Shown here: positions 1-63,636 of the stretch, piece after piece
How the letters are laid out: the number at the start of each line of letters is the position of its first letter
How positions within the stretch are numbered: position 1 is the first letter of the stretch
Assembly (NCBI GenBank): GCA_041667545.1
Contig: JBAYES010000005.1
Span: forward strand, 1 to 63,636
Direction of reading: 5' to 3'
DNA length: 63,636 nt
Source of the DNA: Candidatus Omnitrophota bacterium
GTDB taxonomy: Bacteria > Omnitrophota > Gorgyraeia > Tantalellales > Tantalellaceae
Notes under the pieces: generated by a model
What the model was told of the DNA's origin: nothing
The model's database searches: none
The model's input: only the letters and a program-made list of their open reading frames with translations
Program-made: the position numbers and the translations under genes

Positions 1-118
1 TAATTAGCCATAAGGGGATCCTCCTTGTGTTTATTGGGTTTCAGAAGATTCAATTATAGCACAAGTTCTTGGATCCCTTTATTTTTTATGGTTTCTTACC
101 GTTTTTCCCCGGACAGCA

Positions 119-205
119 ATGATACGAAGGGCTTCACCCGCCTTCGGCGGGTTCGCAAAGACGGGCGTTTGGACGCTATGTTTCCGTGGAGAACTGAAAT
201 GTTAC
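119..205. mobile_element. Half copy (right arm only) of the type-A MITE-like element, ending ...AACTGAAATGTTAC
   Basis: Aligns almost base for base with the right arm of the full copy at about 11825-11909 (GATACGAAGGGCTTCACCCGCCTTCGGCGGGTTCGCAAAGACGGGCG...CTGAAATGTTAC). No left arm is present. Confidence 0.7.
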
Positions 206-245
206 GGGGGGTTTGTTATAAAAAAAATAGTTATTTAAAAATTTG

Positions 246-274
246 TTGACCTAACAGCGTCGCTTCGTTATTAT
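246..274 (+). promoter_or_regulatory. Sigma70-like promoter candidate upstream of the 1442-aa ORF
   Basis: TTGACC (246-251), 17-nt spacer, TATTAT (269-274), about 45 nt upstream of the ATG at 320. Confidence 0.45.
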
Positions 275-319
275 ATATAAGTATTTACTGGCATAACGAA
301 AAATTTTTAAAGTAATATT

Positions 320-3300
320 ATGGCTAACCTGCAAAAAACAAAAACGTATATCTTCAAGAAGATATGCGCAAGTATTATCTGTCTGATCCTCGCATATGAT
401 CCGGCCTGGACATTATCCCCACCATTATTAACAAAGCCAATACAAATAAAGGTTTCTTCCGAGGAACTCGGAAAATCTACTGGGCAGGATGATGCGGGAA
501 ACATTACGTTCAGCGATGTTTTTGATGACACGGATAAGGCTCATATGATCGATATACTTAAATACGCCAAACATGAGATAGATGCCGGTTCTCTTGATCC
601 TGAACTGCCGGTAGTTGCGCGTATAGTCGACAGGCACGGAAATACAGTAGTCACCAGCAGCAGAAAGGTAAGAGATATCAAGAGCAGATATGGGGTTAAT
701 GCTTTTCATGCAGAGGTTCAGGCTATCCGGGAAGCTGAAGCCAGAGGATTTAAGGACTGGTCAGGGGCAACAATGTATACCAACTTGGAATCCTGTTATA
801 ACTGTTCAAAAGCCCTGACAGAGTACTACGGGTTCGGCCGGGTTGTCTACGGATTGAAAGATACGACCCTTGAGGAGTCAGACGACTATACAGCGGGATA
901 CAAAAGAGAAAATGTTGTTTTAGCGGCATGTGACGATAAGGATATAACCGCACAACTCGAAACGTTATTCGCTGTAGCCCTTCAAAAACAATATAATCAG
1001 CCCTCCGTCAAGCCTATCATGCACGCGACCGGCCTTAAGGTTTCGGGAGCTTTTCGCGAGCTGTTACGAAAAAATTATGGAGAAGATGTCCAGATAGTGG
1101 CATTTAACGCAGACCTGTGGGTTGAAAAAGGGCGAAAAACTCCATGGATAGACCATCATGGCCAGGTAAAAGACACCGAAGAACGCGATATGTTCCGTCA
1201 TATAGAGTGGCACAAGCAGAATTTGAACCCGGCCAAAAAACACCTGCTCGTAATAGTCGGCGGGTATCAACATGCCGCAGAAGCGAGAGAAAAGATAATA
1301 AACGATGATATTTTCGAACACGAAAAAATAATCATTTATGAGCAGAGCCCTGATTTTAAATGGTTAGAATCAGATTTTACAATTGATCCCGATGTAGACA
1401 TGTCCCAATATTTGGGATACAGCCTGCATACGGGAACAGAACGTCGATTTAACAACTCTTACACGGTTGCCGCGATATGCCGGGCGATAGAAAAGAACAT
1501 TTCTCTTAATGACCGGGAAGCCATAAATAACATCTACACCTGGGTGACATCATCTCCGAGTGATGATGTAGAGATCACACTGGGATCCCATCAAGTGATG
1601 ATCGATATTCCCAAAGAGGGTCTGGCGGTAAGATATTTTGATCCCGCCGAGGCCAATATCGTTACGCCTTATTCCGATCTATCCGGACTTTTAACAAAGG
1701 TTGTCAGCTCTCGATTGCACAGGCAGGTCATAACCAGGATAAAAGCTTTGCCTTACACTTCAGCAGGCGCAGTGTATGGCGAGGAGTTGAGAGAAAAAGA
1801 ATTTTACCCTGATAACAGCGCAATAATTGAGCAAGCCTACTCTGATCTAAGCGAAAACAGTTTTTCTGATGATGATCAAAGAAATATGGCCGACCTCGTC
1901 AGAATTGCTAAAGAAAAAATTGAAAAGGCTGAACTTGATAGCCGATTGCCTGTAGTGGCAAGGATCGTTGATAAGAATGGCAATGTGATCGCAACATCTA
2001 CCAGAACTAAATTGAGTAAGCCAAGTAAATATGGAGTGAAAGCTCTTCATGCCGAAGTGTGCGTTATTCGTGAGGCAGAGGCCGCAGGATTTGCTGACTG
2101 GGCAAACGTGACGATGTATGTGTTGATCGATTCCTGCTACACGTGCTCTAGAGCCATTACGGAATTTTATCCTTTCAAACGAGTAGTATATGGTGTTGAG
2201 GATCCAACCCTTGCCTATCATTCCCGAAATAAAGAAGGTTACGCCGATAACGGAGTTGTATTGGTGGAATGTAGCGATGAATCTCTTCAACGAGAAATCC
2301 GATCCTTATTTAATACGATATTCCAGAACGAGCCGCGCGACACACCCTTAGGCCGGGAAATGATAGCCAGGGAAAAAGAAGCAGTAAAACATTTTCGCGA
2401 TGAATATCAGGAAATTTTCGGTGAAGATATTCAGGTTACAACTTTTTCCGCAGATTTATGGGCGAAAAATAAAATGGACAAAAAAACCAATGAATGCCTT
2501 TTTGCGCATCTTGAATGGTTTAAACAAGACCTTAATCCCAATAAAAAATATGTGCTGTTGATAATCGGCGAGGGAACGCATTGCGAAGAAGCTCGCCGTA
2601 AAATAATCAGCGAAGGTATTTTTAAAGACGAAAATATATTAATATACAAGCCGAATATATCGCCGAAGGCAGTTAGTAGTAAGCCTGTTAAGTTAGCGAT
2701 AATAGCGCCTCGTTCTATAAGAGGACACGGTGAAACTCTTCTCAATGCCTTTGGGGAAGTTGGGTCCGGTTTAGTAGAAGTTTCCATGGAAATACCCGGC
2801 CAGGAAGAAACAATATCGGCTTTTGCGGAGAGGATCAGGAAATCCGGCTACGACCTTGCCTTGGTCGCTCTTCATGGAGCGCACAATGAAGAACCGGTAG
2901 CTTTTGAGGATTTCGGATGCGACGTATGTCTTTTACCCATTCGCCCCGGGGAAGTTCTTCTCAGATCTCGCGAGGGAACTTACGACAGGGAAGCGTGGAA
3001 CAGAATTTTTAAAAAGGCCCGAGCCGTAATACTTCTTGGGAAAGCCAGGATCCCGGACTACGATCAATTATCCGACAGGGTAATGGCGGTTCCTCTCGGG
3101 TTCAGTAAAATACCGGACTCTCCGGCCAGGGATAAACACTTCGAGGAAGGTGTTGTTATAGGGGCTCGGACCTTATGGTCAGAAATGCGAAGCATGTATG
3201 ACATAAAAGCGCTTGTGCGTGAGATAAGGAGGCAGCAAGGGGATGGCAGCAAGACGTTCGGATACATCGCCGGGCGTTTCGACGAATACGCGCATCCCGA

Positions 3301-4648
3301 GACCCGGAAAATAGTCAATGAATTCGAGGAATTGAGGTCAAGTCCGGATTGTTTGATCTTGAATGCCGGGAAAATAGAAGAGGCCTACAAGAAAGAAGGA
3401 GGATTTAACGATCTGGCGTCATTCAAGCGGTGGATATCCGATAGACTTAAAGAAAAGGGGGCGATGGTAGTTATAGTGGAAGGGGATATCGAAGACGAAG
3501 AATTAAGAAGGCTGGAGGCTTCGATATTTGATTTCAGCAATGAAATGTATCACGAGATCATGCAGGGTTTTGCCCCGAAAGATGAATATTCCGCGGCCAT
3601 CCACAGAAACGCCGGGCAAAGCATAGCAATAGGGTTTGATTCTGATGCTATACGTGACATGAAAGATGAAGGAATCGGCATTATAAGCGTACAGTATGAG
3701 GATAATAAAGCGGATTTTGCCGCGGCCGCAAAGGAGATGATCTGGTATATAACTAACCCGTCTGAATATTATGCCAGGCTTGAAAGAACCTGGAATGCTG
3801 CCCGGAACTATACCACCAAACATATGGGACAACAATATCTGGATGTAGTGATAGAAGCGTTACATAACAAGGACGCGCGGCAGGACGCTGTTAAGAATTA
3901 CGCAGATTTCATAAACAAAAACAAATCTTTACTCCACAAACTGCTCGGCGAAAATAAAGAGGATACATTAGTAAGGGTTCCGATAGAAGCGATCGAATCT
4001 GTGGGAATAGACAATATAAGAGACTTCCTTGAGACATTGCAAACAGCGCCTAACGGGTATGTTGAATTGTTCTACATGACAGGTATCGACGAAATCCCAG
4101 GCAATATGTACGGAAAATATGGTCTGGAGAAAAAAGAATTGCCTAAAGAGTTCAAGCGCGCCAGAAAGAATACGATCACTTTGTTCCCGGCTTTTAAAGG
4201 AGAAGATATAGATCGATCGACCATAGGTTTAAGGCTTGGAAATGTTAACATCTCTCCGGACGATACCATTCTCTCCCCCATAGGACTGCAGAATGACCCC
4301 GCGGGCCTGATAAGGGCAACTATTTTTGGTCTGGCGATGATAGATGCGGCACGCTCCATAAAAGAGCCGCTGTGGCGTGTGAAGGCACAAAAACCCAAGG
4401 AATACAGGGCTCTAATGGATCGGATCCAGACGGCATTAGAATCTTATAAGTCTGTGTGCGATCCAGATGCGCCATTTGAGTTCACGCAGAGAGAAATGGA
4501 GGATATGTTCGGACTTATTTCGGGCGACATAAATTCCATAGTACGTTCCCTTAACAAGCTTATTAAACTTCTTCCCATTACACCGTTAAACGCCGAAGAA
4601 TTACGCAAGATCTACGAGCGTACAAGGGCAGTTCTAATGGCCGCATAA
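320..4648 (+). CDS. Giant multidomain protein with two CDA-fold (TadA/dCMP-deaminase-like) zinc-deaminase domains, a possible GT-B glycosyltransferase-like region and an unassigned C-terminal region
   Basis: Uninterrupted 1442-aa ORF. H-A-E at nt 707-715 and 2048-2056. C-x-x-C (SCYNC, SCYTC) at nt 794-805 and 2135-2146. Each deaminase domain is followed by a second duplicated module (EDVQIVAFNADLW...LLVIVGGYQHAAEAREKII versus EDIQVTTFSADLW...VLLIIGEGTHCEEARRKII). One N-terminal hydrophobic segment (ICASIICLILAY). Confidence 0.8.
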   Translation: MANLQKTKTYIFKKICASIICLILAYDPAWTLSPPLLTKPIQIKVSSEELGKSTGQDDAGNITFSDVFDDTDKAHMIDILKYAKHEIDAGSLDPELPVVARIVDRHGNTVVTSSRKVRDIKSRYGVNAFHAEVQAIREAEARGFKDWSGATMYTNLESCYNCSKALTEYYGFGRVVYGLKDTTLEESDDYTAGYKRENVVLAACDDKDITAQLETLFAVALQKQYNQPSVKPIMHATGLKVSGAFRELLRKNYGEDVQIVAFNADLWVEKGRKTPWIDHHGQVKDTEERDMFRHIEWHKQNLNPAKKHLLVIVGGYQHAAEAREKIINDDIFEHEKIIIYEQSPDFKWLESDFTIDPDVDMSQYLGYSLHTGTERRFNNSYTVAAICRAIEKNISLNDREAINNIYTWVTSSPSDDVEITLGSHQVMIDIPKEGLAVRYFDPAEANIVTPYSDLSGLLTKVVSSRLHRQVITRIKALPYTSAGAVYGEELREKEFYPDNSAIIEQAYSDLSENSFSDDDQRNMADLVRIAKEKIEKAELDSRLPVVARIVDKNGNVIATSTRTKLSKPSKYGVKALHAEVCVIREAEAAGFADWANVTMYVLIDSCYTCSRAITEFYPFKRVVYGVEDPTLAYHSRNKEGYADNGVVLVECSDESLQREIRSLFNTIFQNEPRDTPLGREMIAREKEAVKHFRDEYQEIFGEDIQVTTFSADLWAKNKMDKKTNECLFAHLEWFKQDLNPNKKYVLLIIGEGTHCEEARRKIISEGIFKDENILIYKPNISPKAVSSKPVKLAIIAPRSIRGHGETLLNAFGEVGSGLVEVSMEIPGQEETISAFAERIRKSGYDLALVALHGAHNEEPVAFEDFGCDVCLLPIRPGEVLLRSREGTYDREAWNRIFKKARAVILLGKARIPDYDQLSDRVMAVPLGFSKIPDSPARDKHFEEGVVIGARTLWSEMRSMYDIKALVREIRRQQGDGSKTFGYIAGRFDEYAHPETRKIVNEFEELRSSPDCLILNAGKIEEAYKKEGGFNDLASFKRWISDRLKEKGAMVVIVEGDIEDEELRRLEASIFDFSNEMYHEIMQGFAPKDEYSAAIHRNAGQSIAIGFDSDAIRDMKDEGIGIISVQYEDNKADFAAAAKEMIWYITNPSEYYARLERTWNAARNYTTKHMGQQYLDVVIEALHNKDARQDAVKNYADFINKNKSLLHKLLGENKEDTLVRVPIEAIESVGIDNIRDFLETLQTAPNGYVELFYMTGIDEIPGNMYGKYGLEKKELPKEFKRARKNTITLFPAFKGEDIDRSTIGLRLGNVNISPDDTILSPIGLQNDPAGLIRATIFGLAMIDAARSIKEPLWRVKAQKPKEYRALMDRIQTALESYKSVCDPDAPFEFTQREMEDMFGLISGDINSIVRSLNKLIKLLPITPLNAEELRKIYERTRAVLMAA

Positions 4649-4847
4649 TTGCATATTGTCAAAAAAGCTCCCGTTTATCTCTAAAACCGCCTTTAGTCAA
4701 CTTCCCTCAGGCAATTTCATATTTCCGCTGTAATGGGAATGTATGAATAGGAACAATCGTAGAGAGCAGGGCCGGATATTGCCGTTGACAACGAGGCGCG
4801 CATAGTTGCGGAGAATGTCAAATTCAGGTGTTGGTCCCAAGGGGCAA

Positions 4848-5813
4848 CTATTGGAGTTTTTCAATGACCCACCAGTAGGCCGGAATGCCGATGACAATAT
4901 TCAGCGGGAATGTGATGCCGAGGCTCATAGTCAGATATTTTGCCGGGTTTGCTTCGGGCAGAGCGTCCTTCAGGAGAGCGGGAGCGACAATGTAGGAGGC
5001 GGACGCGCAAAGTAATGTCATCAACAAACTGTCTCCGGGCTGGAATTTGAAAATATATGACAGGATCACAGCCACTATGCCGTTGAAGATCGGCGCGGCT
5101 ATCGCAAATACCAACAAAGGCAGGGGGAATGAGTCCATCTGTTTAAAACGGCGCCCTACTACGGTTCCCATGTAGAGCAGGAAAAAGACCAGCATTCCGG
5201 TGAACATGTCCCCGCCGATAAATGCCGACAGAGGCGAGTCTTGAGTGCCGAGAGCAGTGAGCAGATACCCGATGGCCATGCTGCCCATCATTACCAGCAT
5301 TGTTCCGTCCGTGAGGGCTTCGGCAATGATAGTCCGTGTAGATTTGCCTTTTTCTCCGGCATGAGCGGATATTCTTGCCATAATGATCGCGAAAAGAATT
5401 GCCGGAGTTTCCATAACGACCAGCGCAACTGTCATATATCCGCCATAGGCTATACCGGCTGAAGTCAAAAAGCCAGCGGCGGTTATATAGGTCAATGTGC
5501 TATTTGACCCATAAGTGGCGCCGATAGCCGCCGCATCAGCCGCGCCCTGGCTCCTGCGAAATATGAGATAGGAATAGATCGGCACGAGCGCGCTCATGGC
5601 TACAATAATTCCTATTATGATCAGCCCATCACCGAACATGTTAGAATGGTGTAAGCTCACTCCGCCCTTAAAACCGATAGAAAGCATCAGATAAAGGCTG
5701 ATAAACTTGACAACCGAGTCGGGGATCGTGAGATTAGATCCTATAAGTGTGGCTATCAGGCCAAGCAGGAAGAAAAGAATGCCGGGGTTCAGAACAGAGA
5801 AGAATGTGTCCAT
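4848..5813 (-). CDS. DUF897 / SbtA-like sodium-dependent bicarbonate transporter family permease
   Basis: 321-aa polytopic membrane ORF. The N-terminus MDTFFSVLNPGILFFLLGLIA...SLYLMLSIGFKGG is typical of the SbtA/DUF897 family as I recall it. Confidence 0.6.
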   Translation of the reverse strand: MDTFFSVLNPGILFFLLGLIATLIGSNLTIPDSVVKFISLYLMLSIGFKGGVSLHHSNMFGDGLIIIGIIVAMSALVPIYSYLIFRRSQGAADAAAIGATYGSNSTLTYITAAGFLTSAGIAYGGYMTVALVVMETPAILFAIIMARISAHAGEKGKSTRTIIAEALTDGTMLVMMGSMAIGYLLTALGTQDSPLSAFIGGDMFTGMLVFFLLYMGTVVGRRFKQMDSFPLPLLVFAIAAPIFNGIVAVILSYIFKFQPGDSLLMTLLCASASYIVAPALLKDALPEANPAKYLTMSLGITFPLNIVIGIPAYWWVIEKLQ

Positions 5814-5969
5814 AGTTTTGTCTGATCCTTGATCAGAGGGCTATAAGAATCGGATCAATTTCTTCCAGATCCAACGCTATTATAATTCAGGGCAGATCGA
5901 TAACGCTTAATTCTTACGCGATAGGCCGCACTAAGTCTTCGGAACATTTATTGCGATAACCCTATCATT

Positions 5970-6503
5970 TTATTTATGCGCCCGGATCCATTGTGCCGCG
6001 ACAAAAATATTTCCGGCTATGTAGTTCGGCTGTTCTATTAATTCATTTCTATGTTTTTTCCCGTGCCCTGTCAGGACATATACCGATCGCGCCCCTACGG
6101 AGACAGCCATTTCAATATCATGCGGATGATCTCCGACCACAAAAGATCGTTTTAAGTCAATATCATATTCTTTTGCCGCTTGCTTTAGAAAATAGGGGCT
6201 TGGTTTACGGCAAAAACAACGGTTATCCGGAAGGTGCGGGCAATAATATGTTTTTTTTATGGTGATGCCGTTTTCATGCAGGAGATCTTCTATCTCTCTG
6301 TTAAATAATATCAGATCAGCCTCAAAAAATATCTTCCGGGCAACCCCGGATTGATTGGTAACAATAAACAGCTCGAAATCATTCTGAACAAGCTTTAACG
6401 CATCAACGGCTTTGGGTATAAAGTGAAATTGATCCATGGAGCAAAAATATCCGACATCCTCGTTTATTGTTCCGTCACGATCGAAAAAAACCGCTCTTTT
6501 CAT
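5970..6503 (-). CDS. gmhB: HAD-IIIA phosphatase, D,D-heptose 1,7-bisphosphate phosphatase (GmhB)-like
   Basis: FFDRDGTIN (DxDGT nucleophile motif), VTNQSG, the Zn-site-like CPH...CFCRKP, and GD..HD near the C-terminus. Confidence 0.7.
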   Translation of the reverse strand: MKRAVFFDRDGTINEDVGYFCSMDQFHFIPKAVDALKLVQNDFELFIVTNQSGVARKIFFEADLILFNREIEDLLHENGITIKKTYYCPHLPDNRCFCRKPSPYFLKQAAKEYDIDLKRSFVVGDHPHDIEMAVSVGARSVYVLTGHGKKHRNELIEQPNYIAGNIFVAAQWIRAHK

Positions 6504-6512
6504 GCGCTATCC

Positions 6513-6974
6513 TCACTTTCTGGTTTTTAAAGATTCCCTGTGTTCCGCAAGTTTCTCACGCAGGACATCATCACTTAAAGACATTATCCGCGCCGCATAT
6601 ATGGCGGCATTTACCGCTCCGCTTGATCCTATGGCCATGCAGCCTACGGGGATCCCTTTCGGCATTTGTACGATCGAATGTAAAGCGTCTACTCCGTTCA
6701 ACGCGCCTCCCGTCATCGGCACGCCAATAACGGGGAGTAATGTCTGCGCCGCCGCGCATCCAGGCAATGCCGCAGCCATTCCGGCGCCGGCAATAATAAC
6801 TGAAAACTCTTTTTCATCCAAAGACTTAATATAATCATGCAGGGCCTCAGGATCCCTGTGGGCGGATAATACCTTAAAATCATATTGGATATCAAATTGC
6901 TTTAAGACCTCGAGGCCTTTTTCCATTTGCTCTTTGTCCGACATTGAACCGACAATTACCGCGACCTTTTTCAT
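6513..6974 (-). CDS. purE: N5-carboxyaminoimidazole ribonucleotide mutase
   Basis: 153 aa. VAVIVGSMSD...VLSAHR...IIAGAGMAAALPG...IGVP are classic PurE motifs. purC is in the same operon. Confidence 0.9.
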   Translation of the reverse strand: MKKVAVIVGSMSDKEQMEKGLEVLKQFDIQYDFKVLSAHRDPEALHDYIKSLDEKEFSVIIAGAGMAAALPGCAAAQTLLPVIGVPMTGGALNGVDALHSIVQMPKGIPVGCMAIGSSGAVNAAIYAARIMSLSDDVLREKLAEHRESLKTRK

Positions 6975-7015
6975 GTTTTTCTCCTTTTTTGTTATGAGCT
7001 CCGGCGAATATCAAA

Positions 7016-7531
7016 CTACAGGTTCTCAATTTTGAAAACGCCCGTTTCGTAGTTGAATATAAAGAACTTTTTTATCGGGAGCGAATATTTCTTTTCCATT
7101 GCCCCGAGGTTCTTGAGAATAACGTTCCCGCGGGACTTTTCTTTAAAGGCGGGGAAGAATATCTGCCCGACCTTATTTTTGCCGTGCAATTTTCCCCGGC
7201 AGCCATGCGATAATGTCCGCAGCAAAAAATCAAGTTGTTGAAGACGTTTGTTTTTTCCGCCGGGGTCATAATCGATCGCGCATAATGACCAAACGCCCGA
7301 AAGCCCGAAAGAATCTATGATGTTCAACTCATTCGGCAGCAGCAGAGAGCTGTCTGCAAAAACCCCGAGAATATCAACGGTAGAGGCCGGTTTTTTTGCG
7401 GTTTTTTGTTTGTTTTGAAATATGAGGAGCTGATGCACCTCGCGCCATATTTTATGAAAAACCGCTAAGTCCCGAACAACTAATAAAAATAGCGGTTCAT
7501 TCTTCCGATCCATCGATCCCCTCGCCGGCAT
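7016..7531 (-). CDS. Hypothetical protein between purC and purE
   Basis: 171-aa ORF abutting the purC stop with no gap, on the same strand as the operon. I recognise no family motif. Confidence 0.4.
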   Translation of the reverse strand: MPARGSMDRKNEPLFLLVVRDLAVFHKIWREVHQLLIFQNKQKTAKKPASTVDILGVFADSSLLLPNELNIIDSFGLSGVWSLCAIDYDPGGKNKRLQQLDFLLRTLSHGCRGKLHGKNKVGQIFFPAFKEKSRGNVILKNLGAMEKKYSLPIKKFFIFNYETGVFKIENL

Positions 7532-8488
7532 TTATAGACCGCCTTTCATGACTTGTCCATTATCGGCAAACTCGATCTCCTCCGTCCCGGCTAACTTCTT
7601 AAAAATATCACGATAGATCATGGATGTTTTTGCGGCTATTTCCTCGGGTAATTCCGGGCCGGGAGGTGTTTTCCGCCAATCCAAAGACTCAAGATAATCC
7701 CGGACATACTGTTTGTCCAAGCTCAACTGCTCTTTTCCCGGCTGATATGAGTTAGCAGGCCAGAACCTTGAACTGTCGGGGGTCAGGACCTCGTCGATAA
7801 GCACGACTTTATCGTTAATGAGGCCAAATTCAAACTTGGTATCCGCGATCAAAATCCCCTTTGTTCCGGCAAATTCAACAGCCTCTCTATAAAGGCGCAA
7901 TGAAATATCCCGTACTTGTCCCGCGAGATCATTTCCGAGTAAAGTCTCAGCTTCAGCATAACTTATATTCACATCATGCCCGACAACCGCTTTAGTGGAA
8001 GGAGTAAATATCGGCTCAGGCAGCCAATCGCATTTTTTTAGTCCTGAGGGCAGAACATGACCGCAAACTTTTCCCGTTTTTTGATAATCCTTCCATCCCG
8101 AGCCAACCAGAAACCCCCGCACAATACATTCGATCGGTAAAGGTTTGGCCCGATATGCCAGCACGGACCTGCCTTCAAGGATGTGCCCAAAATCACTTAA
8201 TAATTTATTACCCAACCCCATGTTATTTATATCGGTTGTTATCAAAGGGTTTGACACCACATGTTTTAATTTGTTAAACCAGAATAATGAAATTTGATTG
8301 AGAACCCGGCCTTTGTAAGGGATGGGGGTAGGCATGACGACATCGAAGGCGCTGATGCGGTCGCTTGTAACCAGCAAAAGCTTATCTTCGTCTATAGCAT
8401 AAATGTCTCTGACTTTACCCCGGGCTATTAAAGGCAGAGGCAGATCTGTTTCTAAAACAACTTCGTGTTTTTCCGTCTTGATGCCCAT
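7532..8488 (-). CDS. purC: Phosphoribosylaminoimidazole-succinocarboxamide (SAICAR) synthase, long form
   Basis: 318 aa. GKVRDIY...LLLVTSDRISAFD...ADTKFEFG...LIDEVLTPDSSRFW are conserved PurC motifs. Confidence 0.9.
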   Translation of the reverse strand: MGIKTEKHEVVLETDLPLPLIARGKVRDIYAIDEDKLLLVTSDRISAFDVVMPTPIPYKGRVLNQISLFWFNKLKHVVSNPLITTDINNMGLGNKLLSDFGHILEGRSVLAYRAKPLPIECIVRGFLVGSGWKDYQKTGKVCGHVLPSGLKKCDWLPEPIFTPSTKAVVGHDVNISYAEAETLLGNDLAGQVRDISLRLYREAVEFAGTKGILIADTKFEFGLINDKVVLIDEVLTPDSSRFWPANSYQPGKEQLSLDKQYVRDYLESLDWRKTPPGPELPEEIAAKTSMIYRDIFKKLAGTEEIEFADNGQVMKGGL

Positions 8489-8506
8489 ATTAACCTCCTG
8501 TTTGCG

Positions 8507-9703
8507 TTATTGCGCGACATAGTCCGACCTTTGTAACGGTCTTCTTAATAACAAGCATATTAGAACGGCCCCGATCAGCGCCAGGGCGCCGGCAAAATTG
8601 AAAGCCGATAGATAACTCTTGGTCGTGTCATGTACCATGCCCCCTATCAGCGGACCAAAGAAACACCCGATCCCGTACCCGATAAAAATAAACCCGTAAT
8701 TAGCCGCGAAATCCCTTCGCCCGAAATATTCCGCCGTTAGCGCGGGATAAACGGCTAAAAATCCGCCGAAGCACAGGCCTATTGCCATAGACAGCGCATA
8801 AATAACGGGCAAAATCTCAGCATGATATAAAGCGAACATCATTAGCGATATCAAAGTAAATAACAAAATAAGGGTTTTTTTTCCGCCCCAAAGATCAGAC
8901 GCGTGACCAAATACGATTCTGCCGATACCGTTAAAAACAGACAAAATAGTCAGGGCCAACGCGCCTTGCATCGCTGTAAATCCTTTATCTGCAATGAACG
9001 CTATCAAATGGCCTATAGTCATCATCCCGGCGACCATGGATATGAAATATGTAAAGAACATTATGCGGAAAGAATTGGTGAGGAGCATTTCCATCGGGGA
9101 AAAAGCCGCGTTGGTTATTTTTACGCCATTTTCCGAATTGTTCGATGCGGTTGGAGGTTTTAAAAATTGAGCCGCGGCGGTAATAATAAAGCCGAACACT
9201 ATACCGGAAACCGCCATTGTTGCCCGCCATCCATACGCGTCGATCAGTTTTGTCATAAGAGGCGACAGAAATGCGGTTCCAAATCCGAAACCGAACACAA
9301 TGATACCCGTTATTAAACCTTTTTTGTCGGGAAACCATTTGATCCCGCTGGCAACGGAAGGCATATAGCTTAATCCCGTACCTATTCCGCCAATAAGTCC
9401 GTAGCCGAGGTACAGCCCGAGCGGCGTATGAGCAAAAGAAGCCAGTACCCATCCCGTCCCGACAAGGACGCCCCCTATGCCGGCCGTTTTATGAGATCCG
9501 ATCTTTTTTTCCAAAAGCCCGCCGATCACCATAAAAACGGAAAAAACCAGAAGAAGCAGCGATACCGAAAAGGATATTTTTGCCCGGCCCCATCCCATTT
9601 CCCGGTCGATGGGAATTAGAAAAACACCCCATGAGTACGCTACTCCCAGGCACAGCATAATAACGACACCGGCGAGTACCACCGGGTAATTCTTTGATCT
9701 CAT
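8507..9703 (-). CDS. MFS transporter (oxalate/formate antiporter-like subfamily)
   Basis: 398 aa with a pattern of about 12 hydrophobic helices and glycine-rich loops typical of MFS. The subfamily call is tentative. Confidence 0.65.
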   Translation of the reverse strand: MRSKNYPVVLAGVVIMLCLGVAYSWGVFLIPIDREMGWGRAKISFSVSLLLLVFSVFMVIGGLLEKKIGSHKTAGIGGVLVGTGWVLASFAHTPLGLYLGYGLIGGIGTGLSYMPSVASGIKWFPDKKGLITGIIVFGFGFGTAFLSPLMTKLIDAYGWRATMAVSGIVFGFIITAAAQFLKPPTASNNSENGVKITNAAFSPMEMLLTNSFRIMFFTYFISMVAGMMTIGHLIAFIADKGFTAMQGALALTILSVFNGIGRIVFGHASDLWGGKKTLILLFTLISLMMFALYHAEILPVIYALSMAIGLCFGGFLAVYPALTAEYFGRRDFAANYGFIFIGYGIGCFFGPLIGGMVHDTTKSYLSAFNFAGALALIGAVLICLLLRRPLQRSDYVAQ

Positions 9704-9763
9704 TCCGCTGCTCCCCGTTTAATGTCCTGAAACCTGCAAAATCAATTCAACTTTCCGTATCCT

Positions 9764-11653
9764 CTAATCATCGTTGATAAGAGGGTTAGCGGGAATAAGC
9801 CCGTTGTAATCGTCTATATTCCCGCCTTGCATGCAGCATTCAATGATCTTTTTGCCCCGCGGATCAATTTTTTCTTTGAGGAATTTTAACAGTTCCCGAT
9901 GAAAGAATTCAGTGAGGAGCGCGGCTCCCTTATCATACGCTTCTTCGCCGACTTCAGGCTGACGATCGACCCGGAGAAACCAGTCGCCGATCATTTGTCC
10001 TTCGATCATCATAGAGCGAACGGCGTAACCCAGAAGGGGACAGCGGGCCGGGACTAACTGCTCGCTGGGGAATTTTGCCATCCCCCTGCGGGCGAGATAT
10101 TCGCGGGCGATCCATTGGGGCATAAAACCAACTTCCCAGGCCCCAATATGCTGGTTGGGGCAGAGAATATAACGTGTGTCTGTATTGGAAATGAACTGGT
10201 CGAGCAAAAGATTCGCCTGTTCGATGAAAGAGCCGGGAGCGAACGGGCCGTAGGAGCCGACTCCCTCAGAGCTCATTCCTTGTGTCTGGATGATGCTGGG
10301 ATTGCCATACCCGCGAGGCGCGACAAGCCGCCACAGCCATGCCAGGGATGGCGGCAGAAATTGCAGCATTCCAAGTATGCCATAGGTGGGATTCTCTTTT
10401 GTAGAGGGCGGCGTTCGAACGCCAAAACTTCTTACATCAATAGTTGCCGGGCCGTTCAAAATATTCGGGACAACATCCCTTGGTATTATGACCCGAGGAT
10501 TGGGACAGGGGATACCCGGAGCATCTTCGACATGTTCCCAGATCAACGCGGTAGAGCCCGGAGCGGCATCAATATTTAAAAAAAGCAGAGGCCTTGAAGG
10601 ATGAGTTGTAATTTTCTCCAAATGAGGATCGGTGCCGTATTCTGTAATGTGGTTGACCCTGATAAACCAGGCGTCTTCGGCGTCGATCAGAGCCAGTTTC
10701 CCGTTTTTCTTCTGCAAAGAGGGAAGACATAAAGCCATGTCGTCATTAACGGGGCGTAATTCGCAGGCGCGGGGCAAAATGATATATCGCCTTTCTCCCG
10801 TGCTAAGATTTTTGCCCAAAAGAATGCTTCCGTCATGCTCGCGGTGGAGATTTTCCAGCATTTCGCTTTTTCCGCCGCCGCTCGCCCCTTCGTGCATAAT
10901 GGAGACTTTGTTGTCATAGGGAGTGATCACCTGCACCGTCGAACAATGGGCTGTCACCCAATTTTCCCGTTCACCCAGATTGATCAGCATGCCGTAAACA
11001 CCTTTTTTAGCGCTGGGGCCGGGATAAAGGTTATAACTGAACATCTCATACAAATTATTTAAACGGTTATGCACAACAACTTGTTTGCCTTCAAAATGAC
11101 TATGACGGAACGGAGGAGCGACATAGATGACGGCCTTCGGCTCAAAATTTTCCGGTAATTGGTCTGGATCAAGTATTCCCTGTAATAAGGCGAGTCCCAG
11201 CGCGAAAAAACCGGCATTGGAAGGCGCAACCACAACACTTTCAATACCATTCTCTTCAAAGCCGGCATTAAAGAAATATACGGATAGCTCTTGCGTTTTT
11301 AACCAATCAAACGTTTCCCGGCGAACTCGATGAAAATCGCTTTTAAAGCGCTCCTTGTATAGGCTTTTATTTGTTGGAAGTTCATCGGCTATCACCATGC
11401 ATTCAGGGTCTCTCCTGCGCATGTACGGCTCAACATAATTGGCGGCAATTCCGTTGCGTACCCGGCAAACACGGGCTTCGAGAACAGTTCCTTTACCCGG
11501 AACATCATAAGCCACATCATGCCATCCGTTCTTTTCGTCGCGACAGGCCAGATCTACGAGCATGTCCGCGCTGCTCGCGATGGTATAGGACGGGCAGTTG
11601 GACAAAACATCCGCCGCTTCCGGCGGTAACTTAAATTTATTCAGATCTTGCAT
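9764..11653 (-). CDS. Large P-loop protein, DUF4914-like (HprK/PEPCK-type GxSGxGKSE loop)
   Basis: 629-aa ORF. HEGASGGGKSEM resembles the HPr-kinase/PEPCK phosphate loop. The family name is from memory and not verified. Confidence 0.45.
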   Translation of the reverse strand: MQDLNKFKLPPEAADVLSNCPSYTIASSADMLVDLACRDEKNGWHDVAYDVPGKGTVLEARVCRVRNGIAANYVEPYMRRRDPECMVIADELPTNKSLYKERFKSDFHRVRRETFDWLKTQELSVYFFNAGFEENGIESVVVAPSNAGFFALGLALLQGILDPDQLPENFEPKAVIYVAPPFRHSHFEGKQVVVHNRLNNLYEMFSYNLYPGPSAKKGVYGMLINLGERENWVTAHCSTVQVITPYDNKVSIMHEGASGGGKSEMLENLHREHDGSILLGKNLSTGERRYIILPRACELRPVNDDMALCLPSLQKKNGKLALIDAEDAWFIRVNHITEYGTDPHLEKITTHPSRPLLFLNIDAAPGSTALIWEHVEDAPGIPCPNPRVIIPRDVVPNILNGPATIDVRSFGVRTPPSTKENPTYGILGMLQFLPPSLAWLWRLVAPRGYGNPSIIQTQGMSSEGVGSYGPFAPGSFIEQANLLLDQFISNTDTRYILCPNQHIGAWEVGFMPQWIAREYLARRGMAKFPSEQLVPARCPLLGYAVRSMMIEGQMIGDWFLRVDRQPEVGEEAYDKGAALLTEFFHRELLKFLKEKIDPRGKKIIECCMQGGNIDDYNGLIPANPLINDD

Positions 11654-11665
11654 AAGACTCTCCTT

Positions 11666-11909
11666 GTATCACCTCAGTTCTCCGCAGTAAATTCCCGCGC
11701 CGTCGTCACGAGGAGCCCCCGAAGGGGGCGACGAAGTGATCTCATAATATGAAAATATTTCAGAGAGGGATTGCTTCGGCCCTATGCCAAGTCTGCCGAA
11801 ATCCTGAGCCATAGCATTTATCACGATACGAAGGGCTTCACCCGCCTTCGGCGGGTTCGCAAAGACGGGCGTGGGTACGCTACATTTCCGCGGAAAACTG
11901 AAATGTTAC
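11666..11909. mobile_element. Type-A MITE-like element, full copy, with an 8-bp target-site duplication
   Basis: Ends are GTATCACCTCAGTT... (degenerate) and ...AACTGAAATGTTAC. Flanked by perfect CTCTCCTT at 11658-11665 and 11910-11917. No ORF. Internal hairpin modules are shared with the other copies. Confidence 0.85.
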
Positions 11910-12020
11910 CTCTCCTTAATTAATATCGACGCCACGCTTGACTTTCGGGCATTTGAAGTATATTATTGAACTAAGCATTTGTAAAATAGATAATGTATAT
12001 GCAAAACATTTAAAATATCT

Positions 12021-12914
12021 ATGATACCTTTTAACTACCATCACCTTTACTATTTTTATGTCATAGCCCGGGAAGGTTCCATTGCAAGGGCCACCGAGCA
12101 GCTCAGGCTTGCCCAGCCGACATTGAGCGCTCAACTTAAGCAATTTGAAGACTTTTTGAAGGTAAAACTGTTCATCCGGGACAACAGAAAACTAATTCTT
12201 ACCGAAGAGGGCCACAAGGTCCTTTCCTACGCCAAGCTGATATTCGACATCGGGCAGGAACTTAAAGACCGGATGGTCGACCTGAAACACAAGGGCAGGC
12301 CTCATATAAACATAGGGGTGGGAAATTTTGTGCCGAAGACCTTGATAGATCTGTTGCTGGATTTTATTCTACAAAAACAACCGGATACCTTTATTCAGCT
12401 GGAAAAAGATAAAATGCCGAAACTTGTTCAGGACCTGGAAGATCATGCCATTGATATCGTTTTAACCGATACTCCGTTCGAAACCCCGTTAGGGAAAGGA
12501 TTTCACAGTAAATTCATCGGCAAGATACCTGTTGTATTCTGCGCCCATGCCAGGCTGTCCAGAAAGATCAAAAATTTCCCCAAGGATTTAAACGGGCAGC
12601 CTTTCATTTTGCCTGCAATGCCTAATCAAATTGCCTATAGAATAAAAGAATTCCTTTATGAACACCATATAGAGCCGAACATTATCGGTGAGATACAGGA
12701 TATTGAGACGGTAAGACGCCTGGCATTAAGAGGGTACGGCATTGCCGCGATCAATGAATTGACTATTAAAGAGGCCCCGAGCAATAAAAAACTGGTTATT
12801 CTCAACAAAAACTATAAGCACACTATTTATGAGAAAGCGTACATCATTACAAAAAAACGCAAACAAACCCTTCCGATAGTAGAATTAGTTTTAAATAATT
12901 TTGTATTCTCTTGA
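12021..12914 (+). CDS. LysR-family transcriptional regulator
   Basis: The N-terminal HTH (LYYFYVIAREGSIARATEQLRLAQPTLSAQLKQFE) is a typical LysR signature. 297 aa, divergent from the DUF4914-MFS-pur operon. Confidence 0.85.
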   Translation: MIPFNYHHLYYFYVIAREGSIARATEQLRLAQPTLSAQLKQFEDFLKVKLFIRDNRKLILTEEGHKVLSYAKLIFDIGQELKDRMVDLKHKGRPHINIGVGNFVPKTLIDLLLDFILQKQPDTFIQLEKDKMPKLVQDLEDHAIDIVLTDTPFETPLGKGFHSKFIGKIPVVFCAHARLSRKIKNFPKDLNGQPFILPAMPNQIAYRIKEFLYEHHIEPNIIGEIQDIETVRRLALRGYGIAAINELTIKEAPSNKKLVILNKNYKHTIYEKAYIITKKRKQTLPIVELVLNNFVFS

Positions 12915-13080
12915 CCTTTCAAAAGATATGTTTCTCGATTTTGGGGGATTGACCAGCAAAAACATCGCCTATTTATTACCGTGAAAGGAAGCGGAAAGGA
13001 ACATATCCGTTGAAGGGAAAGGGGCAAAAGTTAAATATTAAGACTTGACCCCATTGTATTCCTGTATGTATAACCGGAGG

Positions 13081-14325
13081 TCAAGCCCTGACCCCGGCTT
13101 CGTAGGCGGCGAGAGCTGAGGGGAAGGGGGATAGGGCTCTTTTGAGAACGCCTTGTAAGTGAGCGATGCATACTCCGTAATTGGTCACGGGTACTCCGTA
13201 TTTTCCGGCAAGATTTATCCTGCTCAGCATTTCTCTTCTGTTTATCATGCATCCGCCGCAATGAATGACGAGCTTGTATTCCCCGAGTGTTTCAGGATAA
13301 TCTTTACCCGCGTATACATCTATCTGTATGTCACAGCCCAGATATTGCCGGAGCCACCGGGGTATTTTAACCCTGCCGATATCGTCTTCCGCCGCGTGAT
13401 GAGAGCACGATTCGGCGATGAGGACCTTGTCGCCCTTTTTCAATTTGTCTATGGAACGCACTCCCTTCACCGCTTCGGTAAGGTCACCTTTATATCTGGA
13501 AAAAAGAATAGAGAATGTCGTACATTTCACTTCGGGAGGGGTGTCGGCTACGAACTTCATAACTACCTGGGAATCGCATATGGCGAGATCCGGCATTCGG
13601 TTTAAAATTGAAAAAACGCGGCTGTATTCTCTTTCTTTGACCACAAGGGTCATGGCGTCGTTATCAAGCGCGTCCCTTATAGTCTGGACCTGGGGGAGTA
13701 TGAGCCTTCCTTTGGGCGCCTGCAGATCTATAGGCACCACCAGCACCGCTATTCCTCCCGGAGGAATAAGGTCGCCCACTAAAGGAGGGGGTTTTAAAAA
13801 ATCAGACGGAACAAGATCTATGAGGTTTGCTTTTAGACCGTCAACGTACCGGTCTCTTTCGTATATATTTACGCTTGAAACAAGCAGGCATCCGGATGTC
13901 TTTTCCTTTACCAAAGATATAAAGTTTTCATCGGGATAGTTAGCATCTATTTTGTTTATGATGCCTATTAACGGCGTTCCTTTCTGTTCGCATTCACGCA
14001 ATACGGTCTCTTCGAAATGTCCCCACATGTCCGATTCTAAGATCAGACATACGATGTCGGCTCTGTTGAAGACTTTGCTTGTTTTCTCCAGCCGTTTTTC
14101 CCCCAGTACGGAGTTGTCATCGATGCCGGCGGTATCGAGAAAGATCACCGGGCCCAGAGGAAGCAATTCCATGGTCTTTTCCACTACATCGGTGGTGGTC
14201 CCCGGGACCGGACTTGTTATGGCTACTTCCTGGCCGGCTATCATGTTGAGAAAACTGGATTTTCCCACATTGGTCCTGCCGAAAACACCTATGTGAAGCC
14301 TTAAGGCCTTAGGAGCTTTGTCCAT
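13081..14325 (-). CDS. hydF: [FeFe]-hydrogenase H-cluster maturation GTPase HydF
   Basis: G1 loop GRTNVGKSS, G3 DTAG, NKID, and the C-terminal cluster motif CSHH...HCGGC (CxHx(n)HCxxC). Confidence 0.8.
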   Translation of the reverse strand: MDKAPKALRLHIGVFGRTNVGKSSFLNMIAGQEVAITSPVPGTTTDVVEKTMELLPLGPVIFLDTAGIDDNSVLGEKRLEKTSKVFNRADIVCLILESDMWGHFEETVLRECEQKGTPLIGIINKIDANYPDENFISLVKEKTSGCLLVSSVNIYERDRYVDGLKANLIDLVPSDFLKPPPLVGDLIPPGGIAVLVVPIDLQAPKGRLILPQVQTIRDALDNDAMTLVVKEREYSRVFSILNRMPDLAICDSQVVMKFVADTPPEVKCTTFSILFSRYKGDLTEAVKGVRSIDKLKKGDKVLIAESCSHHAAEDDIGRVKIPRWLRQYLGCDIQIDVYAGKDYPETLGEYKLVIHCGGCMINRREMLSRINLAGKYGVPVTNYGVCIAHLQGVLKRALSPFPSALAAYEAGVRA

Positions 14326-15697
14326 TATCCCTGTACCCCAGTGACATTAGATTTGCCGGTGATAAGATATCCCGCACCTTTTCAGCGCCGAGTTTTTCAT
14401 GCAGGAATTGTTTTATATCCTTTCTCCCCGAACATGAGAACTCATTTATAAGCTGTTCCACTTTTTCATACCCCAAATGGGGGAGAAAGGCCGTTATTAT
14501 GAGCGGGTTATCGGCAACGTATTTTTCACAGATCTTTTCATCAGCTTTTATGTTTTCCACATGCCGTCCCAGCATTTTGGACGTTCTTTCCAGTATGCTG
14601 AGAGCTCCCAGGATGCCGTATGAAAGAAGAGGCATGAACTCATTTATCTGCAGACTGCTTCGGGATGCCGCCTCAAAAACTATCCCTATATCGGCGTCGG
14701 CTTTTATCGCGCCCTGCAGAGCGCATTCAAATATAACGGGATTGACTTTGCATGGCATTATGGATGATCCTCCCTGTACTTTCGCGAGCGATATTTCTCC
14801 CAGGAGGCTCAATATTCTGATGTCATTGCATATTTTTATTATGTTGGAGGCATGAGCCCGTAAGATCCCCGCCACCTCTACGAACGCGTCACTGTTAGCC
14901 GTCTGGTCCACGGCGTTCTCGCCCCGGGTAAGGCCGGCTCCCGTTAGTTCTCTCAGCTTGTCTATAACCAGAAAAACGTATCTTCTGGGCGCGGTCAGAC
15001 CCGTTCCCACAGCGGTGCCGCCTATATTGACCTGTCTCATTCTTTCCCGGCAGTTAAAGATCCGCCATCTATCCCGGGCTATAGCTTCGGCGAAAGCGGA
15101 AAATTCAGCGCCCAGTGTCATCGGAACGGCTTCCCTCATTTCTGTCCTGCCGGTCTTGACTATACCGGCAAATTCCTTTTCTTTTATTTGGAAGGCGCCC
15201 TGGAGAACTTCTATTGACGAGCTTAGCGTCCATAGCCCTTCCAGGACCGCAACCTTGACCGCGGTCGGATATACATCATTTGTGGACTGGTGCATATTGA
15301 CATCTTCGATGGGGCGCACTAACAAATACTCCCCCTTTACTCCGCCGCCTATCTCTATGGCCCGGTTAGCTATAACCTCGTTCATGTTCATATTGGTGGA
15401 GGTCCCGGCGCCTCCCTGAAGGGCGTCAAGAGGAAATTCATCAATATGTCCGCCTCGTATTATTTCATCACAGGCCTTTAACATCATATCCGCTTTCTTT
15501 CTTTCCAGATAACCCGCTTCCAGATTGGCCAGACAGCATGCTTTTTTTACGGTGGCCAGGGCCCTTATCAGCAGAGGGCTTGTCCTCGAGCCCGATATAT
15601 CGAAATTATCCAAGGCCCTCTGGGTATGTATTCCCCATAACCGGTCTTTTGGGATGTTCTTCTCGCCGATATTATCTCTTTCGATCCTGAATTCCAT
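14309..15697 (-). CDS. Aspartate ammonia-lyase / class-II fumarase superfamily protein
   Basis: 462 aa with TNMNMNEV, HQSTNDVYPTA and the signature GSSIMPCKVNP. The 3-prime end overlaps the hydF start by 17 nt. Confidence 0.8.
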   Translation of the reverse strand: MEFRIERDNIGEKNIPKDRLWGIHTQRALDNFDISGSRTSPLLIRALATVKKACCLANLEAGYLERKKADMMLKACDEIIRGGHIDEFPLDALQGGAGTSTNMNMNEVIANRAIEIGGGVKGEYLLVRPIEDVNMHQSTNDVYPTAVKVAVLEGLWTLSSSIEVLQGAFQIKEKEFAGIVKTGRTEMREAVPMTLGAEFSAFAEAIARDRWRIFNCRERMRQVNIGGTAVGTGLTAPRRYVFLVIDKLRELTGAGLTRGENAVDQTANSDAFVEVAGILRAHASNIIKICNDIRILSLLGEISLAKVQGGSSIMPCKVNPVIFECALQGAIKADADIGIVFEAASRSSLQINEFMPLLSYGILGALSILERTSKMLGRHVENIKADEKICEKYVADNPLIITAFLPHLGYEKVEQLINEFSCSGRKDIKQFLHEKLGAEKVRDILSPANLMSLGYRDNGQSS

Positions 15698-15914
15698 ATT
15701 ATTAAGTCCTTTTTTTGCCTGATGCGAGACGGCATCGCGGGGACCCGGTTCTCAGCTGGCATTTTAACTGAATTCGAAACCCTGTCACAATACAGGTCGG
15801 ATCAAAACCGTATTACTCGATCTGTCAGGCATGTTCCATGACGGAGTTGTTGCAGTCCTTCACTTAATCATTTTATCTTTAAATCGCCGTTTTTCAAGCA
15901 AAATAGGGATCGCG

Positions 15915-16233
15915 GTAACATTTCAGTTATCTGCAGTAAATTCCTGCACCGTCGTCACGAGGAGCCCTGTACCGTACGGTACAGGGCGACGAAGTGATCT
16001 CATAATATGAAAATATCTCGGAGGGAGATTGCTTCGGCCCTATGCAAAGTCTGCCGAAATCCTGAGCCTCGTATGTTCCCACGAAACGAAGGGCTTCGGC
16101 CCTATGCAAAGTCTGCCGAAATCCTGAGCCATAGCATTTATCACGATACGAAGGGCTTCGTCACTCACTTCGTTCGTTACTCGCAACGACGGGCGGTAGA
16201 ACGCGGAGTTACTGCGGAAGACTGAAATGTTAC
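15915..16233. mobile_element. Type-A MITE-like element, long variant with an internal 38-nt duplication
   Basis: Termini GTAACATTTCAGTT / AACTGAAATGTTAC. A perfect 38-nt repeat GCTTCGGCCCTATGCAAAGTCTGCCGAAATCCTGAGCC lies at 16031-16068 and 16093-16130. No flanking duplication found. Confidence 0.8.
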
Positions 16234-16246
16234 CAGGCAAAACAAA

Positions 16247-16275
16247 TTGACAAATATTTTCGCTTGCTATATATT
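16247..16275 (+). promoter_or_regulatory. Promoter candidate for the ars operon
   Basis: TTGACA (16247-16252), 17 nt, TATATT (16270-16275), followed by the RBS TGGAGG and the ATG at 16311. Confidence 0.5.
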
Positions 16276-16310
16276 TGTATATGCGGATACAAGAATATAT
16301 TGGAGGCTTA

Positions 16311-16691
16311 ATGGAACAATACATGCAATTATTCAGGGCCCTTTCGGACGCGACTCGACTCAGGATCATGGTTTTGCTTTCGGCGGGGGAAAGATGCGTT
16401 TGCCGGATAGAGGAGGCTTTGGATCTTTCGCAGACAAAGGTCTCGCGCCACCTCACGGTTTTAAGGCAAGCGGGCCTGGTAAATGTTAGAAGGGACGGAT
16501 TATGGATGTATTACTCGCTTGCGGGAGCAAAAAACCGTTTGGAAGAAAAGATCTTTACCTGTTTTAAAGAATATCTCCGGAAGGAAGAAGGGTTTAAAAA
16601 AGATCCGGGAAACATGAAAAAATGCGGTCCCAAAGACCCGTTGAGACCCGGGACTAAATCAAAGAAAAAGCGTCGCGGCAAAGGCAGATGA
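16311..16691 (+). CDS. arsR: ArsR/SmtB-family metalloregulator
   Basis: [47 protein letters not shown] (HTH with a CVC metal site). Start chosen at the ATG behind the RBS. Basic K/R-rich C-terminal tail. Confidence 0.85.
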
Positions 16692-17872
16692 AAATGGAAA
16701 AGATAATTTACGAAGAGAGAGATCTTGGTTTTTTCGAAAGATATCTGACCTTATGGGTTATTGCCTGTATCGGAGCGGGCATTTTTACAGGCAGGGTCGC
16801 TCCTGATCTGGCGGCATTTTTGGATTCCCTTGCGATCTATGCGGGCGGCGCTCCGGTTGTTTCTATCCCTATAGCGGTCTGTTTATTCTTTATGATGTAT
16901 CCTATCATGGTCAAGATAGATTTTGCCGAAGTGGTGAAGGCCGGAAAATCCCCAAAACCTGTAGGCCTGACATTGTTCGTGAACTGGGCGGTAAAGCCCT
17001 TTACGATGTATGCCGTCGCGTTCTTATTTCTGGGAGTTCTTTTCAGGGGATTTATAGGGGAGGAAGCGGTTGATCTTGTCAAATTACCTCCGGGATCCGC
17101 GGATTGGGCTATCGGATCTATCAGAGGGTCGGGTACGGTGGTTTTTCATGAAGGCATAAAAATGCTTCAAGTGCCTTTGTGGCGAAGTTATTTCGCGGGC
17201 GCCATTCTTCTGGGCATTGCTCCCTGTACCGCAATGGTGCTCGTATGGGGGTTTTTGTCGAAGGGGAACGACGGGCATACTCTTGTTATGGTGGCTATAA
17301 ATTCTTTGACCATGCTTTTGCTGTACGGGGTCTTGGGGGGATTCTTGCTGGGGGTCGGCCAGATGCCGGTGCCCTGGGAGGCGCTTTTATTGTCTATCGC
17401 GATCTATGTGGCTCTGCCTCTTGTTGCGGGATATTTTTCAAGAAGATGGATAATTTCGAGAAAGGGGCTAAGCTGGTTCAATGAAAAGTTCCTGCACCTT
17501 CTTTCCCCGGTATCGATAATAGCACTGCTTATTACTCTTGTTTTGCTGTTTTCTCTTAAAGGAGGAGTGATATTAGCTCAGCCGCTGACCATTCTTTGGA
17601 TAGCCGTTCCGCTGTTCATTCAGACCTGTTTCATTTTTGCCGTAACGTACTGGATGGCAAAAAAATTAAAGTTACGATATGAAGACGCCGCCCCATCGGC
17701 ATTGGTGGGAGCCAGTAATCATTTTGAGGTGGCGATAGCGACAGCCACAATGTTGTTCGGCCTTTCATCAGGCGCGGCATTAGCCACGGTAGTCGGAGTT
17801 CTAATAGAAGTCCCGGTAATGCTTATGCTTGTTAAAGTTTGCCTTAGGACAAAAAACTGGTTCGCGAACTAA
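16688..17872 (+). CDS. acr3: ACR3-family arsenite efflux permease
   Basis: 394-aa membrane protein with an ATGA overlap onto arsR. Motifs such as [10 protein letters not shown] and [11 protein letters not shown] are typical of ACR3. Confidence 0.85.
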
Positions 17873-17875
17873 TAT

Positions 17876-18090
17876 AGAGTTCTGCGAAATGCCTATTTCT
17901 CGTCATTGCGAGGGAGCGAAGCGACTGAAGCAACCTTATAACCTGTTATATTTATTGAGATTGATTCGGCCATCTACTAAGTCTGCCGAAATCCTGAGCC
18001 ATGGCATTTATAACAATACGAAGGGCTTTGTCACTCACTTCGTTCGTTCCTCGCAAAGACAGAATAAAAGTCTATTTTGCAGAATTCTCT
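17876..18090. mobile_element. Type-B MITE-like element between acr3 and arsC, with a 9-bp target-site duplication
   Basis: Inverted termini AGAGTTCTGCGAAAT / ATTTTGCAGAATTCTCT. Direct repeat AACTAATAT at 17867-17875 (contains the acr3 stop TAA) and 18091-18099. Confidence 0.85.
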
Positions 18091-18113
18091 AACTAATATC
18101 ATAAGGGGGAAAG

Positions 18114-18545
18114 GTGGAAAAAACAAAAATACTTTTCTTATGTACGGGCAATTCCTGCCGGAGCCAGATGGCGGAAGGCTGGGCAAGACATCTCAAGCCC
18201 GATACGGTTGAAGCTTATTCCGCCGGAATAGAAACACACGGGCTCAACCAACATGCCGTAAAAGTAATGAAAGAAGCCGGTGTTGATATATCCGGGTATA
18301 AAAGCAAGATGGCTTCGGAACTCAAAGACATTGAGTTCGACTATGTTGTCACGGTTTGCGGTCATGCCAATGAGACCTGTCCTTTCTTTCCGGGGAAAGC
18401 CAAAGTTGTTCATGTTGGATTTGATGATCCGCCAAAATTGGCGAAAGAGGCGAGGACGGAAGAAGAGGCGCTGGGGCACTATAGAAGGGTCCGGGATGAG
18501 ATAAAGGATTTTATAAAGAACGTTCCCGAAAATTTGAAAAAATAA
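18114..18545 (+). CDS. arsC: Arsenate reductase, LMW-PTPase (thioredoxin-coupled) type
   Basis: GTG start behind GGGGGAAAGG. The CTGNSCRSQMAEG P-loop is the hallmark of this family. Confidence 0.85.
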   Translation: MEKTKILFLCTGNSCRSQMAEGWARHLKPDTVEAYSAGIETHGLNQHAVKVMKEAGVDISGYKSKMASELKDIEFDYVVTVCGHANETCPFFPGKAKVVHVGFDDPPKLAKEARTEEEALGHYRRVRDEIKDFIKNVPENLKK

Positions 18546-18607
18546 GACGGCGGCCATTTATTTGAGACTCGGATCAGATCGGACCCGAAAATATCCGCAA
18601 AGATAGT

Positions 18608-18692
18608 GTAACATATTGTGGGTGCTTTCGTGGGTCGTTGCGAGGAGCCCCCTGTACCATATGGTAAAGGGCGACGAAGCAATCCCATCTCC
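18608..18692. repeat. Degenerate fragment of the type-A element (left arm)
   Basis: GTAACATATTGTG...CGTTGCGAGGAGCCCCCTGTACCATATGGTAAAGGGCGACGAAGCAATC is a diverged version of the left arm seen at 15915-15990. Confidence 0.55.
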
Positions 18693-18799
18693 GCAAATAA
18701 CACCTTTCTATATATCCGCGCCGGGGCTATAATAAATTATCCGTTACTTATTTCCGGAAAAATAAAATTCATATCGTGAAAAAGAGGATAGTCTGAGAG

Positions 18800-20617
18800 A
18801 TGGATGCCTGTAAACTGCTTAAAGAATACTGGGGCTATGATTCATTTCTGCCGTTCCAGGAGGACAGCATCAAAGCTGTTATGGAAGGCAGGGACAGTTT
18901 GACCATACTGCCCACGGGCGGAGGGAAGTCGTTGTGTTATCAGCTTCCCGCTCTTATATGCAAGGGCATGGCGGTTGTGGTCTCGCCGCTGATATCCCTT
19001 ATGAAGGACCAGGTAGATAGTCTCAAGGAGATGGGGATATCCGCCGATGTCTGGAATTCGAGCCTTACTTTTGAAGAAAGAAGATCTGTTGAAGCGAGGA
19101 TCAGGCGGGGAGAGATAAAGATCCTGTATCTGGCGCCGGAAGGTCTTAGGAACTCTTACACTAAAGAATTGCTGCATTCATCCGATATCTCTTTTTTTGT
19201 TATAGACGAAGCGCATTGTGTGAGCCATTGGGGGCATGACTTCAGGCCGGATTACAGGTCGGAACTGGCATCATTAAAAGAGGATTTCGCGGGATGCGGT
19301 ATACACGCCTTTACCGCTACCGCCACAAAAGTGGTCCAGAGAGATATAGTAAAACAGCTGAATTTTAAAGACCCTGTCCTGCTTGAGGGGTACATGGACA
19401 GGCCCAATCTGACCTATCGGGTTAATTTGCGCGAAGGGGATAATATTGCCGGGATAATCTCCATCTTGAAGACCCATGAGGGCGCGCCCGGGATAATATA
19501 CTGCAGAAAGATAGACGACGTTAACAAGTATTCGCAGCAGCTTAGAGCGCGCGGGTTCGATAATTTGAGGTATCACTCACAGCTCAGCGAAAAAGAGCGG
19601 CATGACAACCAGGCGGCTTTCAAGAATGAAAAGGTCAATCTTATGATCGCGACAATAGCTTTTGGGATGGGAATAGACAGGTCCAATATCAGGTTCATAA
19701 TACACACCAATATGCCCAAAAGCACCGAGTCTTACTATCAGGAAGTGGGCCGGGCGGGAAGAGATAATCTGCCTTCTTATTGTTATATGTTCTATGCCGC
19801 TAAGGACTATCGGGACCATATTTACTGGATAGAGCAGGACACGGAGAGGGGGGATATAAATAAGGCCAAGCTTAATGAGATATACAATTACTGCGCGGTC
19901 CCGGGATGCAGGCACAAGGCGCTGGTAGAATATTTCGGCCAGGAGTATAAACAGGACAAGTGCGGAGCCTGCGATCATTGTCTGGGAGAGATCGATATGG
20001 TGGAAGACGCTCCGGGTATCGCCTCCGCGATAATTAAATGTGTCGCGGCTGTCAGGAGGTTCGGAGGCGGGCATGTGGCCGATGTGCTTTACGGCAAGGA
20101 AACCGACAAAGTACGGCAATGCGGCCACCAGGACCTGGAAGTGTTCGGCGCCCTGAATAAGGCGCCTTCGGTGAAATATATACGGAACATGATAGAGCAA
20201 ATGGTAGGCCAGGGCATCCTGGCGAGAGAAAGCGAATACCAGACATTGTCCGCAACTTACAAAGCCCGGGATATTCTGAATGGAACGGCGGCCCCGGTTC
20301 TGGCGAAACCTCCGGTTATCCAGAGAAAAAAAGAGATAATGCGCGGAAGAAAAGAAAAAATAAGGGAATTTTCCTCGCATTACGACACCAACTTATTTGA
20401 CGAGTTAAGACAGAAACGTTCGGAAATAGCGCAGAAAACGGGAAAGCCCGCTTATGTGATATTTCACGACCGGGCGTTAATGGAGATGGCCTCGCGCAAG
20501 CCTTTAACGGAAGAAAGTCTTTTGTCCATAAGCGGAGTAGGAGAGGCGAAACTCAAGAAATACGGTGCCGTCTTTCTTGAGATCATCAGGAATTCCGAAG
20601 AAAGGGGTCAGGGATAA
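18800..20617 (+). CDS. recQ: ATP-dependent DNA helicase RecQ
   Basis: 605 aa. [13 protein letters not shown] (motif I), DEAH, the Zn-finger cysteines ([11 protein letters not shown]...CGACDHC) and a C-terminal HRDC-like region. Confidence 0.9.
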
Positions 20618-20625
20618 AAAAGAAC

Positions 20626-20661
20626 TTGACAATGCCGGGCGATGTGTTAGAATTAACTAAC
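20626..20661 (+). promoter_or_regulatory. Promoter of the DtxR-family gene with an overlapping 16-bp palindromic operator
   Basis: TTGACA (20626-20631), 16 nt, TAGAAT (20648-20653) preceded by TGT. The perfect palindrome GTTAG-AATTAA-CTAAC (20646-20661) overlaps the -10. Confidence 0.55.
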
Positions 20662-20693
20662 TTTGTAGCAATAAACTAACAAAAAAGGACGAT

Positions 20694-21185
20694 ATGGGCG
20701 GCAGATCAAAAAAGAACCTGAGTTCGCATATGGAAGATTACCTTGAGACCATTTATGTCCTTGATAAGAAGAATGAAGCGGTCAGGGTAAGGGATATAAG
20801 CGCTTTAATGGATGTGAAAAAATCCAGCGTTAACAATGCTGTCGGGGTGCTTTCCCGGAAGGGCCTTGTAAAACACGAGAAGTATGGATATGTGGTATTG
20901 ACGGACGAAGGACGGAAGGTGTCGGCTGTTATAAAGAAGAGGCATGATCTTTTGGTAAGGTTTTTGGAAGAGATACTGGGGATAGACAGGAGCACGGCCA
21001 TCGAAGACGCCTGCAGGATAGAGCATGTTATAAGTCCCGTTACGAACGAAAGATTAAGAAAATTTATAGAGTTTGTAGATACCTGTCCTACGGGAGAAAA
21101 ACCGGAATGGCTGGAAACTTTGTACTATTATTTTGAAAAAGGCGCTCGCCCGGAACGATGCGGGAAAAGGAAGATAAAAAAATAA
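20694..21185 (+). CDS. DtxR/MntR-family metal-dependent transcriptional regulator
   Basis: MEDYLETIYVL...VRVRDISALMDVKKSSVNNAV is the typical DtxR N-terminal wHTH, followed by a dimerisation/metal-site region. Confidence 0.8.
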   Translation: MGGRSKKNLSSHMEDYLETIYVLDKKNEAVRVRDISALMDVKKSSVNNAVGVLSRKGLVKHEKYGYVVLTDEGRKVSAVIKKRHDLLVRFLEEILGIDRSTAIEDACRIEHVISPVTNERLRKFIEFVDTCPTGEKPEWLETLYYYFEKGARPERCGKRKIKK

Positions 21186-21203
21186 ATTTTTTTGCCGCAA
21201 AAA

Positions 21204-21219
21204 GTTAGATTATACTAAC
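21204..21219. promoter_or_regulatory. Second copy of the GTTAG-N6-CTAAC palindrome (putative DtxR-family operator)
   Basis: GTTAG-ATTATA-CTAAC has the same 5-6-5 architecture as 20646-20661. It lies upstream of the YezD-like ORF and the porin gene. Confidence 0.5.
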
Positions 21220-21329
21220 AAAAGTAGAGTAGCTTTAGAAAAAGGGGGCAAAAGCTATTTTTGCAGAGGTGGAAAAAGCTTAAATTCTCTTAGGGGAAAT
21301 ATGTAAATGGAAGGTAGGAAAAGAAAGAT

Positions 21330-21485
21330 ATGGATGTAAACAAATATAAAAAAGAGAAAAGAACGGATAGTATTCATGAGGAGATACTGATGTGTGTAAG
21401 AAATATAACTTTCGGGGAGGTGGTTATAACTGTACATAATTCAAAAGTAGTCCAAATAGAAAAAAAAGAAAAAAAGAGGTTTTAG
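21330..21485 (+). CDS. Small YezD/DUF2292-like protein (below the cutoff of the ORF track)
   Basis: 51-codon ORF MDVNKYKKEKRTDSIHEEILMCVRNITFGEVVITVHNSKVVQIEKKEKKRF. The FGxVxItVhxxkVvqIEkxEk pattern matches my recollection of DUF2292. Confidence 0.55.
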   Translation: MDVNKYKKEKRTDSIHEEILMCVRNITFGEVVITVHNSKVVQIEKKEKKRF

Positions 21486-21579
21486 GTAAAAGTTACCGCA
21501 CAAGCGGGACTTAAATAGAGCCATAAAAACTGTAGACCGACCGGACAACCGGAGTAGTCAGGTAGAAAGAGAGTCGGGG

Positions 21580-22956
21580 ATGCAGTTTAAAAATAAGTTA
21601 AAATGTTTTGCTGTTATGGCAATGTCAACAATGTTAATAAACAGCGCCGTTTTTGGCGATGATAGCGATCTTAACGCGGAAATATTACGGGAAATGAGGA
21701 AGATGAGAGAGCTTGTTAAGTCCCAGGGGGAAAAAATAGAACAGCTGGAAGTTAAACTTAAGCAACAGTCGAAAGAGATTACCACAAGCCGGGAGAGAAC
21801 CGATAAGAAAATAAAGGATCTGAAAAATGAAGATGTGTCGAAACATTTAAAAAGGGAATTGGCTCTTCTCGGGGAGTTCCCCGGAGGCCTTGAAATAGGC
21901 GCCGAAGCGACATTTGTAGGGCAGGGTGTGACGAACGCGAATAATGCCGGCGCCGCAGACGGAAGAAAAGACAGATTCGACGGATCCTATTCCGCCGATA
22001 TAGAAATAGCTAACAGGTTCGATGATTACGGGATGGCTTTCATCCTTTTAGAAGCGGGTCAGGGCGACGGCGTGGAGAGAGAGCTTACGGTTTTAAGTAA
22101 TGTCAACCGCGATGCCGGGAACTCCGGAGCCAGCGTAGACCTTTCGGAAGCCTGGTATGAACATTCCCTTTTTAACGGAAAGATCGCGTTTACGGCAGGT
22201 AAAATAGACGCTTCCAATTACATAGATACAAATGAATACGCCAATGACGAGACGTCTCAGTTCCTCGGGCATATGTTCCGTAATTCTGCTGTTATAGGAT
22301 GGCCGGATGATAATGCTCTGGGGTTAAGGGCTTATCTGTCTCCTGAATTCACCGATTTTCTGGACATTGAGCTGGTTTATATGGATGAAACGGGAGACTG
22401 GGAGAATCTTTTTGATAACCCGTTCCTGGCCGCTCAGCTCAATTTAATGCCGGCTAAAGTGTTTGGGTACGACGAGGAAATGTGGGGAGGCAATTACAGG
22501 GCTCTTTTCTGGTACAACGGGGCCGCTCATCCAAAAATAAAAGAACCGGATCTTCTTAAACGGGGAAGCGTAGGGTTCGGGTTCAGCATGGGTCAGAAAA
22601 TAACAGATGTTTACGGCATTTTCGGAAGGTTCGGATGGGCTTATCCTGAAAGGAACGATTTCGCGTATGACTGGTCTTGCGGCGCGCAGATGACGGGTAA
22701 GTACTGGAACCGGGAAGATGATGTTATAGCCATAGCGATAGGCCAGGTAATTCCGGGGAAAGACTACAAGGATGTCAATGACCACCACAAGGCCGAGACG
22801 CATATGGAGGCCTATTATTCTTTCAAGGTCAACGACCGCTTGACGGTTTCCCCGGACATACAGATGATATGGGACCCAAACGGGGGCGGGACGGATATGG
22901 GTAAAGACCGCAATATGATATTTGTGTATGGGGTAAGATGCCAGGCGGCTTTTTGA
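21580..22956 (+). CDS. Outer-membrane porin (OprB/carbohydrate-porin-like beta-barrel) with an N-terminal coiled coil
   Basis: Signal peptide (MAMSTMLINSAVFG), coiled-coil stretch, alternating beta-strand pattern and a C-terminal aromatic residue (...RCQAAF). Confidence 0.65.
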   Translation: MQFKNKLKCFAVMAMSTMLINSAVFGDDSDLNAEILREMRKMRELVKSQGEKIEQLEVKLKQQSKEITTSRERTDKKIKDLKNEDVSKHLKRELALLGEFPGGLEIGAEATFVGQGVTNANNAGAADGRKDRFDGSYSADIEIANRFDDYGMAFILLEAGQGDGVERELTVLSNVNRDAGNSGASVDLSEAWYEHSLFNGKIAFTAGKIDASNYIDTNEYANDETSQFLGHMFRNSAVIGWPDDNALGLRAYLSPEFTDFLDIELVYMDETGDWENLFDNPFLAAQLNLMPAKVFGYDEEMWGGNYRALFWYNGAAHPKIKEPDLLKRGSVGFGFSMGQKITDVYGIFGRFGWAYPERNDFAYDWSCGAQMTGKYWNREDDVIAIAIGQVIPGKDYKDVNDHHKAETHMEAYYSFKVNDRLTVSPDIQMIWDPNGGGTDMGKDRNMIFVYGVRCQAAF

Positions 22957-23173
22957 AAAGAAATATCGATGATAAGGCAAGGGAGATTCAACATTAGCGT
23001 TTTGTATGTTTACGGTATCTCCAGCGGACACTATGTTAAGACTTCCTCTTGACATGTTCCGGCGTGGCGTATTATAAGACATTTATGGAGAGCAAGAAGA
23101 CTCATAAGGAAAATTTAACTGCGATCAGAAGATCGGAAGATCAGGGAAAATATTATCAAATAAGGGAGCATCT

Positions 23174-23530
23174 ATGATACTCAGGATAATGGGCGTTATC
23201 ATGATGCTTTTCGGATCAGTGGGGCTGATAAGCCCGCGTATGTTCAAGGCACGTTTGCAGCGGAGAATGAACTTCAGGGTAAAGTTCATCGTATATGGGT
23301 TTATTTTAATTTTCGCGGTGTTCATATTGATAAGCGTGGTAAAAGTACAAGGAATGCTCTCCAAGATCGCCGGACTTGCTGGGCTTGTTATTACGATAAA
23401 AATTGTTATGCTGGTAACGTCGAAAAGTTCCGAGAGATTGTCGATGTGGTTTGAGAAGAGGCCCCCGATCTTTTTCAGATTGTTGGCGTTTATTGTTTTT
23501 GTAATGGGGCTCATGCTGTTTTTTGCGTAA
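23174..23530 (+). CDS. Small integral membrane protein, unknown function
   Basis: 118 aa with four hydrophobic segments. Promoter-like TTGACA / TATTAT lies upstream near 23045-23070. Confidence 0.5.
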   Translation: MILRIMGVIMMLFGSVGLISPRMFKARLQRRMNFRVKFIVYGFILIFAVFILISVVKVQGMLSKIAGLAGLVITIKIVMLVTSKSSERLSMWFEKRPPIFFRLLAFIVFVMGLMLFFA

Positions 23531-23546
23531 AGGAGACGGCGTAAAG

Positions 23547-23608
23547 AGGACAGGCTGCTTTATTCTCCCAGTTTTTCAGGAGAGAATAAAGCAGCCTGTC
23601 CCTTTTAT
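23547..23608 (+). terminator. Strong intrinsic terminator
   Basis: Perfect 20-bp stem (GGACAGGCTGCTTTATTCTC / GAGAATAAAGCAGCCTGTCC) followed by CTTTTATT. Confidence 0.8.
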
Positions 23609-23615
23609 TACTACC

Positions 23616-23644
23616 TTGACAAAAGATGGAACGGCGTGTATAAT
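23616..23644 (+). promoter_or_regulatory. Consensus-like promoter of the Fur-family gene
   Basis: TTGACA (23616-23621), 17 nt, TATAAT (23639-23644). An AT-rich partial dyad ATTGA...TCAAT lies immediately downstream. Confidence 0.6.
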
Positions 23645-23684
23645 TGATAATGGAAACCGTTTTCAATAACGAAAAGGAGAGGAT

Positions 23685-24149
23685 ATGCCTGGAAGAGGAA
23701 GGGTTAGGCCGAGTGGATGGGGAGGAAGGTTCAGGGGGTGCGGGTACAGGATGACGGTGCCGAGGCAGGCAATAGTTGATGTCCTTAGTTCCACCGATAA
23801 GCATCTCAGCGCTGAAGAGATATATATGAAGATACACAATTCTTACCCGAGTGTGGGTCTTACCACCGTTTACAGAACTCTTGAAGTACTTTCCCATATG
23901 GGTATGGTATCCAAGTTTGATTTCGGCGACGGCAGGGGCAGGTACGAATTGAGAATGGGAGATAAAGACGAACATCATCACCACCACCTGATATGCACTA
24001 AATGCAAAAGAGTAATAAATTACACCGAGTTCATAGATGAGGAGTTGGACTTTCTCAAAAGAGCGGAAAAAGGGCTTTCCAGAAAATATAATTTCGATAT
24101 AAAGGACCATATGATACAGTTCTATGGGTTATGTGAAAAATGTAAATAG
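23685..24149 (+). CDS. Fur-family metalloregulator (Fur/Zur/PerR type not resolved)
   Basis: RMTVPRQAIVDVL...HLSAEEIY...VGLTTVYRTLEVL...HHHHHLICTKC...LCEKC (two CxxC pairs) form the Fur-family wHTH and structural Zn site. Unusual G/R-rich N-terminal extension. Confidence 0.8.
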   Translation: MPGRGRVRPSGWGGRFRGCGYRMTVPRQAIVDVLSSTDKHLSAEEIYMKIHNSYPSVGLTTVYRTLEVLSHMGMVSKFDFGDGRGRYELRMGDKDEHHHHHLICTKCKRVINYTEFIDEELDFLKRAEKGLSRKYNFDIKDHMIQFYGLCEKCK

Positions 24150-24165
24150 TAAAAATAAACGGAAA

Positions 24166-24331
24166 AGAGTTCTGCAAAATGGACTTTTATAACGTCTTTG
24201 AGAGGAACGAACGAAGTGAGAGACGAATCGATCTCAACAAATATAACAAGTTATAAGATTGCTTCGGTCCCCTGTACCGTACGGTACAGGGTCCCTCGCA
24301 ACGACGTGAAAACGCTATTTCGCAGAACCCT
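24166..24331. mobile_element. Type-B MITE-like element between the fur-family gene and the DUF5320 gene
   Basis: Termini AGAGTTCTGCAAAAT / ATTTCGCAGAACCCT. Flanked by an imperfect direct repeat, AAAAATAAACGGAAA (24151-24165) and AAAAATAACGGAAA (24332-24345). Carries the TGTACCGTACGGTACA palindrome tip. Confidence 0.75.
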
Positions 24332-24361
24332 AAAAATAACGGAAAAATAAGGAGGTGTGTT

Positions 24362-24706
24362 ATGCCGGGATATGATGGAACAGGTCCTATGGGCATGGGG
24401 CCGATGACAGGAGGGGGCAGGGGTTTTTGCGCTGTTCCCGGTTCGGACGGTTACGCGAGGCCGCGTATCGGCCGTTTTTTCGGAAGAGGCGGAGGCCGCG
24501 GCAGACGTAATATCTATTATGCTACCGGGTTAACCGGGTGGCAGAGGGCGGGAAACCCCGCATATGCGGGGGCATATCCATACGCGGCTCCCACGGTTCA
24601 GGATGAAAGGGATATCCTGAAGAACGAGGCGGAAATTCTCAAAAGAGAACTTGAAGACGTCCAGAACCGTATTGAGACGCTTGAAAAAGCCCAAAACGAC
24701 CAGTAA
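24362..24706 (+). CDS. DUF5320-family protein
   Basis: MPGYDGTGPMGMGPMTGGGRGFC is the characteristic DUF5320 N-terminus. C-terminal coiled coil. Confidence 0.7.
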   Translation: MPGYDGTGPMGMGPMTGGGRGFCAVPGSDGYARPRIGRFFGRGGGRGRRNIYYATGLTGWQRAGNPAYAGAYPYAAPTVQDERDILKNEAEILKRELEDVQNRIETLEKAQNDQ

Positions 24707-24780
24707 GGACAGACAAGGGAAGAAGGCCCTCTGTGCGGGGTCCTCTTCCCTTGATCCGCAAAAGGTAAAAGGAGAAAGGT

Positions 24781-25176
24781 ATGAGAGTAGCGATATCTAC
24801 AGATGGCGGAAGTGTATCCGCGCACTTTGGCAGATGTCCCTTGTTCACGATAGTGGACATTGAGGACGGCAAAGTAGCCGGCAAGGATGTGGTAGAGAAC
24901 CCGGGTCATCATCCCGGATTTTTACCGAAATTCCTTCATGAAAAAGGAGTGAATTGTATTATTGCCGGAGGAATGGGGCAAAACGCCATCAGCTTGTTTT
25001 CACAGCAAAAAATCGAAACGGTGGTCGGGGTCGGCGGAAAGATAGATGATGTGGTAGAGAAGATCCTGAAGGGCACTCTTGTCGGCGGAGAAAGTTTATG
25101 TAAACCACGAAGCGGAAAAGGATACGGTCTGGATAAAACAGTGTGTGACCATTCTGAAAACGATCAAGGATTCTGA
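24781..25176 (+). CDS. NifB/NifX-family (dinitrogenase Fe-Mo cofactor-binding domain) protein
   Basis: MRVAISTDGGSVSAHFGRCPLFTIVDIEDGKV...GMG. The stop codon lies inside the left terminus of the MITE at 25167. Confidence 0.75.
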   Translation: MRVAISTDGGSVSAHFGRCPLFTIVDIEDGKVAGKDVVENPGHHPGFLPKFLHEKGVNCIIAGGMGQNAISLFSQQKIETVVGVGGKIDDVVEKILKGTLVGGESLCKPRSGKGYGLDKTVCDHSENDQGF

Positions 25177-25317
25177 AGAATGGATTTTTATTCCGTCGTT
25201 GCGAGGAACGAACGAAGTGAGTGACGAGGCAATCTCAACATACACAATAAGTCATGAGGTTGTGTCGGTCGCTTTGCTCCCTCGCAATGACGTGAATTTG
25301 CTATTTTTCAGAATTCT
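25167..25317. mobile_element. Type-B MITE-like element inserted in the last codons of the NifX-like gene
   Basis: Termini AGGATTCTGAAGAAT / ATTTTTCAGAATTCT. Direct repeat ATTCTGAAAACGATCA at 25151-25166 and 25313-25328. The right boundary is ambiguous by 5 nt because the flank resembles the terminus. Confidence 0.8.
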
Positions 25318-25346
25318 GAAAACGATCATTAAAGGAGGATAATAAG

Positions 25347-25712
25347 ATGAAAGTGTGCGTTACTTCACAAGGAAAGAGTTTGGATGCTCAAGTGGATCCA
25401 CGGTTTGGGAGATGCCCGTATTTTATTATCGCGGATACGGATACAATGGAGTTTGAGGCGGTCCAGAACCCGAATGTAACCGGGATGGGCGGCGTCGGGG
25501 TTCAATCGGGGCAGTTTATGTCGGAAAAAAAAGTTAAGGTCGTTTTAACGGGCAATGTGGGGCCAAACGCTTTCAGGACTTTAGAAGCCGCCGAAATAGC
25601 CGTAATTACCGGTGTTTCAGGCAGTGTAAAAGAAGCCATTGAGCGGTATAAAAGCGGAGAACTAAAGTTGTCTGATGGAGCCAGCGTTAACTCAAAATTC
25701 GGTATGGGCTGA
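25347..25712 (+). CDS. NifB/NifX-family protein (second paralogue)
   Basis: MKVCVTSQGKSLDAQVDPRFGRCPYFIIADTD...VLTGNVGPNAF. Confidence 0.75.
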   Translation: MKVCVTSQGKSLDAQVDPRFGRCPYFIIADTDTMEFEAVQNPNVTGMGGVGVQSGQFMSEKKVKVVLTGNVGPNAFRTLEAAEIAVITGVSGSVKEAIERYKSGELKLSDGASVNSKFGMG

Positions 25713-25731
25713 TACTGAAAGAGGGGGGATC

Positions 25732-25902
25732 ATGACCGCAAAAGTAGTTGAAGCTAAGTGTACTGGGTGTGGAATTTGCGCGGAAGTATGTCCGGTCAAT
25801 GCTATAAAGATCCAAGCAAGAAAGGCCGTGGTTGATGAGAAGTGTATAGGGTGCGGGGCGTGTGAAACACAGTGCCCGGCAGGGGCTATTATAATTTGCT
25901 AA
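25732..25902 (+). CDS. Small 2x[4Fe-4S] ferredoxin
   Basis: CTGCGICAEVCP and CIGCGACETQCP motifs. Start chosen at the ATG behind GAGGGGGG. Confidence 0.8.
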   Translation: MTAKVVEAKCTGCGICAEVCPVNAIKIQARKAVVDEKCIGCGACETQCPAGAIIIC

Positions 25903-25913
25903 TATCAGGAGGA

Positions 25914-26144
25914 ATGAAAATGCCTATGGGAAATGGAATGGGGCCGTCCGGACAAGGTCCGGGAACAGGTAGAGGTATGGGGAGAGGCCGAGGAAAAGGA
26001 AGAATGGGAGGTAATCTTCCCGGGTCCGGCCCGCAAGGTGATTGCAGGTGTCTCAAGTGCAACTTAAGTGTGCCTCATAATGCCGGAATACCTTGTTACG
26101 ATATGAAATGTCCCAAATGCGGCGGGGCGATGGTAAGAGAGTAA
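25914..26144 (+). CDS. DUF5320-like glycine-rich protein with a C-terminal zinc ribbon
   Basis: MKMPMGNGMGPSGQGPGTGRGMGRGRGKG..., then CRCLKC...CPKCG. RBS AGGAGG upstream. Confidence 0.6.
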   Translation: MKMPMGNGMGPSGQGPGTGRGMGRGRGKGRMGGNLPGSGPQGDCRCLKCNLSVPHNAGIPCYDMKCPKCGGAMVRE

Positions 26145-26184
26145 GATATATTGGGAAAAAAATGTTTTTAAAAGGGGATAAAAA

Positions 26185-27528
26185 ATGGACAAAAAAACGG
26201 ATATTCTGATAGTGGGCGCGGGACCCGCGGGAGTTGTATGCGCCGGAACAGCCGGGAAATATTATCCGGGTAAGAAAATAACAGTGCTAAAAAACGTTGA
26301 GAACGGTGTTGTGCCTTGCGGGATACCTTATATGTTCTCCAGCTTAAAAAGTTGTGACGAGAATATGGCAGGAACTATAGCGCTGGAGGAAAAGGGCGTG
26401 GAAGTATTCGCGGCGCATGCGGAAGCGATCGATCGGGATAAAAAGATGTTGAGGACGAAGAACGGAGATGACTATACTTACGAGAAGCTGGTTCTGGCGA
26501 CAGGGTCTTCGCCCGTAGTGCCTCCGATCCCGGGGATAGATAAGAACGGGGTTTACCCCATATACAAGGATATGGATACGCTTAAAAGAACCACCGAAAG
26601 TGTTAAAAAGGCGAAAAAAGTGCTTATAATCGGAGGGGGGTTTATAGGGGTGGAATTCGCTGACGAACTTTCAGAAGCGAGTGACGTTAATGTATATCTT
26701 GCCGAGATGCTGCCGAGCATATTGGCTAATTCGTTTGACGCGGAATTCGCTGACCTTGCTAAAGAAAAACTGGAAGCGAAAGGAGTAGAAGTCCTTACCG
26801 GCGTAAGGGTCGAAGAGTTAAAAGGAGATAAAAATGTTGAAGAAGCGGTATTGTCGTCCGGCAGAACAGTAAAAGTGGACGCTGTTGTATTGGGGATAGG
26901 GGCCTCTCCCAATACCGCTCTTGCGGATAACACGGGTCTGGATCTGAGAAAAGGGAAAGGTATCTGGGTGGATGAATATATGAGAACCTCTGATCCCGAC
27001 ATCTTTGCTGTCGGGGACTGCGCCGGGAAAAGGGATTTTTATACCCGGAAAGATACCTTGGTAATGCTGGCTTCTACCGCGACTGCCGAGGCGAGGATCG
27101 CCGGGGCGAATCTTTACCAGCTTAAAGTCGTTCGGGAAAATAAAGGGACGATTGCTATTTATTCGACGTATGTTGACGGACTGGTGCTGGGTTCGGCCGG
27201 ACTTACTGAAGTATCGGCCAGGAAAGAAGGGTTTGAGATAGTTACGGGATGCGCGGAAATGATGGACAAGCATCCCGCCGCGATGCCGGGCGCTAAAAAG
27301 ATCAAGGTCAAGCTGATATTCTCAAAACACTCGGGGATCATAATGGGAGGACAGGTCGCGGGAGGTATGTCCGCGGGTGAAATGATAAATACCATCGGAA
27401 TGGCAATCCAGCAGAGAGTTTCACTTTCAGAATTGGAGACTTTACAGGTGGCGACACACCCCTATCTTACGAGCGCGCCCACGATGTATCCGCTTGTAGT
27501 AGCGGCTCAGAACGCTCAGGTGCTATAG
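26185..27528 (+). CDS. FAD-dependent pyridine nucleotide-disulfide oxidoreductase, CoA-disulfide reductase / NADH oxidase family
   Basis: ILIVGAGPAG dinucleotide fold, single redox-Cys motif VVPCGIPY, second GGGFIGVE fold, AVGDC. Confidence 0.8.
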   Translation: MDKKTDILIVGAGPAGVVCAGTAGKYYPGKKITVLKNVENGVVPCGIPYMFSSLKSCDENMAGTIALEEKGVEVFAAHAEAIDRDKKMLRTKNGDDYTYEKLVLATGSSPVVPPIPGIDKNGVYPIYKDMDTLKRTTESVKKAKKVLIIGGGFIGVEFADELSEASDVNVYLAEMLPSILANSFDAEFADLAKEKLEAKGVEVLTGVRVEELKGDKNVEEAVLSSGRTVKVDAVVLGIGASPNTALADNTGLDLRKGKGIWVDEYMRTSDPDIFAVGDCAGKRDFYTRKDTLVMLASTATAEARIAGANLYQLKVVRENKGTIAIYSTYVDGLVLGSAGLTEVSARKEGFEIVTGCAEMMDKHPAAMPGAKKIKVKLIFSKHSGIIMGGQVAGGMSAGEMINTIGMAIQQRVSLSELETLQVATHPYLTSAPTMYPLVVAAQNAQVL

Positions 27529-27627
27529 CGGACATATTTTACACCGTGACGGGATAAAAAATCTGAACAGATCGATCGGGGATGGAATGGTTAGACACGC
27601 AGCCGAGGCCGGCTGAAAGGGAGGGTT

Positions 27628-28446
27628 ATGCTGGACAGAAAAATCGAGGAGATCGAGCAGGACGAGCGTTTAAAAAAGAACTTATCGAAGATAAAGAACA
27701 AAGTGATAGTCATAAGCGGTAAAGGGGGAGTAGGGAAGACCACAATGGCGGTCAATTTAGCTTACAGCCTGGCTCTTAAGGGTAAGAAGACAGGAATACT
27801 GGATGTGGATATTCACGGACCGAATATAGCGAAGATGCTGGGAATAGAGAGTTCAAAATTAACGGCATCTGAAAACGGAATAGAGCCTGCGAAAGTTATG
27901 GATAATCTAAAAGCCATAAGTCTGGCGTTGATGATATCGGATAAAGACCAGCCGATAATATGGCGCGGACCGATGAAAATGATAACTATAAAACAGTTTC
28001 TATCGGATGTTGACTGGGGTGAACTTGACTACTTGATAATAGATTCCCCTCCCGGAACGGGCGATGAGCCGCTTAGTGTTTGCCAGCTTATTCCCGATAT
28101 CAACGGCGCGATCATCGTAACGACCCCGCAGGATGTAGCGGTCCTGGATTCCAGAAAATGCGTCGGGTTTGCCAGGCAGTTAAAGATACCGTCCGTAGGG
28201 ATAATCGAAAATATGAGCGGTTTTGTATGTCCGCATTGCGGGAAAGACGCGGATATTTTTGGAAAAGGCGGAGGGGAACAGGCGGCATTGGATATGGGAG
28301 TTGAGTTTCTGGGCAGGGTTTCGATAGATCTATTTATAGTCAAGTCCGCGGATGAAGGCAGGCCTTTTGTACATTTCAACAAGGAAACTGCCGCGGCCGG
28401 GGCGTTGGGAAGGATAATCGGAAAGATCGAGGAGTGGGCCAAGTGA
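27628..28446 (+). CDS. Mrp/NBP35/ApbC-family Fe-S cluster carrier ATPase
   Basis: Deviant Walker [11 protein letters not shown] and the CPHCG cluster-bridging motif. Confidence 0.85.
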
Positions 28447-29333
28447 AGACTTATCTGGACTGTATTCCGTGTTTTTATAAACAGGCGCTTGACGCTTCGA
28501 GAAAAGCCGGAGCGAGCGAGAAGACCCAGAAAAGGATACTGGATGAAGTCGCGGCTGTAATGTCGAGACTTTCTTTAAAGGCATCGCCTCCTGAGATAGC
28601 AAAATATGTATATGCCTTGGTTAGTGAGTTTTCCGGGACAAAAGATCCTTATTCGCGCGAAAAAGTGCGGAGCAATGAACTTGCCCTTGCGTTTTACGGC
28701 AGGTTAAAAAGACGGATGGTTTCATCCGGGGATAGATTATTGCTGGCGGTGGAACTGGCTATCGCGGGAAACATAATTGACTACGGCGTAAAGAACACAC
28801 TGGATATTGACAGTGAGCTTGACACAATAATAAACACGGAAGATGAGGTCATAAAAAAGGAAAGAAAATCCGTGTTTGATTATCCCGGGTTCAAGCGCGC
28901 TTTACAAAAAACAAAGGATATTCTGTATTTAGCGGACAATGCCGGAGAAGTTGTTTTTGACCGCATCCTGATAGAGGAGATCAAAAACATGGATAAAGAT
29001 AAAAAAATAACTTATGTCGTTAAAGAAAGGCCCGTTATTAACGACGCGTTGATGGAGGACGCTGTTTTTTGCGGCATAGATAAGATAGCCGATCTGGTTT
29101 CAAGCGGGTCTGACGCTCCCGGAACGGTACTTTCTTTTTGCTCGGGCGAGTTTCTGGCCATGTACAAAAAGGCCGGAATGGTCATAAGCAAAGGTCAGGG
29201 AAATTTTGAGGCACTTTCAGGGACCGAAAGGCCTGTATTCTTTTTGTTCATGGCAAAATGTCCGGTAATTGCCAGGGATATCGGCTGCAAAATAGGAGAT
29301 GTTATTTTAAAACGCCATAAGGGAAAAAGATAA
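28434..29333 (+). CDS. DUF89 (ARMT1-like damage-control phosphatase) family protein
   Basis: N-terminal CIPCF motif and the length fit DUF89. The true start may be the GTG at 28443, which makes a GTGA overlap with the mrp stop. Confidence 0.6.
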
Positions 29334-29347
29334 AGGGAGAGGGGATC

Positions 29348-29974
29348 ATGAAATACACCCCGGGATTAACGGATAGACAGATACAGGAAAATAACGATAT
29401 TTTTAATCAAAGACAGGATCTTTACAGGGCAAAAGGGCTGGATTTTCTGAAGTTCCGGAGGTTTATACTTGATAAATCGGGAACATTAACAGGAAACATT
29501 TTAGATGTCGGATCCGGGAGGGGAGTAATGGCTCTTGCCTTGGCGAGGGCGGGATATAGAGTCGTTTCTATAGACAAAAATGAGGAAATGCTGCTGACAA
29601 CAGCGCTGAACCTTGCCTATGAAAATCTACTTCCCTTGGCGGAACTTCATGTTATGGACGCGTATTCGCTTGAGTTTGCGGATGGCGGATTCGACAATAT
29701 TTTTATAGTGGAAGCATTACATCACATCGAGGATATTGACGGGTTTTTTTCAGAGATTGACCGGGTATTATCTTCCGGAGGAAAGCTCGTGGTCGCGGAT
29801 TTCAATAAGAAAGGAATGGAGATAGTGGATCTTGTTCACGGCAATGAAGGGAACAAACACGAAAATTCATTTGTGGGACAGGAGGAAGCGAAGATCTGGG
29901 TTGATCGCAACGGGTACAGGGTTAGAAGTTATGAGGATGAGTGTCATTGGGTTTTAATAGCTGATAAAAAGTAA
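29348..29974 (+). CDS. Class I SAM-dependent methyltransferase
   Basis: ILDVGSGRGVMALALA (motif I) and LVVADF. Confidence 0.75.
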   Translation: MKYTPGLTDRQIQENNDIFNQRQDLYRAKGLDFLKFRRFILDKSGTLTGNILDVGSGRGVMALALARAGYRVVSIDKNEEMLLTTALNLAYENLLPLAELHVMDAYSLEFADGGFDNIFIVEALHHIEDIDGFFSEIDRVLSSGGKLVVADFNKKGMEIVDLVHGNEGNKHENSFVGQEEAKIWVDRNGYRVRSYEDECHWVLIADKK

Positions 29975-30007
29975 AATATTTTGACCTTAATAAAGGCTTG
30001 GATCAAG

Positions 30008-30958
30008 ATGGAAGACATGGCGCGATTAATAGCGTTTGGACCGGTTCCCTCAAGAAGGTTAGGGCAGAGTTTGGGGATAAATAATATTCCGCCAAAGAGC
30101 TGTTCATATTCTTGTCTTTATTGTCAAGTTGGGCTAACCCGCGACATAACTACAGAGAGAAAAGAGTTCTATAGTGTTAATGATATTTTTTCTAAAGTGG
30201 AGGGAAAGATACGCGGAGCGAAACGTAAAGGGGAGGTAGTTGACTATCTTACTTTTGTCCCGGACGGAGAGCCCACTCTGGATATCAATCTTGGTCGAAC
30301 AATAACAATGCTCAAGCAGTTTGGGATAAAGATAGCTGTTATAACAAACGCTTCTTTGCTGTGGAAAAGTTCTGTCAGGGATTATCTGTGCCTATCTGAT
30401 TGGGTCTCTGTGAAGATCGATGCTGTCAGCGAATATTTGTGGCGAAAGATCAACCGGCCTCACAGATCCCTGGAACTTGATAAGGTATTGATGGGAATAT
30501 CGGAATTTTCAGATGTTTTTAAAGGAGAACTGGCAACGGAAACTATGTTGGTTCAGGATGTGAATGATAGCGATGAAGAGATCAAAAAGATCGCGGAATT
30601 TATATCTAAATTAAGATCCTCGACAAGTTATATCGGCATTCCCACCCGTCCCCCGGCGGGAAAAGACGTAAAAGCTCCGGGAGGGGATACGGTCAACAGG
30701 GCGTACCAGCTTTTCAGGGAGCGGGAGATAAATGTTGAATATCTCATAGGATACGAGGGGAACTCTTTTGCTTTTACCGGAGATGTTGAACAAGATCTCT
30801 TGAGTATTACAGCGGTGCATCCGATGAAAGAGGAGGCGGTAGGAAGATTTTTACTCAAAGCCGACGCGAATTGGGAGATCGTGGAAGGTCTAATAGAGTC
30901 TGGAAAACTAATGAAAGCGCGGTATAGAAATCAGAATTTTTATATGAGGAAAATATGA
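30008..30958 (+). CDS. Radical SAM protein
   Basis: CSYSCLYCQ (CxxxCxxC) near the N-terminus. The ORF opens at 29981, but the first ATG is at 30008. Confidence 0.75.
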   Translation: MEDMARLIAFGPVPSRRLGQSLGINNIPPKSCSYSCLYCQVGLTRDITTERKEFYSVNDIFSKVEGKIRGAKRKGEVVDYLTFVPDGEPTLDINLGRTITMLKQFGIKIAVITNASLLWKSSVRDYLCLSDWVSVKIDAVSEYLWRKINRPHRSLELDKVLMGISEFSDVFKGELATETMLVQDVNDSDEEIKKIAEFISKLRSSTSYIGIPTRPPAGKDVKAPGGDTVNRAYQLFREREINVEYLIGYEGNSFAFTGDVEQDLLSITAVHPMKEEAVGRFLLKADANWEIVEGLIESGKLMKARYRNQNFYMRKI

Positions 30959-31072
30959 AAATTACCGGGACCCGACCTTATGATAAAGATGGGCTTAAGG
31001 CTGATGCTGTAAAATTTTTACAAAAAAATATTATCTGAGACAGATAAAAACAGGCGAAGGCAAGGGGAGAAA

Positions 31073-32947
31073 ATGATGAACATAGTGATTTCAAGCGGAA
31101 AAGGCGGGACGGGGAAAACCTTTATCTCAACCAATATCGCGTATGTACTTGCAAAAAAAGGCGAAAAAGTGAGGTATCTTGATTGTGATGTGGAGGAACC
31201 GAACGGGCATCTTTTCCTTAAACCCGAGATAACTAAAGAGGAAGATGTTGTTCTTATAGCCCCCTCCGGAGTTGATGAAGAAAAATGCATAAAATGCGGA
31301 AAGTGCGCAGAGGCATGTAATTATAACGCCATAGCTGTTATTAATGGCAAAGTTCTGTTCTTTAACGAGCTATGCCACATATGCGGAGGTTGTAAAATAG
31401 TATGTCCCGTTAACGCTATTGTTGAAAAAGACCGTAAAATAGGGGTTATAAGGCACGGTAAAAGCGGAAAGATAGATTTTCATTACGCGCTTTTAAAAAC
31501 AGCCGAAGGGGGGATGTCGCCACGGCTTGTGAAAAAGGTAAAAGAGTGCGCCGGGGAAGGGATAAATATCCTTGATTCTTCTCCGGGAACGGCTTGTCCG
31601 GTCGTGGAAACGGTAAAAGACGCGGATCTTTGTGTTCTGGTCACCGATCCGACACCTTTTGGGATAAACGACCTTAAGCTGGCGGTGAATATGGCCAGAG
31701 AGATAGGGAAGGAGCCGGTAATTGTGGTGAACAGGGCGGAATACTACAATAATGACCTGAAAGACTATTGCGAAAAAGAGCAGCTGGAAATAATCGGGGA
31801 GATCCCTGACGACAGGAAGATAGCAGAAATATATTCCGTGGGCGACATTGTCACGGAAAAATTGCCGGAATATGAGAAGGTCTTTGAAGAAATGGTTTCC
31901 AGGATCATAGAACGCGCCGGGGCAAAAATACCGGTGAAAAAAAATAAAACAATTGAAGACGCGACCGAAAGACCCAAGCAGGATCCAGAGAGAGCGGAAA
32001 AATATAAAATACCCGAAGGGGGAGTTAAATCCAAAGAACTGGTTGTAATAAGCGGCAAGGGAGGGACGGGGAAAACGTCTATTTTGGCCTGTTTCGCGTC
32101 TTTGAGCAAGAATGCCGTTATTTCGGATTGCGATGTTGACGCGGCTGATCTTCACCTCATTCTTAGCCCCGAGATATTGCAAAGAGGGGATTTTAGCGGA
32201 GGCCTGAAAGTCGAGATAATCGGGAATAAGTGTACCGGATGCGGAAAATGTAAAGAGGCCTGCCGATTTTCGGCTATAAGAGAGAAAATGGAGGGGGGGA
32301 ACAGGAGATTTTTTATTGATCCGGTCGCCTGCGAAGGATGCGGGGTATGTTCCCTTGTATGTGAAGATAATGCCATAAAAACAGACGACGCTGTTAACGG
32401 AGAATGGTTTATTTCAGAAACTCGTTTCGGACCGATGAGCCACGCGAAACTTGGTGTTGCCGAAGAGAATTCGGGAAGACTTGTAACTTTGGTGAGGGAT
32501 AAAGCGGCCTTGCTTGGCCATGAATTTAAAAGGGACAAGGGATTGATAGACGGATCGCCGGGGACGGGGTGTCCCGTAATAGCTTCTTTGACAGGATCGG
32601 ACTACGCTCTCATAGTTACCGAACCAACTGTTTCAGGAGAACATGACATGAAACGTGTTTTGGAACTGACAAAACATTTCGGGATACCTTCCGGGGTCGT
32701 AGTAAATAAATATGATCTCAATCCGGGGATGACCGATAAGATAAAAATCGTAAGCGGGGAATATAATGCCGAATTTATCGGGGTTATTCCTTATGACAAG
32801 GTAGTTACAGAGGCTCAGATGAAAAAACTGTCGGTTGTTGAGTTCTCAAAAGGGCCTGTAACGGAAAGTATAGAAAAAATATGGATGAAGGTATCTGAAA
32901 TTTTTAAAGAACGGCAACCGGGAAGAGGCGCAAATGAACGATCATAA
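31073..32947 (+). CDS. Tandem MinD/ParA-type P-loop ATPase, with 4Fe-4S ferredoxin inserts in both halves
   Basis: [10 protein letters not shown] and [33 protein letters not shown] and [22 protein letters not shown]. Confidence 0.8.
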
Positions 32948-33260
32948 AACGATAAATGAGGCAAGAATGATTTTGGGTCTTGGTGAAAGCGCGACGATCC
33001 CCGAAATAAAAGAGGCCTATAGAAAATTGTCCTTGAAATACCATCCGGACAAATGCAAGGAAAAAGACAAAAAAAAGTATGAAGAAAAGTTCAAAGCATT
33101 GAATGCCGCTAATGAAATTCTGGTGGAATATTGCTTGAACTACAAATTTTCGTTTAAAGAAGCGTATGGCAGGGAGGGCCGGAAAGGCGGACAGATGAGT
33201 GACCATTTAAAAAGGTTTTATGACGGATGGTGGGGTGACATAGGAGAGGGAAGAGAATGA
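32934..33260 (+). CDS. J-domain (DnaJ-like) protein
   Basis: [28 protein letters not shown] contains the HPD tripeptide. Confidence 0.8.
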
Positions 33261-33940
33261 AGGACATCTTTGGAAAACATTCCCGGAGGTACGACGCGTG
33301 GTATGAAAACAACAAATTCGCGTATTTATCAGAGCTCGAAGCTATAAAGAGGTTTTTGCCGAAAACGGGAAAGGGTCTGGAAATAGGCGTTGGAACGGGA
33401 AGATTTGCCGGTCCCTTAGGGATAAAATGGGGGATAGATCCTTCGGAAAAAGTTTTGAAAATAGCCCGGGAAAGAGGGGTGCGTGTGCGGAAAAGTCATG
33501 GGGAAAAGTTGCCCTTCAGGAACAATACTTTTGATCATGTGGTTTCTATCGTTACCTTAAGTTTTGTAAGATCTCCCGCAAGGGTAATTCAAGAAGCGGA
33601 ACGAGTTCTAAAGAGAAACGGAAAAATTATCATAGGGATAGTCCCGCGGGAAAGTTTTCTCGGGAAAAATTACCTGAAAAAACGGGGACTGTTCTACAAG
33701 GCAGCGAACTTATTGACACCCGAAGAGGTTAAAGATTTTTTGAAGGCATCCGGGTTCGAGGATATTTCGTTTTGTCAAACCATTTTCGTTTTACCGTCTA
33801 AAATGAGATCGGTCCATAAGGTTTCGGAAGGTTATGCGAGAGGCGGTTTTGTAGTGATACGAGCGAAAAAACACGACAAGGGTCAAAAAACATCTAGCGA
33901 CGATCTCTATAGGAGGGAAAAGCATGAAAGACCTGATTAA
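33257..33940 (+). CDS. Class I SAM-dependent methyltransferase (second)
   Basis: [11 protein letters not shown] motif I. ATGA overlap with the J-domain gene. Confidence 0.7.
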
Positions 33941-34307
33941 TGATTTTTTGAAACAGAAAAGTTTTGCTGTTGTGGGGTCATTTAGGAGTGAGAGCAAATA
34001 CGCTTATAAGATCTTAAAGGATCTGGTAAAAAAGGGACACGAGGTTTTCCCCGTTAACCCCAATTTAAGCGAAGTGGAGGGGAGAAAGTGTTATAAAAAA
34101 CTGTCAGATATACCTTCTAAGGTCGATGTTGTTGATATTGTTACCCCGCCGCCTGTTACCGGGAAAATAGTAAGGGAATGCCTGGAAAACTCCATTAAAA
34201 GAGTGTGGCTTCAGCCCGGGGCTGAAAGCGAGGATGCAATAAGGTTCTGCCGCGATAATGGCATAGACGTGATTTACGGGATATGTCTGATGTTAGAGAG
34301 TGAATAG
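33924..34307 (+). CDS. CoA-binding domain protein (YccU/YneT-like)
   Basis: 127 aa with FAVVGSFR...KYAYKI...VFPVNP...VDIVTPP, the typical CoA_binding_2 pattern. Confidence 0.7.
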   Translation: MKDLINDFLKQKSFAVVGSFRSESKYAYKILKDLVKKGHEVFPVNPNLSEVEGRKCYKKLSDIPSKVDVVDIVTPPPVTGKIVRECLENSIKRVWLQPGAESEDAIRFCRDNGIDVIYGICLMLESE

Positions 34308-34368
34308 AGGGCAGGATCCGCCCTGCTCTCCGGATATCTGGATATCCTCCTCAAAGGATGCGAAAAAG

Positions 34369-35286
34369 ATGCTTATTTTTAACGCGAAAACCGGTATAGC
34401 TGAAGATGTAGAACCTGTAGTAAGGCCTGAGGCTGAATGGAAAAAGATACTTACCCCGGAACAGTACCGCGTTACCCGCAAAAAGGGGACAGAGGCGCCA
34501 TTTACAGGTAAATGTGAAAAAGCCCGGAGCGGAGGAATATACAAGTGTATTGCCTGCGGGACTGACCTTTTTAGAGCAAGAGCAAAATTTGAATCCGGCA
34601 CAGGATGGCCCAGTTTCGGGGAACCTGTTTCCGAAATGAATATAGTGGAACAACCTGATAACAGCTTGGGAATGAGCCGCATAGAAGTTATGTGCGCCCG
34701 ATGCGGCGCTCACATGGGACATGTGTTCAGCGACGGGCCTTTTCCCGCAAAGAGGCGATATTGCATAAACTCAGTAGCGGTAAAGTTTGTTCCGGAAGAT
34801 AGCGATAAAAATAAAAGAGAACCGGCCATTTTTGCCGCGGGATGCTTTTGGGGAGTGGAAGAGACTTTCAGGACCATTAAAGGCGTTGTCTCAACAATAG
34901 CGGGATATGCGGGCGGGAAAACTGCCGGACCGACATATGAGGAAGTCTGTACGGGCGGGACGGGACATGCCGAGGCCGTGAAAATAGAATATGATCCTTT
35001 ATTGATATCCTATGATGATCTGCTCGATGTGTTTTGGCGAATGCATGATCCGACAACTCCGGACCGCCAGGGCCCGGACAGAGGGACGCAGTACCGCTCA
35101 GCTATTTTCTGCGCCAATGAAGAGCAGAAAGACGCGGCTATAGCGTCGAAAGAAAAACTTGCAAGATCGGGGCTATACAAGCACCCTATAGTAACCGGGA
35201 TAACCTTGTCCTCAGAGTTTTATCCGGCCGAAGAATATCACCAAAAATATTACATGAAGCGCGGCATTGAAGGCTGTTCACGTTAA
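34369..35286 (+). CDS. msrBA: Bifunctional methionine sulfoxide reductase MsrB-MsrA fusion
   Basis: MsrB motifs: YKCIACGTDLF, GWPSF, CARCGAHMGHVF. MsrA motifs: AGCFWGVE, GHAEAV. Start set at the ATG behind AAGGA; the ORF opens at the GTG at 34300. Confidence 0.85.
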   Translation: MLIFNAKTGIAEDVEPVVRPEAEWKKILTPEQYRVTRKKGTEAPFTGKCEKARSGGIYKCIACGTDLFRARAKFESGTGWPSFGEPVSEMNIVEQPDNSLGMSRIEVMCARCGAHMGHVFSDGPFPAKRRYCINSVAVKFVPEDSDKNKREPAIFAAGCFWGVEETFRTIKGVVSTIAGYAGGKTAGPTYEEVCTGGTGHAEAVKIEYDPLLISYDDLLDVFWRMHDPTTPDRQGPDRGTQYRSAIFCANEEQKDAAIASKEKLARSGLYKHPIVTGITLSSEFYPAEEYHQKYYMKRGIEGCSR

Positions 35287-35307
35287 GCTGCCCGGTATAT
35301 TTTCTCC

Positions 35308-35424
35308 GGGCCGAAGCAATCCCTCTCCGAAATATTTTCATATTTTGAGATCACTTCGTCGCCCCCTTCGGGGGCTCCTCGTGACGACGGCGTAGGATTC
35401 TACTGCAGAAGACTGAAATGTTAC
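35308..35424. mobile_element. Half copy of the type-A MITE-like element (inverted orientation)
   Basis: ...GAGATCACTTCGTCGCCCCCTTCGGGGGCTCCTCGTGACGACGG...GACTGAAATGTTAC is the reverse complement of the left arm of the 11666 and 15915 copies. Confidence 0.7.
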
Positions 35425-35553
35425 GAATGGTCTAAGCTTTGAAATATTAAATATTAAGACTTGACCCCTAAAATTTCGGGGAGGGTAGTGTATACTCATA
35501 TGATATTTTTAGGGTATAATGTGGATGAAATTTTTTTTGGGAGATAATAGAAA

Positions 35554-36417
35554 ATGAAGGGTTTAACAATATTGTCGATATTCTGTTTGCTTGCGGCGGG
35601 CCTTTTTGTTCCTGTAGCGGGATGCGATGAAAAGAATGATACGGCAAGTATTTTTTCAGTGTCCGGAGATGTAAAAGTAATAAGAATGGGCAGTAATATC
35701 GGCCTCCAATGCGAAGAAGGGATGAACATAAAACCCGGAGACTGGATAAAGACCGGCGAGGGTTCTTCCGCTACGCTTTCCTTCGATAATAGCGCGGACA
35801 ATATCATAAAAGTCCAGGAGAACAGCCTCGTTGTTATGAAACTCGACGGATATTTTAAGGTACAGCTTCTGGACGGTAAAATAAACGCTATTCTTGAGAG
35901 TGTTCAGCAGGAAGAAACTTTCAGAGTCCTGACCCCCTCGGTAGTTACCGAATCCACAAATTCAGGATGGGCGCTTTCCGCGGATGGGAATTATTCCACC
36001 GTTGTTGTTGTGGACGGAGAAGCTTATGTGTGCGGTATCAACGAGGACGGGTCGATAAGAAAGTCCAAATTTGCCGTTCAGGAAGGGTATGGACGAACCA
36101 CGAAAATGTATCAGGACCCGGCGGATCTTACGGCGGCGCCTGAAAGCGTAATGAAATGGTTCAAGGACCAGGTTCTTGAACATCACCTTGCTAAGGTCAT
36201 GGCGAAAAAGGCCGAAGAAAAGGGAGTGCCTCTGGCAAGAGAGTCCGAAAGGCAGGAACCGGAGGATGCCCCGGAAGAGTTCCAGCCCAAGGTCAAGCAA
36301 AGAAGCGAGAGAAGAGAAGGCACAAAGGGAAAGAACGTTGCTATCATAGACGGAGAAGAGGTAAGCCTTTTGGAATATATTTACCGCAAAAGGTTGGAGC
36401 AAGAGGAAGGCCGGTGA
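35554..36417 (+). CDS. FecR-domain lipoprotein
   Basis: Lipobox LFVPVAGC. GDVKVIR...IKPGDWIKTGEGSSATLSF is FecR-like. Charged C-terminal tail. Confidence 0.6.
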   Translation: MKGLTILSIFCLLAAGLFVPVAGCDEKNDTASIFSVSGDVKVIRMGSNIGLQCEEGMNIKPGDWIKTGEGSSATLSFDNSADNIIKVQENSLVVMKLDGYFKVQLLDGKINAILESVQQEETFRVLTPSVVTESTNSGWALSADGNYSTVVVVDGEAYVCGINEDGSIRKSKFAVQEGYGRTTKMYQDPADLTAAPESVMKWFKDQVLEHHLAKVMAKKAEEKGVPLARESERQEPEDAPEEFQPKVKQRSERREGTKGKNVAIIDGEEVSLLEYIYRKRLEQEEGR

Positions 36418-36456
36418 TAAAGGCTGCACAGAAAGGTTTTTTATGAGGCAAGAAAG

Positions 36457-37860
36457 ATGAAAAATACAAGTATCAGGCTAAAACTGTTCCTTACGACCAT
36501 GTCGATCCTTGTTCTGACCGTAATGATAACTTCCTACGTTAATGTAATAAATTTCAGGTTCATGTACAGAGAAGCTTTGCTTGAAAGGGCGAGAGCCGAT
36601 GCCCATGATATAAGGAAAGGAATAGAACAAAGCCTTAATTATTTTCATCTTGATAATTTTTCGGATATGACGGCTTTTTTGAACCGCCACCTTAACGAAA
36701 ATTTCAGTTACGCATATGTGGCTGACAATGACCTGAAAATATTGTACCACACAGATCCCGGTGAAGTCGGCGTTGACCTGAAAGACGAGACTTACTCCGG
36801 ACTGGATCTGGAGAGCGGGGCTAAAAGTAACATCGTGGCTACGGGAACGTTCTATGAGATGGTCATACCTGTGATAAAGGATTTCGAAGTGATAGGGACC
36901 ATACATATAGGGATAGAGAACGACATTGTAGATTCTAAAGTAAGAACAATGATAATCCAAAACGGCGCCATACTCCTTCTGGCTATATTTTTGTCCATAT
37001 TCGCCCTATATGCCCTTCTGGAGAGAAATATTACAGCTCCCATTACCCGGCTTGCCGGAAAAGTGAAAGATATAAGCGAGAAATTCGATCTCGGAATGCG
37101 CGTAAACAACCGGGAAAAAGGCGATGAGATAAAAAAGTTCGAGTTGATGTTCGATACCATGGCGGAAGAGATAAGGATGAAGACCGCGAGCCTCGAACAG
37201 GATATAAAGAGGCGGGAAGAAGCGGAAATGAAATTAAAAAAGAGTTATAAGGAATTAAGCGTAACTTTCGAAGGAAGTATAAGGTCCCTGGCGACCGCGA
37301 TAGAAAGCAGAGATCCTTACACCGCGGGGCATCAGCAGAGAGTGGCGGAACTTGCTTGCGCTATTGCCGGAGAAATGAAATTGTCGGAATCGAAAATAAG
37401 AGAGATATATTTTTCAGCCATGAGCCACGATATAGGAAAAATAGGCGTTCCCAGCGTTATTCTGACAAAAAAAAGCCAGCTCACCGGGGAAGAATACGAA
37501 ATAATAAAAACCCATCCGCAGATAGGGCACGACATATTGAAAGAGATAGAGTTTCCATGGCCGATATCGACTATTGTCCGGCAGCATCACGAGAGGCTGG
37601 ATGGATCGGGATATCCCCTCGGGATAAAGGGGGATGATATACTTTTGGAATCGAGGATAGTGGCGGTAGCTGATGTTGTTGAGGCTATTACTTCGGAGAG
37701 GCCCTATCGCGCGGCTATGGGTAAAGATGTCGCCATGAAAGAGATCTTTGATTTCAGGGGAATAAAATATGACGCTTCGGTAGTAGATATATGTTTGGAT
37801 CTTTTCCGGAATAAGAATTTTGAGTTCAAGAACGAACGAAAAATATCGGCTTCCGAATAG
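36457..37860 (+). CDS. Membrane-anchored sensor with a HAMP-like linker and HD-GYP domain (putative c-di-GMP phosphodiesterase)
   Basis: Two TM segments flank an extracytoplasmic region. HD...HHERLDGSGYP in the C-terminal domain. Confidence 0.8.
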   Translation: MKNTSIRLKLFLTTMSILVLTVMITSYVNVINFRFMYREALLERARADAHDIRKGIEQSLNYFHLDNFSDMTAFLNRHLNENFSYAYVADNDLKILYHTDPGEVGVDLKDETYSGLDLESGAKSNIVATGTFYEMVIPVIKDFEVIGTIHIGIENDIVDSKVRTMIIQNGAILLLAIFLSIFALYALLERNITAPITRLAGKVKDISEKFDLGMRVNNREKGDEIKKFELMFDTMAEEIRMKTASLEQDIKRREEAEMKLKKSYKELSVTFEGSIRSLATAIESRDPYTAGHQQRVAELACAIAGEMKLSESKIREIYFSAMSHDIGKIGVPSVILTKKSQLTGEEYEIIKTHPQIGHDILKEIEFPWPISTIVRQHHERLDGSGYPLGIKGDDILLESRIVAVADVVEAITSERPYRAAMGKDVAMKEIFDFRGIKYDASVVDICLDLFRNKNFEFKNERKISASE

Positions 37861-37937
37861 TCTTATATTTTCAGATATTCCGCGGCGGGATCGCGGCGAT
37901 CGACGGAAAGAATTTCAGGCGCGCGTATTTTACCACT

Positions 37938-38777
37938 TTGAAAAAAGGAAGGACAGCGGTGAAGTTCAGAAGCTGGATGTCCCGGGAACCCCGAGGGGCT
38001 ATAGTCCTCATACATGGAATGGGCGCGGGCACGGAAAGGTGGGAAAGCCTCGCGCGGTATTTTCTGGCAAAGAATATCTCTTCCTATGCTCTTTCCCTTC
38101 AAGGTTTTGACGGGACTCCCGGCGAGAAAGGGTATGTGGATAGTTTTGAAACTTACCATGCCGATATAAAAGAACTTTTTGATGCCGCGAGGCGGGATGT
38201 TCCGGAAGGGCGCATATTTCTTCTCGGGGAAAGCATGGGAGCCGTTATTGCCTTTGATATCGCTTCCCGGCTTCGCTGTCATTTTGACGGATACATACTT
38301 ATTTCTCCGGCTTTCGGCAGTAAACTGAAGTTTTCCCCGATCACATATCTCGAGATCATGATATCTATGGCGGTTTTCCCCAGAAAACAGTTCCGCATGC
38401 CTTTTACCCCGCAAATGTGCACGAGCGACAGCGATGAATCTGATAAAATAAATAAGGATCCCGCGGAACACCGGTATGCCACCGGCCGTTTGCTTTGGGA
38501 AATATTCAAAAGACAGGTTACGGCCCCGATATCGGCGCGAAAAATAGATTCAAAGATTCTTTTTCTTTTATCCATGAACGATGAAATAGCCGACCCCAAA
38601 AAAAGCATTCAAATATTCAAGAAGATCAAAAGTGCCGATAAGACCATTAAGACGTATCCCGGAATGAGGCATGCCCTCTCGGTGGAAGCTGGCAGGGAAA
38701 AGGTTTTTGAGGACATATTAGAGTTCTGCGAAATGGACTTTTATTCCGTCGTTGCGAGGAACGAACGAAGTGAGTGA
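37938..38777 (+). CDS. Alpha/beta hydrolase (lysophospholipase / monoacylglycerol lipase-like) with a MITE-encoded C-terminal tail
   Basis: HGMGAG, nucleophile elbow GESMG, late HA. The last ~19 codons (...[19 protein letters not shown]) are read from the type-B element starting at 38719. Start codon uncertain (TTG at 37938, ATG at 37977). Confidence 0.7.
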   Translation: MKKGRTAVKFRSWMSREPRGAIVLIHGMGAGTERWESLARYFLAKNISSYALSLQGFDGTPGEKGYVDSFETYHADIKELFDAARRDVPEGRIFLLGESMGAVIAFDIASRLRCHFDGYILISPAFGSKLKFSPITYLEIMISMAVFPRKQFRMPFTPQMCTSDSDESDKINKDPAEHRYATGRLLWEIFKRQVTAPISARKIDSKILFLLSMNDEIADPKKSIQIFKKIKSADKTIKTYPGMRHALSVEAGREKVFEDILEFCEMDFYSVVARNERSE

Positions 38778-38871
38778 CGAAGTAATCTCAATAAATACAA
38801 TAAGTTATAAGGTTGCTTCGGTCGCTTCGCTTCCTCGCAATGACTTGCAAACTCTATTTCGCAGAACTCTA
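38719..38871. mobile_element. Type-B MITE-like element at the 3-prime end of the hydrolase gene
   Basis: Perfect symmetric termini TAGAGTTCTGCGAAAT / ATTTCGCAGAACTCTA. Only a degenerate flank similarity (TGAGGACATAT versus TGAGACGTATAT). Confidence 0.8.
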
Positions 38872-38926
38872 TGAGACGTATATGAGTGGAGGGAGTGGGG
38901 TAAGAGGTAAGGGGTAAGGGGGGAGT

Positions 38927-40405
38927 GTGAAGTATATACTTGCTATAGATCAGGGGACTACGGGGTCGAGGGCTGTTGTTTATGATAAGAACGGCAGGGA
39001 AATAGCGAGCCACTATAATGAGTTCAAACAGTATTTTCCGCGTCCGGGATGGGTAGAGCATGACGCGGAGGAGATCTGGGAAAGTGTCAATAAAAGTGTT
39101 CAGAAAGTTCTTGTAAAGGTCCCCGCGAAAAAGATAGAGGCCATAGGAATAACCAATCAGAGAGAAACGGTCGTTGTTTGGGACAGGCGCGGCGGAAGGC
39201 CCGTAACTAAGGCAATAGTGTGGCAATGCAGAAGGACCGCGGAAAAATGTAACATGCTTAAACGGAACAAAAAGGTTTGCGGCGATATTTTACAAAAAAC
39301 AGGTCTTCCCGTTGACGCCTATTTTTCGGCAAGCAAAATAGAATGGATACTTACTTCGTCATCCGCAATATCCCAAAGGGCCCGGAGCGGGGATATTGTT
39401 TTCGGAACGATAGACTCATGGCTTCTATGGAAATTGACGGGAGGAAAGGTTCATGCCACAGACCATACAAATGCCTCAAGGACAATGCTTTTCAACATAA
39501 ACACAAAAAAGTGGGATGACGGACTTTTTCGTGTTTTTAACGTGCCTCGCGCGATGGCTCCGGAGGTCCGGGAGTCTTCAGGTCTCTTCGGGGCAACAGT
39601 AAGGTTGAACGGCCTTCCCGCCGGGATACCTATTACAGGTATAGCCGGTGACCAGCAGTCGGCCCTTTTTGGGCAGGCTTGTTTCGATAAAGGCGGAATA
39701 AAGAACACTTACGGGACGGGCTGTTTTATTCTGCTTAATTCGGGAAAAAATAAACCGGCAGGCAAAGACGGGTTGATAACAACTTTGGGATGCGGGCCAA
39801 AGGGCCGGGCTGTGTACGTGCTGGAAGGGTCCATTTTTATAGCGGGGGCCGCCGTACAGTGGCTAAGGGATTCTCTCGGCGTCCTTTCCTCTTCTGAAGA
39901 GTCCCGAGACATGTCTGAAAAAGTGAAAGATAACGGAGGGGTGTATTTTGTCCCGGCGCTTGCGGGGCTTGGAGCGCCTCATTGGAAAAGTGACGCCAGG
40001 GGCCTAATAACCGGGATAACCCGGGGAACAAAACGGGAACATATTGTAAGAGCCGCTCTGGAGGCGATGTGCTATCAGACTAAAGACGTGCTGGATGTTA
40101 TGCAAAAAGGATCCGGATGTAAGGTCAAATCCCTTAAAATAGACGGGGGGGCTTCCAAAAACGATTTTTTATGCCAGTTCCAGTCTGATATACTCGGCAT
40201 TGACGTTGTGAGGCCGAAAGTAACAGAGACCACTTCTCTGGGGGCGGCTTATCTTGCAGGTCTCGGGACAGGTTACTGGAAAGGCGTGGAAGATATAAGA
40301 AAATGCTGGCGCGCGGACAGGACCTTCACCCCGATGATGACGAAAAGGAAAAGAAAAACTCTTATCGCGGAATGGGACAAAGCCGTTAAAAGAACCATAG
40401 TCTGA
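38927..40405 (+). CDS. glpK: Glycerol kinase
   Basis: GTG start. ILAIDQGTTGSR, GITNQRET, GDQQSALFGQ and DGGAS motifs. Confidence 0.9.
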   Translation: MKYILAIDQGTTGSRAVVYDKNGREIASHYNEFKQYFPRPGWVEHDAEEIWESVNKSVQKVLVKVPAKKIEAIGITNQRETVVVWDRRGGRPVTKAIVWQCRRTAEKCNMLKRNKKVCGDILQKTGLPVDAYFSASKIEWILTSSSAISQRARSGDIVFGTIDSWLLWKLTGGKVHATDHTNASRTMLFNINTKKWDDGLFRVFNVPRAMAPEVRESSGLFGATVRLNGLPAGIPITGIAGDQQSALFGQACFDKGGIKNTYGTGCFILLNSGKNKPAGKDGLITTLGCGPKGRAVYVLEGSIFIAGAAVQWLRDSLGVLSSSEESRDMSEKVKDNGGVYFVPALAGLGAPHWKSDARGLITGITRGTKREHIVRAALEAMCYQTKDVLDVMQKGSGCKVKSLKIDGGASKNDFLCQFQSDILGIDVVRPKVTETTSLGAAYLAGLGTGYWKGVEDIRKCWRADRTFTPMMTKRKRKTLIAEWDKAVKRTIV

Positions 40406-40427
40406 TGTTTATAAGAACGGAAGAAGC

Positions 40428-41855
40428 ATGGAATATGATGTAATTATCGTGGGCGCCGGTGTTACGGGCTGCGCGATCGCCAGGGAGATCTCAAAATACG
40501 ATATCTCGGCGGCCGTTCTTGAAAAAGAAGAAGAACCGGCTTTCGGAGTGTCGAAATCCAATAGCGGGATAATACATCCCGGAACTCAAAACCCGCCCGG
40601 ATCTCTTAAGGGAAAACTTTGTGTCCGAGGAAACGCCTTGATGCGAAAACTCTGCCGGGAACTCGGGGTGGACCTGAAGAGAACGGGCGAACTCATAGTC
40701 GCTTTCAACGATGAAGAAATTGAGGAACTCAGGAAGATCAGAAGCGAAGCCAGGTCTATAGGAGTGCCGGGTCTTAAGATCGTGGGAAGAAAATGGCTCA
40801 GAAAAAGAGAACCCAACCTGAATGAAACCGTAATAGCCGCGCTTTACGCCCCCACAGCCTGCATAATAAGCCCTTACCGCCTTGTATACGGCCTTGCCGA
40901 AAATGCCGTTCGGAACGGAGTGGAAATATTTCTGGATGCAGCGGTAACGGATATAAAGAAAGACCCCTCTTCGGGAAAATTTCTGGTATCGTCAGAGAAA
41001 GGAAAGTTCAAAGCCCGATATGTAGTGAACGCGGCCGGACTGTTTGCCGATGAGGTGTCGGCGATGGCGGGAATAAAAAGTTTTAAGATACACCCGCGAA
41101 AAGGGGAAGAGTTCCTTCTCGACAAGAAAAAAGAGTACATAACACGGCACCTTATATTTCCCCTTCCCTCGGAAAAGTCTAAAGGGGTTCTTGTTATAAA
41201 AACGTCGGACGGCAACCCGATGATAGGACCGACGGCGGAAGACACGGAAGACAAGGGCGATCTTGCAACTACCAAAGAAGGGCTTGAAAAGGTCGTTTCG
41301 TCTGTCAGGAAAATGGTTAAGGCGATAGAACCCTCTGACATAATAGCGTATTTTGCGGGCCTCAGGCCGGTAGCGGGGAAAGATTTCATAATCCGGTATG
41401 AGGACAGGGCGCCGGGTTTTATAAATGTTGCCGGCATACAATCTCCGGGACTCACCGCGGCTCCGGCCATAGCCGAAACGGTCACGGAAATACTCGCGAA
41501 GAACGGCCTCGAGCTTGAAAAGAAAAAAAGGTTTTACGCTAAGAGAAAAAGAACAAAACATCTTTTTGATATGTCGGCGCGAGAGATGAAGAAAGCTCTG
41601 AAAGAAGACCCGGGATACGGGGACATAGTTTGCAGATGCGAGACGGTGTCACGAAAAGAAATATCCGACGCGATATCGAGAGGCGCCAAAACACTGGACG
41701 GTGTTAAATTCAGGACAAGGGCGCAAGCGGGAAGATGTCATGGCAGTTTCTGCACATCCCGTATACTTCGGATACTTGCCGAGGAAAGATCGGTACCTTT
41801 TACGGAAATAACGAAAAGGGGGAAAGGGTCGGAGATAATAAAGGAAGAAAGGTGA
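40428..41855 (+). CDS. FAD-dependent glycerol-3-phosphate dehydrogenase/oxidase-like subunit with a BFD-like [2Fe-2S] domain
   Basis: VIIVGAGVTGCAIA dinucleotide fold, with a C-terminal CRCE...C..SFC cysteine cluster. Directly follows glpK. Confidence 0.75.
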   Translation: MEYDVIIVGAGVTGCAIAREISKYDISAAVLEKEEEPAFGVSKSNSGIIHPGTQNPPGSLKGKLCVRGNALMRKLCRELGVDLKRTGELIVAFNDEEIEELRKIRSEARSIGVPGLKIVGRKWLRKREPNLNETVIAALYAPTACIISPYRLVYGLAENAVRNGVEIFLDAAVTDIKKDPSSGKFLVSSEKGKFKARYVVNAAGLFADEVSAMAGIKSFKIHPRKGEEFLLDKKKEYITRHLIFPLPSEKSKGVLVIKTSDGNPMIGPTAEDTEDKGDLATTKEGLEKVVSSVRKMVKAIEPSDIIAYFAGLRPVAGKDFIIRYEDRAPGFINVAGIQSPGLTAAPAIAETVTEILAKNGLELEKKKRFYAKRKRTKHLFDMSAREMKKALKEDPGYGDIVCRCETVSRKEISDAISRGAKTLDGVKFRTRAQAGRCHGSFCTSRILRILAEERSVPFTEITKRGKGSEIIKEER

Positions 41856-41856
41856 A

Positions 41857-42834
41857 ATGGAGAAGCGAGAGATAGTTATAGTGGGCGGAGGTCCCGCCGG
41901 GATGGCCGCGGCGGTGTCGGCCCGGGAAGCCGGGGCTGAGGATGTTATTATCCTTGAGCGGGACAGGTTCCTGGGGGGAATACTTAATCAATGCGTGCAT
42001 ACGGGGTTCGGCATAGAATATTTTAAAGAGGTCCTAACCGGGCCGGAATACGCGGAGAGATTCGAAAAAAAGGTCAGGAAAGATCCTGGAATAGATATTG
42101 CGCTGAGGTCTTTTGTGACAAAACTTACGAAAGAAAAAAGAATGACCGTGATATCTCCCGGTAGAGCAAGAGAGATCTCCGCTAAAGCCGTGGTAATGGC
42201 GACAGGCTGCCGGGAAAGAACAAGAGAAATGGCTCATGTTCCGGGAACGAGGCCGGCGGGAGTTCTCTCAGCCGGGCTTGCTCAGAAGCTGATAAATGTC
42301 GATGGCTTTTTGCCGGGGAAAGAAGTTGTTATTGTGGGCTCGGGTGATATAGGGCTTATAATGGCAAGGAGGTTCACTCTTGAGGGAGCAAAAGTGAAAG
42401 CTATTATAGAGATGAACGCGGCGGTAACGGGACTTATCCGCAACGTTGTTCAATGCGCCGAAGATTTCGAGGTGCCGATATTTCTTGGGCACAGGGTGCT
42501 TGAAATCAGAGGAAAGAACAGGGTTGAAGCGGTGATCTCCGGAAAGGTTGATGCTGCCGGGAACTGTATGCTCGGAACAAAGATAGAGATGCCCTGTGAC
42601 ACGGCTCTTTTTTCGGTGGGGCTTATCCCGGAAAACGAGCTTATAGAGATGGCGGGTGTAATGATGGATAAAAAGTCAAATACGCCCGTATCATCAGAAA
42701 TAAACAAAACTACCGTTCCGGGTATATTCGTATGCGGGAACTCTTACAGGATATATGATATTGTTGACGATGTAACTAAAGATGCTGAAATAGCGGGGAG
42801 ACAGGCAGCAGAGTACGCCCGGAGAAAAAAATGA
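41857..42834 (+). CDS. NAD(P)/FAD-dependent oxidoreductase (second subunit of the glycerol-3-P dehydrogenase-type trio)
   Basis: VIVGGGPAGMAAA and VVIVGSGDIGL double Rossmann motifs, with a 1-nt intergenic gap. Confidence 0.7.
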   Translation: MEKREIVIVGGGPAGMAAAVSAREAGAEDVIILERDRFLGGILNQCVHTGFGIEYFKEVLTGPEYAERFEKKVRKDPGIDIALRSFVTKLTKEKRMTVISPGRAREISAKAVVMATGCRERTREMAHVPGTRPAGVLSAGLAQKLINVDGFLPGKEVVIVGSGDIGLIMARRFTLEGAKVKAIIEMNAAVTGLIRNVVQCAEDFEVPIFLGHRVLEIRGKNRVEAVISGKVDAAGNCMLGTKIEMPCDTALFSVGLIPENELIEMAGVMMDKKSNTPVSSEINKTTVPGIFVCGNSYRIYDIVDDVTKDAEIAGRQAAEYARRKK

Positions 42835-43196
42835 AAAAACAGATCACATGTATTGAATGTCCCGCCGGGTGCCTGCTTGAAGTGAATTTTCAAGAAGGCG
42901 GAATGGAGATTAAGGGTAACAAATGTGAAAAAGGATATGCCTACGCGCAAAAGGAAATGACTTCACCTGAACGGTTCCTGACGTCTACCGTGGCCGCCGC
43001 GGGGCTTGAAATGAAAAGGATACCCGTAAGAACGGATAAGCCCGTGCCTAAAGCAAAGATAACGGACATAATGGAGGTTGTAAGAAGAAAGAGGATAGAG
43101 AGACCCGTAAAGGCGGGGGATGTTCTTGTGGCCAACGTGCTTGGGCTCGGAGCGGATATTGTGGCAACAAGAAGCGTTAACTTGAAAGCGGGCTAA
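42831..43196 (+). CDS. DUF1667-domain protein
   Basis: ITCIECPAGC...KGNKCEKG N-terminal Cys pattern. ATGA overlap with the preceding oxidoreductase. Completes the trio known from Firmicutes/Thermotogae glycerol loci. Confidence 0.65.
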   Translation: MKKQITCIECPAGCLLEVNFQEGGMEIKGNKCEKGYAYAQKEMTSPERFLTSTVAAAGLEMKRIPVRTDKPVPKAKITDIMEVVRRKRIERPVKAGDVLVANVLGLGADIVATRSVNLKAG

Positions 43197-43297
43197 CCCA
43201 AGGTTTGACTTGAAATATATCGGAGTTGAAGAGTATAATGGCGGGAGTCGGTTGAAAGAGAACTGTCTTTATAGAAAAATAAATTCAAGGAGGAGTA

Positions 43298-43651
43298 ATG
43301 AGAAAAATTATCGGGAGCGCAGTGTTGCTGGCAGCGGCGTGTATGTTCATTGCCGGTTGCGGTAATACCGCAAGCGAAACAAAACCTATCGCAGAAGTTC
43401 AGAGCGAAGCCAAGACAATGACGGGTCCTCAACTTGAAAAAATGGTCAATACATACAAGGCCGCGTTAGAGACCAAAGAGGTTCAGCTGAAAGCCCTTCA
43501 GGAAAAGATCAAGAAAATACCGGTAACACAGCTTCTGGGTGATGAGGCGAGAGCGATAAAAGAAGATGTCTCCAAGCTCGCGGGATCTGCGCAAGCTTTG
43601 ACGGAGAGAATGAACATATATCTGAGAGAATTGCAGGCTAAGCAAAAGTGA
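43298..43651 (+). CDS. Small coiled-coil lipoprotein
   Basis: Lipobox MFIAGC, RBS AAGGAGGAG. No family recognised. Confidence 0.55.
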   Translation: MRKIIGSAVLLAAACMFIAGCGNTASETKPIAEVQSEAKTMTGPQLEKMVNTYKAALETKEVQLKALQEKIKKIPVTQLLGDEARAIKEDVSKLAGSAQALTERMNIYLRELQAKQK

Positions 43652-43754
43652 CGATACCGGTGAATGGGACTGAGACCAGAAAACCACGTTTCGCGTGAGT
43701 TGGAGGGGCTTGGTCCCTGAACTTGAGTTCGGCGCGAAAGACGGGAGAAGGTAA

Positions 43755-44237
43755 ATGGAAGGGAAGTATACAGCCAAAGACATAATTGAAATGGCCGTAA
43801 AGGCCAAAGAAAAGGGAGCGGAATTATATCTGGCTCTTGCCCGGAATAGCGAGAATTTTCATGTTGGGCAGTTTTTTACGGAGCTTGCTAAGGATGAGCA
43901 CAGACATAAGATGCAGATAGAAAAATGGCTGGAAAGCTTAAGCCCGGAAAAACGCGAGGAGGCATATCCCGGAGAGAGATCCATGTACCTTAAGGCGATG
44001 GTAGATGACAATACCTTCAGATGCGACATGCTTAAAAAGCAAGCCCTTCAAAAGACCATCAGCGAAGAGACGGCTCTTGCCGCCGGGATAACTTTCGAAA
44101 AAGATTTTATGCTGTTTTTGCATGACCTTAAAAGAAATGTTCCCGAAAAAGATCAGGTTGTGGTAGAGAAGCTCATAGATGAAGAAATATGCCATCTCAA
44201 GGAAATGTTCGTTCTGTCCGAGAAAATCAAACGCTGA
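43755..44237 (+). CDS. Ferritin-like / rubrerythrin-family diiron protein
   Basis: Two E-x-x-H motifs (AKDEHRH and DEEICH) in a four-helix-bundle-sized protein. Confidence 0.6.
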   Translation: MEGKYTAKDIIEMAVKAKEKGAELYLALARNSENFHVGQFFTELAKDEHRHKMQIEKWLESLSPEKREEAYPGERSMYLKAMVDDNTFRCDMLKKQALQKTISEETALAAGITFEKDFMLFLHDLKRNVPEKDQVVVEKLIDEEICHLKEMFVLSEKIKR

Positions 44238-44256
44238 ACAGCTTTTCATCTGAACG

Positions 44257-44411
44257 GTAACATTTCAGTTATTCTCGGAAATGTAGAGTCTTCACGCTCT
44301 TCGTCAATAATCATCGAAATAAATTAATTTATTGAGATCACTTCGTCGTCCCCTTCGGGGGCTCCTCGTGACGACGGTGCAGGGTTCTATTGCAGATAAC
44401 TGAAATGTTAC
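44257..44411. mobile_element. Type-A MITE-like element, short variant, with an 8-bp target-site duplication
   Basis: GTAACATTTCAGTT / AACTGAAATGTTAC termini. Perfect TCTGAACG at 44249-44256 and 44412-44419. Confidence 0.85.
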
Positions 44412-44435
44412 TCTGAACGCGTATTATATGCCGGT

Positions 44436-45101
44436 TCAGGTCTGCAGTTCTACCGGAAGCATTTTTATTACGGAGTTGATAATAAAGATCTTTTCGGCCG
44501 ACAGAATATCGGCTTTACGGAGAGTTTGTTCTTTTAAGGGGATCTTTTGCGAGCGTAAAAGAGATCCGCGGTAAGTGCCCGGAAGAATTCCGGAAGAAAG
44601 AGGCGGTGTCATATAGACATCGCCTCTTTTTATTATAATGTTAGAGATGGCGCCCTCCGTTATTTCCCCTTCCGTATTCATAAAGAGAGCGTCAAAATAC
44701 CCGTTTTTGCGGCAGGAGGAGAATTCTTTATCGTAAAGTTCCCTGTTCGTCGTTTTGTGCGAAAGAAAAATATCGTTTTTATCTGTCGCTTTCCCGGAGA
44801 ATATTACTCGCGCCGAAATATCGGTAGGGGGAGGAAGAAGAGAAGAAGACACGTTGCATTCACCCTCATTATTCACAAGAAGCCGGAGCCGGTATTTATT
44901 TTCCGAGATAAACTTTTTCGCGTGATCTATCATGGAGAACGCTACAGAGGACAGATCTAACGGAAAAGAAAAGAACCGCGCGCTTTTCTCCAGCCGGGAA
45001 AGGTGGTCTTCAAAAAGAAAAAATTCACCGTTTTCCCAAAGGATGGTCTCCAGAAGGGAGAACTCTTTGGTTTGCCCGGGATGGTATGGGTTTTTGTTCA
45101 T
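44436..45101 (-). CDS. Class-IV aminotransferase fold protein, aminodeoxychorismate lyase (PabC)-like
   Basis: 221 aa. The C-terminal ILPGTYRG...IFIINSV pattern resembles PabC/IlvE-fold enzymes. 4-nt overlap with the upstream DAHP synthase gene. Confidence 0.55.
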   Translation of the reverse strand: MNKNPYHPGQTKEFSLLETILWENGEFFLFEDHLSRLEKSARFFSFPLDLSSVAFSMIDHAKKFISENKYRLRLLVNNEGECNVSSSLLPPPTDISARVIFSGKATDKNDIFLSHKTTNRELYDKEFSSCRKNGYFDALFMNTEGEITEGAISNIIIKRGDVYMTPPLSSGILPGTYRGSLLRSQKIPLKEQTLRKADILSAEKIFIINSVIKMLPVELQT

Positions 45102-46135
45102 TGTTTAGACAGGATCTCGGCAATATCAAGAACAAGTTTTTCCGAAACTTCCCAACCTATACAGGGATCTGTTATGGACTTTCCAAAAACACCGGCACCG
45201 ATCTTTTGGGAGCCCTCCTCAAGGTAACTTTCCACCATGAGGCCTTTTATCATTTTTCTGAGGATCCCGGATCTGTAACGGCTATGCAGGATCTCCATGG
45301 CGATACGGGGCTGTTCCTCATATTTTTTATCGGAATTGGCGTGATTGGTATCGACAATGACTGCCGGATTTTGCAATCCGGTCTCTTCGTATATCCCGGC
45401 AAGGATGATCAATTCTTCGTAATGATAATTCGGGATGCTCCTCCCGTAATGGTCGGTCGACCCTCTTATGATGGCGTGGCAAAGGGGATTGCCGGACGTT
45501 TTTACGGCCCAGCGATTGTAGGAAAAAACATGCGGCGCCTGGGCGGCCTGAATTGAGTTGAACATGACGGTAAGGTTCCCGCTTGTGGGGTTCTTCATTC
45601 CCGCGGGGACGTCAAGTCCGCTTATGGTGAGACGATGCTGCTGGTTCTCTACGGATCGCGCGCCTATCGCTACGTAGCTTAAAAGGTCGGCAAGGTACGG
45701 ATAGTTCTCGGGGTAAAGCATTTCATCGGCGGAAGAGAGCCCGGTTTCCTTAAGCGATCTTATATGAAGCCGGCGTATTGCTTTTAATCCTTTTACCATA
45801 TCGGGTTTTTCCTCAGGGTTGGGTTGATGCGCCATTCCTTTGTACCCCGAGCCCGTCGTGCGGGGTTTATTTGTGTAGATGCGGGGGATAAGGAGAACCT
45901 TGTCCTCTACCTTGTCCTGCAGTTTTCTAAGCCGGAGAGTGTATTCACAGACCGAATCTTCGTTGTCGGCCGAGCACGGCCCCATTACAAGGATGAATTT
46001 GTCGCTCGTGCCCTCAAAGACCGATCGTATCATCCCATCCCGGGTGCTTTTGACTTTTTTCAGTTCCTCCGAAATGGGCATTTCTTCAATGATCTCTTTC
46101 GCGCTTGGGATCTCCTGTATGTATTCAAAACTCAT
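45098..46135 (-). CDS. aroG: 3-deoxy-7-phosphoheptulonate (DAHP) synthase, class I
   Basis: 345 aa. GPCS...E, RIYTNKPRT, KGMAHQ and DTNHANS are conserved AroF/G/H motifs. The isozyme is not resolvable. Confidence 0.8.
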   Translation of the reverse strand: MSFEYIQEIPSAKEIIEEMPISEELKKVKSTRDGMIRSVFEGTSDKFILVMGPCSADNEDSVCEYTLRLRKLQDKVEDKVLLIPRIYTNKPRTTGSGYKGMAHQPNPEEKPDMVKGLKAIRRLHIRSLKETGLSSADEMLYPENYPYLADLLSYVAIGARSVENQQHRLTISGLDVPAGMKNPTSGNLTVMFNSIQAAQAPHVFSYNRWAVKTSGNPLCHAIIRGSTDHYGRSIPNYHYEELIILAGIYEETGLQNPAVIVDTNHANSDKKYEEQPRIAMEILHSRYRSGILRKMIKGLMVESYLEEGSQKIGAGVFGKSITDPCIGWEVSEKLVLDIAEILSKQ

Positions 46136-46207
46136 GATCCATCCTTTTTTGATTTTAGTTATTATATGCTAAAGACCATCTATTTATAGGCCAAGTTATA
46201 GATCAAG

Positions 46208-46978
46208 TCAATACGAAAGCATGTGCCTGAAGGCATCGGGCTCGATCCTTATATCTCCCGTAAAAGGCGAGTCCAGGCACAAGATCGTGTAAAGTATAAG
46301 GGATATCAATATCGCGAGCAGAGATGTCATGACCATAAGGGACGAAAGATTAGCGGAACCGAAAAAGAAAGTGAACGATATGGTCGTTATCCCCCCGAAG
46401 ATCAGCACTGTCCATAGAAGAAGAGGGATATTTTGCCGTGACTCGAATATTCTCGCTCTCATGGTTTCTCCCAGAAGCCCTATTTTTTTAACGGATTCGC
46501 TGAAAAATATCTCTTCTTTAGTGTTTTGAGGGGTATATCCGGCAAAAAGAGAAGATAGTTTTCTAAGAGCTTCTTTAGCTTCGGGGCTTTCTTTGCCTTC
46601 TGCCAGCAATTCCCAGTCCGCTATTACAATGTCGGCATATTTTTGAGAAGCCGCGCGTATTCTGCCCCCGAAGCCTTCCTCAAAAGCGTAAGATTTTTTT
46701 ATAAGGCTTGCGATATAATTCGCTTCCTTTTCCACCGAAAGCCCGGCACGCTCGAAATTCTGCCATGCTACCACGACCATAAAAGCCAGAAGTACGGCAT
46801 AGGAAACTCCCAGGGTCTGAAAAATGGCCCCGGCAATATCATTGTGGTGTTTGAGGTGATGATCGGAAACGAACCGGCGTACCAGCAACAGTCCGGAGAT
46901 AGAAAGGATGACGGCGAGACCGACTACGATAAGGCCCATGCCGAAAAAAGGAAGTTCACGCAGTGTTCCGTAGAGCAT
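46208..46978 (-). CDS. DUF4239-like membrane protein
   Basis: 256 aa with TM segments at both ends and a soluble middle. The family call is from memory. Confidence 0.45.
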   Translation of the reverse strand: MLYGTLRELPFFGMGLIVVGLAVILSISGLLLVRRFVSDHHLKHHNDIAGAIFQTLGVSYAVLLAFMVVVAWQNFERAGLSVEKEANYIASLIKKSYAFEEGFGGRIRAASQKYADIVIADWELLAEGKESPEAKEALRKLSSLFAGYTPQNTKEEIFFSESVKKIGLLGETMRARIFESRQNIPLLLWTVLIFGGITTISFTFFFGSANLSSLMVMTSLLAILISLILYTILCLDSPFTGDIRIEPDAFRHMLSY

Positions 46979-47096
46979 TTTGTATTCCTCCGTGGGTTCG
47001 AAAAAATGATCGGACTACGTAAGTAAGGTCAGGATCTATGTTGTCAATTCCTGCGAAGCCCTGCCACTCGTCAACAGATCAAAGGGCGAAGCAGGA

Positions 47097-47126
47097 TGCC
47101 GTGCCCGGGAAGTGATGTTAGAACCC
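47097..47126. repeat. tRNA-Arg 3-prime-end-like repeat, copy D
   Basis: TGCCGTGCCCGGGAAGTGATGTTAGAACCC compares with TGGCGTGCCTGGGTAAGTACGGTTAGAACC at 49437-49466. Confidence 0.55.
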
Positions 47127-47238
47127 AGTAAGGCTTCAAAGCTCCATAATTATACAACAATTCAAGTAAGACTTGAAGTTCTTATTCACTGTTAGATCGT
47201 CGAGGTCCGAAGATCTTTTTATCGCCTGCGAAGTCCCG

Positions 47239-47270
47239 GGGCGCGCCTTTTTAAGTAAAGTTAGAAAGCC
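47239..47270. repeat. Weaker copy of the same repeat (copy C)
   Basis: GGGCGCGCCTTTTTAAGTAAAGTTAGAAAGCC. It is preceded by CCTGCGAAGTCCC, which also precedes copy D (CCTGCGAAGCCCT at 47050). Confidence 0.4.
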
Positions 47271-47310
47271 CCCATAGATAGTGGTATAATGCCTCATATG
47301 ACGTCCTGTT

Positions 47311-47384
47311 TAGAGTTCTGCGAAAGGAACTTTTATTCCGCCGTTCCTCGCAAAGACGTGAAATAGCTATTTTGCAGAACTCTA
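47311..47384. mobile_element. Minimal (74-bp) type-B MITE-like element in the leader of the GNAT-deacetylase gene
   Basis: TAGAGTTCTGCGAAA...TATTTTGCAGAACTCTA with a short core. Flanks are ACGTCCTGTT and ACGCCTTGTT (imperfect duplication). Confidence 0.75.
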
Positions 47385-47411
47385 CGCCTTGTTAAGAAGG
47401 AGGGAAATTCG

Positions 47412-49172
47412 ATGTTTAGAATAAGACTCGTTTATGATGATACTTTACCTCAGGACAGGGATTGCATTGCTCAGGTTCAGAATATATTACGGGCGCAATT
47501 TTCACTTTTAAGCGAAAAAGAAATACAGGAAATACCCGAACAGTTGAAAAACCCGCTGAAGTACAGATTTCGCTCAATATTGTTCGTGGCGGATGATTAT
47601 AAGAACAGGGTAAAGGGTTTCGCGTTACTTTTTCATGTTCCTGACCTTAATTTTTGTTACCTCGACTTCATTTCCGCCGCGAAGTATCAGACCGGCAGGG
47701 GCATCGGCAGCGCCTTGTATGAACGAGTGCGCGAGGAGGCCGTACTTTTGAAAAGCATAGGGCTTTTTATGGAATGTCTGCCGGATGATCCGTTGTTATG
47801 CCGAGATATTGACACATTGAAGCAAAACAAGTCCCGCCTCCGTTTCTATGAGTATTACGGCGCAAGGCCGATAATAAACACAAAGTACGAAACGCCTCTT
47901 AAGGAGGGCGAAGATAATCCTCCATTTCTTGTGTTTGACGACCTGGGTCAAACTCAGCCATTGAAACGAGACACCGCGAAAAAGATAGTCCGCGCGATAC
48001 TTGAGCGTAAATATGCCGGAGTTTGCCCCGTACAGTACATAGACCTGGTCATCGATTCATTTGCCGAGGATCCCGTTCGGAGAAGGGCGCCAAAATACAT
48101 CTTAACGGAAACCGCTGTTCCTGTTGAGGCGGAAATACCAATGGATAAAAAGGTCTATCTTGTGGTGAACGATAAACATTCGATACATAACGTGAAGGAG
48201 AAGGGTTATATTGAAGCTCCCGTAAGGATAAAGTCCATATTAAAGTACCTTGAAAAAAATTCAAATTTCTCAAGGAACGATCCGAAAATCTTTCCGGACA
48301 AATGCCTTGAAACTGTTCATGACCCGGAATACGTTAATTACTTTAAAAAGATATGCGAAGTTCTTTCGCCTGAAGAGCTCGTATACCCGTATGTTTTTCC
48401 GATACGAAACACGTCGATCCCGCCTAAAGAACTTCCTGTACGTGCCGGCTACTACTGTATCGATACTTTTACGCCTTTAAGCAGGCACGCTTTCGAGGCC
48501 GCTAAACATGCCGTTAACTGCGCATTGACCGCCGCTCAAAAACTTAGAGAAGGGGCTAACCGCATAGCATATGCCTTAGTACGTCCCCCGGGGCATCACG
48601 CAGAAAAAAAATCTTTCGGCGGTTTCTGTTATTTTAATTCCGGGGCGATAGCCGCCCAATATTTATCCGCGTTCGGCAAAGTGGCGATTCTTGATATTGA
48701 CTACCACCACGGTAACGGCCAACAGCAAATATTCTATGACAGGGATGATGTCCTCACTATCTCAATACACGGCCATCCAAGTTTTACCTACCCGTATTTT
48801 TCGGGATTTGGAAATGAAAAAGGCGCGGGGAACGGATACGGATATAACCATAATTTTCCGCTGCAGGAAACAATAACTTCCGAGCAATACCAACATGCCC
48901 TCGGGCGCGCCTTGAAGATCATAAAGGAGCATGATCCCACGTTTCTGGTAATAGCTCTGGGCCTTGATACTGCAAAGGGAGATCCAACCGGGACATGGGA
49001 TCTTTCAAGCAAGGATTTCGAACAAAACGGAAAAATGATAGGGGCTATACGGGCTCCAAAACTTGTGGTGCAGGAAGGCGGTTACAATAATAGATTTCTC
49101 GGAATTAACGCTAAAAAATTCTTTGATGGGTTGTGGAAAAGTACTTATGAGCATAGAACAGCGAACAGATAA
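47412..49172 (+). CDS. Fusion protein: N-terminal GNAT acetyltransferase domain and C-terminal histone-deacetylase/AcuC/acetylpolyamine-amidohydrolase domain
   Basis: GNAT motif A QTGRGIGSALYERV (aa ~95-110). Deacetylase motifs RPPGHHA, DIDYHHGNG and GLDTAKGDP in the C-terminal ~320 aa. Confidence 0.8.
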   Translation: MFRIRLVYDDTLPQDRDCIAQVQNILRAQFSLLSEKEIQEIPEQLKNPLKYRFRSILFVADDYKNRVKGFALLFHVPDLNFCYLDFISAAKYQTGRGIGSALYERVREEAVLLKSIGLFMECLPDDPLLCRDIDTLKQNKSRLRFYEYYGARPIINTKYETPLKEGEDNPPFLVFDDLGQTQPLKRDTAKKIVRAILERKYAGVCPVQYIDLVIDSFAEDPVRRRAPKYILTETAVPVEAEIPMDKKVYLVVNDKHSIHNVKEKGYIEAPVRIKSILKYLEKNSNFSRNDPKIFPDKCLETVHDPEYVNYFKKICEVLSPEELVYPYVFPIRNTSIPPKELPVRAGYYCIDTFTPLSRHAFEAAKHAVNCALTAAQKLREGANRIAYALVRPPGHHAEKKSFGGFCYFNSGAIAAQYLSAFGKVAILDIDYHHGNGQQQIFYDRDDVLTISIHGHPSFTYPYFSGFGNEKGAGNGYGYNHNFPLQETITSEQYQHALGRALKIIKEHDPTFLVIALGLDTAKGDPTGTWDLSSKDFEQNGKMIGAIRAPKLVVQEGGYNNRFLGINAKKFFDGLWKSTYEHRTANR

Positions 49173-49188
49173 CCGTTTTTGATAGAGT

Positions 49189-49446
49189 CGGCGTCCCTCG
49201 GTAAGTGAGGTTAGAACCTCTCTGCGGGGATCATTGGTGGAACAAGTTGACTTTAGTGCTGTCCTGGGAAAATTTTAAATCCGTCATTGCGAGGGAGCGC
49301 CGCGACCGAAGCAATCTCTTTAAATGTTTGATTGTATTGCGGATTGCTTCGTATCTCACTTCGTTCGTCCCTCGCCTTCAGTCAGCTATGTTAAACAAAA
49401 GACCCTGCCTTTCGGGCAGGGCTTTTTGTTTAAATGGCGTGCCTGG
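49189..49446. repeat. Composite repeat unit 1: tRNA-end-like core, TIR-less MITE module, terminator hairpin, then a 12-nt copy of the tRNA-Arg 3-prime end
   Basis: 49379-49446 is about 90 percent identical to 51583-51650 (terminator plus TGGCGTGCCTGG). 49189-49220 is another tRNA-end-like core. The centre holds MITE-type modules (CGTCATTGCGAGGGAGCGCCGCGACCGAAGCAATC). Confidence 0.7.
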
Positions 49447-49604
49447 GTAAGTACGGTTAGAACCTGTTTGATTTATTCGATATAGAGTGCTTAATGAGCA
49501 AATGATGTGATATTTTAAAGGAAAACCATAATTTAGGGTTGATTTTATGATTTTTTATTGTTATTTAGGGTTGACTTATTGAATTTATGGTGTATTGTTG
49601 AATT

Positions 49605-50924
49605 ATGAAAAGATTCATACAGAAAGAACTGAGTAAATGGAAAGATGATTCATCAAGGAAGATACTCCTAATAAGGGGGGCTCGCCAAGTTGGAAAAACG
49701 TACTCAATAAGACAGCTTGGTAGCACCTTTAAAAATTATATTGAAGTAAACTTTGAAGAAAACAAGGATATCAAACAGTTTTTTTCAGGATCTTTGAATC
49801 CTGATATTATCTGTAAAAAGATCTCGGCAGCTTTTTCCCTGCCTATTATCCCAGGAGAAACACTCCTTTTTTTCGATGAAATACAAGAATGCCCCGAGGC
49901 TTTAAGTGCGTTAAGATTTTTTTATGAAAAGTTACCGGATTTACATGTCATTGCCGCAGGTTCGCTTTTGGAGTTTGCTATAGAAAGTATTCCATCATAC
50001 GGTGTAGGAAGAATTCAATCACTCTTTATGTATCCAATGTCATTTGACGAATTTCTTATGGCAAATAACGAAGAAGGTCTGCTGGAGTTAAAGAATATTG
50101 CGGGCACAGGAAATCCGTTGGACAATCTTTTTCATCACAAGCTGGTTGACTACCTAAAAATGTTTTATTTAACCGGCGGCATGCCAGAATCAGTAAAAGA
50201 ATATTTACAAAGCGGTGATATCTTAAAGAGCCAGAAAGTTCTTGATGGTTTGATCGAAAGCATAAAGGATGATTTTGCGAAATATAAAAACCGCTCCCCA
50301 ATACAACGATTGGAGGAGGTATATGGCTCCATATCAATGCAATGCGGATCAAAATTCGTATATTCAAGGATTGATTCTTCATCTAGTCATGCACCATTAA
50401 AAGATGCTCTAGAATTGATAGTACAGGCGGGTTTAGCATACAAGGTATATCATACTTCATCAAGAGGTATCCCGTTGGGAGCACAGGTAAAAATTAAAAA
50501 GTTTAAAGTTATTCCCCATGATATTGGAATACACCAAAGGTTGCTTGGTTTGAACGCGGCTGATATTGTGAAAGCGGAAAATGTGACTGTAATAAACAAG
50601 GGGCATATAGCAGAAATTTTTGTCGGATTAGAACTCATAAAAAATACTTCTCCATATTCAAGAGCCACTCTTCATTATTGGCATAAGGAAAAAAGGGGAA
50701 GTAATGCAGAAGTTGACTATGTTATTCAAAGAGAAGGCGATATTGTGCCTATAGAGGTTAAATCCGGCACACAGGGAAAAATGCAAAGTATGCGCATTTT
50801 TATGGAAGAAAGAAAGTTGAAACACGGCATAAGAATATCTTTAGAGCCTTTTTCTTCATACGGAAATATTGAGGTGATCCCTCTGTACGCTATAAGCAAC
50901 ATTATCAAGGAGCGTGTGGCATGA
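49605..50924 (+). CDS. AAA-family ATPase with a DUF4143-type C-terminal domain
   Basis: GARQVGKT Walker A, LLFFDEIQ Walker B. 439-aa architecture typical of AAA_14/DUF4143 proteins. The gene is visibly more AT-rich than its surroundings. Confidence 0.75.
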   Translation: MKRFIQKELSKWKDDSSRKILLIRGARQVGKTYSIRQLGSTFKNYIEVNFEENKDIKQFFSGSLNPDIICKKISAAFSLPIIPGETLLFFDEIQECPEALSALRFFYEKLPDLHVIAAGSLLEFAIESIPSYGVGRIQSLFMYPMSFDEFLMANNEEGLLELKNIAGTGNPLDNLFHHKLVDYLKMFYLTGGMPESVKEYLQSGDILKSQKVLDGLIESIKDDFAKYKNRSPIQRLEEVYGSISMQCGSKFVYSRIDSSSSHAPLKDALELIVQAGLAYKVYHTSSRGIPLGAQVKIKKFKVIPHDIGIHQRLLGLNAADIVKAENVTVINKGHIAEIFVGLELIKNTSPYSRATLHYWHKEKRGSNAEVDYVIQREGDIVPIEVKSGTQGKMQSMRIFMEERKLKHGIRISLEPFSSYGNIEVIPLYAISNIIKERVA

Positions 50925-51163
50925 TATTCGAAATAAACAGAGCTAAAAACGGAGCAATATTAAAAGTAAACTCCGGCATTGAGGATAATGGATTAGAGGA
51001 AATTGTCTATCAAGAAAAATATGATGATGAAGTAGAATGCTTTGCTGATTTTTTAAGATACATAGAAGAACACTATGGCCCGCCAAGCAGCAGACATTCC
51101 GCAAAAAGAATCTACATAGACGTACGTCCGGGAGACAAATTTGAAGATTATACGGGAGAATGA
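50921..51163 (+). CDS. Hypothetical small acidic protein
   Basis: 80-aa ORF with an ATGA overlap onto the ATPase gene. No recognised motif. Confidence 0.4.
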   Translation: MIFEINRAKNGAILKVNSGIEDNGLEEIVYQEKYDDEVECFADFLRYIEEHYGPPSSRHSAKRIYIDVRPGDKFEDYTGE

Positions 51164-51461
51164 TCTTAGGAGACCTTCCCAAAGTAAAAAATACTCCCCT
51201 GTAAATCAAGAAGGACACTTAATCGAAAGTTATTATGAACAAACAAACGTTCGTTTGTTTACCGCATTTGATAACCGGTATTTAGCCACCTTACTTAATG
51301 GCAGGACAACTGTGAGGCAGGTAGCTGCCGAACAGTTGCCCGGACAGGCACTTTTAATTCTTGTTGATTTTTTTTGGGAAAACTTGTTTTCACAAGAAAA
51401 AGCGGCAAGAATCAAAAAACCATCCTCGAAGAGGATGGTTTGAGCCATTTTATTTTATAAA

Positions 51462-51650
51462 ATGGAGTGCCTGGCACTTCGGAAAATACGATCCTCCCTA
51501 TGGTCGGATCGCTTAACGTTTCCTCAGCATCAAATATTGCGGCCGCAATATTTGTCAGATTCGGAACTTCGTTCCTCTCCCGCAGTCAGCTATGTAAAAC
51601 AAAAAACCCTGCTTTTTGGGCAGGGCCTTTTGTTTAAATGGCGTGCCTGG
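51462..51650. repeat. Composite repeat unit 2 (counterpart of 49189-49446), running into the genuine tRNA-Arg 3-prime end
   Basis: TGGAGTGCCTGGCAC (51462-51476) mimics the tRNA end TGGCGTGCCTGGCAG. 51583-51650 is the direct repeat of 49379-49446. Confidence 0.65.
51595..51625 (-). terminator. Intrinsic terminator downstream of tRNA-Arg
   Basis: Stem CCCTGC / GCAGGG (51607-51612 / 51620-51625), followed on the minus strand by a T-rich run. Confidence 0.6.
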
Positions 51651-51715
51651 CAGGATTCGAACCTGCGACCAACTGCTTCGTAGGCAGCTACTCTATCCAG
51701 CTGAGCTACAGGCAC
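51639..51715 (-). tRNA. tRNA-Arg (anticodon ACG), CCA encoded
   Basis: Manual cloverleaf: GTGCCTG TA GCTC AGCTGGATA GAGT A GCTGC CTACGAA GCAGT TGGTC GCAGG TTCGAAT CCTGC CAGGCAC G CCA. 77 nt, all stems pair, close to E. coli tRNA-Arg(ACG). Confidence 0.95.
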
Positions 51716-51898
51716 GCAATTGTGCGAACGATCATAAATACGACGCTTACATAAATACTGCCGTTTAAAGATATGTCATTATAACATGGATAAATTTAAA
51801 ATCAATCCTGGGGCTTTTATCAGCCAAATCGTTTGATTTTTCGTTTCAAATGGTTTCTCTTCTCAAGGCCCTAACAGTATGCTATACTTTTTATTACT

Positions 51899-52201
51899 AT
51901 GATGGACATTACTCCTTACAAAGAGCAGATCAGGCAGATTTGCGAAGAATTACATTTGAAGAAGCTGGATATTTTCGGTTCCGCAAGAACCGATCAATTC
52001 GGACCTAAAAGTGATGTTGACGTAATAGTTGAGTTTACCCATAGCGATGATGTGAATTCTTTTGATGTTTATTTCGAGTTAAAAAGCAGGTTGAAAGAGC
52101 TATTTAACAGACCTGTGGACATTATAACCGAGAAATCTTTAAAAAATCCATATTTGATCAAAAAAGTATCTGAAACAAGGGAAAAAATCTATGCAAGTTG
52201 A
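51899..52201 (+). CDS. Nucleotidyltransferase (MNT/MntA-type antitoxin of HepT-MNT type VII TA systems)
   Basis: LDIFGSARTDQFGPKSDVDVIVEF is the GSxxRG...DxD minimal nucleotidyltransferase motif. Overlaps the downstream DUF86 gene by 11 nt. Confidence 0.8.
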   Translation: MMDITPYKEQIRQICEELHLKKLDIFGSARTDQFGPKSDVDVIVEFTHSDDVNSFDVYFELKSRLKELFNRPVDIITEKSLKNPYLIKKVSETREKIYAS

Positions 52202-52525
52202 AATCAAGAAATATTTGTATGATATTGAGCAAGCAATCGCCGAGATAAGCGAATATACAAAAAATGAAAATTTTGCGAGTTTCTCTTCAAATACAATGAT
52301 CCAATCCGCTGTTGAAAGAAAATTTGAGATTATCGGGGAAGCTTTGAGTAAAATAAAGAGATCGACGAAAGAATATTAGATTCGCTTACTGACGCAGGTA
52401 AAATTATCGGCTTCCGGAATATCATTATCCATGGATATGATATTATTGATGAAAAGATAATCTGGGATGCTATTCAAAACAACGTACCAAAATTAATGAC
52501 AGAAATCACAACTTTGCTAACTTAA
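52191..52525 (+). pseudogene. HepT/DUF86 RNase toxin gene interrupted by a frameshift
   Basis: Frame 0 stops at 52377-52379 (...GEALSKIKRSTKEY*). The conserved RNIIIHGYD (Rx4HxY) motif continues in another frame from about 52352 to the stop at 52523-52525. The switch lies in the A-rich tract GTAAAATAAAGAG. Confidence 0.75.
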
Positions 52526-52657
52526 GCGGGCGAAGGTTTAATTTGAACCTGTGATCGCCCGGGAATGTAGTGGTCGGGAAAAGCGTACGGGCTCTTTAAA
52601 GGAGTGAGATTTCCGCGTCCACTCTGTTCGCTCGAAATGACCGGAGGGGAGCGCGGG

Positions 52658-53107
52658 ATGAACATACATGAAGAATACATGGCGCAGGCGCTACGGGAAG
52701 CTCAAAAGGCATATGAAAGCGATGAAGTTCCCGTAGGGGCGGTTATCGTGCGTGACGGGGAAATAATAGCCAGGGCGCATAATCAGATAAAACTTCTCAA
52801 GGACCCCACAGCGCATGCCGAGATGATCGCCATAACCCAGGCCGCGGCATATCTTGAAAATGAGAGATTGACAGGATGTGAGCTTTATGTCACGTTGGAA
52901 CCGTGTTCAATGTGCGTCGGAGCGGCTGTTCTGGCGCGGTTAAACAAAATAGTTTTCGGAACGACCGACCCCAAGACGGGAGCGTGCGGAAGCGTGGTGA
53001 GCCTCACTAAACCCGGATTATTTAACCATGACATAGAAGTCGCGGGCGGTGTTATGGAAGACGTCTGTTGTGATCTTATGCGCCGGTTTTTCGCGTCCAA
53101 AAGATAG
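52658..53107 (+). CDS. tadA: tRNA adenosine(34) deaminase
   Basis: EVPVGAVIV, HAEMIAI, LEPCSMCVGA; about 150 aa. The upstream in-frame GTG extension (52604) was rejected. Confidence 0.9.
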   Translation: MNIHEEYMAQALREAQKAYESDEVPVGAVIVRDGEIIARAHNQIKLLKDPTAHAEMIAITQAAAYLENERLTGCELYVTLEPCSMCVGAAVLARLNKIVFGTTDPKTGACGSVVSLTKPGLFNHDIEVAGGVMEDVCCDLMRRFFASKR

Positions 53108-53129
53108 AGAGGGGTTCCTTCGGCCCTGT

Positions 53130-53229
53130 GGGCCTCAGGATGACGGGGTGGAGTGGGCCTCAGGATAACCGGGTGGAGCGGGCCTCAGGATAACCGGGTG
53201 GAGCGGGCCTCAGGATGACTGGGGGGTCC
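53130..53229. repeat. Tandem repeat, 4 x 25 bp (GGGCCTCAGGATAACCGGGTGGAGC consensus)
   Basis: Units start at 53130, 53155, 53180 and 53205. The two middle units are identical and the outer two are slightly diverged. Lies between the convergent tadA and peptidase genes. Confidence 0.85.
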
Positions 53230-53232
53230 AGG

Positions 53233-54099
53233 CTATCTGTGCCATCTTCTTATAACAAAGCTTTTTCCCCGGCCGTCCCATTCATTCGCGGGCTTTCTAT
53301 CCGGCATTATAGATCTTAATCGGGGGATCATTTCGGATATTATCACGCCTTCCGGATGAGTGCTTTCTATTACTTCATCCGGACTGAGAACTATAACAAC
53401 ATGTCCGATCCAGACTATAAGGTCCAGCGGTTCCACCATTCGGGATATTTCTTCGGCGGTCATGCCGGATATCGCGAGGCCTTCCCCATAGGTAAGCATG
53501 GATGATGTGTTCCTGGGTGTGTATCCCCCTGAAGCCTGGTATATCAGGCCGGAACAATCCACTCCTTCAAGGCGCCACAGAGAAAGCATTGCCGATGGAA
53601 CTTGTCCGCGCGGCGGATAGAAGTCCGGGAGCTCTTTTATTCCCGAATGATAATTCCCGCCCCACATGTAGGGCCGGCCTTCCATGGCTTTCATGGCGGA
53701 GAGGATCTCTCGGGCGGGGGGGAGGGTCTTTTCCCTTTCGGGGACTTTCTTCCCGGAAAAGGCGACGAAACGGCTGTCAATGAAAAGAGGCGTATTATAA
53801 GGATAGTCTTGTGTTCTTACCTCAAGGATACTTTGACCTGATACGGGTATTTCAGAAATTACCTCAAAAGACGTTCCCGGAAAGGCAATGAACTCAAGTT
53901 CTCTGATAAGGCCCTTGCGGTCGACCTTTACTGTTTTTCCGGAATTGCCCCCGAATACCTTTTGAAAATCCGGAGAGTTAAGAACAGGGCATGGAATTAC
54001 CGCATGGCAGTAACGTTTTTCACTATCGGATACCGCGTCTTGGCAGAAAACGAGAGAGGTCAAAAGAGAACAGATAAGAAAAATTCTTGGAATATTCAT
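53233..54099 (-). CDS. NlpC/P60 (C40) family cell-wall peptidase with a signal peptide
   Basis: YMWGG...GVDCSGLIY (catalytic Cys context) and ...GHVVIV (His). Start set at MNIPRIFLICSLL (signal peptide); the ORF opens 7 codons earlier, at 54120. Confidence 0.75.
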   Translation of the reverse strand: MNIPRIFLICSLLTSLVFCQDAVSDSEKRYCHAVIPCPVLNSPDFQKVFGGNSGKTVKVDRKGLIRELEFIAFPGTSFEVISEIPVSGQSILEVRTQDYPYNTPLFIDSRFVAFSGKKVPEREKTLPPAREILSAMKAMEGRPYMWGGNYHSGIKELPDFYPPRGQVPSAMLSLWRLEGVDCSGLIYQASGGYTPRNTSSMLTYGEGLAISGMTAEEISRMVEPLDLIVWIGHVVIVLSPDEVIESTHPEGVIISEMIPRLRSIMPDRKPANEWDGRGKSFVIRRWHR

Positions 54100-54450
54100 A
54101 GACAAAAGCAATTCTACCATTATAAGGCGTTCGCGGCAAAGTTAATTGGAAATAGAAAAGTGGAGTTTTTTGGATCTGAATGGTATAATTTTGTCGAGAG
54201 GACATGTCGAATAAAAAAGGCAGCATCAAACATGGACAAATCTCAGGAATCTATCGGGTTTATCAGGAGAAATGCGGAATATCAGGAAGAGTATTAGAGA
54301 TGTCGGCGATGCATTTTCGATATCAGCAAGAGTGGGATTTTTTATGGTGGAGGATTCAAGTCTGGTTCTACGGAAAGACCATTGCCACAGAGGGATGTGC
54401 ATGTGATAGACGGGAGAAAAACAAAACTCTAAGAGCAATAGGAGGGCAAA

Positions 54451-55269
54451 ATGGAAGAGACAGTTAGCAAGGTTATGGGGTATATCGTGACTTACGGGAT
54501 TGGATTGTTGGCGGCTGTATTGATCTTTTTGATAGGTAGATGGATAGCCCGCATTTTGTCTGATGTTGTTGAGAAATTGATGACAAAAGCTAACGTGGAA
54601 AAAACATTAGCATCGTTTGCCAGGAATATAACGTATGTGGGGCTAATGGTTTTTGTGATAATAGCGGCACTGGGCAAGTTGGGGGTTCAGACCACTTCAT
54701 TTATAGCTATAATCGGGGCTGCCGGCCTGGCGGTAGGCCTGGCGCTTCAGGGGTCACTGGCTAATTTTGCGGCGGGAGTTCTGATTATGCTGTTCAGGCC
54801 TTTTAAGGTAGGAGATTTCATACAAGCCGGCGGGACGATGGGAACGGTAGCTGAAATACAGATATTTACAACCATTCTAAATGCTCCTGATAATCGTAAA
54901 GAGATAGTTCCCAACGCCCAAATAACAGGCGGGAATATAACCAACTTCAGCGCTATAGAAAAGAGAAGGATAGATCTTGTTTTCGGTGTTTCATATACAG
55001 ATAGTATTAAAGCGGCCAAGCAAGCGTTGGAAAAAGTTGTCGCGGAAGATCCTAGAGTATTGAAAGATCCCGCGCCGGTTATAGCTGTTTCTGAGTTGGG
55101 GGACAGCAGCGTAAACCTGGTTTGCCGGCCCTGGGTCAACCCCGCAGATTATTGGGCAGTATACTTTGATACATTGGAAAAAGGGAAGATGGAACTGGAA
55201 AAGAGTGGTATTACGATCCCCTTCCCACAGACTGATGTCCATATTTATAACGAACAAAAGAAAAACTAA
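54451..55269 (+). CDS. mscS: Small-conductance mechanosensitive channel (MscS family)
   Basis: 272 aa. Three N-terminal TM helices, the pore helix GAAGLAVGLALQGSLANFAAG, and the FKVGD beta domain. Confidence 0.85.
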   Translation: MEETVSKVMGYIVTYGIGLLAAVLIFLIGRWIARILSDVVEKLMTKANVEKTLASFARNITYVGLMVFVIIAALGKLGVQTTSFIAIIGAAGLAVGLALQGSLANFAAGVLIMLFRPFKVGDFIQAGGTMGTVAEIQIFTTILNAPDNRKEIVPNAQITGGNITNFSAIEKRRIDLVFGVSYTDSIKAAKQALEKVVAEDPRVLKDPAPVIAVSELGDSSVNLVCRPWVNPADYWAVYFDTLEKGKMELEKSGITIPFPQTDVHIYNEQKKN

Positions 55270-55287
55270 AATTTAAGGAGGCTTGGC

Positions 55288-55452
55288 ATGAAAGTGTTGA
55301 AGATCGTTCTATCTATTCTGTTGCCACCTGCAGCGGCGTTCCTTCAGGTTAAGTTAACCCTTCACTTTTGGATAAATATCGTGCTGACAGTTTTGGGAAT
55401 TATCCCCGGTATAATCCATGCCCTGTGGCTGGTTCTAACCGACCAGAAGTAA
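55288..55452 (+). CDS. Pmp3/YqaE (UPF0057) family small membrane proteolipid (below the cutoff of the ORF track)
   Basis: 54-codon ORF behind AAGGAGG: MKVLKIVLSILLPPAAAFLQVKLTLHFWINIVLTVLGIIPGIIHALWLVLTDQK. ILLPP...FWIN..LT.LG.IPG.IHA is the family signature. Confidence 0.8.
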   Translation: MKVLKIVLSILLPPAAAFLQVKLTLHFWINIVLTVLGIIPGIIHALWLVLTDQK

Positions 55453-55651
55453 CGAATTTTTGGTTTAATATGAAAGTTTAATGCGGTAGATGTTTGTGTA
55501 AAGCGTTCTCAGGTTTTGGCGGACGTTTTATCTAAATATTTACCGATATGAAAGATATGGAACAAATGCTGGCGTTGAGGATATATTTAGCCGTGTTTAG
55601 TATGGAAGTCTAATGCAGATAAATAGTTGGATAAAACGTTTTCAGGTTCAA

Positions 55652-55679
55652 TTGACAAACGCAACGCCTAATGTATAAT
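55652..55679 (+). promoter_or_regulatory. Near-consensus promoter of the rnf operon
   Basis: TTGACA (55652-55657), 16 nt, TGTATAAT (extended -10, TATAAT at 55674-55679), 38 nt before the rnfC ATG. Confidence 0.65.
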
Positions 55680-55716
55680 GTACTTTCGTTCGTCCTTATT
55701 ACCCACAGGAGAGAAA

Positions 55717-57054
55717 ATGTCAAGATCCCTTACTTTCAAGGGCGGGATACATCCGGAATATTGCAAGGAGAAGAGCATATGCGAACCTTTGAGGGAAGCT
55801 CCGCTTCCTAAGACGGTGATAGTGCCTTTGTCCCAGCACATAGGAGCTCCGAATATCCCGGTGGTAAAAAAGGGCGACGCCGTGGAAGAGGGCGATGTCG
55901 TCGGGAAAAGCGACAGTTTTATCTCTTCTCCGGTGCACTCTTCGGTTTCCGGTAAAGTTCTGGATATAAAAAAGGCCTTCCACCCGGCGATGGGCCCTGT
56001 AATGTCGGTTTTTATCGAACGCGATGAAACAAAACTTCCGCGAATCTACGAAATAAAGAATACGCTTGAAAACCTTTCGGCAGACGAGATAATCGAGAAA
56101 GTAAGGTCTGCCGGAACGGTCGGGATGGGCGGCGCCGCTTTTCCCACGCACGTAAAGTTAAGCGTTCCCGCCGGGAAAAAAATCGATACTCTTATAATAA
56201 ACGGCGCGGAATGCGAGCCGTATCTTACCTGCGACCAGGTTTTGATGGAAAAAAAGACAAAAGAGATCCTTCTGGGAGTACGTATCGCCAGGCGGATACT
56301 CAAGCCGGACCGCATATTCATTTCAGTGGAGGATAATAAAAAGGCCGATATTCTTGCTTTTCAAAAGGTCCTCAAAGAGCTGGGGCCGGACATTTCATCG
56401 GGAGTTTCCGTGGTACCTCTCAAGACAAAATATCCGCAGGGCGGAGAAAAACAGCTTATTAAAGCTATAACCGGCAGAGAAGTCCCTCCGGGGAAACTTC
56501 CTCTTGATGTAGGCTGTGTGGTGCAGAATGTCGGCACTATGAACGCAATATATGAGGCCGTGATCATGGAAAAGCCGCTTATTGAGAGAATTATCACTGT
56601 GTCGGGCGATTGCGTATCGAAATGCGGTAATTATGTCGCGCGGGTAGGAACAACAATAAAGGACCTTGTAGAGCTTTGCGGCATTGAAATGAGAACAGAA
56701 CCGTACAAGATAATAGCGGGCGGGCCCATGATGGGGGTTGCTCAAACGAGCATGGATGCGCCCATATTAAAAAGCACTTCCGGCATTCTTTTTCTGTCCG
56801 ATAAAGCGGCCAGGACGTACAGTGAACAAAATTGCATAAGATGCGCGAAATGTGTCGATGTTTGTCCTATGATGCTCACACCGACGGATATAATGAGAAA
56901 TGTCAAAAAAGAGAGATGGGATAAAGCGGAGGAACTCAACATACTGGATTGCATGGAATGCGGGAGCTGTTCCTACGTGTGTCCCGCGAGAATACCTCTG
57001 GTGCAGTATATAAAGGAAGGAAAGACGGTTTTAGCAAGGATGAAAAGGGCATGA
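55717..57054 (+). CDS. rnfC: Rnf electron-transport complex subunit C
   Basis: GGIHP N-terminus, GMGGAAFPTH, and two ferredoxin motifs (CIRCAKCVDVCP, CMECGSCSYVCP). Confidence 0.9.
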   Translation: MSRSLTFKGGIHPEYCKEKSICEPLREAPLPKTVIVPLSQHIGAPNIPVVKKGDAVEEGDVVGKSDSFISSPVHSSVSGKVLDIKKAFHPAMGPVMSVFIERDETKLPRIYEIKNTLENLSADEIIEKVRSAGTVGMGGAAFPTHVKLSVPAGKKIDTLIINGAECEPYLTCDQVLMEKKTKEILLGVRIARRILKPDRIFISVEDNKKADILAFQKVLKELGPDISSGVSVVPLKTKYPQGGEKQLIKAITGREVPPGKLPLDVGCVVQNVGTMNAIYEAVIMEKPLIERIITVSGDCVSKCGNYVARVGTTIKDLVELCGIEMRTEPYKIIAGGPMMGVAQTSMDAPILKSTSGILFLSDKAARTYSEQNCIRCAKCVDVCPMMLTPTDIMRNVKKERWDKAEELNILDCMECGSCSYVCPARIPLVQYIKEGKTVLARMKRA

Positions 57055-57998
57055 GAACACTTACCATAAGCGCATCTCCGCATATATCTTCTCCGGCAGG
57101 GACCGCGGACCTGATGAAAGACGTTATAAAAGCGCTTATTCCCGCTCTCGCCGCCGGAATATATTTTTTCAGGGGGAGCGCCGTGGGCATTATAATCGCC
57201 TCGGTGGCCGGATGTATCTTTTCGGAAATATTTTTACAGAAAATAAGAAAAAGGCCGGTCGAGACCGGCAATTACAGTTCTCTCTTGACCGGGCTTCTTC
57301 TCGCCATGGTGCTTCCACCGGGCCTCCCCCTATGGATGGCTTTTCTCGGCGGAGCTGTGGCGATAGGCCTGGGCAAGGAAATTTTCGGCGGACTGGGCTG
57401 CAATATTTTCAACCCGGCCCTTCTGGCCAGGGCTTTTCTTATGGCGGCTTTTCCCGTCGCGCTTACGACATGGAAACAGCCCATAACGCTTGACGCTGTT
57501 ACAACGGCTACGCCTTTGGGGCTGGCTAAGTTCGAGGGGTACGCGACGCCCTTCACTCAGCTGGCGGCGGGGAATGTTAGCGGATGTGTTGGTGAGACCT
57601 CAGCCGCGGCCCTTCTGGCCGGAATAGCGTATTTGCTGTATAAAAAGGTTATAGATTACAGGATACCGGCGGCTTATGTGGGAACGGTAGCAATATTTTC
57701 TCTTATAACCCGACTTATATCGCCGGATACCTATATGGGGCCCGTATTCCATATTTTCGCGGGAGGACTTCTTCTGGGCGCGGGATTTATGGCTACCGAT
57801 CCGGTTACTTCCCCGGTTACCGCTAAAGGCAGATGGGTGTTCGGGACGGGATGCGGACTTGTGACTATGACCATAAGGCTCTGGGGAGGGCTTCCGGAAG
57901 GGGTTATGTACTCCATTTTGCTTATGAACGCGTGCACGCCGATAATAAACAGGTTCACACGTCCGAGACGTTTCGGAGTAAGCCGGGGAGGAGTATAA
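57051..57998 (+). CDS. rnfD: Rnf complex subunit D
   Basis: ISASPHI start, polytopic, with a TGATPL-like TTATPL (FMN attachment region). ATGA overlap with rnfC. Confidence 0.9.
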   Translation: MRTLTISASPHISSPAGTADLMKDVIKALIPALAAGIYFFRGSAVGIIIASVAGCIFSEIFLQKIRKRPVETGNYSSLLTGLLLAMVLPPGLPLWMAFLGGAVAIGLGKEIFGGLGCNIFNPALLARAFLMAAFPVALTTWKQPITLDAVTTATPLGLAKFEGYATPFTQLAAGNVSGCVGETSAAALLAGIAYLLYKKVIDYRIPAAYVGTVAIFSLITRLISPDTYMGPVFHIFAGGLLLGAGFMATDPVTSPVTAKGRWVFGTGCGLVTMTIRLWGGLPEGVMYSILLMNACTPIINRFTRPRRFGVSRGGV

Positions 57999-58002
57999 AG
58001 CG

Positions 58003-58560
58003 ATGAAGCGCGTGATCAACAGTGATGTATTCAAAATGATAACGGCGCTTGCTTGTGTAGGAGTGATATCGGCGGTGGCTCTTGTTTTTGTCTACAACTA
58101 TTCCGTTCCGAAGATCATAGAGAATGTGAACAGGGCCACACAGGAAGGGATAAAAAACATTTTTCCGAAAGCCGATAAGATAAAAGAGACTTCCTTTGCC
58201 GGCGTTTATGAAGTGAAAAACAAGGCCGGCAAGGATCTCGGGTATGCCTTCACGGCGGAAGGCAACGGTTACCAGGGGAAAATACAGTTAATAGCCGGAG
58301 TGGATAAAGAGTTTAAAACATTGTCGGGCATGGAAGTCCTGGAATCTCAGGAAACACCGGGCCTTGGCGCGGAAATATCGGGAGATTTCCGTAAGCAGTT
58401 CTCAGGCCTTTCGGTCTCGAACGGAATAGAATACGTTAAGAACAAAAAACCGGAAAAGCCGGGACAGATAGAAGCTATAACCGGGGCGACTATCTCATCG
58501 AGGGCGGTCGTTAACATGCTCAATGACCGGTTGAGACAGCTTAGGGAAAATCTGGACTAA
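58003..58560 (+). CDS. rnfG: Rnf complex subunit G
   Basis: One N-terminal TM, ETPGLG, and the ITGATISS (FMN-binding Thr/Ser) motif. Confidence 0.9.
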   Translation: MKRVINSDVFKMITALACVGVISAVALVFVYNYSVPKIIENVNRATQEGIKNIFPKADKIKETSFAGVYEVKNKAGKDLGYAFTAEGNGYQGKIQLIAGVDKEFKTLSGMEVLESQETPGLGAEISGDFRKQFSGLSVSNGIEYVKNKKPEKPGQIEAITGATISSRAVVNMLNDRLRQLRENLD

Positions 58561-58573
58561 GACGGATAAGAAT

Positions 58574-59176
58574 ATGAAAAATGATCTTCTAAAAGGCCTT
58601 TGGAAAGAGAACCCTGTTTTTGTGCAGGTGCTTGGGATGTGTCCCACGCTGGCCGTGACAACCAAATCTGTTTTCGGGCTTTCCATGGGCCTGGCCACGA
58701 CCTTTGTTTTGATCTCTTCAAGTGTTGTCGTTTCACTTATCCGGAAAATGGTGCCGCCTCAGGTAAGAATACCCATGTACACGGTTATTATAGCCACATT
58801 CGTAACGGCCGCCGATTACTTTCTTAAGGCCAATTTTTATGAGATAAGTAAGGCGCTCGGCCCGTACGTTCCGCTTATAGTCGTGAACTGCGTTATACTC
58901 GGCAGGGCCGAAGCTTTCGCTTCCAAGAATGTTCCCGTAAGGGCCTTTCTAGACGCCCTGGGAATGGGAGCCGGATTTACGGCGGCTCTCATTGTTCTTG
59001 GTTCCTGCCGGGAGATATTGGGAGCCGGGTCCCTTTTTGGCATAAGGGTGATGCCGGAAGGTTTTACCAACTGGATAGTTATGGTTCTGCCGGCAGGGGC
59101 GTTCATTACACTGGGACTTCTGGTAGGGGCATTCAATTCTGCCAGCGGGGCCTTGAAAAAAAAGAAAAACTTATAA
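58574..59176 (+). CDS. rnfE: Rnf complex subunit E
   Basis: NPVFVQVLGMCP and VNCVILGRAEAFA motifs shared with NqrD/RnfE. Confidence 0.9.
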   Translation: MKNDLLKGLWKENPVFVQVLGMCPTLAVTTKSVFGLSMGLATTFVLISSSVVVSLIRKMVPPQVRIPMYTVIIATFVTAADYFLKANFYEISKALGPYVPLIVVNCVILGRAEAFASKNVPVRAFLDALGMGAGFTAALIVLGSCREILGAGSLFGIRVMPEGFTNWIVMVLPAGAFITLGLLVGAFNSASGALKKKKNL

Positions 59177-59209
59177 TAATGCCGGTGCGTGCTTCCGGAG
59201 AGAATAGAA

Positions 59210-59797
59210 ATGAATATTGAACATCTCATACTTATCTTTGTGGCCGCGAGTGTAACGAATAATTTCGTGCTTACTTACTTTCTGGGCATCTGTCCTTTTA
59301 TCGGGGTATCGAATAAGCTGGAAAGTTCGATAGGGCTGGGAATGGCCACGACTTTCGTAATGACCATGGCGGCCACATTTACATGGTTGATCTATCACTA
59401 CATATTGGTGCCTTATGATCTGGTTTTTCTGCAGTACGTGACTTTTATAATAGTTATCGCCAGTTTTGTGCAGTTCGTTGAAATGGTGGTCAGGAAAATA
59501 TCACCGGCGTTATACAAAGCTCTCGGTATCTTCCTGCCGCTCATAACCACTAACTGCGCCATACTCGGGCTTACTCTTTTCATGGTTCTCAGGAATTATA
59601 CTTTTCCCGAAGCGGTTGTTTTCGGGCTGGGCGCCGGGGTGGGATTCACTCTTGCCCTTGTTCTGATGGCGGGTATACGCGAAGAACTGGAATTTGCCGA
59701 CATCCCGGAAGTTCTGAAGGGCCCCGGGATAACATTGATATTGGCGGGAATGCTCGCGCTTGCTTTTATGGGTTTCGGGGGATTGATAAGCGGATAG
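59210..59797 (+). CDS. rnfA: Rnf complex subunit A
   Basis: NNFVLTYFLGICPF and TNCAILG motifs. Start set at the ATG behind GGAGAG; the ORF opens at the GTG at 59189. Confidence 0.9.
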   Translation: MNIEHLILIFVAASVTNNFVLTYFLGICPFIGVSNKLESSIGLGMATTFVMTMAATFTWLIYHYILVPYDLVFLQYVTFIIVIASFVQFVEMVVRKISPALYKALGIFLPLITTNCAILGLTLFMVLRNYTFPEAVVFGLGAGVGFTLALVLMAGIREELEFADIPEVLKGPGITLILAGMLALAFMGFGGLISG

Positions 59798-59828
59798 GGC
59801 GGGTTCGGACAATGAATGCAAGGACTAT

Positions 59829-60635
59829 ATGAATAATCTGGTAATAACGGCTGTATTGAGCATGGCATCTCTCGCGATATTTTTCGCGGCGGTGCTTGCT
59901 TTTGCCGATAAGAAACTAAAAGTGCAGGAGGATCCGAGGGTATCGGATGTTTTTGATCTTCTCCCCCATGTAAATTGCGGCGCTTGCGGATATCTGAGCT
60001 GTCATGATTTCGCGGAACACGTTGTAATGGAAGGGGAAGAGCCTCTGAAATGCCGCGTGCTCGGGGAAGAATCCAAAGAAAAATTGTTGGACTATCTCGG
60101 GAAAGACCGCGAAGAGAGTTTTCCTTATCTGCCGCTTATAAGATGTTCCGCGAGAACAGAACATAAGCCGGCTATGGCGGATTACAAAGGGATACAGACC
60201 TGCCGGGGGGCGGCTCTTGTCTTTTCCGGAGGAATGGAATGCGAATTCGGGTGTATAGGGATGGGGGATTGCGCCAGGGCCTGCCCGTTCGGAGCTATAG
60301 AAATGAAGGAGGGGCTTCCGGAAGTTAACGCGGAAAAATGCACCGGATGCGGCAAGTGCGTTCAGGCCTGCCCCAAAAACATAATAACCATGGCGGAAAA
60401 AAGACATGAAAAACTTTATTATGTCGCTTGCAGTACTCATGACGGCGCGCTCAGGGTAAGAAAAATATGCAAGAGCGGCTGTATAGCCTGCGGAATATGC
60501 GAAAAGATGTCCAAAGAAGGGTTTTTCGCGTTGAAGGATAATCTTTCCAGAGAAGATATATCTAAGCAGGGAAAACAGGAAGAAGTGGACGAGGTCGCGG
60601 CGAAATGCCCCACGAGGGTCATTAAAGTTATTTGA
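59829..60635 (+). CDS. rnfB: Rnf complex subunit B
   Basis: N-terminal TM, CGACGYLSC...C cluster, then several CxxCxxCxxxCP ferredoxin motifs. Confidence 0.9.
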   Translation: MNNLVITAVLSMASLAIFFAAVLAFADKKLKVQEDPRVSDVFDLLPHVNCGACGYLSCHDFAEHVVMEGEEPLKCRVLGEESKEKLLDYLGKDREESFPYLPLIRCSARTEHKPAMADYKGIQTCRGAALVFSGGMECEFGCIGMGDCARACPFGAIEMKEGLPEVNAEKCTGCGKCVQACPKNIITMAEKRHEKLYYVACSTHDGALRVRKICKSGCIACGICEKMSKEGFFALKDNLSREDISKQGKQEEVDEVAAKCPTRVIKVI

Positions 60636-60645
60636 CGGCGGAAAA

Positions 60646-61278
60646 ATGGAAAAGGCGGACAACAGCATAATAAGGATAGCGGTACTCGTTTCGGGCAACG
60701 GAACGAATTTACAGGCTATAATAGACGCTCAGGCAAAGGATAGCCTGGGCCCCTGCGAGGTAAAACTTGTTATAAGTGATAACCCCGAAGCTCGCGCTTT
60801 GCGCCGCGCGCGGGAAGCCGGGATCCCGGTAAAGGTCGTTGAAAAAAAACAAGGTATGCCGCGGGAAGTATTTGACGGGCTTTTGAGGGAAGAGATAGTA
60901 AGGGAAAAAATAGATCTCATTGTTCTTGCCGGTTTCATGAGGGTTTTGGGGGAGAAATTCGTAAGGGAGTTCAAGGGCAGGATAATGAACATACATCCGG
61001 CCCTTCTTCCCTGTTTCAAAGGGACATCGGCTATAGAAGACGCGTTCAATTACGGGGTGAAGGTCACCGGAGTAACGGTTCATTTTGTGGACGAGGGTGT
61101 GGATTCGGGGCCCATAATAGCCCAGAGAGAGGTGAGAATAGAAAAGTCTGATACTATCGGGACCCTTGAAGAAAAGATACACAGGACAGAACATGAGCTT
61201 TACCCCGAGGCGATACGGTATTTTGCCGAAGGAAAGCTCAAAATAGAAGGAAGAAAAGTAAAGGTCATTTCAAAAAAA

Positions 61279-61281
<3 letters not shown>
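60646..61281 (+). CDS. purN: Phosphoribosylglycinamide formyltransferase
   Basis: IAVLVSGNGTNLQAII, AGFMRVL and NIHPALLP motifs. The stop codon TAG (61279-61281) is the first three bases of the MITE terminus. Confidence 0.9.
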
Positions 61282-63053
<1,772 letters not shown>

Positions 63054-63091
63054 TGCGGCATACTTTGCTGGATATGTCTGTAGCATCTTTA

Positions 63092-63249
63092 CTACAAGGG
63101 TCTGGCATTCCCTGCGAGGGACGCTCGATTTTCCCGGCGAGAAAATCTTCGCTCGACGGACGACCTCGTTCCCCCGAGGGCCCGTGCCCTCGGGGACCAT
63201 GCCCACTCGGTCGCCCAACGCCCTCTCCGGGAACACCAGACCCTTGTAG
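63092..63249. repeat. Large palindromic element with a third type of terminus (CTACAAGGGTCTGG)
   Basis: Perfect 14-bp inverted repeat at 63092-63105 and 63236-63249. It encloses GC-rich hairpins reminiscent of MITE modules (CCCTGCGAGGGACGCTCG...). Confidence 0.6.
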
Positions 63250-63304
63250 CGGTAACACTCCGAGAAGAATTAATACGATAGTGTGTCAAAATGCTCGAAG
63301 GTAG

Positions 63305-63454
63305 AAACACAGGGGCCTTAGCGTGATTCCGAAGCATCTTTAACCGAGCGAAAGTTCGCTCTTCCTGGTTTTTTTATCTAACAAGAGCCAACTTTCGCGC
63401 CCCCGCAAGGGGCGGTTAAAGCAAGCGAGGAATTGCGCTAAGGTCCCTGTGTTT
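63305..63454. repeat. Second large palindromic element (about 150 bp)
   Basis: AAACACAGGGGCCTTAGCG (63305-63323) pairs 18/19 with CGCTAAGGTCCCTGTGTTT (63436-63454). Inner arms CTTTAACCG / CGGTTAAAG and small hairpins lie inside. Confidence 0.6.
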
Positions 63455-63636
63455 TGAGTTATGGTTTTTGGGACAATCATTAAGTAGAGACGGCCGGTAT
63501 TGTCAACCTTGGGGTTTCAGGGCGGAGGTGGCGCCGCGGGAAGCGCATACCCGGGCGGCTATTTTTGAGGCGAATTTCAGATTATCGTGCATCTTTTTCC
63601 AAAAAATATCACGGCCCAGAAGGCAGTATCGGGCTA

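Follow-up and report, generated by a model that had tools for sequence, protein, structure and literature searches.

What does a protein with two deaminase domains and a glycosyltransferase-like region do, and how was it put together? The ORF at 320..4648 (+; ATG start, 1442 aa, stop codon included in the coordinates) is located at the contig start in the window, the whole 63,636-nucleotide stretch of DNA that was analysed. The original prediction read it as one uninterrupted frame, which was borne out, and described a deaminase unit duplicated in tandem, a GT-B-like region and an orphan C-terminus, suggestive of toxins, conflict systems or nucleotide modification. In this study, we report that the ORF looks like a cassette-shuffled member of an undescribed modular multi-enzyme protein family, judged from sequence, and not like a toxin or an editor of tRNA. 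The main interest lies in the book-ended family and not in the double deaminase as such. The features of the protein are listed in Table 1.

Table 1. Features of the 1442-aa protein and their positions in the window
Feature	Residues (aa)	Position (nt)	Strand	Basis
Signal-peptide-like leader	1-30	320..409	+	hydrophobicity scan
TLSPP, leader-associated L(S/A)P motif of the family		410..424	+	motif counts
Deaminase domain 1, CDA fold	64-220	509..979	+	Pfam PF00383; family HMM 2.4e-67
POST1, companion module after deaminase 1	240-351	1037..1372	+	family alignment/profile
SYT module	366-495	1415..1804	+	HMM 6.8e-43
Deaminase domain 2	511-665	1850..2314	+	PF00383; family profile
POST2	686-790	2375..2689	+	family alignment/profile
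Divergent GT-B glycosyltransferase	788-1182	2681..3865	+	AF2 + Foldseek
CTD, ends ...AVLMAA	1187-1442	3878..4645	+	HMM 1.6e-100

Modules of the 1442-aa protein

Two PF00383 matches were found in the protein (E 9e-26; 90 bits, cut-off 25). The predicted deaminase signatures were confirmed (HAE at nt 707-715 and 2048-2056, CYNC at 794-805 and CYTC at 2135-2146), with S, not P, preceding both CYNC and CYTC, and the H/E/C/C catalytic residues were aligned and intact in both domains. Unit 1 spans aa ~67-345 and unit 2 aa ~515-790. They align over 287 aa at 43% identity (E 1e-78), and the alignment takes in ~100 aa after each deaminase, which confirms a conserved partner module (POST). POST1 had no Pfam match and the POST profile had no PDB sequence match. 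POST might confer a macromolecular substrate on the deaminase.

The nearest PDB sequence relatives of deaminase 2 were the TadA entries 2a8n and 2b3j. The profile of the deaminase clade was approximately equidistant from TadA, dCMP, cytosine, guanosine and RibD deaminases, and the clade scored equally against TadA and against nucleotide deaminases. It aligned full-length with yeast-type cytosine deaminases, and its PHROGs matches were dCMP deaminases. Modules of the HD or PHP phosphoesterase type lie within P0004, P0006, P0007, P0009 and P0014, and the family deaminase copy in P0004 has lost CxxC. Separately, an HD-like LLLHDVGK region was spotted in P0003, by eye only, and a PRK/uridine-kinase-family gene adjoins P0007.

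The GT-B region was undetected by Pfam. It was modelled with AF2 at pLDDT 90.4 and pTM 0.87, and every one of the best 50 Foldseek PDB matches listed (E 4e-9 to 6e-6) was a GT-B fold, mostly GT4-type transferases, together with glycogen synthases and UDP-GlcNAc 2-epimerases. The GT-B-like reading is thus supported by model and matches at the level of the fold only.

The C-terminus, described originally as ~330 aa that fit no family, is indeed an orphan, with no match in Pfam, PDB (sequence or fold) or BFVD, but it measures 256 aa. This CTD was modelled (AF2 pLDDT mostly >90) as an alpha/beta sub-domain and a helical bundle. The alpha/beta part is Rossmann-like, with invariant R, N-T, D and G at strand ends; its weak SIS/phosphosugar-isomerase fold matches fell short of significance (best E 0.037, probability 0.38). 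The SYT model (AF2 pLDDT 72-91) consists of two helices followed by five strands. When aa 346-500 were joined artificially to aa 1187-1442 and modelled as one chain, the model reached pTM 0.80 despite 45 disordered residues and had no PDB or BFVD match. Direct SYT-CTD fusions occur naturally in P0068 and P0125. The pTM of the concatenated model and the natural fusions suggest that SYT and CTD probably dock on each other.

A hydrophobic N-terminal segment is present as predicted, but not as a transmembrane helix: 11 residues after a K-rich n-region make it signal-peptide-like. The leader comprises this n-region, the h-region ICASIICLILA and the c-region YDPAW, and the hydrophobicity scan found no other TM-like segment in the protein.

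A family with constant ends and exchanged middles

A word-indexed search of 5.8 billion sequences returned six homologues, and an exhaustive phmmer search of 1.84 billion representatives returned 306 at E<=1e-3, of which 119 reached E<=1e-30. All source-labelled homologues came from MAGs of the PVC group or of Omnitrophota, a phylum about which little is known. Leader, L(S/A)P motif and SYT (~120-130 aa) at the N-end and CTD at the C-end bracket >100 protein clusters. In the module mapping SYT was N-terminal, and the CTD, found in 107 of the 152 best representatives, was C-terminal without exception, forming the final ~250 aa in each case. About 25 CTD proteins carry neither leader nor SYT, some of which may be fragments. 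The variable middles include radical SAM/B12, methyltransferase, HAD, HD, PHP, epimerase, LpxC, CheB, Metallophos and deaminase modules, with GPI and NTP transferase as further cassettes. Several paralogues occur per genome, and family genes also lie in tandem.

An aligned leader was present in 59 of the 65 SYT-bearing members that start with M. Family leaders have a K/R-rich n-region, an h-region of 11-16 residues and a ...SWA c-region, followed by acidic residues. The L(S/A)P motif followed the h-region in 48 of 60 proteins with signal peptide and SYT and in 9 of 26 signal-peptide-like proteins without SYT (background rate 6.5% per 67-aa window). At the level of sequence, these comparisons show a family plan of Sec-type signal-peptide-like leader, L(S/A)P, SYT, variable enzyme cassettes and terminal CTD.

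The original prediction did not recognise the architecture, and it is indeed unique: among the 152 best proteins of the 1.84-billion-representative search, the 1442-aa protein was the only one to have it, and the only one in which deaminase and GT-B occur together. P0002 shares SYT (71% identity), GT-B (72%) and CTD (83%) with it, but between SYT and GT-B the two have no homology, P0002 carrying an HD-like module in place of unit 2. P0008 is 81% identical in GT-B and only 44% in CTD. The leader and unit 1 resemble P0043, a protein with a signal peptide of its own (unit 1, 66% identical), whereas unit 2 is closest to units of P0014 (55%), P0009 (53%) and P0005 (50%). The unit tree places the two units apart, and they are not adjacent, the 130-aa SYT lying in between. 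SYT is found at aa ~40-170 in other members and was moved inward here by the grafted leader and unit 1.

Duplication in place is therefore unsupported, as the units are 42-43% identical, each is closer to units of other proteins, and SYT separates them. The alignments instead show, as far as sequence can, a recombinant gene in which a P0043-type leader and unit 1 stand ahead of a P0002/P0008-type SYT-X-GT-B-CTD protein; on the same alignments, slot X holds the second deaminase and POST unit here and the HD-like module in P0002. Nor does the fusion serve as the signature of a dedicated pathway, since modules recombine freely and deaminase and GT-B meet in one protein only. Cassette shuffling, and neither a dedicated pathway nor a toxin, thus best accounts for the combination of double deaminase and glycosyltransferase.

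Proposed working and alternative explanations

We infer the function and localisation of the 1442-aa protein from these modules. The best explanation of the whole, which we consider reasonably probable, is a shuffled modular multi-enzyme member with independent cassettes and with SYT and CTD as a shared device. The cassettes would act as enzymes independently of one another. Each deaminase, with its intact H/E/C/C zinc site, would act by hydrolytic deamination not on tRNA or DNA but on a base, nucleoside or nucleotide in free form, the cytosine/pyrimidine type being the most likely. The GT-B domain would use a nucleotide-sugar donor for the transfer of a sugar. SYT and CTD would not be catalytic partners of the deaminases but a device for localisation or assembly, and their docking would probably make the enzyme array a loop between them. 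There is a paradox in a Sec-type leader on cassettes whose co-substrates (SAM, NDP-sugars, NAD, Fe-S/B12) are cytoplasmic.

The protein could be a secreted effector resembling polymorphic toxins, exported by its leader and delivered by SYT and CTD to prey or host, where the deaminases would deplete or mutate nucleotides or nucleic acids. The design would be like that of a MARTX toxin, in which the ends are constant and the effector modules vary. Such a role would make sense of cofactor-dependent cassettes behind an export signal, if they are active in the cytoplasm of another cell, and it fits the conserved leader, the several paralogues per genome and the tandem genes. For Omnitrophota, predatory or epibiotic lifestyles and the export of giant multi-enzyme proteins have also been proposed in the literature. 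Pfam matches to toxin-type deaminase families speak for it as well, although those to XOO_2897 and SNAD4 were below cut-off and that to MafB19-deam (57 bits) was overlapped by the stronger PF00383. Against it, the deaminases lie inside the chain, away from its C-terminal tip; no immunity-like gene was found, the gene downstream being a convergent Sbt_1-type transporter, and neighbours were different at each locus examined. Profile and Pfam searches found no known trafficking domain, and the cassettes of the family mates (LpxC, epimerases, GPI, NTP transferase, methyltransferases) are biosynthetic, not toxic. We regard this role, and with it the toxin or conflict-system view of the original prediction, as unlikely.

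A membrane-tethered cytoplasmic metabolon, with cassettes that serve envelope or glycan synthesis through the metabolism of nucleotides or nucleotide sugars, and with SYT and CTD as domains either for oligomerisation or for regulation by ligand binding, appears quite unlikely. The hydrophobic segment would then be an anchor at the cytoplasmic face, in keeping with cassette types that all use cytoplasmic co-substrates, with the absence of a leader from the GT-B domain, its stand-alone relatives and some CTD proteins, and with the Rossmann-like CTD sub-domain and its weak SIS-like matches. A 2026 preprint takes many long Omnitrophota proteins as membrane-anchored with their bulk in the cytoplasm (10.64898/2026.06.07.730766). 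Against it, the positive-inside rule applied to the K/R-rich n-region, together with the short h-region, ...SWA and the acidic residues that follow, predicts export, and the SIS-like matches of the CTD lack significance.

An anti-phage deaminase depleting dCTP or nucleotides, a biosynthetic fusion of the RibD or guanine-deaminase type, or a second tRNA deaminase is very improbable. Scores for the NCBIfam anti-phage dCTP deaminase (24 bits), PADLOC dCTPase (17), TadA (34) and RibD (22) fell well short of the curated cut-offs (400, 150 and 156 bits) and were confined to the ~50-100-aa zinc-binding core; kinase and RibD_C domains were absent, and no defence-island context surrounded the gene in the window. 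The separate housekeeping tadA of the original prediction was verified as a true TadA at 52604-53107, scoring 156.5 bits where the cut-off is 150. Membership of the defence, RibD-type and tRNA-deaminase groups was thus refuted by the sub-cut-off scores of equivalog models.

An assembly chimera or a decaying, functionless pseudogene fusion, which the contig-end position, the unique architecture and the POST1-SYT and POST2-GT-B junctions spanned by no homologue might suggest, is scarcely credible because two further contigs, one of 76 kb in ENA and one of 4.7 kb in Logan, encode the identical product and neighbouring genes of the window are also recorded in NCBI/JGI sources; moreover, the frame is open, no DNA-level self-repeat able to mislead an assembler was found in the ORF, all eight catalytic and zinc residues of both deaminases are kept, and each module matches its own family profile at E<=1e-34.

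Comparison with known systems

The deaminases share the H-A-E and C-x-x-C motifs and a size of ~150 aa with the TadA/yeast-type cytosine/dCMP deaminase group of PF00383 (profile matches: TadA 8e-11, T4 dCMP deaminase 5e-9, yeast cytosine deaminase 1e-7). They differ in forming a separate clade with its own signature IREAE-GF-DW, usually with SCxxC(S/N)(K/R), in lying within large proteins with POST after them in every case, and in falling far below the cut-off of every equivalog model.

With the GT4-type enzymes (PimA 2gej, MshA 3c4q, BshA 5d00, GlgM 6tvp and glycogen synthase) the GT-B region has the two-Rossmann-domain fold in common (Foldseek E 4e-9 to 1e-6, TM 0.55-0.60, full-length alignments), and its 'IPHGF' junction motif and C-terminal K..E...H / D...EG patch sit at the positions of GT4 donor-binding motifs. 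Identity is only ~10-13%, however, the canonical EX7E is not kept, none of 13 members had a Pfam Glycos_transf_1/4 match, and the subfamily takes in amoebozoan proteins.

T9SS CTD cargo, autotransporters and MARTX toxins share with this family only the logic of a leader, a variable middle and a C-terminal domain at the end, and the exchange of modules between paralogues. In the cargo proteins the N-terminal signal and the C-terminal sorting domain are constant. There is no kinship in sequence or fold, the CTD being alpha/beta and helical bundle instead of beta-sandwich or beta-barrel; profile and Pfam searches found no T9SS, T5SS or RTX signatures in the protein, and its cargo is of cytoplasmic enzyme type, with secretion putative.

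Mosaic multi-enzyme proteins bearing a signal peptide or TM segment are already on record for Omnitrophota in two reports (West-Roberts et al. 2023, 10.1101/2023.11.21.568195; 10.64898/2026.06.07.730766). A term search of both papers met no 'deaminase', and their few 'C-terminal' passages do not describe a conserved domain at that end. Next to the giant 'multi-enzyme metabolic cluster'/Archaeovorin-type proteins of these papers, which measure at least 10 kaa, the 1442-aa protein (1.4 kaa) is shorter by a factor of 7-100. It is also set apart by its constant ends and deaminase unit, and no PilZ, T2SS or pilus neighbours lie downstream of it. The likenesses are that its homologues bear labels of that phylum, that one highly mosaic chain strings together enzyme domains of many unrelated kinds (GTs, methyltransferases, HAD, HD, radical SAM), and that an N-terminal signal peptide or TM segment is the rule; the deaminase and POST unit itself also occurs inside the 3.5-7.4-kaa giants P0048, P0065 and P0066.

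The gene and its two deaminase units

The ORF listing of the window showed a single open reading frame with an ATG start, the product of which is 1442 aa in length. The gene is real. Its product combines two deaminase domains of the CDA fold, both intact and each with a partner specific to their clade (POST, a companion module of ~100 aa after each deaminase), with a domain of GT-B fold and with two orphan domains that define the family, one mostly N-terminal (SYT) and one C-terminal (CTD). The coordinates of these and of other features of the window are listed below.

Features of the 1442-aa protein and of its surroundings in the window
Feature	Nucleotides (strand)	Residues
Window protein	320..4648 (+)	
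Leader		1-30
TLSPP, copy of L(S/A)P	410-424	31-35
Deaminase 1		64-220
HAE, deaminase 1	707-715	
CYNC, deaminase 1	794-805	
POST1		240-351
SYT		366-495
Segment of SYT matched by HMM		376-486
Deaminase 2		511-665
HAE, deaminase 2	2048-2056	
CYTC, deaminase 2	2135-2146	
POST2		686-790
GT-B region	2681-3865	788-1182
CTD		1187-1442
purE, purC and Lyase_1/purB-like gene	6513-8488, 14309-15697	
171-aa ORF between purE and purC	7016-7531 (-)	
629-aa DUF4914 protein	9764-11653 (-)	
Region of positive GC skew	16000-44000	
Housekeeping TadA	52604-53107 (+)	

The same protein recurs unchanged on two further contigs (ENA, 76 kb; Logan, 4.7 kb), the ORF contains no internal repeat at the DNA level and no similarity to the remainder of the window, all modules match their own family profiles at E<=1e-34, and the neighbouring genes are on record in NCBI/JGI sources. 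An artefact, or the assembly chimera considered in the original prediction, is therefore very unlikely. The gene starts ~340 nt from the beginning of the longest contig. Downstream genes lie on the opposite strand and are of the housekeeping type, coding for an Sbt_1-type transporter, a GmhB-like HAD phosphatase, purE, purC and an MFS transporter. No conserved neighbour, small genes included, was found across the four family loci examined.

Several side observations concern the surroundings. purE, purC and a Lyase_1/purB-like gene also lie near the deaminase gene at the locus of the homologue P0005 (L003, 17996-22783), a proximity which could be due to shared ancestry or to a link with nucleotide metabolism, and the locus of the homologue P0007 has a PRK/uridine-kinase-family gene and a Pho regulon downstream. 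The 171-aa ORF and the DUF4914 protein are both without an NCBIfam match. GC skew is strongly positive (0.13-0.28) across ~28 kb in which nearly all long ORFs are on the plus strand, consistent with gene co-orientation with replication.

PF00383 matched two stretches of the window protein (E 9e-26, 90 bits against a cut-off of 25), and both copies retain the H, E, C and C residues of CDA-fold zinc deaminases, at the positions originally predicted and with Ser rather than Pro before each CxxC. The two units, each a deaminase with its POST, are 43% identical over 287 residues (E 1e-78), an alignment that covers both parts and confirms that the deaminase is repeated together with the module following it. 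Searched against the PDB, a profile of 20 units matched TadA (8e-11), T4 dCMP deaminase (5e-9), yeast-type cytosine deaminases (1e-7, aligned over the full length), nucleoside deaminases, guanosine deaminases and RibD. The substrate would be a free base, nucleoside or nucleotide, probably of the cytosine type, and the deaminases are presumed to act on small-molecule pyrimidines.

The clade carries the signature HAE-x-AIREAE-x-GF-x-DW, usually with SCxxC(S/N)(K/R), and POST always comes next; the analysis thereby adds a deaminase clade not defined before, in which the companion module is obligate. In five proteins (P0004, P0006, P0007, P0009 and P0014) the unit shares its polypeptide with HD or PHP phosphoesterase modules, and in P0003 an HD-like LLLHDVGK region was recognised by eye in the sequence. 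One deaminase copy of P0004 (aa ~230-245) keeps HAE, POST and the rest of the unit and has lost both zinc cysteines (NSSLLSPRK); this copy may be non-catalytic and structural.

The consensus of POST is FG-x-D-(I/V)-Q-V-x-x-F-D-A-D-L-W ... L-F-x-H-L-E-W-x-K-Q-x-L-N-P-x-K-x-H-(V/L)-L-L-I-x-G, in which only Q, D and G are invariant. No Pfam match was found for it in a per-segment scan at E<=10, and its profile gave no significant match to PDB sequences; weak profile matches there to SRP54 (E 0.04) and to the PACT coiled-coil were judged spurious. An HAD-like reading of 'FDADLW' was dropped because both window copies have N or S in place of the first D, and a P-loop reading of 'NPxKKHVLLIVG' because GK(S/T) is absent. 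Per-segment Pfam scans of the window protein at E<=10 also returned chance-level matches only (DUF5117, TOTE S1CSD).

A book-ended protein family

A word-indexed homologue search with the window protein retrieved six relatives, all large mosaics, the labelled ones being from Candidatus Omnitrophota MAGs. Similar searches with the CTD and GT-B alignments gave 11 and 2 proteins, mostly fragments, and a narrowed CTD alignment retrieved 5 related loci. An exhaustive phmmer search was performed with aa 243-1442 as query against 1.84 billion representatives, which yielded 306 proteins at E<=1e-3 and 119 at E<=1e-30, and the window modules were mapped onto the best 152 of the 306. Among these 152, CTD was present in 107 (215-3773 aa), invariably at the extreme C-terminus and ending in ...(V/A)(L/I)(I/T)AA, and SYT in 68, usually at residues ~40-170. 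The deaminase+POST unit was found in 26, including giants of 3548, 5108 and 7388 aa, and the GT-B-like region in 25, both within giants and as stand-alone proteins of 385-670 aa. Of the best 152 of 306, none but the window protein has all five modules.

The window protein is a member of a large, cassette-shuffled family of more than 100 protein clusters, having the leader with its L(S/A)P motif, SYT and, as its last ~250 residues, CTD. The SYT HMM scored 6.8e-43; the position is atypical because SYT is placed after unit 1. The CTD HMM scored 1.6e-100, and the window copy ends in AVLMAA. A Pfam census of 40 SYT...CTD proteins recorded radical SAM (8), B12-binding (5), HAD (5), deaminase (5) and PHP (4) domains and several methyltransferase families, with single cases of LpxC, DUF362, NAD-epimerase/dehydratase, EPSP-synthase-like, GPI and NTP-transferase; further members contain a CheB methylesterase or a metallophosphoesterase. 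So varied a census indicates that nearly every kind of cytoplasm-type enzyme can sit between the constant ends. Among members with a source label, all are from Omnitrophota MAGs apart from those of two 'uncultured Planctomycetia' MAGs and one Endomicrobiales MAG. At least two family loci occur in one MAG, and a tandem pair of family genes on one contig. In this pair, at locus L012, a gene for SYT-metallophosphoesterase-CTD (1495-3939) is directly followed by that of P0043 (4128-5819; signal peptide, deaminase and POST); the contig is a long-read assembly at 2x coverage, and P0043 may be frameshift-truncated.

The N-terminal hydrophobic helix, originally taken to suggest anchoring or export, is present as a hydrophobic stretch. 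It is read as signal-peptide-like and not as a TM helix, owing to its K-rich n-region and a hydrophobic core of just 11 residues; the protein has no further TM-like segments. Aligned N-termini of the family show a basic n-region, an h-region often ending in ...SWA, an optional low-complexity linker, L(S/A)P and then SYT, and a leader of this kind was found in 59 of the 65 Met-starting SYT proteins. L(S/A)P follows the leader in 48/60 proteins with both signal peptide and SYT and in 9/26 proteins that have a leader and lack SYT; the background is 6.5%. In the window protein TLSPP likewise accompanies the leader and not SYT. The motif may be a leader-linked processing or recognition site. As a side observation, L(S/A)P(P/S/E) follows the leader even where SYT is missing, for example in P0005 and P0118.

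SYT and CTD were modelled with AlphaFold2 as one chain (window aa 346-500 joined to aa 1187-1442) with an alignment of 38 full-length natural family members, an arrangement modelled on proteins such as P0068 and P0125, in which SYT is naturally joined straight to CTD. The model reached a pLDDT of 83.4 (mostly >90 in CTD) and a pTM of 0.80 with 45 disordered residues. SYT is predicted to fold as two helices followed by five strands, and CTD as a four-stranded beta-alpha sub-domain followed by a helical bundle. The high pTM despite the disordered residues suggests that SYT and CTD dock on each other, which we regard as a lead, not a result. Foldseek with this model found no match at E<=0.001 in the PDB (best 0.037, probability 0.38) or in BFVD (best 0.023); the best sub-threshold matches, SIS-type phosphoglucose isomerases in the PDB and GlmS in BFVD, are a lead only. 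CTD also had no Pfam match, and its profile found nothing among PDB sequences, in agreement with the earlier failure to place the C-terminal part in any family. Its invariant polar residues R33, N98, T99, D140 and D209 (CTD numbering) lie at modelled strand ends, as do polar residues in ligand-binding alpha/beta domains.

The GT-B region and the mosaic origin of the gene

The region that had been guessed to be a GT-B glycosyltransferase is one at the level of fold. An AlphaFold2 model built from a 13-sequence alignment had a pLDDT of 90.4 and a pTM of 0.87, and the best 50 Foldseek matches in the PDB were all of GT-B fold over the full length (E 4e-9 to 6e-6, TM 0.55-0.60). Most were GT4-type (6eji, PimA 2gej, GlgM 6tvp, MshA 3c4q, BshA 5d00), the others being glycogen synthases and UDP-GlcNAc 2-epimerases. 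Membership of the GT4 family did not hold: the window segment has no Pfam match to Glycos_transf_1 or Glyco_transf_4, the lowest E across 13 subfamily members being 0.035, and the canonical EX7E is not conserved in the subfamily, its second E being variable. K1090, E1092 and H1098 (protein numbering) are among the subfamily's invariant residues. A profile search against PDB sequences gave nothing significant. Stand-alone copies occur in two protosteliid amoebae, Planoprotostelium fungivorum (PRP77609.1) and Protostelium nocturnum (a transcript), and another copy lies inside a 3040-aa Endomicrobiales protein; the handles of this set are P0102, P0138 and P0067. These copies suggest transfer between domains of life, or a widespread GT family that has gone unrecognised. 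The analysis thereby newly defines a GT-B subfamily that Pfam does not see and that amoebae share.

Comparison with single homologues pointed to a mosaic gene. Between the window protein and P0002, SYT is 71%, GT-B 72% and CTD 83% identical, and the segment from SYT to GT-B is non-homologous, being deaminase 2 with POST2 in the former and an HD-like module in the latter. P0008 is 81% identical in GT-B and only 44% in CTD. In a neighbour-joining tree of 26 units, unit 2 grouped with P0014, P0005, P0006 and P0040 (50-55% identity) and unit 1 with P0043 (66%), P0009 and P0058, whereas the two window units are only 42-43% identical to each other. The tandem duplication originally proposed is at odds with this, and exchange of cassettes, rather than duplication in place, would be the simplest history of these sequences. 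P0043, the closest relative of unit 1, is a 563-aa protein with its own signal peptide directly followed by a unit-1-type deaminase+POST. A P0043-like leader with unit 1 may have been grafted ahead of a P0002/P0008-like SYT-X-GT-B-CTD gene whose slot X was occupied by a deaminase unit. Such shuffling probably gave rise to the double deaminase incidentally, the cassettes would act as independent enzymes, and the main interest lies in the family and its orphan CTD rather than in the double deaminase.

Functional readings and comparison with known systems

SYT and CTD would together form a common localisation or assembly device. The family sets textbook Sec-type leaders ahead of enzymes requiring SAM, Fe-S/B12, NAD or NDP-sugars, and this tension divides the two main rival explanations and raises the question of why radical-SAM, SAM-, NAD- and NDP-sugar-dependent enzymes should bear such signal peptides. 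Export of the window protein, or its delivery to another cell, is conceivable, if rather unlikely. More speculatively, SYT and CTD could be recognition or translocation handles of an undescribed route of export, delivery or self-assembly in ultra-small Omnitrophota, which may live as predators or epibionts. The family would then comprise Sec-led, cofactor-dependent enzymes working outside the producer's cytoplasm, with the window protein as an effector directed at nucleotides and CTD as a new fold, a reading to which we assign a low probability. If it were true, radical SAM, B12, GT-B, deaminase and phosphoesterase modules would be active in places such as the interior of a host or prey cell. 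A membrane-tethered cytoplasmic metabolon, which would keep the enzymes with their cofactors and make the leader a tether, is likewise rather unlikely.

Features of membership in toxin, defence, RibD and TadA systems are absent from the window protein. In polymorphic-toxin deaminases (MafB19, XOO_2897, SNAD) the toxin domain forms the C-terminal tip behind a trafficking domain and an immunity gene lies directly downstream, whereas here the deaminases are internal, the C-terminus is CTD, and the downstream gene is convergent and of the Sbt_1 type, with no conserved small neighbour at four loci; the toxin or conflict-system role first proposed is thus not borne out. MafB19-deam scored 57 bits (cut-off 27) and is overlapped by the stronger PF00383, and the XOO_2897 and SNAD4 matches were below cut-off. 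Anti-phage dCTP deaminase, with kinase-like and deaminase domains, gave 24 bits against 400 over ~40-50 aa, and PADLOC dCTPase a partial match of 17 bits over ~40-50 aa, the neighbours being purE, purC, gmhB-like and transporter genes; PHROGs showed only generic similarity to the dCMP-deaminase core, and defence or phage readings were rejected. RibD carries a DHFR-like RibD_C reductase after its deaminase, which is missing here, and TIGR00326 reached 22 bits against 156 over the zinc core only, so that a RibD fusion, one of the refuting cases named in the original prediction, is absent. TadA is a stand-alone protein of ~150-170 aa for which NF008113 needs 150 bits; the window deaminases reach 34 bits within 1442 aa. 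The housekeeping TadA is encoded separately, as had been predicted (GTG start, NF008113 156.5 bits), and is the sole other window sequence matching the deaminase-unit profile (5e-10).

T9SS cargo and autotransporters end in a Por_Secre_tail beta-sandwich or a C-terminal 12-strand beta-barrel, whereas CTD is modelled as alpha/beta plus helical and has no Pfam match. For Omnitrophota, two preprints describe giant proteins that start with signal peptides or TM helices and continue as arrays of glycosyltransferase, methyltransferase, HAD, HD, NUDIX and radical SAM domains (10.1101/2023.11.21.568195; 10.64898/2026.06.07.730766). Term searches of the accessible text of these two preprints did not return 'deaminase', and the 'C-terminal' passages found there describe no conserved C-terminal domain; judged by that text, multi-enzyme Omnitrophota proteins have already been reported, and the book-ended family and the orphan CTD appear to be new. 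The giants adjoin a T2SS/pilus locus with PilZ genes downstream; neither was found downstream of the window gene, and its upstream side ends at the contig edge. Archaeovorin and other multi-enzyme giants have at least 10,000 aa, against 1442 aa here. Like the window protein with its three enzyme domains, leader and Omnitrophota-labelled homologues, they are SP/TM-bearing Omnitrophota proteins with many unrelated enzyme domains. The constant ends of the family can be expressed, localised and solved, unlike giants of 10-100 kaa, which makes the family a kilobase-sized entry point to the Omnitrophota mega-proteins. On a kilobase scale, the window protein is related to this phenomenon, and giants of 3.5-7.4 kaa share its deaminase unit.

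Follow-up and report, generated by a model that had tools for sequence, protein, structure and literature searches.

An ISBst12-type MITE family with CGTC-headed hairpins in the genome of an uncultivated Omnitrophota bacterium

Short non-coding repeats in the genome of an uncultivated Omnitrophota bacterium were confirmed to form a true MITE family of the ISBst12 type, a known and ordinary kind of mobile DNA. Very probably, the members of this family are non-autonomous elements (MITEs) that arose through deletions from an insertion sequence (IS) with a single ORF, which belongs to the ISBst12 group of the IS66 family. Less ordinary are a CGTC-headed hairpin with a fixed position and a covarying stem, a cassette that is common to a second MITE family and tandem arrays that are anchored at the tips. 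The window, i.e. the whole stretch of DNA that was analysed (63,636 nucleotides), is contig C5 of an assembly of 2.0 Mb in 92 contigs; other contigs are named accordingly. Features of the window are listed in Table 1, in which U denotes the arm upstream of the transposase of the IS and D the arm downstream of it.

Table 1. Features of the window that are discussed in the text
Feature	Position	Strand	Remarks
Target-site duplication CTCTCCTT, gene-proximal copy	11658..11665		Sequence read at these coordinates
Target-site duplication CTCTCCTT, distal copy	11910..11917		Sequence read at these coordinates
Complete MITE, 244 bp	11666..11909	+	D arm left, U arm right
D arm of the 11666 copy	11666..11768	+	Homologous to the ~100 nt behind the stop codon of the IS66-type transposase (C12, C60, C69)
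D-arm hairpin unit, CGTC-headed	11701..11740	+	Starts 35 nt from the tip
Internal cassette M	11769..11839	+	Bounded by GAAGC direct repeats
U arm of the 11666 copy, tip at 11909	11835..11909	-	Homologous to the end upstream of the C47 transposase promoter
U-arm hairpin unit, CGTC-headed	11835-11867		Starts 42 nt from the tip
Target-site duplication TCTGAACG, left copy	44249..44256		
Target-site duplication TCTGAACG, right copy	44412..44419		
Complete MITE, 155 bp	44257..44411	-	U arm left, D arm right, without M cassette
MITE, 319 bp, both tips exact	15915..16233	+	Divergent intergenic region
Solo U arm, tip at 205	119..205	-	Breaks off a few bases inside cassette M
Solo D arm, tip at 35424	35308..35424	-	Breaks off a few bases inside cassette M
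Degenerate related arm	18608..18692	+	Starts GTAACAT, then diverges
Second MITE family, window copies	~17870-18090; ~61280-61496		
DUF4914 protein gene, 629 aa	9764..11653	-	MITE now in the putative leader
LysR-type regulator gene	12021..12914	+	Divergent, other side of the insertion
Promoter-like site TTTACA-17-TATACT	11957..11985	-	Upstream of the MITE; consensus match only

Window copies and genome-wide census

An earlier sequence-only reading of the window had described two elements, 11666-11909 and 44257-44411, as flanked by perfect 8-bp duplications, and both the coordinates and the sequences (CTCTCCTT and TCTGAACG) were found as claimed. The flanks of these two copies are unique in the genome, in agreement with the view that the duplications are a footprint of transposition and not part of a longer duplicated segment. 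The sizes given for the elements (155-319 bp) were reproduced as well, but the inverted repeat that was said to end them was not found at the left of the 11666 copy, as its D tip is the variant GTATCACCTCAG, which matches the U tip GTAACATTTCAG at 9 of 12 positions. At 15915-16233, where a further full copy had been placed, an element with two exact tips was located, in which two M cassettes in tandem lie between a D arm with a long hairpin and a variant U arm, but it lacks a target-site duplication (flanks GGATCGCG / CAGGCAAA). The two half copies are single arms at the places that had been named, and the fragment called decayed is a degenerate related arm, which retains a CGTC-type hairpin unit (GTCGTTGCGAGGAGCC...GGCGACGAAGCAATC). 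That the half copies are one element split by an inversion was considered and rejected, since the sequences that flank them on the outside, GGGGGGTT and GAATGGTC, are not reverse complementary to each other. Seven exact occurrences of the 12-mer GTAACATTTCAG were counted in the window, always at one of the listed places. All five window copies are intergenic and only spurious ORFs of about 50 aa were found inside the elements; the 155-bp copy lies between convergent genes, 19 nt past the stop codon that ends at 44237.

Genome-wide, 78 exact GTAACATTTCAG tips were counted where 0.24 are expected, and a fuzzy search with a 22-nt consensus (at most 5 mismatches) detected 143 tips as compared with 3 in a shuffled genome. 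These tips cluster into 80 loci, so that the copies of the window are accompanied by many others elsewhere in the genome. Duplications were scored at the outermost tips of each locus, and the 27 elements of which both outer ends are readable were regarded as assessable. Among these, 13 carry perfect 8-bp duplications and two carry duplications that match at 7 of 8 positions, whereas 12, including 15915-16233, carry none; the chance of a single perfect 8/8 flanking duplication is about 1.5e-5. The duplication-flanked copies measure 155-590 bp, and the longest owe their size to tandem tip units or additional cassettes. When the ends were located via interior sequence alone, without using the tip, column conservation, about 90-100% inside the element, fell to about 30-40% precisely at the G of GTAAC (tip base 1), and conservation of the flanks outside the tips was at the random level. 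Three tip variants were distinguished on D arms, namely GTAACATTTCAG (14 ends), GTAACATCTCAG (9 ends) and GTATCACCTCAG (7 ends).

For one copy the insertion itself was demonstrated. The copy at C65:8880-9161, with the duplication ATAGTTTG, lies within another repeat, of which uninterrupted paralogs exist at C11:9291-9410 and in C63; these are empty sites that carry a single ATAGTTTG. No orthologous empty site was recovered for the window copies. In the empty state, the 11666 site would show the junction of CATAAGACTCTCCTT with AATTAATATC and the 44257 site that of CATCTGAACG with CGTATTATAT. A comparison of the joined 11666 flanks with 40 relatives returned only the genome itself and weak coding matches, and the exact empty-site 26-mer had no match in metagenome contigs. 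By protein synteny, an ortholog of the DUF4914 protein was found only in genome G003 (53% identity), where the upstream neighbour is a different one, so that a comparable site is lacking; congeners have diverged too far for this comparison. Two Logan contigs from SRR6485349 that encode identical proteins both break inside the MITE; therefore the 11666 site is occupied there too and these contigs offer no empty allele.

Of the 184 contig ends, 40 have a family tip at a distance of 700 bp or less. The family therefore accounts for part of the fragmentation of the assembly, and all copy numbers given here are lower bounds; it also explains much of the repeat content. Two of three congeneric genomes contain the family, with 18 and 6 matches, respectively. 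A search of 185,579 species genomes with the exact tip pattern, leaving out the records of the window itself, gave six single matches at chance level in unrelated taxa, and the exact family is thus lineage-restricted. No match to the element was detected in a plasmid collection, and Rfam gave no hit at the gathering threshold across the window and none at E<=1 on the element.

The parent insertion sequence and the origin of the MITEs

Profile searches with Pfam identified matches to PF03050 (DDE_Tnp_IS66) in C12, C60 and C69, all of them at contig ends, with a score of 127 bits in C12; a 447-aa relative in G011, a genome of the same family, scored 115 bits. TnpB_IS66 (PF05717) and zf-IS66 are absent from the genome. 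The contig of the window has no IS66 transposase match, in line with the statement of the sequence-only reading that no transposase is present there. In C12, C60 and C69 the stop codon of the transposase is followed by a D arm of about 100 nt that ends in ...CTGAAATGTTAC, and in C47 a U arm precedes a TTGCAA-17-TATACT promoter, a GAGGAG ribosome-binding site (RBS) and the N-terminus of a transposase, the coding sequence of which overlaps the start of the C12 fragment. The arms of the IS and of the MITEs are 87-95% identical across 75-100 nt. For the 11666 copy, the D arm shares 87-89% identity with the IS copies in C12 and C60 and 84% with that in C69, and the U arm shares 87% with the IS in C47; the solo D arm at 35308-35424 is 92% identical to that of the IS in C12. 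An IS with matching ends, which the earlier reading had proposed to look for, is thus represented by IS66-family ISBst12-type fragments with MITE-like arms. Internally deleted forms were also found: a deletion intermediate of about 600 bp in C69 retains the last ~90 codons, a TAG stop among them, between the U arm and the D arm, and C28, C86, C47 and C55 each show a different internal deletion or frameshift. C72:7916-8041 was considered as the 5' part of an IS but left unassigned because its interior is unlike that of the C47 IS.

Longer relatives were found in other genomes and metagenomes. L041, from another metagenome, harbors a 1654-bp element (65-1718) with the tips GTAACACCTCAG / GTAACATCTCAG, a perfect 8-bp duplication (CTTCGATC) and a transposase that is 88% identical, with a reading frame that is broken once. 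In L042 an intact 457-aa ORF is followed by a D arm of like kind. The IS of G011 has the tip GTAATAGTTCAG and, within 1566 bp, an ORF of 447 aa, and no duplication was found at the ends of this full-length element; L017 is 1566 bp long. A single ORF lies between the ends in L041, L042 and L017. Among metagenomic relatives of about 1.9 kb, just 2 of 35 tip pairs are flanked by an 8-bp duplication. Several relatives of this size class are conserved beyond the called tips, so that tip calls may be wrong or elements nested.

Members of the ISBst12 group, exemplified by ISBst12 of Geobacillus stearothermophilus, are about 1.35-1.9 kb long (ISfinder). Sequence comparison supports the assignment of the parent to this type: like the group, it would measure about 1.6 kb and encode a single DDE_Tnp_IS66 transposase of about 450 aa without TnpA/TnpB genes, between imperfect terminal inverted repeats GTAAC...TCAG and an 8-bp direct repeat. 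Unlike the group, the window contains gene-less derivatives of 155-319 bp alone, the arms carry a CGTC-headed unit that some relatives, such as the G011 IS, lack, and the host is an uncultivated bacterium. One member for which transposition was observed is ISDge4 of Deinococcus geothermalis (ISBst12 group, IS66 family); its terminal inverted repeats are GTAACTGCTCAGCA / GTGACTACTCAGCA, its transposase has 449 aa and its direct repeat measures 8 bp (PMC12898284).

The MITEs are built from a U arm (about 84 nt), zero to three M cassettes and a D arm (about 105 nt). Cassette M, which is also present in the second MITE family, measures about 62-71 nt and is bounded by GAAGC. More than 10 copies have a common 244-bp architecture with the same junctions, at 82-98% pairwise identity; between the 11666 copy and more than 10 others of 244 bp, identity is 89-97%. 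Its cassette-less twin, C2:82595-82776 (182 bp), is 100% identical to it over positions 1-112, and the gain or loss of M was therefore recent. In the 155-bp copy, a U arm truncated at about 49 nt is joined to a D arm with the interior of a second IS subfamily (C69/C28 type), indicating an independent deletion. Tandem arrays of 39-, 48-, 61- or 84-nt units were observed at about 18 loci, and each unit starts exactly at the tip and ends in or beside the hairpin of the arm. At the array loci C11, C33, C38, C54 and C72, any duplication flanks the outermost tip. One possibility is that these arrays arose from nested insertion into an existing arm, recombination between arms and subsequent unequal exchange; another is slippage at the hairpin.

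In the course of events that we propose, the full IS of about 1.65 kb would bear the tip GTAAC-A-Y-Y-TCAG at both ends. A U arm of about 85 nt would be followed in it by the promoter of the IS and the gene of a DDE transposase of about 450 aa, and a D arm of about 105 nt would complete the element. An internal deletion that joined both arms would have generated a MITE of about 180 bp, and most MITEs would then have gained one to three cassettes of about 70 nt to yield elements of 244 bp, 319 bp and other lengths, while the 155-bp form would go back to another deletion that occurred independently in a sister subfamily of the IS. The transposase of the IS presumably recognises the shared arms in trans and cuts at the G of GTAAC, and integration through 8-bp staggered cuts would leave the 8-bp duplications, mostly in intergenic, mildly AT-rich DNA without a fixed target motif. 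Mobilisation in trans had also been postulated in the sequence-only reading; the match of the arms to an IS66-type IS supports it, the trans step being our inference, and copies may still be mobilised at present. The series from IS through deletion intermediates and MITEs to cassette-gaining MITEs is unusually complete for a natural one and comes from an uncultivated lineage.

Classical MITEs (Correia, RUP, Nezha, Chunjie) are likewise short, non-coding, multi-copy and mostly intergenic, with terminal inverted repeats, flanking direct repeats, long hairpins and indel-variable length. They differ from the present family in duplication length and by unrelated tips, and here the parent IS occurs in one genome together with a graded set of deletion intermediates. 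Chunjie elements, for instance, measure 178-235 bp, have folding energies near -100 kcal/mol and are flanked by 9-bp direct repeats (PMC3184786, PMC10969869).

Whether these MITEs are fossils, with no functional transposase left to mobilise the copies, has to be considered seriously, and we regard this as possible but as the less probable case. An intact transposase gene was not found in this assembly, in which each piece is cut off at a contig end or carries a frameshift, a stop codon or an internal deletion; copies diverge by 2-18%, and many arms are solo or truncated. Against this, the C-terminal piece of the transposase in C12 is open over 283 aa and stopped only by the contig end, and an intact copy may have been collapsed by the assembler, as so many contig ends lie close to a tip. 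Furthermore, the 13 duplications are still perfect and some arms are 100% identical across 112 nt between loci. That the short elements are independent products of the decay of a full-length IS in place at each site is highly improbable. Such decay would fit the varied internal deletion derivatives in C69, C28, C86 and C47, but more than 10 loci have the identical 244-bp architecture, arm-cassette junctions and variant tips, which demonstrates copying after the deletion, and short copies outnumber IS pieces roughly ten to one.

The CGTC-headed hairpin unit

Both arms of the family contain a hairpin unit of the form CGTC - 5-nt stem arm - GAGGA - variable hairpin - GACGAA - complementary arm, which starts 35 nt from the tip in D arms and 42 nt from it in U arms. 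At 11701-11740 it reads CGTC-GTCAC-GAGGA-GCCCCC GAA GGGGGC-GACGAA-GTGAT. The outer stem covaries (TTGC/GCAA, TCAC/GTGA, TCGC/GCGA, TTAC/GTAA), and the inner hairpin varies in length (3-11 bp) with its pairing kept. In total, 355 heads of the pattern [CT]GTC-NTYRC-GA were counted in the genome, 108 of which are located at 35 or 42 nt from a tip of the family and 118 at 25 or 27 nt from a tip of the second MITE family; the other 129 are found elsewhere, many of them in arrays. Like units are present in one or both arms of the metagenomic relatives L045, L051, L053, L063 and L073, which are about 57-61% identical, and are absent from others, including the G011 IS. A hammerhead or other ribozyme was considered for the GA-rich hairpin and rejected after inspection of the core motifs, with Rfam being empty.

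The second MITE family shares the M cassette and the CGTC-headed unit with the present one, and the arms of the two families are similar from about base 11 inward (AGTTCTGCRAAATG vs AGTTCTCCGCAGAAATG). In contrast, its tips read AGAGTTCTGC... and not GTAAC, and its duplications measure 9-10 bp (AACTAATAT, TCAAAAAAA). Both of its window copies are situated just upstream of an RBS.

The unit resembles the CGTC-tagged REP superfamily in its unpaired CGTC (sometimes TGTC) head, in being highly repeated and in its frequent head-to-head arrangement with one unit per arm; the stem of the ATTGC/GCAAT variant, too, begins with A-T and T-A pairs. In that superfamily a single stem of 8-9 bp, a 4-5-nt loop and a CCA tail were described, and the survey of Di Nocera, De Gregorio and Rocco (2013) reported no dedicated transposase for CGTC-tagged repeats (PMC3733652). 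In the units described here, however, an outer stem of 5 bp is followed by an internal loop rich in purines (GAGGA / GACGAA) and by an inner hairpin that varies; the CCA tail is lacking, and most units are placed at a fixed distance inside transposon arms.

It is conceivable, but rather doubtful at present, that the CGTC hairpin is a working part of ISBst12-type transposon arms and not a passenger. The fixed spacing of 35 and 42 nt, the covariation of the outer stem and the presence at both ends of the IS speak for such a role, as does the recurrence in distant metagenomic relatives and in a second MITE family whose tips differ. Should the unit have such a function, CGTC-tagged REP-like palindromes might owe their spread to IS66-family DDE transposases that act via MITEs as the vehicle missing so far, and the tandem arrays anchored at the tips might record self-targeted insertion at the hairpin. 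This touches on the wider question of how REP-like hairpins are dispersed when no transposase is dedicated to them; here, at least 64% of one hairpin type travels in transposon arms.

The same hairpins could lead to the opposite view, in which the repeats are CGTC-tagged REP palindromes spread by a Y1/RAYT-like tyrosine transposase and the inverted tips are incidental. Three Y1_Tnp genes in the genome, the presence of the unit in both arms and the roughly 350 heads would agree with it. To our knowledge, however, Y1 transposases produce neither terminal inverted repeats nor 8-bp duplications; moreover, no hairpin unit lies within 2.5 kb of any of the three Y1_Tnp genes, at least 226 of the 355 heads have one of the fixed distances from a MITE tip, and homology as well as duplications are set by the GTAAC tips and not by the hairpins. 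We consider this origin extremely unlikely. Homing of the element to ribosome-binding sites, by which the RBS at 11658 would have been targeted and not hit by accident, was suggested by the fact that the 11666 copy duplicated exactly the Shine-Dalgarno sequence AAGGAGAG. Yet, among the 13 perfect duplications, oriented to the element, this is the only RBS-like one; the others are GATTCTAA, TCTGAACG, AAATTGTA, CATAATTT and similar sequences. Taken together, the 13 sites are richer in A+T than the genome (67% vs 54%) and show no position-specific consensus beyond that. Homing was therefore rejected as very unlikely, and since target sites are generally not RBS-like, the insertion into this RBS was probably coincidental.

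The insertion upstream of the DUF4914 gene

None of the restored target sites points to a clearly disrupted gene, and most are spanned by short open frames alone. The longest frame across a restored site belongs to the 11666 site and is that of the DUF4914 gene, extending upstream of its own ATG. The sequence-only reading had stated that the insertion at 11666 split the RBS of this gene, and this holds true: the minus strand reads AAGGAGAG-TCTT-ATG with the ATG at 11653, and CTCTCCTT at 11658-11665 is thus the complement of a Shine-Dalgarno sequence 4 nt before the start codon. Because the target was duplicated, the DUF4914 gene retains an intact RBS.

The promoter-like site at 11957-11985 is the sole one on the minus strand of this intergenic region, and neither a promoter-like nor a terminator-like site was detected inside the 11666 element. 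If this site is the DUF4914 promoter, as is likely, it is now about 250 nt farther from the gene, and a leader of about 300 nt would hold the whole MITE. The DUF4914 operon is a probable target of the divergently encoded LysR regulator, and the insertion would then separate a likely LysR-controlled promoter from the DUF4914-purine operon that it drives. The claim that 244 nt of hairpin-prone RNA were added to the leader is to be divided: the lengthening, and with it any effect on expression, follows from the upstream promoter-like site and may apply, while the tendency to fold was borne out by prediction. With the two arms paired, the predicted leader fold has an energy of -102.7 kcal/mol, corresponding to a z-score of -3.3 vs shuffles.

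Divergent intergenic region carrying a family-A MITE

The genes around window 11654-12020 are arranged divergently, with a DUF4914-MFS-purC block facing one way and a LysR regulator the other. If the MITE is removed from this interval, the intergenic region shared by both gene sets comprises only about 115 bp, a size typical of LysR-controlled divergent promoters.

Related repeats in the genome

The window harbors two copies of a second MITE family (see table), which has tips of AGAGTTCTGCRAAAT... and is flanked by duplications of 9-10 bp (AACTAATAT, TCAAAAAAA). In both copies an RBS lies directly downstream of the MITE. The M cassette, an internal block of about 70 nt, is common to this family and family A (the IS66-type MITEs), and from about base 11 inward the arms of the two families are similar. 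The CGTC-headed hairpin unit of the MITE arms is also present in the second family, where it carries a GCGAAGC mini-hairpin. None of the three Y1_Tnp genes of the genome had a CGTC-headed hairpin unit within 2.5 kb.

Tandem arrays of tips occur at the five loci given in the table, all outside the window, with unit lengths of 39, 48 or 61 nt. A transposon tip forms the exact start of every unit, and the other end of the unit is at the arm hairpin or within it; the target-site duplication, where found, flanks the outermost tip.

Positions of the repeats and Y1_Tnp genes
Feature	Contig or window	Position
Second-family MITE	window	17870-18090
Second-family MITE	window	61280-61496
Y1_Tnp gene (IS200/IS605- or RAYT-like)	C22	3432-3773
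Y1_Tnp gene (IS200/IS605- or RAYT-like)	C8	22120-22455
Y1_Tnp gene (IS200/IS605- or RAYT-like)	C37	16722-17045
Tandem array	C9	43516-43755
Tandem array	C33	21973-22212
Tandem array	C43	16242-16400
Tandem array	C72	4192-4423
Tandem array	C24	5-122

Assembly breakage and metagenomic relatives

Across the whole assembly, a family-A tip was located within 700 bp of 40 of the 184 contig ends, and all IS66-type transposase pieces but one reach a contig end, the sole exception (C55:12649-12759) stopping about 100 nt short. The assembly is broken at family-A repeats, and the copy numbers of this family are therefore underestimates.

Several of the metagenomic relatives of about 1.9 kb (L043, L053, L059 and others) have similar flanks beyond their GTAAYAGTTCAGCT tips (left CTnnTTTT, right GATnTTTT) in place of an 8-bp duplication. 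Either their true ends lie farther out, or the IS copies are nested in another repeated element. On metagenome contig L042, an open reading frame (1637-2362) immediately 3' of an intact ISBst12-type IS looks like the beginning of another transposase.

Follow-up and report, generated by a model that had tools for sequence, protein, structure and literature searches.

A Fur-family regulator and a putative dFUR-type operator head an extended orange protein (ORP) gene cluster in a Candidatus Omnitrophota bacterium

The locus described here lies in a 63,636-nucleotide stretch of DNA from a Candidatus Omnitrophota bacterium (GCA_041667545.1, JBAYES010000005.1:1-63636), referred to below as the window. 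It comprises a Fur-family gene and 15 further plus-strand ORFs, the last of which ends at 35286. An initial annotation had counted a 17-gene same-strand cluster headed by Fur; a Pfam search confirms all of the named families in the stated order, but the count is 16, and 17 is reached only if the fused MinD-ferredoxin (MinD-Fd) gene is counted twice. The gene junctions are tight or overlapping. The same-strand run extends beyond the cluster, with about 30 successive plus-strand genes over 16.3-44.2 kb, and strand alone is therefore no proof of a cluster. The boundaries are taken from conservation and from a terminator-like hairpin at 23548-23601 (plus strand), for which RNA folding gives a 21-bp stem followed by CUUUUAUU. 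This hairpin ends the upstream unit and marks the upstream limit of the cluster.

The sigma-70 promoter of the fur-orp operon (23616-23644, plus strand; TTGACA-17-TATAAT) is a perfect match to the consensus, at 12 of 12 positions, as had been claimed for the region directly upstream of the Fur gene, and the promoter architecture is alike in the related locus L082. The 7-1-7 inverted repeat TGGAAAC-C-GTTTTCA, a putative Fur operator supported by a phylogenetic footprint, occupies 23651-23665 on the plus strand with the sequence TGGAAACCGTTTTCA. It begins 7 nt past the -10 element and spans the predicted transcription start, which places a Fur-type operator over the promoter to be regulated. This is the sole strong box in the window (score 21.4), the runner-up scoring 14.0 and lying within a coding region. 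The box is conserved in relatives, being found at 10/10 Fur promoters of a first, MinD-Fd-anchored locus set, whose 1.17 Mb contain 30 matches, nearly all of them 5' of fur, DUF5320, NifX, Mrp or MinD-Fd genes. An independent set (L081-L126, 337 kb) keeps the box in 38 of 43 loci and yields 58 matches, against 0.2 in shuffled sequence; 57 of the 58 stand at expected positions, 5' of fur or of the gene after fur. This consensus agrees fully with the dFUR box WTGAAAATNATTTTCAW, the published iron-Fur box of delta-proteobacteria (PMC545781), which is known 5' of feoAB and fur (Rodionov et al. 2004, PMC545781). No sigma-54 site of the form TGGCAC-N5-TTGC is present in the window.

The regulator (23685-24149, plus strand) is a predicted Fur-family repressor of 154 aa, scoring 114 bits with PF01475 against a Pfam cut-off of 23. 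The motifs HHHHHLIC, CxxC...CxxC, HHHHHLICTKCK and LCEKCK place it in the Fur family, and it bears an N-terminal extension, MPGRGRVRPSGWGGRFRGCGYR (FRGCGYR / MPxxDGTGP), a DUF5320-like tag that appears to be a new feature. The best PDB match is Fur (9IRE, 112 bits), with PerR 2FE3 at only 64 bits. The NCBIfam equivalog models for Fur, PerR and Zur all score it under their cut-offs; the best is Fur at 141 bits, while 94 bits is the most that a PerR model gives, its cut-off being 180, and neither this score nor the box is of the PerR subfamily. Because the operator is a dFUR box and the best matches are to Fur over PerR, the regulator appears to be a Fur for iron rather than a peroxide sensor. 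Of the metal/peroxide regulator that had been proposed, the iron-type part is thus retained and the peroxide-sensing part is not. Operator type and sequence similarity suggest Fe2+ as the probable co-repressor. Across 46 independent metagenome loci with Fur homologues as anchor, the next gene is an orp gene in 37/37 cases, namely DUF5320 in 32 and another orp gene in 5. This clade of regulators is always encoded beside orp genes, and the comparison supports the Fur-family protein as the regulator that belongs to the cluster. It may nevertheless be the general iron regulator of the cell, merely encoded in this operon, as the visible part of the genome is 63 kb. The window holds no EBP homologue and thus no OrpR; OrpR-like EBPs occur in 8 other loci.

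All of the genes that follow are on the plus strand. A DUF5320 protein of 114 aa (24362-24706; PF17253, 90.8 bits) has the N-terminus MPGYDGTGP...GRGFC, an RG-rich middle and a coiled-coil-like C-terminal tail. The first NifX-fold protein, NifXa (24781-25176), is of the MrpORP Di-Nase type, matching positions 265-365 of the NCBIfam MrpORP model with 102.6 bits and carrying the motifs HFGRC, NPGHHPGFLP and CDH when compared with those in PMC6345978. The second, NifXb (25347-25712; PF02579, 88 bits), is a single-domain orange protein (Orp8) homologue of the Nitro_FeMo-Co fold, whose best PDB match is the D. gigas ORP, 2WFB (E 3.6e-19). A 2x[4Fe-4S] ferredoxin of 56 aa (25732-25902, true ATG at 25732) precedes a Gly/Arg-rich small protein of 74 aa (25920-26144, ATG at 25920) with a DUF5320-type N-terminus, a weak PF17253 match and six C-terminal cysteines (CxCxxC...C...CxxC), which may bind Fe-S rather than zinc. 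Compared by position, without the Desulfovibrio Orp5 and Orp7 sequences, this 74-aa protein is a candidate Orp5 equivalent and the DUF5320 protein is probably in the Orp7 position. In the locus L127, a homologue of the 74-aa protein sits after two MinD-Fd genes and adjoins a true two-domain MrpORP, and one fusion gene joins DUF5320 with a NifX domain.

The Mrp/NBP35 Fe-S carrier ATPase (27628-28446; PF10609, 317 bits) matches positions 1-249 of the NCBIfam MrpORP model with 362 bits and, with its GKGGVGKT and CPHC motifs, is the counterpart of the MrpORP P-loop half. The Cys motif at the MrpORP N-terminus is missing here, and the two halves of that protein (equivalog cut-off 450 bits) are on separate, non-adjacent genes, Mrp and NifXa, rather than fused. 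The reverse holds for Orp3 and Orp4, the two paralogous MinD-like ATPases with two [4Fe-4S] motifs each, whose equivalent is a fused pair of P-loop ATPases of 624 aa (31073-32947; Pfam). Both halves, which are 32% identical, have a Walker A motif and an inserted 2x[4Fe-4S] ferredoxin domain, giving four CxxCxxCxxxC motifs, two per half. The other genes encode a CoA-disulfide / persulfide reductase-like flavoprotein (26185-27528; Pyr_redox_2 / CoADR-like) whose one active-site cysteine is Cys45, within VVPCGIPY, and, by Pfam, a DUF89 / ARMT1-like metal-dependent phosphatase (28434-29333) and SAM-dependent methyltransferase 1 (29348-29974). A COG0731-like radical SAM enzyme of a highly conserved family follows at 30017-30958 (the ORF opens at 29981, and homologues start at M13). 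Beyond the ATPase pair lie a small J-domain protein with an HPD motif (32934-33260), SAM-dependent methyltransferase 2 (33257-33940; Pfam), a CoA_binding_2 protein (33924-34307; Pfam) and an MsrB-MsrA fusion, MsrBA (34300-35286; Pfam).

The two large gaps in the cluster are, as had been proposed, MITE insertions, and are copies of one repeat family with terminal inverted repeats and flanking direct repeats. Copy 1 (24168-24331, no strand assigned) lies in the fur-DUF5320 junction with the direct repeat AAAAATAA(A)CGGAAAA on both sides, and copy 2 (25167-25314, likewise) lies in the last codons of the NifXa gene with the flanking direct repeat TTCTGAAAACGATCA. A third full copy is found at 38718-38870, and a fourth near 47310 is internally deleted and retains the two ends only. 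The fur-DUF5320 junction of L082 is 18 bp long and MITE-free, representing an empty site. The hairpins of MITE copies 1 and 2, or else the 99-bp and 114-bp gaps, could split the unit into several transcripts.

Neighbourhood conservation was assessed in 80 GTDB loci fetched with MinD-Fd as anchor from many phyla, including archaea, and the counts refer to the 59 whose flanks cover 8 kb or more. The core recurs as NifXb (39/59), Mrp (32/59), NifXa (30/59) and DUF5320 (29/59), and the MinD-Fd gene is fused in 52 and split in 28 of the 80 loci. Further genes recur as well, including radical SAM (21 of the 59 loci), DUF89 (18, and also in L127), methyltransferase 2 (11) and Fur (10); the J-domain gene is found in 5/59, in all of them with methyltransferase 2. 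The ferredoxin occurs in 15/59 and 10/22 loci, the CoADR-like gene in 9/59 and 13/22, and methyltransferase 1 in 5/59 and 11/22. In relatives, the CoADR-like gene lies between two MinD-Fd genes with the CoA-binding gene alongside, directly upstream; the two adjoin in L007 and six metagenome loci, and the CoA-binding protein goes with CoADR as its partner instead of being a member in its own right. The genes flanking the cluster in the window, used as controls, recur in 0/59 loci. The earlier suggestion that the genes are functionally linked and not coincidentally adjacent is thus upheld for the core and most accessory genes. It fails for MsrBA, which had been included as a thiol-repair member and is present in 0/59 and 0/22 loci; this gene probably shares the transcript here, but as a lineage-specific passenger, a local add-on rather than a conserved member. 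The radical SAM, DUF89, methyltransferase, J-domain, CoADR and CoA-binding genes recur with the core across phyla and appear to form a new accessory set, whose order and content differ between lineages. Of the recurrent neighbours, an MBL-fold protein, IscU (which recurs in 7 loci) and a 218-aa protein are missing from the window.

The initial annotation regarded the set as having no assigned pathway, yet the core is the ORP cluster known from Desulfovibrio, a named complex with its own literature, comprising Orp3/4/5/8/9, MrpORP and OrpR (PMC6345978, PMC8359166). In D. vulgaris Hildenborough and D. alaskensis G20 the system is made of Orp3, Orp4, Orp5, Orp7, Orp8, Orp9 (MrpORP) and OrpR. Shared features are the orange-protein homologue, the two paralogous MinD-like ATPases, an Mrp/NBP35 with a deviant Walker A and CXXC, a Di-Nase domain with HFGxC, proline-rich and CDH motifs, small Cys-rich and DUF5320-type proteins as candidate counterparts, and occurrence in anaerobes. 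Both are also clustered genes co-regulated by a cluster-encoded regulator that represses itself, which for the present locus is a prediction. The differences are equally clear. Here, Orp3/4 is fused and MrpORP split, a probable single unidirectional sigma-70 operon takes the place of two divergent sigma-54 operons, and a predicted repressor of the Fur family, together with a dFUR-type box, replaces the sigma-54 promoter and the PAS-AAA+ regulator OrpR. Nine genes are extra: the ferredoxin, CoADR-like, DUF89, two methyltransferase, radical SAM, J-domain, CoA-binding and MsrBA genes. MrpORP transfers Fe-S clusters in vitro, a cell division role has been proposed for ORP, and the Desulfovibrio orp genes are switched on through OrpR at low redox potential, not by iron limitation (PMC6345978, PMC8359166).

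The control region resembles that of delta-proteobacterial Fur (PMC545781) in operator consensus, 7-1-7 symmetry, Fur-type His/Cys motifs and a box over the regulator's own promoter, which implies autoregulation; an OprB-family porin nearby recalls the predicted Geobacter Fur regulon (PMC545781). The known targets of delta-proteobacterial Fur are feoAB, porins and flavodoxin (PMC545781), whereas here they would be orp genes, with the regulator as first gene of the operon and with its additional N-terminal extension. Both NifX-fold proteins belong to the IssA / NifX / NafY / NifB-C-terminal domain family (IPR003731), members of which bind thioferrate, NifB-co, FeMo-co, a Mo-Cu-S cluster or [3Fe-4S] without classical ligands. 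Unlike IssA, they have no cationic C-terminal tail, and unlike NifB, they have no radical SAM fusion and no nif genes nearby.

Taken together, we consider it reasonably probable that the region is one sigma-70 operon encoding an extended ORP system, with a Fur-family regulator of its own as first gene and repressor. A different and rather unlikely explanation is the nitrogenase-like building of a new complex metallocofactor, in which the radical SAM enzyme and methyltransferases would modify a cluster, the NifX-fold proteins carry it and the NifH/MinD-like ATPases insert it into a target enzyme. In its favour, NifB (a radical SAM enzyme with a NifX domain), NifX/NafY and NifH have parallels among the types of parts, and 21/59 loci include the radical SAM gene. 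NifB is among the top Foldseek matches of the radical SAM enzyme, with the highest identity at 19-21%, and structural comparison of the ATPase halves gives NifH as one of the matches. However, that radical SAM fold is generic, giving TM ~0.5 to methyltransferases, PFL-AE, RlmN and NifB alike, and neither NCBIfam nor Pfam gives a NifB, NifEN or NifDK signature. There is no conserved candidate target enzyme nearby, and many orp clusters, the Desulfovibrio type included, are without radical SAM and methyltransferase genes. The window contains no nif genes, in agreement with the initial annotation as regards nifHDK, and no NifB-type radical SAM or NifEN. Of the metallocluster assembly, insertion or repair system envisaged there, cluster handling may be kept, while the parts resembling NifB, NifEN or NifDK are missing.

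Lower still is the probability of a positioning or cell-division system, where MinD-like ATPases bearing amphipathic helices at the C-terminus would arrange a complex at the pole or septum and the Fe-S clusters would be redox sensors. The literature describes altered morphology when OrpR is missing, a polar location of MrpORP, and amphipathic helices in Orp3/4, and the closest folds of each ATPase half are MinD and FlhG (1HYQ, TM 0.70, target-normalised). Against this, that literature itself offers a role in division only as a hypothesis, the neighbourhood consists mainly of redox enzymes, SAM enzymes and cluster carriers rather than division genes, IscU recurs in 7 loci, and an iron-type Fur box better suits metal homeostasis. 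The least probable, and to us a very doubtful, reading is that of a PerR-type peroxide sensor governing an oxidative-stress repair regulon of CoADR/Nox, MsrBA and Fe-S repair. The CoADR/NADH-oxidase-like flavoprotein and MsrBA share the direction of transcription, and PerR regulators often adjoin their targets (PMC545781). Nonetheless, Fur outscores PerR in both NCBIfam and PDB comparisons, the HHHHHLIC motif is Fur-like, the iron dFUR box matches no PerR box in PMC545781, and MsrBA is never conserved with the cluster.

Under the Fur-repressed ORP operon, with the direction of regulation and the effector taken from the behaviour of the family, the regulator with Fe2+ would bind the box and block initiation. 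When iron or a cluster-derived signal drops, fur and the whole operon would be derepressed, a negative autoregulation. The encoded proteins would work as a machine driven by ATP, taking up Fe-S or other metal-sulfide clusters, holding them and passing them on. Mrp may pass clusters to the MinD-Fd ATPases, for which Desulfovibrio MrpORP is a precedent in vitro, and the NifX-fold proteins may hold them non-covalently. The CoADR-like enzyme could keep CoA thiol or persulfide reduced, or supply sulfide, and the J-domain protein could recruit Hsp70. The logic would be akin to that of the Fur-repressed suf of E. coli, by analogy only: as there, a P-loop ATPase Fe-S machine would be under Fur and made at low iron, but the window encodes no homologue of SufBCD, SufS or SufE and lacks a cysteine desulfurase, and the parts are of Mrp, MinD and NifX-fold type instead. 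It is counter-intuitive that a very Fe-S-rich machine would be induced under iron scarcity. For the biology of the ORP family, the cluster would represent iron-responsive trafficking of Fe-S or metal-sulfide clusters, and a Fur-family gene heading an orp operon with a Fur box appears to be a new mode of its regulation.

The cluster at 23616-35286 is headed by one consensus sigma-70 promoter, whose predicted start lies under an iron-Fur-type operator; behind them come tightly packed genes of the orange-protein (ORP) type known from Desulfovibrio. The promoter upstream of fur (TTGACA-17-TATAAT, 23616-23644), already noticed in the initial annotation, matches the consensus at 12/12 positions and is preceded by a terminator hairpin with a 21-bp stem (23548-23601). 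A sigma-54 promoter for the cluster was considered and rejected. The ORF list and Pfam/NCBIfam scans bear out the gene list, order and plus strand first described, with 16 genes (Fur and 15 ORFs) and not the 17 originally counted. Behind Fur (23685-24149) lie a DUF5320 protein (24362-24706), two Nitro_FeMo-Co proteins of the NifX fold, NifXa (24781-25176) and NifXb (25347-25712), a 56-aa 2x[4Fe-4S] ferredoxin (25732-25902, with its real ATG at 25732), and a 74-aa Gly/Arg-rich protein with a weak DUF5320 N-terminus and six C-terminal Cys (25920-26144). These are followed by a flavoprotein resembling CoA-disulfide reductase (CoADR) and Nox, whose sole redox Cys is Cys45 in VVPCGIPY (26185-27528), Mrp/NBP35 (27628-28446), DUF89 (28434-29333), methyltransferase 1 (29348-29974) and a radical SAM enzyme (29981-30958; homologues start at 30017). 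The series is completed by a doubled MinD-ferredoxin ATPase (MinD-Fd) of 624 aa (31073-32947), a J-domain protein with an HPD motif (32934-33260), methyltransferase 2 (33257-33940), a CoA_binding_2 protein (33924-34307) and the MsrB-MsrA fusion MsrBA (34300-35286). In the window MsrBA is probably co-transcribed, and its ORF overlaps the one before it.

The junctions within the cluster overlap or are short, barring gaps of 212, 170, 99 and 114 bp. Co-directionality itself is not specific to the cluster: about 30 plus-strand genes stand in a row from 16.3 to 44.2 kb. The cluster is bordered upstream by genes for RecQ, a DtxR/MntR-type regulator, an OprB porin and a small membrane protein, and downstream by those for a FecR-domain protein, an HD-GYP-type protein, a hydrolase and glycerol genes; apart from weak DtxR/MntR-type matches, none of them recurs with the cluster in the GTDB loci described below. 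Further upstream, the window encodes the [FeFe]-hydrogenase maturase HydF (13081-14325, minus strand) and an ACR3/SBF-type transporter with an ArsC-like low-molecular-weight phosphatase (16688-18545, plus strand), both compatible with an anaerobic lifestyle. Between DUF5320 and NifXa, a hairpin with a 16-bp stem and no U-tract (24714-24753) could affect transcript stability; it falls short of significance against shuffles (z -1.84) and is missing from L082, a metagenome locus anchored on Fur.

The two large gaps (212 and 170 bp) are copies of a single MITE family, as first proposed. Both copies (24168-24331 and 25167-25314) end in terminal inverted repeats, sit between direct repeats and form long hairpins when folded. 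A third full copy lies at 38718-38870, and a fourth, internally deleted with its two ends left, near 47310. In L082, only 18 bp separate the stop codon of fur from the start of DUF5320, with the same ribosome-binding context as in the window, so the first MITE entered what was a tight operon junction. Besides this family, the window has an unusually large number of short intergenic repeats from several MITE- or REP-like families (for example 121-206, 11666-11910, 15915-16234, 17871-18111, 35328-35424, 44315-44411, 49282-49446, 51568-51650 and 61275-61515), with one copy directly after msrBA. Additionally, a tandem array at 53105-53229 holds about five copies of the 25-nt unit GGGCCTCAGGATAACCGGGTGGAGC.

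The core of the operon had been described as a set with no assigned pathway, but it is of a known kind, the ORP complex cluster, which has its own literature. The best solved relative of NifXb, an Orp8 homologue, is the Desulfovibrio gigas orange protein (2WFB, E 3.6e-19). The NCBIfam equivalog model for MrpORP (Orp9) is matched by Mrp over positions 1-249 (362 bits) and by NifXa over positions 265-365 (103 bits). Mrp has the deviant Walker A GKGGVGKT and a CPHC motif, and NifXa carries HFGxC, proline-rich and CDH motifs, which the MrpORP paper assigns to the Di-Nase domain (PMC6345978). Judged by these sequences, MrpORP is split in the window into Mrp and a separate, putatively Di-Nase-type NifXa. 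The MinD-Fd protein consists of two paralogous MinD-type halves with 32% identity between them, each with one Walker A and two CxxCxxCxxxC motifs, the same features described for Orp3 and Orp4 in the ORP literature. Cys38/175/353/500 are invariant and may be ligands of a bridging cluster, and an exact look-up of the fused protein gave no match. The predicted fold (model with pLDDT 71.5) is nearest to MinD, FlhG, ApbC, NifH and CooC, with ArsA the only structural match covering both halves; it confirms the MinD/Mrp/NifH/ArsA class only.

The small Cys-rich protein of 74 aa has only 63 detectable homologues. In L127, a locus from a delta-proteobacterial MAG, the homologue directly follows two separate MinD-Fd genes, and a true two-domain MrpORP is also present, together with a NifX+DUF5320 fusion protein. 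By its position in L127, the 74-aa protein is a candidate Orp5. Because this is the Orp5 position, and the Orp5 homologue of G20 binds a [2Fe-2S] cluster, the Cys cluster first labelled a zinc ribbon may be an Fe-S site. The fusion in L127 (5245-5808, 187 aa), which adjoins the two-domain MrpORP, hints in Rosetta-stone fashion that DUF5320 and NifX-fold proteins act together. In the literature, ORP function is called "unclear" and "putatively cell division" (PMC6345978, PMC8359166). MrpORP binds a bridging [4Fe-4S] cluster (PMC6345978) and transfers Fe-S clusters to Orp3/Orp4 in vitro (PMC6345978, PMC8359166), and ORP, like other members of the NifX fold, binds metal-sulfide clusters in the absence of classical ligands.

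The neighbourhood was examined in 80 loci from GTDB species representatives, anchored on MinD-Fd and searched with all window proteins; the phyla covered include Omnitrophota, Aminicenantes, Spirochaetota, Planctomycetota, Bacillota, Acidobacteriota, Chloroflexota and Thermoplasmata. Of these loci, 59 have 8 kb of flank or more; NifXb was found in 39 of them, Mrp in 32, NifXa in 30, DUF5320 in 29, radical SAM in 21, DUF89 in 18 and the ferredoxin in 15. The small Cys-rich protein and methyltransferase 2 each occur in 11/59, Fur in 10/59, the CoADR-like protein in 9/59, methyltransferase 1 and the J-domain protein each in 5/59, and the CoA-binding protein in 1/59. MsrBA and the window's flank genes (OprB, the 118-aa protein, FecR-domain and HD-GYP) were found in 0/59. 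A single-copy gene falls in a given 20-kb stretch of a 3-Mb genome with a probability below 1%, which puts all families except CoA-binding, MsrBA and the flank genes far above chance. The genes are thus linked and not coincidentally adjacent, in keeping with the initial reading. MsrBA, which that reading had included, is absent from the 59 GTDB loci and from 22 Fur-anchored loci, and is a lineage-specific addition to the cluster.

Unbiased clustering of all ORFs in the GTDB loci returned the same families. It also revealed recurrent neighbours, including an MBL-fold protein (20 loci), a 218-aa unknown (15), an ABC ATPase (12), a third methyltransferase (9), DUF134 (8), an OrpR-like PAS-sigma-54 activator (8) and IscU (7), as well as Zn_ribbon_8, YggS and a thioredoxin fusion. 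The window lacks these additional neighbours, the ABC ATPase and the third methyltransferase included; the MBL-fold protein, the 218-aa unknown, IscU, DUF134, EBP, Zn_ribbon_8, YggS and the thioredoxin fusion were absent over its whole length. Just upstream of fur, the stretch at 20694-23530 encodes the DtxR/MntR-type regulator, the OprB-family porin and the 118-aa membrane protein. OprB, and sometimes DtxR, holds this position in L082, L083, L091, L092, L107 and L117, all Fur-anchored loci. This synteny is confined to close relatives, and DtxR/MntR-type matches in the GTDB loci were weak (3/59), with none at strict thresholds. An OprB-type porin is predicted in the Geobacter Fur regulon (PMC545781); the OprB gene in the window has no Fur box ahead of it.

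The operator ties the regulator to this gene set. The window and 9/9 clustered GTDB loci that encode a Fur homologue share a conserved inverted repeat a short way past a -10 element, with the 7-1-7 consensus TGAAAA(C/T)-N-ATTTTCA. The window's Fur box, TGGAAACCGTTTTCA (23651-23665), begins 7 nt past the -10 element and is the only strong site in the 63.6 kb. The second-best match, at 11331 (score 14), lies within a coding region and was rejected. Across 1.17 Mb of GTDB loci there are 30 sites, almost all intergenic before fur, DUF5320, NifX, Mrp or MinD-Fd, including loci whose fur is out of range. The reverse anchor, using the Fur protein alone, found 46 metagenome loci (45-81% identity), none of which was used in building the box matrix, so that they are independent of it. 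The first gene downstream of fur is DUF5320 in 32/37 of these loci and another orp gene in the other 5/37. Where at least 5.5 kb lies downstream, DUF5320, NifXa and NifXb each occur in 21/22, MinD-Fd in 18/22, CoADR in 13/22, methyltransferase 1 in 11/22, CoA-binding in 6/22 and MsrBA in 0/22. The Fur-anchored loci hold 58 boxes in 337 kb, against 0.2 in shuffled sequence; 38 lie within 150 bp upstream of fur (38/43 loci), 19 in the spacer after fur and 1 elsewhere. The linkage of regulator, operator and gene set is therefore conserved.

The initial annotation spoke of a metal or peroxide regulator. The protein scores 141 bits (NCBIfam) and 112 bits (PDB 9IRE) against Fur, and 94 and 64 bits, respectively, against PerR. 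The orp-linked box consensus is that of the dFUR-box, WTGAAAATNATTTTCAW, derived in 2004 from upstream regions of delta-proteobacterial feoAB and fur (PMC545781). The peroxide option is not supported by either comparison, and PerR was rejected. Because of the box, the higher Fur scores, and the Fur-like HHHHHLIC motif and CxxC pairs, we read the regulator as a putative iron-type Fur repressor, which would control its own gene and the orp operon. L087 encodes, 1.3 kb ahead of its orp-linked fur, a second, distant Fur-family paralogue (289-700, 29% identity), which suggests more than one Fur-family regulator in these organisms. Elsewhere, the orp module is accompanied by the OrpR-like activator in Acidobacteriota, Planctomycetota and Chloroflexota (L045, L054, L061, L065, L072, L074, L078, L080), or by DUF134 in Pelotomaculum and other Bacillota (L037, L040, L051, L053, L059, L063, L068, L070). 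The regulator is swapped on one conserved module between lineages, being OrpR, Fur or DUF134.

Classical Fur proteins begin near the DNA-binding helix. The orp-linked Fur clade (L098, L099, L102 and L126 among others) has about 20 extra N-terminal residues with the motif FRGCGYR in 37/45 unique sequences; in the window Fur, the extension is residues 1-22 (23685-23750) and the motif residues 16-22. Part of the clade also begins with MPxxDGTGP(W)WHG. In the DUF5320 proteins of the same operons the signature N-terminus is MPxGDGTGP (60/66 of the long form, 13/16 of the short Cys-rich form), with Gly/Arg and a Cys after it. Pfam DUF5320 model positions 1-22 align to residues 1-21 of two tagged regulators at E 0.1-0.3 only. 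The common tag is a lead, short of proven homology, and suggests that the regulator and the DUF5320 proteins share a partner, ligand or modifying enzyme.

Among the accessory enzymes, the closest solved relatives of the CoADR-like protein include Pyrococcus CoADR and CoA-persulfide reductases. In 6 Fur-anchored loci, CoA_binding_2 always stands directly before CoADR, between two MinD-Fd genes; the pair was seen between separate MinD-Fd genes in L093, L095, L096, L098, L106, L124 and L007. The window has 6 kb between its CoA_binding_2 and CoADR-like genes, and a fused ATPase gene. DUF89 proteins are damage-control phosphatases by NCBIfam name, and some act on phosphopantetheine derivatives, which would fit the CoA theme. 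For the radical SAM enzyme, no solved sequence relative was found and its AlphaFold model (pLDDT 78) gave generic radical SAM matches only, so no function is given to it, nor a substrate to it or to the methyltransferases; a NifB-like identity was rejected on those generic matches.

We propose that the metal-loaded Fur repressor would block initiation, and that a fall in iron or in a cluster-derived signal would derepress the operon. The products would form an ATP-driven complex that receives, stores and passes on Fe-S or other metal-sulfide clusters. Possible tasks of the CoADR-like enzyme and its CoA-binding partner are to hold thiols or persulfides of CoA in the reduced state or to supply sulfide; the J-domain protein may bring in Hsp70, the part played by HscB for IscU. 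In its overall logic the system resembles Fur-repressed suf. A weak point of this model is that Desulfovibrio turns orp on when the redox potential, and not iron, is low. A bolder reading, which we consider improbable, is that the regulator is a new Fur-family sensor reading the state of its own machine: through its tag it could bind to, obtain a cluster from, or undergo modification by the partner of the DUF5320 proteins, be that a NifX-fold or MinD-Fd protein, the operon methyltransferases or the radical SAM enzyme. With the CoADR/CoA-binding pair, the extended ORP system would then be an anaerobe-specific, feedback-controlled pathway of Fe-S or metal-sulfide trafficking or repair using CoA-bound sulfur instead of a cysteine desulfurase.

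No description of the Fur-orp link was found in the literature searched, nor a relevant paper on DUF5320 or COG1149/COG1433. Those papers likewise do not describe the sigma-70 operon headed by Fur, the tag on the regulator, the fused MinD-Fd and split MrpORP architectures, the accessory set that is conserved, or the fact that in several phyla an entire Fur clade, with its operator, is tied to orp genes. Fe-S biogenesis in strict anaerobes is poorly understood, and the function of the ORP complex, conserved across anaerobic bacteria and archaea, has been an open question since 2011. In several phyla, fur stands first in line and the orp genes sit behind an iron-type Fur operator. This arrangement, the shared N-terminal tag, and the conserved accessory set around the core (radical SAM, DUF89, methyltransferases, J-domain, CoADR and CoA-binding protein) provide testable handles on ORP function.

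Follow-up and report, generated by a model that had tools for sequence, protein, structure and literature searches.

At issue in this locus is why a small repeated element sits exactly where one gene stops and the ribosome-binding site (RBS) of the next begins, and whether it has rewritten the end of the upstream gene. In the window, by which we mean the whole stretch of 63,636 nucleotides that was analysed (contig C5 of the source assembly), two NifX-like genes (Nitro_FeMo-Co, Pfam) lie in tandem, and the first of them (24781–25176, plus strand) now ends in ..SENDQGF*, its final three codons and TGA stop being contained in a 151-nt element (25167–25317; positions of elements and their flanks are given without strand throughout). 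The element has diverged termini (AGGATTCTGAAGAATGG / ..CAGAATTCT), folds into a rod (−71.4 kcal/mol, z −11) and is flanked by a direct duplication of GAAAACGATCA (left, 25156–25166; right, 25318–25328). Downstream of it the old signals survive as a relic TAA (25330–25332) and the AGGAGG (25333–25338) of the second NifX-like gene (together 25330–25338, plus strand; ATG 25347), with GGAG starting 5 nt past the duplication. An earlier sequence-only reading had noted both the ..SENDQGF* end, with its stop inside the element, and an empty site reading ..SENDH* followed by AGGAGG. Direct reading of the site confirmed the former, and the latter is sound, as orthologous pairs show a stop and AGGAGG; the 16-nt flank repeat proposed there was too long, the extra ATTCT being the element's own end. 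The pair is conserved in relatives, where the stop of the first gene abuts the RBS of the second. The first gene ends in ..DH* taa AGGAGG in two genera and in ..DHSENDHLNRR* in a congener, and no 150-nt insert was present at the pair in any relative recovered.

Three further gene junctions of the window had been read in the same way. Between purN (Formyl_trans_N, Pfam; 60646–61281, plus strand) and eno lies a 215-nt element with an extra inner module (61279–61493), bordered by a duplication of TCAAAAAAA (61270–61278 and 61494–61502). The first 3 nt of this element supply the purN stop TAG, as had been stated, and eno follows with AGGAGG at 61508–61513 and ATG at 61519 (61508–61521, plus strand), GGAG starting 6 nt past the right duplication. 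In the reconstructed empty site the purN ORF does run on and overlap the eno start, in agreement with orthologous loci, by 8 codons rather than the approximately 9 proposed, a length that depends on that of a poly-A run; in relatives the purN–eno junction consists of a stop, 9–25 nt, AGGAGG and ATG. The element between acr3 and arsC (17876–18090, 215 nt) is flanked by AACTAATAT (17867–17875 and 18091–18099). The acr3 gene (SBF family, Pfam; 16688–17872, plus strand) has its stop TAA (17870–17872) within this duplication, as claimed, so that the protein is unchanged, and arsC (LMWPc, Pfam) has the SD-like run AAGGGGGA and a GTG start at 18114 (18103–18116, plus strand). The reconstruction of this site agrees with the orthologous loci, in which the two genes overlap or are separated by an unrelated spacer, although the 15 nt given for the empty site needs correcting: the G-run begins 7 nt, and GTG 17 nt, after the stop. 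Of three further copies that had been placed in leaders, two belong to the same family: one ahead of a DUF5320 gene (24166–24331; ATG 24362), with a decayed 14–15-nt flank repeat followed by aata and AGGAGG, and a minimal 74-nt copy ahead of a GNAT/deacetylase gene (47311–47384; ATG 47412), with a decayed repeat of 10 nt, then aaga and AGGAGG. The third, at 11666, has an 8-bp duplication and belongs to a different family.

The fourth junction differs in kind. A 153-nt element with near-perfect termini TAGAGTTCTGCGAAATGG (38719–38871; fold −72.2 kcal/mol, z −11) lies at the end of an alpha/beta hydrolase gene (Hydrolase_4, Pfam; 37938–38777, plus strand), which is followed downstream by an FGGY kinase gene (Pfam). 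After ..EDIL the last 18 codons and the stop of the hydrolase are encoded by the element, which bears out the proposed element-encoded tail apart from its length of about 19 codons. Just past the element, the frame GAG TGG AGG GAG TGG GGT AAG AGG TAA encodes EWREWGKR* (38884–38910, plus strand). Hydrolases of relatives continue past ..EDIL as ..EDI[LY]EW plus 5–15 residues, e.g. ..EDIYEWGQKLEGRK and ..EDILEWIRDRV, and EWREWGKR*, which is close to the tails of congeners, appears to be the original tail of the hydrolase, severed by the element. Since this relic is in frame and relatives carry such tails, the copy was inserted approximately 9 codons upstream of the old stop and replaced the tail; the part of the claim that placed the insertion on the stop codon does not stand. 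The decayed right duplication (38873–38883) is followed after 4 nt by an in-gene GGAGG (38888–38892, codons TGG-AGG), and the true glpK RBS lies 30 nt beyond it. This arrangement fits an off-target event at an SD-like GGAGG within a coding sequence.

We recovered orthologous loci of the four sites from up to 30 related genomes, including genomes of the same genus, and the insert was absent at all four in every locus recovered. The present gene ends are therefore derived: the anatomy of the sites and their empty orthologues confirm that these are MITE insertions, the empty-site reconstructions at the NifX-like, purN and acr3 junctions agree with the relatives, and the present C-termini are not ancestral. 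Extended to the 49 copies of the family analysed across the genome, the duplication touches the 3' end of the upstream gene in 16 and the protein is altered in six. In ten of the 16 the protein is unchanged, either because the stop lies in the duplication (acr3) or because it is re-made over the junction by the first bases of the element. Four proteins, PurN among them, are shortened by 4–8 residues, and in each of these the old ORF crossed the RBS of the next gene; one exchanges H for QGF (NifX) and one 9 residues for 18 (the hydrolase). Gene-end rewriting is a by-product of the insertion site. Annotators should bear in mind that where orthologues in such genomes differ over a few C-terminal residues, the difference can be a scar left by a transposon (6/49 here).

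The source assembly comprises 2.0 Mb on 92 contigs with 46% G+C, and ~89% of the genome is coding according to dicodon-model gene calls on the reconstructed empty-site genome. BLAST of the window copies against the whole assembly returned ~175 repeat regions, amounting to 1.6% of the genome, which sort into two MITE families with inner hairpin modules common to both. Family 1, to which the four junction copies belong, carries the terminal inverted repeat (T)AGRGTTCTGCAAAATRG at both ends in 49 paired copies, i.e. (T)AGRGTTCTGCAAAATRG ... CYATTTTGCAGAACYCT(A); together with the diverged copy in the NifX-like pair, further pairs whose termini are weaker, and single ends located at contig edges, it numbers ~60. 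Forms of 151, 200 and 213 nt occur, copy sizes span 72–350 nt, and the target-site duplications are unrelated sequences of 9–12 bp (up to 15 where the flank chances to extend the match), confidently identified in 31 copies of this genome. Family-1 elements are classical, non-autonomous MITEs, with inverted termini, unrelated duplications, small multicopy bodies without a transposase of their own, filled and empty sites, and an autonomous element of the same termini in other samples and genomes. Many contigs start or stop within a family-1 copy (C27:132, C47:80, C58:210, C81:42, C35:21631, C27:26334), and because MAG assemblies break at repeats the census is incomplete and the copy number underestimated. 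Some copies form pairs 10–12 nt, i.e. one duplication length, apart (C9:43945/43958, C17:15843/15856, C13:16098/16111, C54:12005/12018, C45:14562/14573), which is expected from repeated hits on one preferred site; the spacer ATTTAGAGGGAT is common to three of these tandem pairs, so that a composite of two copies has been copied as a unit. In family 2 the termini are GTAACATTTCAGTT.. and the duplications measure 8 bp. Its copy in the window (11666–11909; termini GTAACATTTCAGTT.., duplication CTCTCCTT) lies outside the SD-targeting family and serves as an internal control. Here CTCTCCTT is the reverse complement of the AAGGAGAG RBS of a minus-strand gene (9764–11653; window 11658–11917); that RBS has thus been duplicated and the element lies 4 nt from the ATG, a one-off for family 2.

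The window holds other repeats as well. Stand-alone CGTC...GCGAGG hairpin modules without the termini of either family occur at 18634–18688 and 49282–49375; such modules are also cargo inside both MITE families and are present in many related genomes. A 25-nt unit (GGGCCTCAGGATAACCGGGTGGAGC) occurs four to five times in tandem at 53105–53229, between a MafB19-like deaminase gene (52658–53107) and a minus-strand unannotated gene of 295 aa. A direct repeat of 83 nt (89% identity; 49364–49446 and 51568–51650) brackets ~2.2 kb with an AAA_14/DUF4143 ATPase gene (49605–50924), and its second copy overlaps the end of a minus-strand tRNA gene (51642–51715); the bracketed segment looks like a small element integrated at the tRNA.

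Across the genome, the position of family-1 copies is set by the next gene. Each paired copy together with one duplication was excised from the assembly, genes were then called with the dicodon model and each site was placed; gene starts were taken from a simple gene caller of our own, and the motif test is independent of these start calls. The typical site consists of the duplication, 4–6 mostly A residues, GGAGG or a close variant, and a start codon 14–19 nt from the duplication edge, with the logo [TSD] aAaAAaGGaGg and A/T-rich duplications. A GGAG/GAGG core lies 2–9 nt (mode 6) from the duplication edge in 24 of the 31 copies with confident duplications, against a null of 11.6% (the share of all positions in intergenic DNA and in the final 30 nt of genes; P 4e-17, binomial). 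The register is 4–6 nt in 20 of the 31, and the motif is missing in seven. It is also found ahead of genes with 100–650 nt of upstream spacer: among reconstructed spacers of at least 100 nt, 7/9 sites are in register (null 10%, P 3e-6). One copy (C17:30972) adjoins an SD-like motif without a called gene. None of 11 family-2 MITEs, of similar size and in the same genome, is in register; they lie 60–480 nt from starts. Intergenic spacers in this genome are short (median 56 nt; 776/1312 below 80 nt), and 35 of the 49 family-1 sites lie in spacers below 80 nt or at gene edges, versus 4/33 for family 2. If each RBS is a target, overlap with stop codons follows from spacers this short and looks like a preference for them. 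The sequence-only reading was thus right that placement at gene junctions is non-random, and wrong in ascribing it to AT-rich stop/RBS junctions: what determines insertion is the sequence flanking, on its 5' side, the Shine-Dalgarno (SD) motif of the downstream gene, and the stop codon is not what the sites have in common.

Such a pattern could also arise if insertion were near-random or merely AT-directed and purifying selection in a compact genome left only copies at the stop/RBS junction. The ~89% coding density, the 56-nt median spacer and the A/T-rich duplications agree with this, and very short spacers impose the register in part. Selection must indeed contribute, since insertions beside a GGAGG within genes would be lost. 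Nevertheless, the 4–6-nt register persists in spacers of 100–650 nt (7/9), family-2 MITEs lie far from RBSs in these spacers and are tolerated there (0/11 in register), a GGAGG within the hydrolase gene that is no RBS shows the register as well, and the register is repeated in other phyla and in full-length insertion sequences (see below). Selection alone cannot yield a register in long spacers where elements of similar size from family 2 are tolerated elsewhere, and we regard a selective filter by itself as an unlikely explanation of the placement.

A scan for the 18-nt terminus covered one genome per species and metagenome contigs. A genome of another Omnitrophota genus in the same taxonomic family as the source has copies of 151 and 171 nt, five of six of which show a duplication, 4–6 nt and an SD-like motif (GGAGG, AGGAG or GGGGG). 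MAGs that bear the labels Nitrospira/Nitrospirota, KSB1, Verrucomicrobiota, Planctomycetia or Calditrichia hold MITEs of 130–230 nt with the same terminus, and the metagenome contigs yielded further copies. Among 56 distinct copies outside the source sample, 43 are bordered by a clear duplication, most often of 10 bp, and in 35 of these 43 an SD core lies 2–9 nt away (mode 6). The exact terminus is patchy in Omnitrophota (5/251 genomes sampled), with by far the most copies in the source genome (43 exact termini), in which family 1 is expanded. Matches in many mitis-group Streptococcus genomes (L058-L132) were rejected as elements, since they share one conserved context, always lie beside the same ORFs and lack a second terminus; they look like a chance match in conserved DNA.

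The same termini also delimit full-length elements of 1.60–1.63 kb on metagenome contigs (L169:473-2101 and L172:36-1644; also L194, L206, L222 and L274), each with a single ORF of 431–439 aa containing DUF772 and DDE_Tnp_1 domains. The L169 element has an 11-bp duplication and adjoins CCTCC, and four to five of the six copies are in SD register by our reading of the flanks, so that the SD preference belongs to the insertion sequence (IS) as well as to the MITEs. The best curated model for their transposase is IS1182 (NF033551), at 91–93 bits against a cut-off of 270, so that by this curated model it is not a member. In domain content, single ORF and size of ~1.6 kb it resembles the IS1182/IS5 group, and the elements would represent an unnamed IS1182/IS5-like group. 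We found 886 homologues of the transposase (E <= 1e-10), mostly on metagenome contigs of ~1.6 kb, with source labels that include Omnitrophota, Kiritimatiellia, Brocadiales, Patescibacteria and Auribacterota, and two genomes of the same taxonomic family as the source carry copies with 71–72% identity. The source assembly itself has no homologue of the transposase and no long-range terminus pairs, none was present in five MITE-bearing MAGs, and searches of a plasmid collection with the terminus and of viral contigs for the partner returned nothing relevant. The assembly's only PF01609 (DDE_Tnp_1) match, at C13:4359-5513, was rejected as a partner, being IS5-like and unrelated to either MITE family; this element measures ~1.15 kb, has the termini CGAATGGCTTTGTTGCATAAAT and contains two ORFs, of 139 and 225 aa, that overlap. 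ORFs beside lone termini in other genomes were likewise rejected, as they are ordinary genes (histidine kinase, HlyD, FAD oxidoreductase, CinA, SpoIID). Judged by shared termini, duplication length and target context, the 1.6-kb element is a candidate partner of family 1.

These full-length relatives also bear on whether the copies moved by transposition at all. Had the copies instead spread among RBS-proximal sequences that resemble one another, through recombination or gene conversion and with the flank repeats as microhomologies, this might explain decayed or odd repeats such as those at the hydrolase, 24166 and 47311. Such a spread does not sit well with unrelated duplications of a consistent 9–12 bp, found immediately next to conserved inverted termini in over 70 independent copies, or with the same termini on full-length elements that encode a DDE transposase, and we consider it extremely unlikely.

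The best explanation, and in our view a very probable one, is that a single MITE family derived from a ~1.6-kb DDE insertion sequence cuts upstream of the SD motif and so lands between cistrons. Family-1 MITEs would be non-autonomous derivatives of an IS with a DUF772 + DDE_Tnp_1 transposase of ~435 aa. The transpososome would capture its target via a polypurine A-tract–GGAGG ~5 bp outside a staggered cut of ~10 bp, such that the gene-proximal edge of the cut falls 4–6 bp upstream of a GGAGG-type SD motif behind an A-rich stretch, and the element would be accepted in either orientation. Every gene would then offer a site, and as genes are mostly a few dozen bases apart, insertions would be mostly intercistronic. 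An upstream ORF that extends to the downstream RBS or across it would have its stop or last codons included in the duplication. A stop that is duplicated, or restored by the terminal T|AG of the element, would leave the protein the same; otherwise its tail would be truncated or element-encoded. The downstream RBS and start remain intact, ~15 nt from the base of the hairpin, which is probably why insertions are tolerated, and we infer that they are near-neutral. The transposase itself may read the SD motif. More broadly, it is probable that in Omnitrophota and in the MAG lineages named above for the MITEs a widespread, unnamed DDE IS/MITE group is guided to its insertion sites by the SD motif and cuts ~5 bp upstream of GGAGG.

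The position of long hairpins between cistrons had also suggested regulatory roles. The hairpins are there: full-size family-1 copies are predicted to fold into stable rods of −58 to −94 kcal/mol (−26 for the minimal 74-nt copy), with z-scores of −3.4 to −11 against dinucleotide shuffles. Copies could thus be kept as attenuators, RNase III sites or stabilisers, their placement reflecting function, and very stable predicted rods between co-transcribed genes as well as precedents in the literature (BIME, Correia, ERIC; PMC3049150 background; PMC3184786) speak for this. Several observations speak against it. Orientation relative to the gene is unbiased (21:21). No terminator- or promoter-like consensus was found inside the copies scanned, and an identity as intrinsic terminator or attenuator was rejected for 17876–18090, 24166–24331 and 25167–25317, which were covered by the terminator check and lack a G+C-rich hairpin with a T-run. 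Nor is the hairpin predicted to occlude the RBS: the downstream RBS window is unpaired with a predicted probability of 0.535 in filled and 0.494 in empty sites (20 loci, Wilcoxon P 0.13), i.e. no change is predicted. The sites are empty in congeners, so that the insertions are recent and lineage-specific, and the host genes are functionally unrelated. We therefore consider adaptive hairpins very unlikely as the reason for the placement. As for catalogued RNA families, Rfam gave no match to the MITEs at gathering score, the window's only match being the tRNA at 51642–51715.

Targeting of the SD flank would have consequences beyond this locus. If the transposase reads the motif, this would explain how an element multiplies inside a 2-Mb genome that is 89% coding, the landing places of new copies would be predictable, and there would be a natural way of inserting DNA between cistrons with both genes still translatable. 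If the SD-landing group is real, it would have thousands of safe sites per genome and could colonise the interiors of operons without killing either neighbour.

Several known repeat families were compared with family 1. An identity with Correia or IS630-type MITEs was rejected, as family-1 duplications are 9–12 bp and not TA. RUP elements have an IS630-type TA target. REP/REPIN elements, which have no target duplication and depend on a Y1 RAYT, were rejected on the grounds of the 9–12-bp duplications and the DDE full-length relatives; the inner CGTC-type hairpin modules of family 1 resemble REPs but are cargo. Correia (NEMIS/CREE; Neisseria) and ERIC/YPAL (enterobacteria) are like family 1 in being long-hairpin MITEs that are co-transcribed and sometimes fused to ORF ends (PMC3184786). 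Correia elements have a TA duplication, promoters and an IHF site, whereas family 1 has a duplication of ~10 bp and no promoter or terminator consensus was found in the copies scanned; ERIC effects depend on orientation, whereas family-1 orientation is unbiased. BOX, RUP and SPRITE share with family 1 that they are small, non-autonomous hairpin repeats in operons with a gene-end effect, but have no terminal-repeat/duplication relationship to it and no fixed register to the downstream RBS has been reported for them (PMC3049150). In 36 cases pneumococcal BOX elements overlap the extreme 3' end of a gene and encode its stop codon (Croucher et al. 2011, PMC3049150), and in-frame fusions of repeats to ORFs have been reviewed (PMC3184786), which makes the gene-end effect of family 1 ordinary. 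Nezha of Anabaena/Nostoc (Zhou et al. 2008), with ISNpu3 as its proposed partner, is similar in its inverted termini, direct repeats, stable fold, filled and empty sites and a partner IS found only in other organisms (PMC3184786); unlike family 1, no SD register is part of the review's descriptions of it, a comparison that is one of descriptions and not of sequences.

A fixed SD register is absent from PMC3049150, PMC3184786 and the 2024 review of prokaryotic MITEs (PMC10969869), in which the words ribosome and RBS do not occur, and a limited check of the open-access literature yielded no description of transposon target specificity for the SD motif. Operon-borne MITEs that trim the ends of genes are familiar; the RBS as a transposon address is apparently undescribed in the literature searched. 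Its logic has parallels in elements that home to landmarks. Class C group II introns insert after terminators, and Tn7 inserts at attTn7. IS1397 and ISKpn1 home into REP sequences (PMC3184786). Family 1 shares with these elements the use of a short, repeated and harmless non-coding landmark, which in its case is the 5' flank of the SD motif, unlike the REP, terminator or attTn7 targets.
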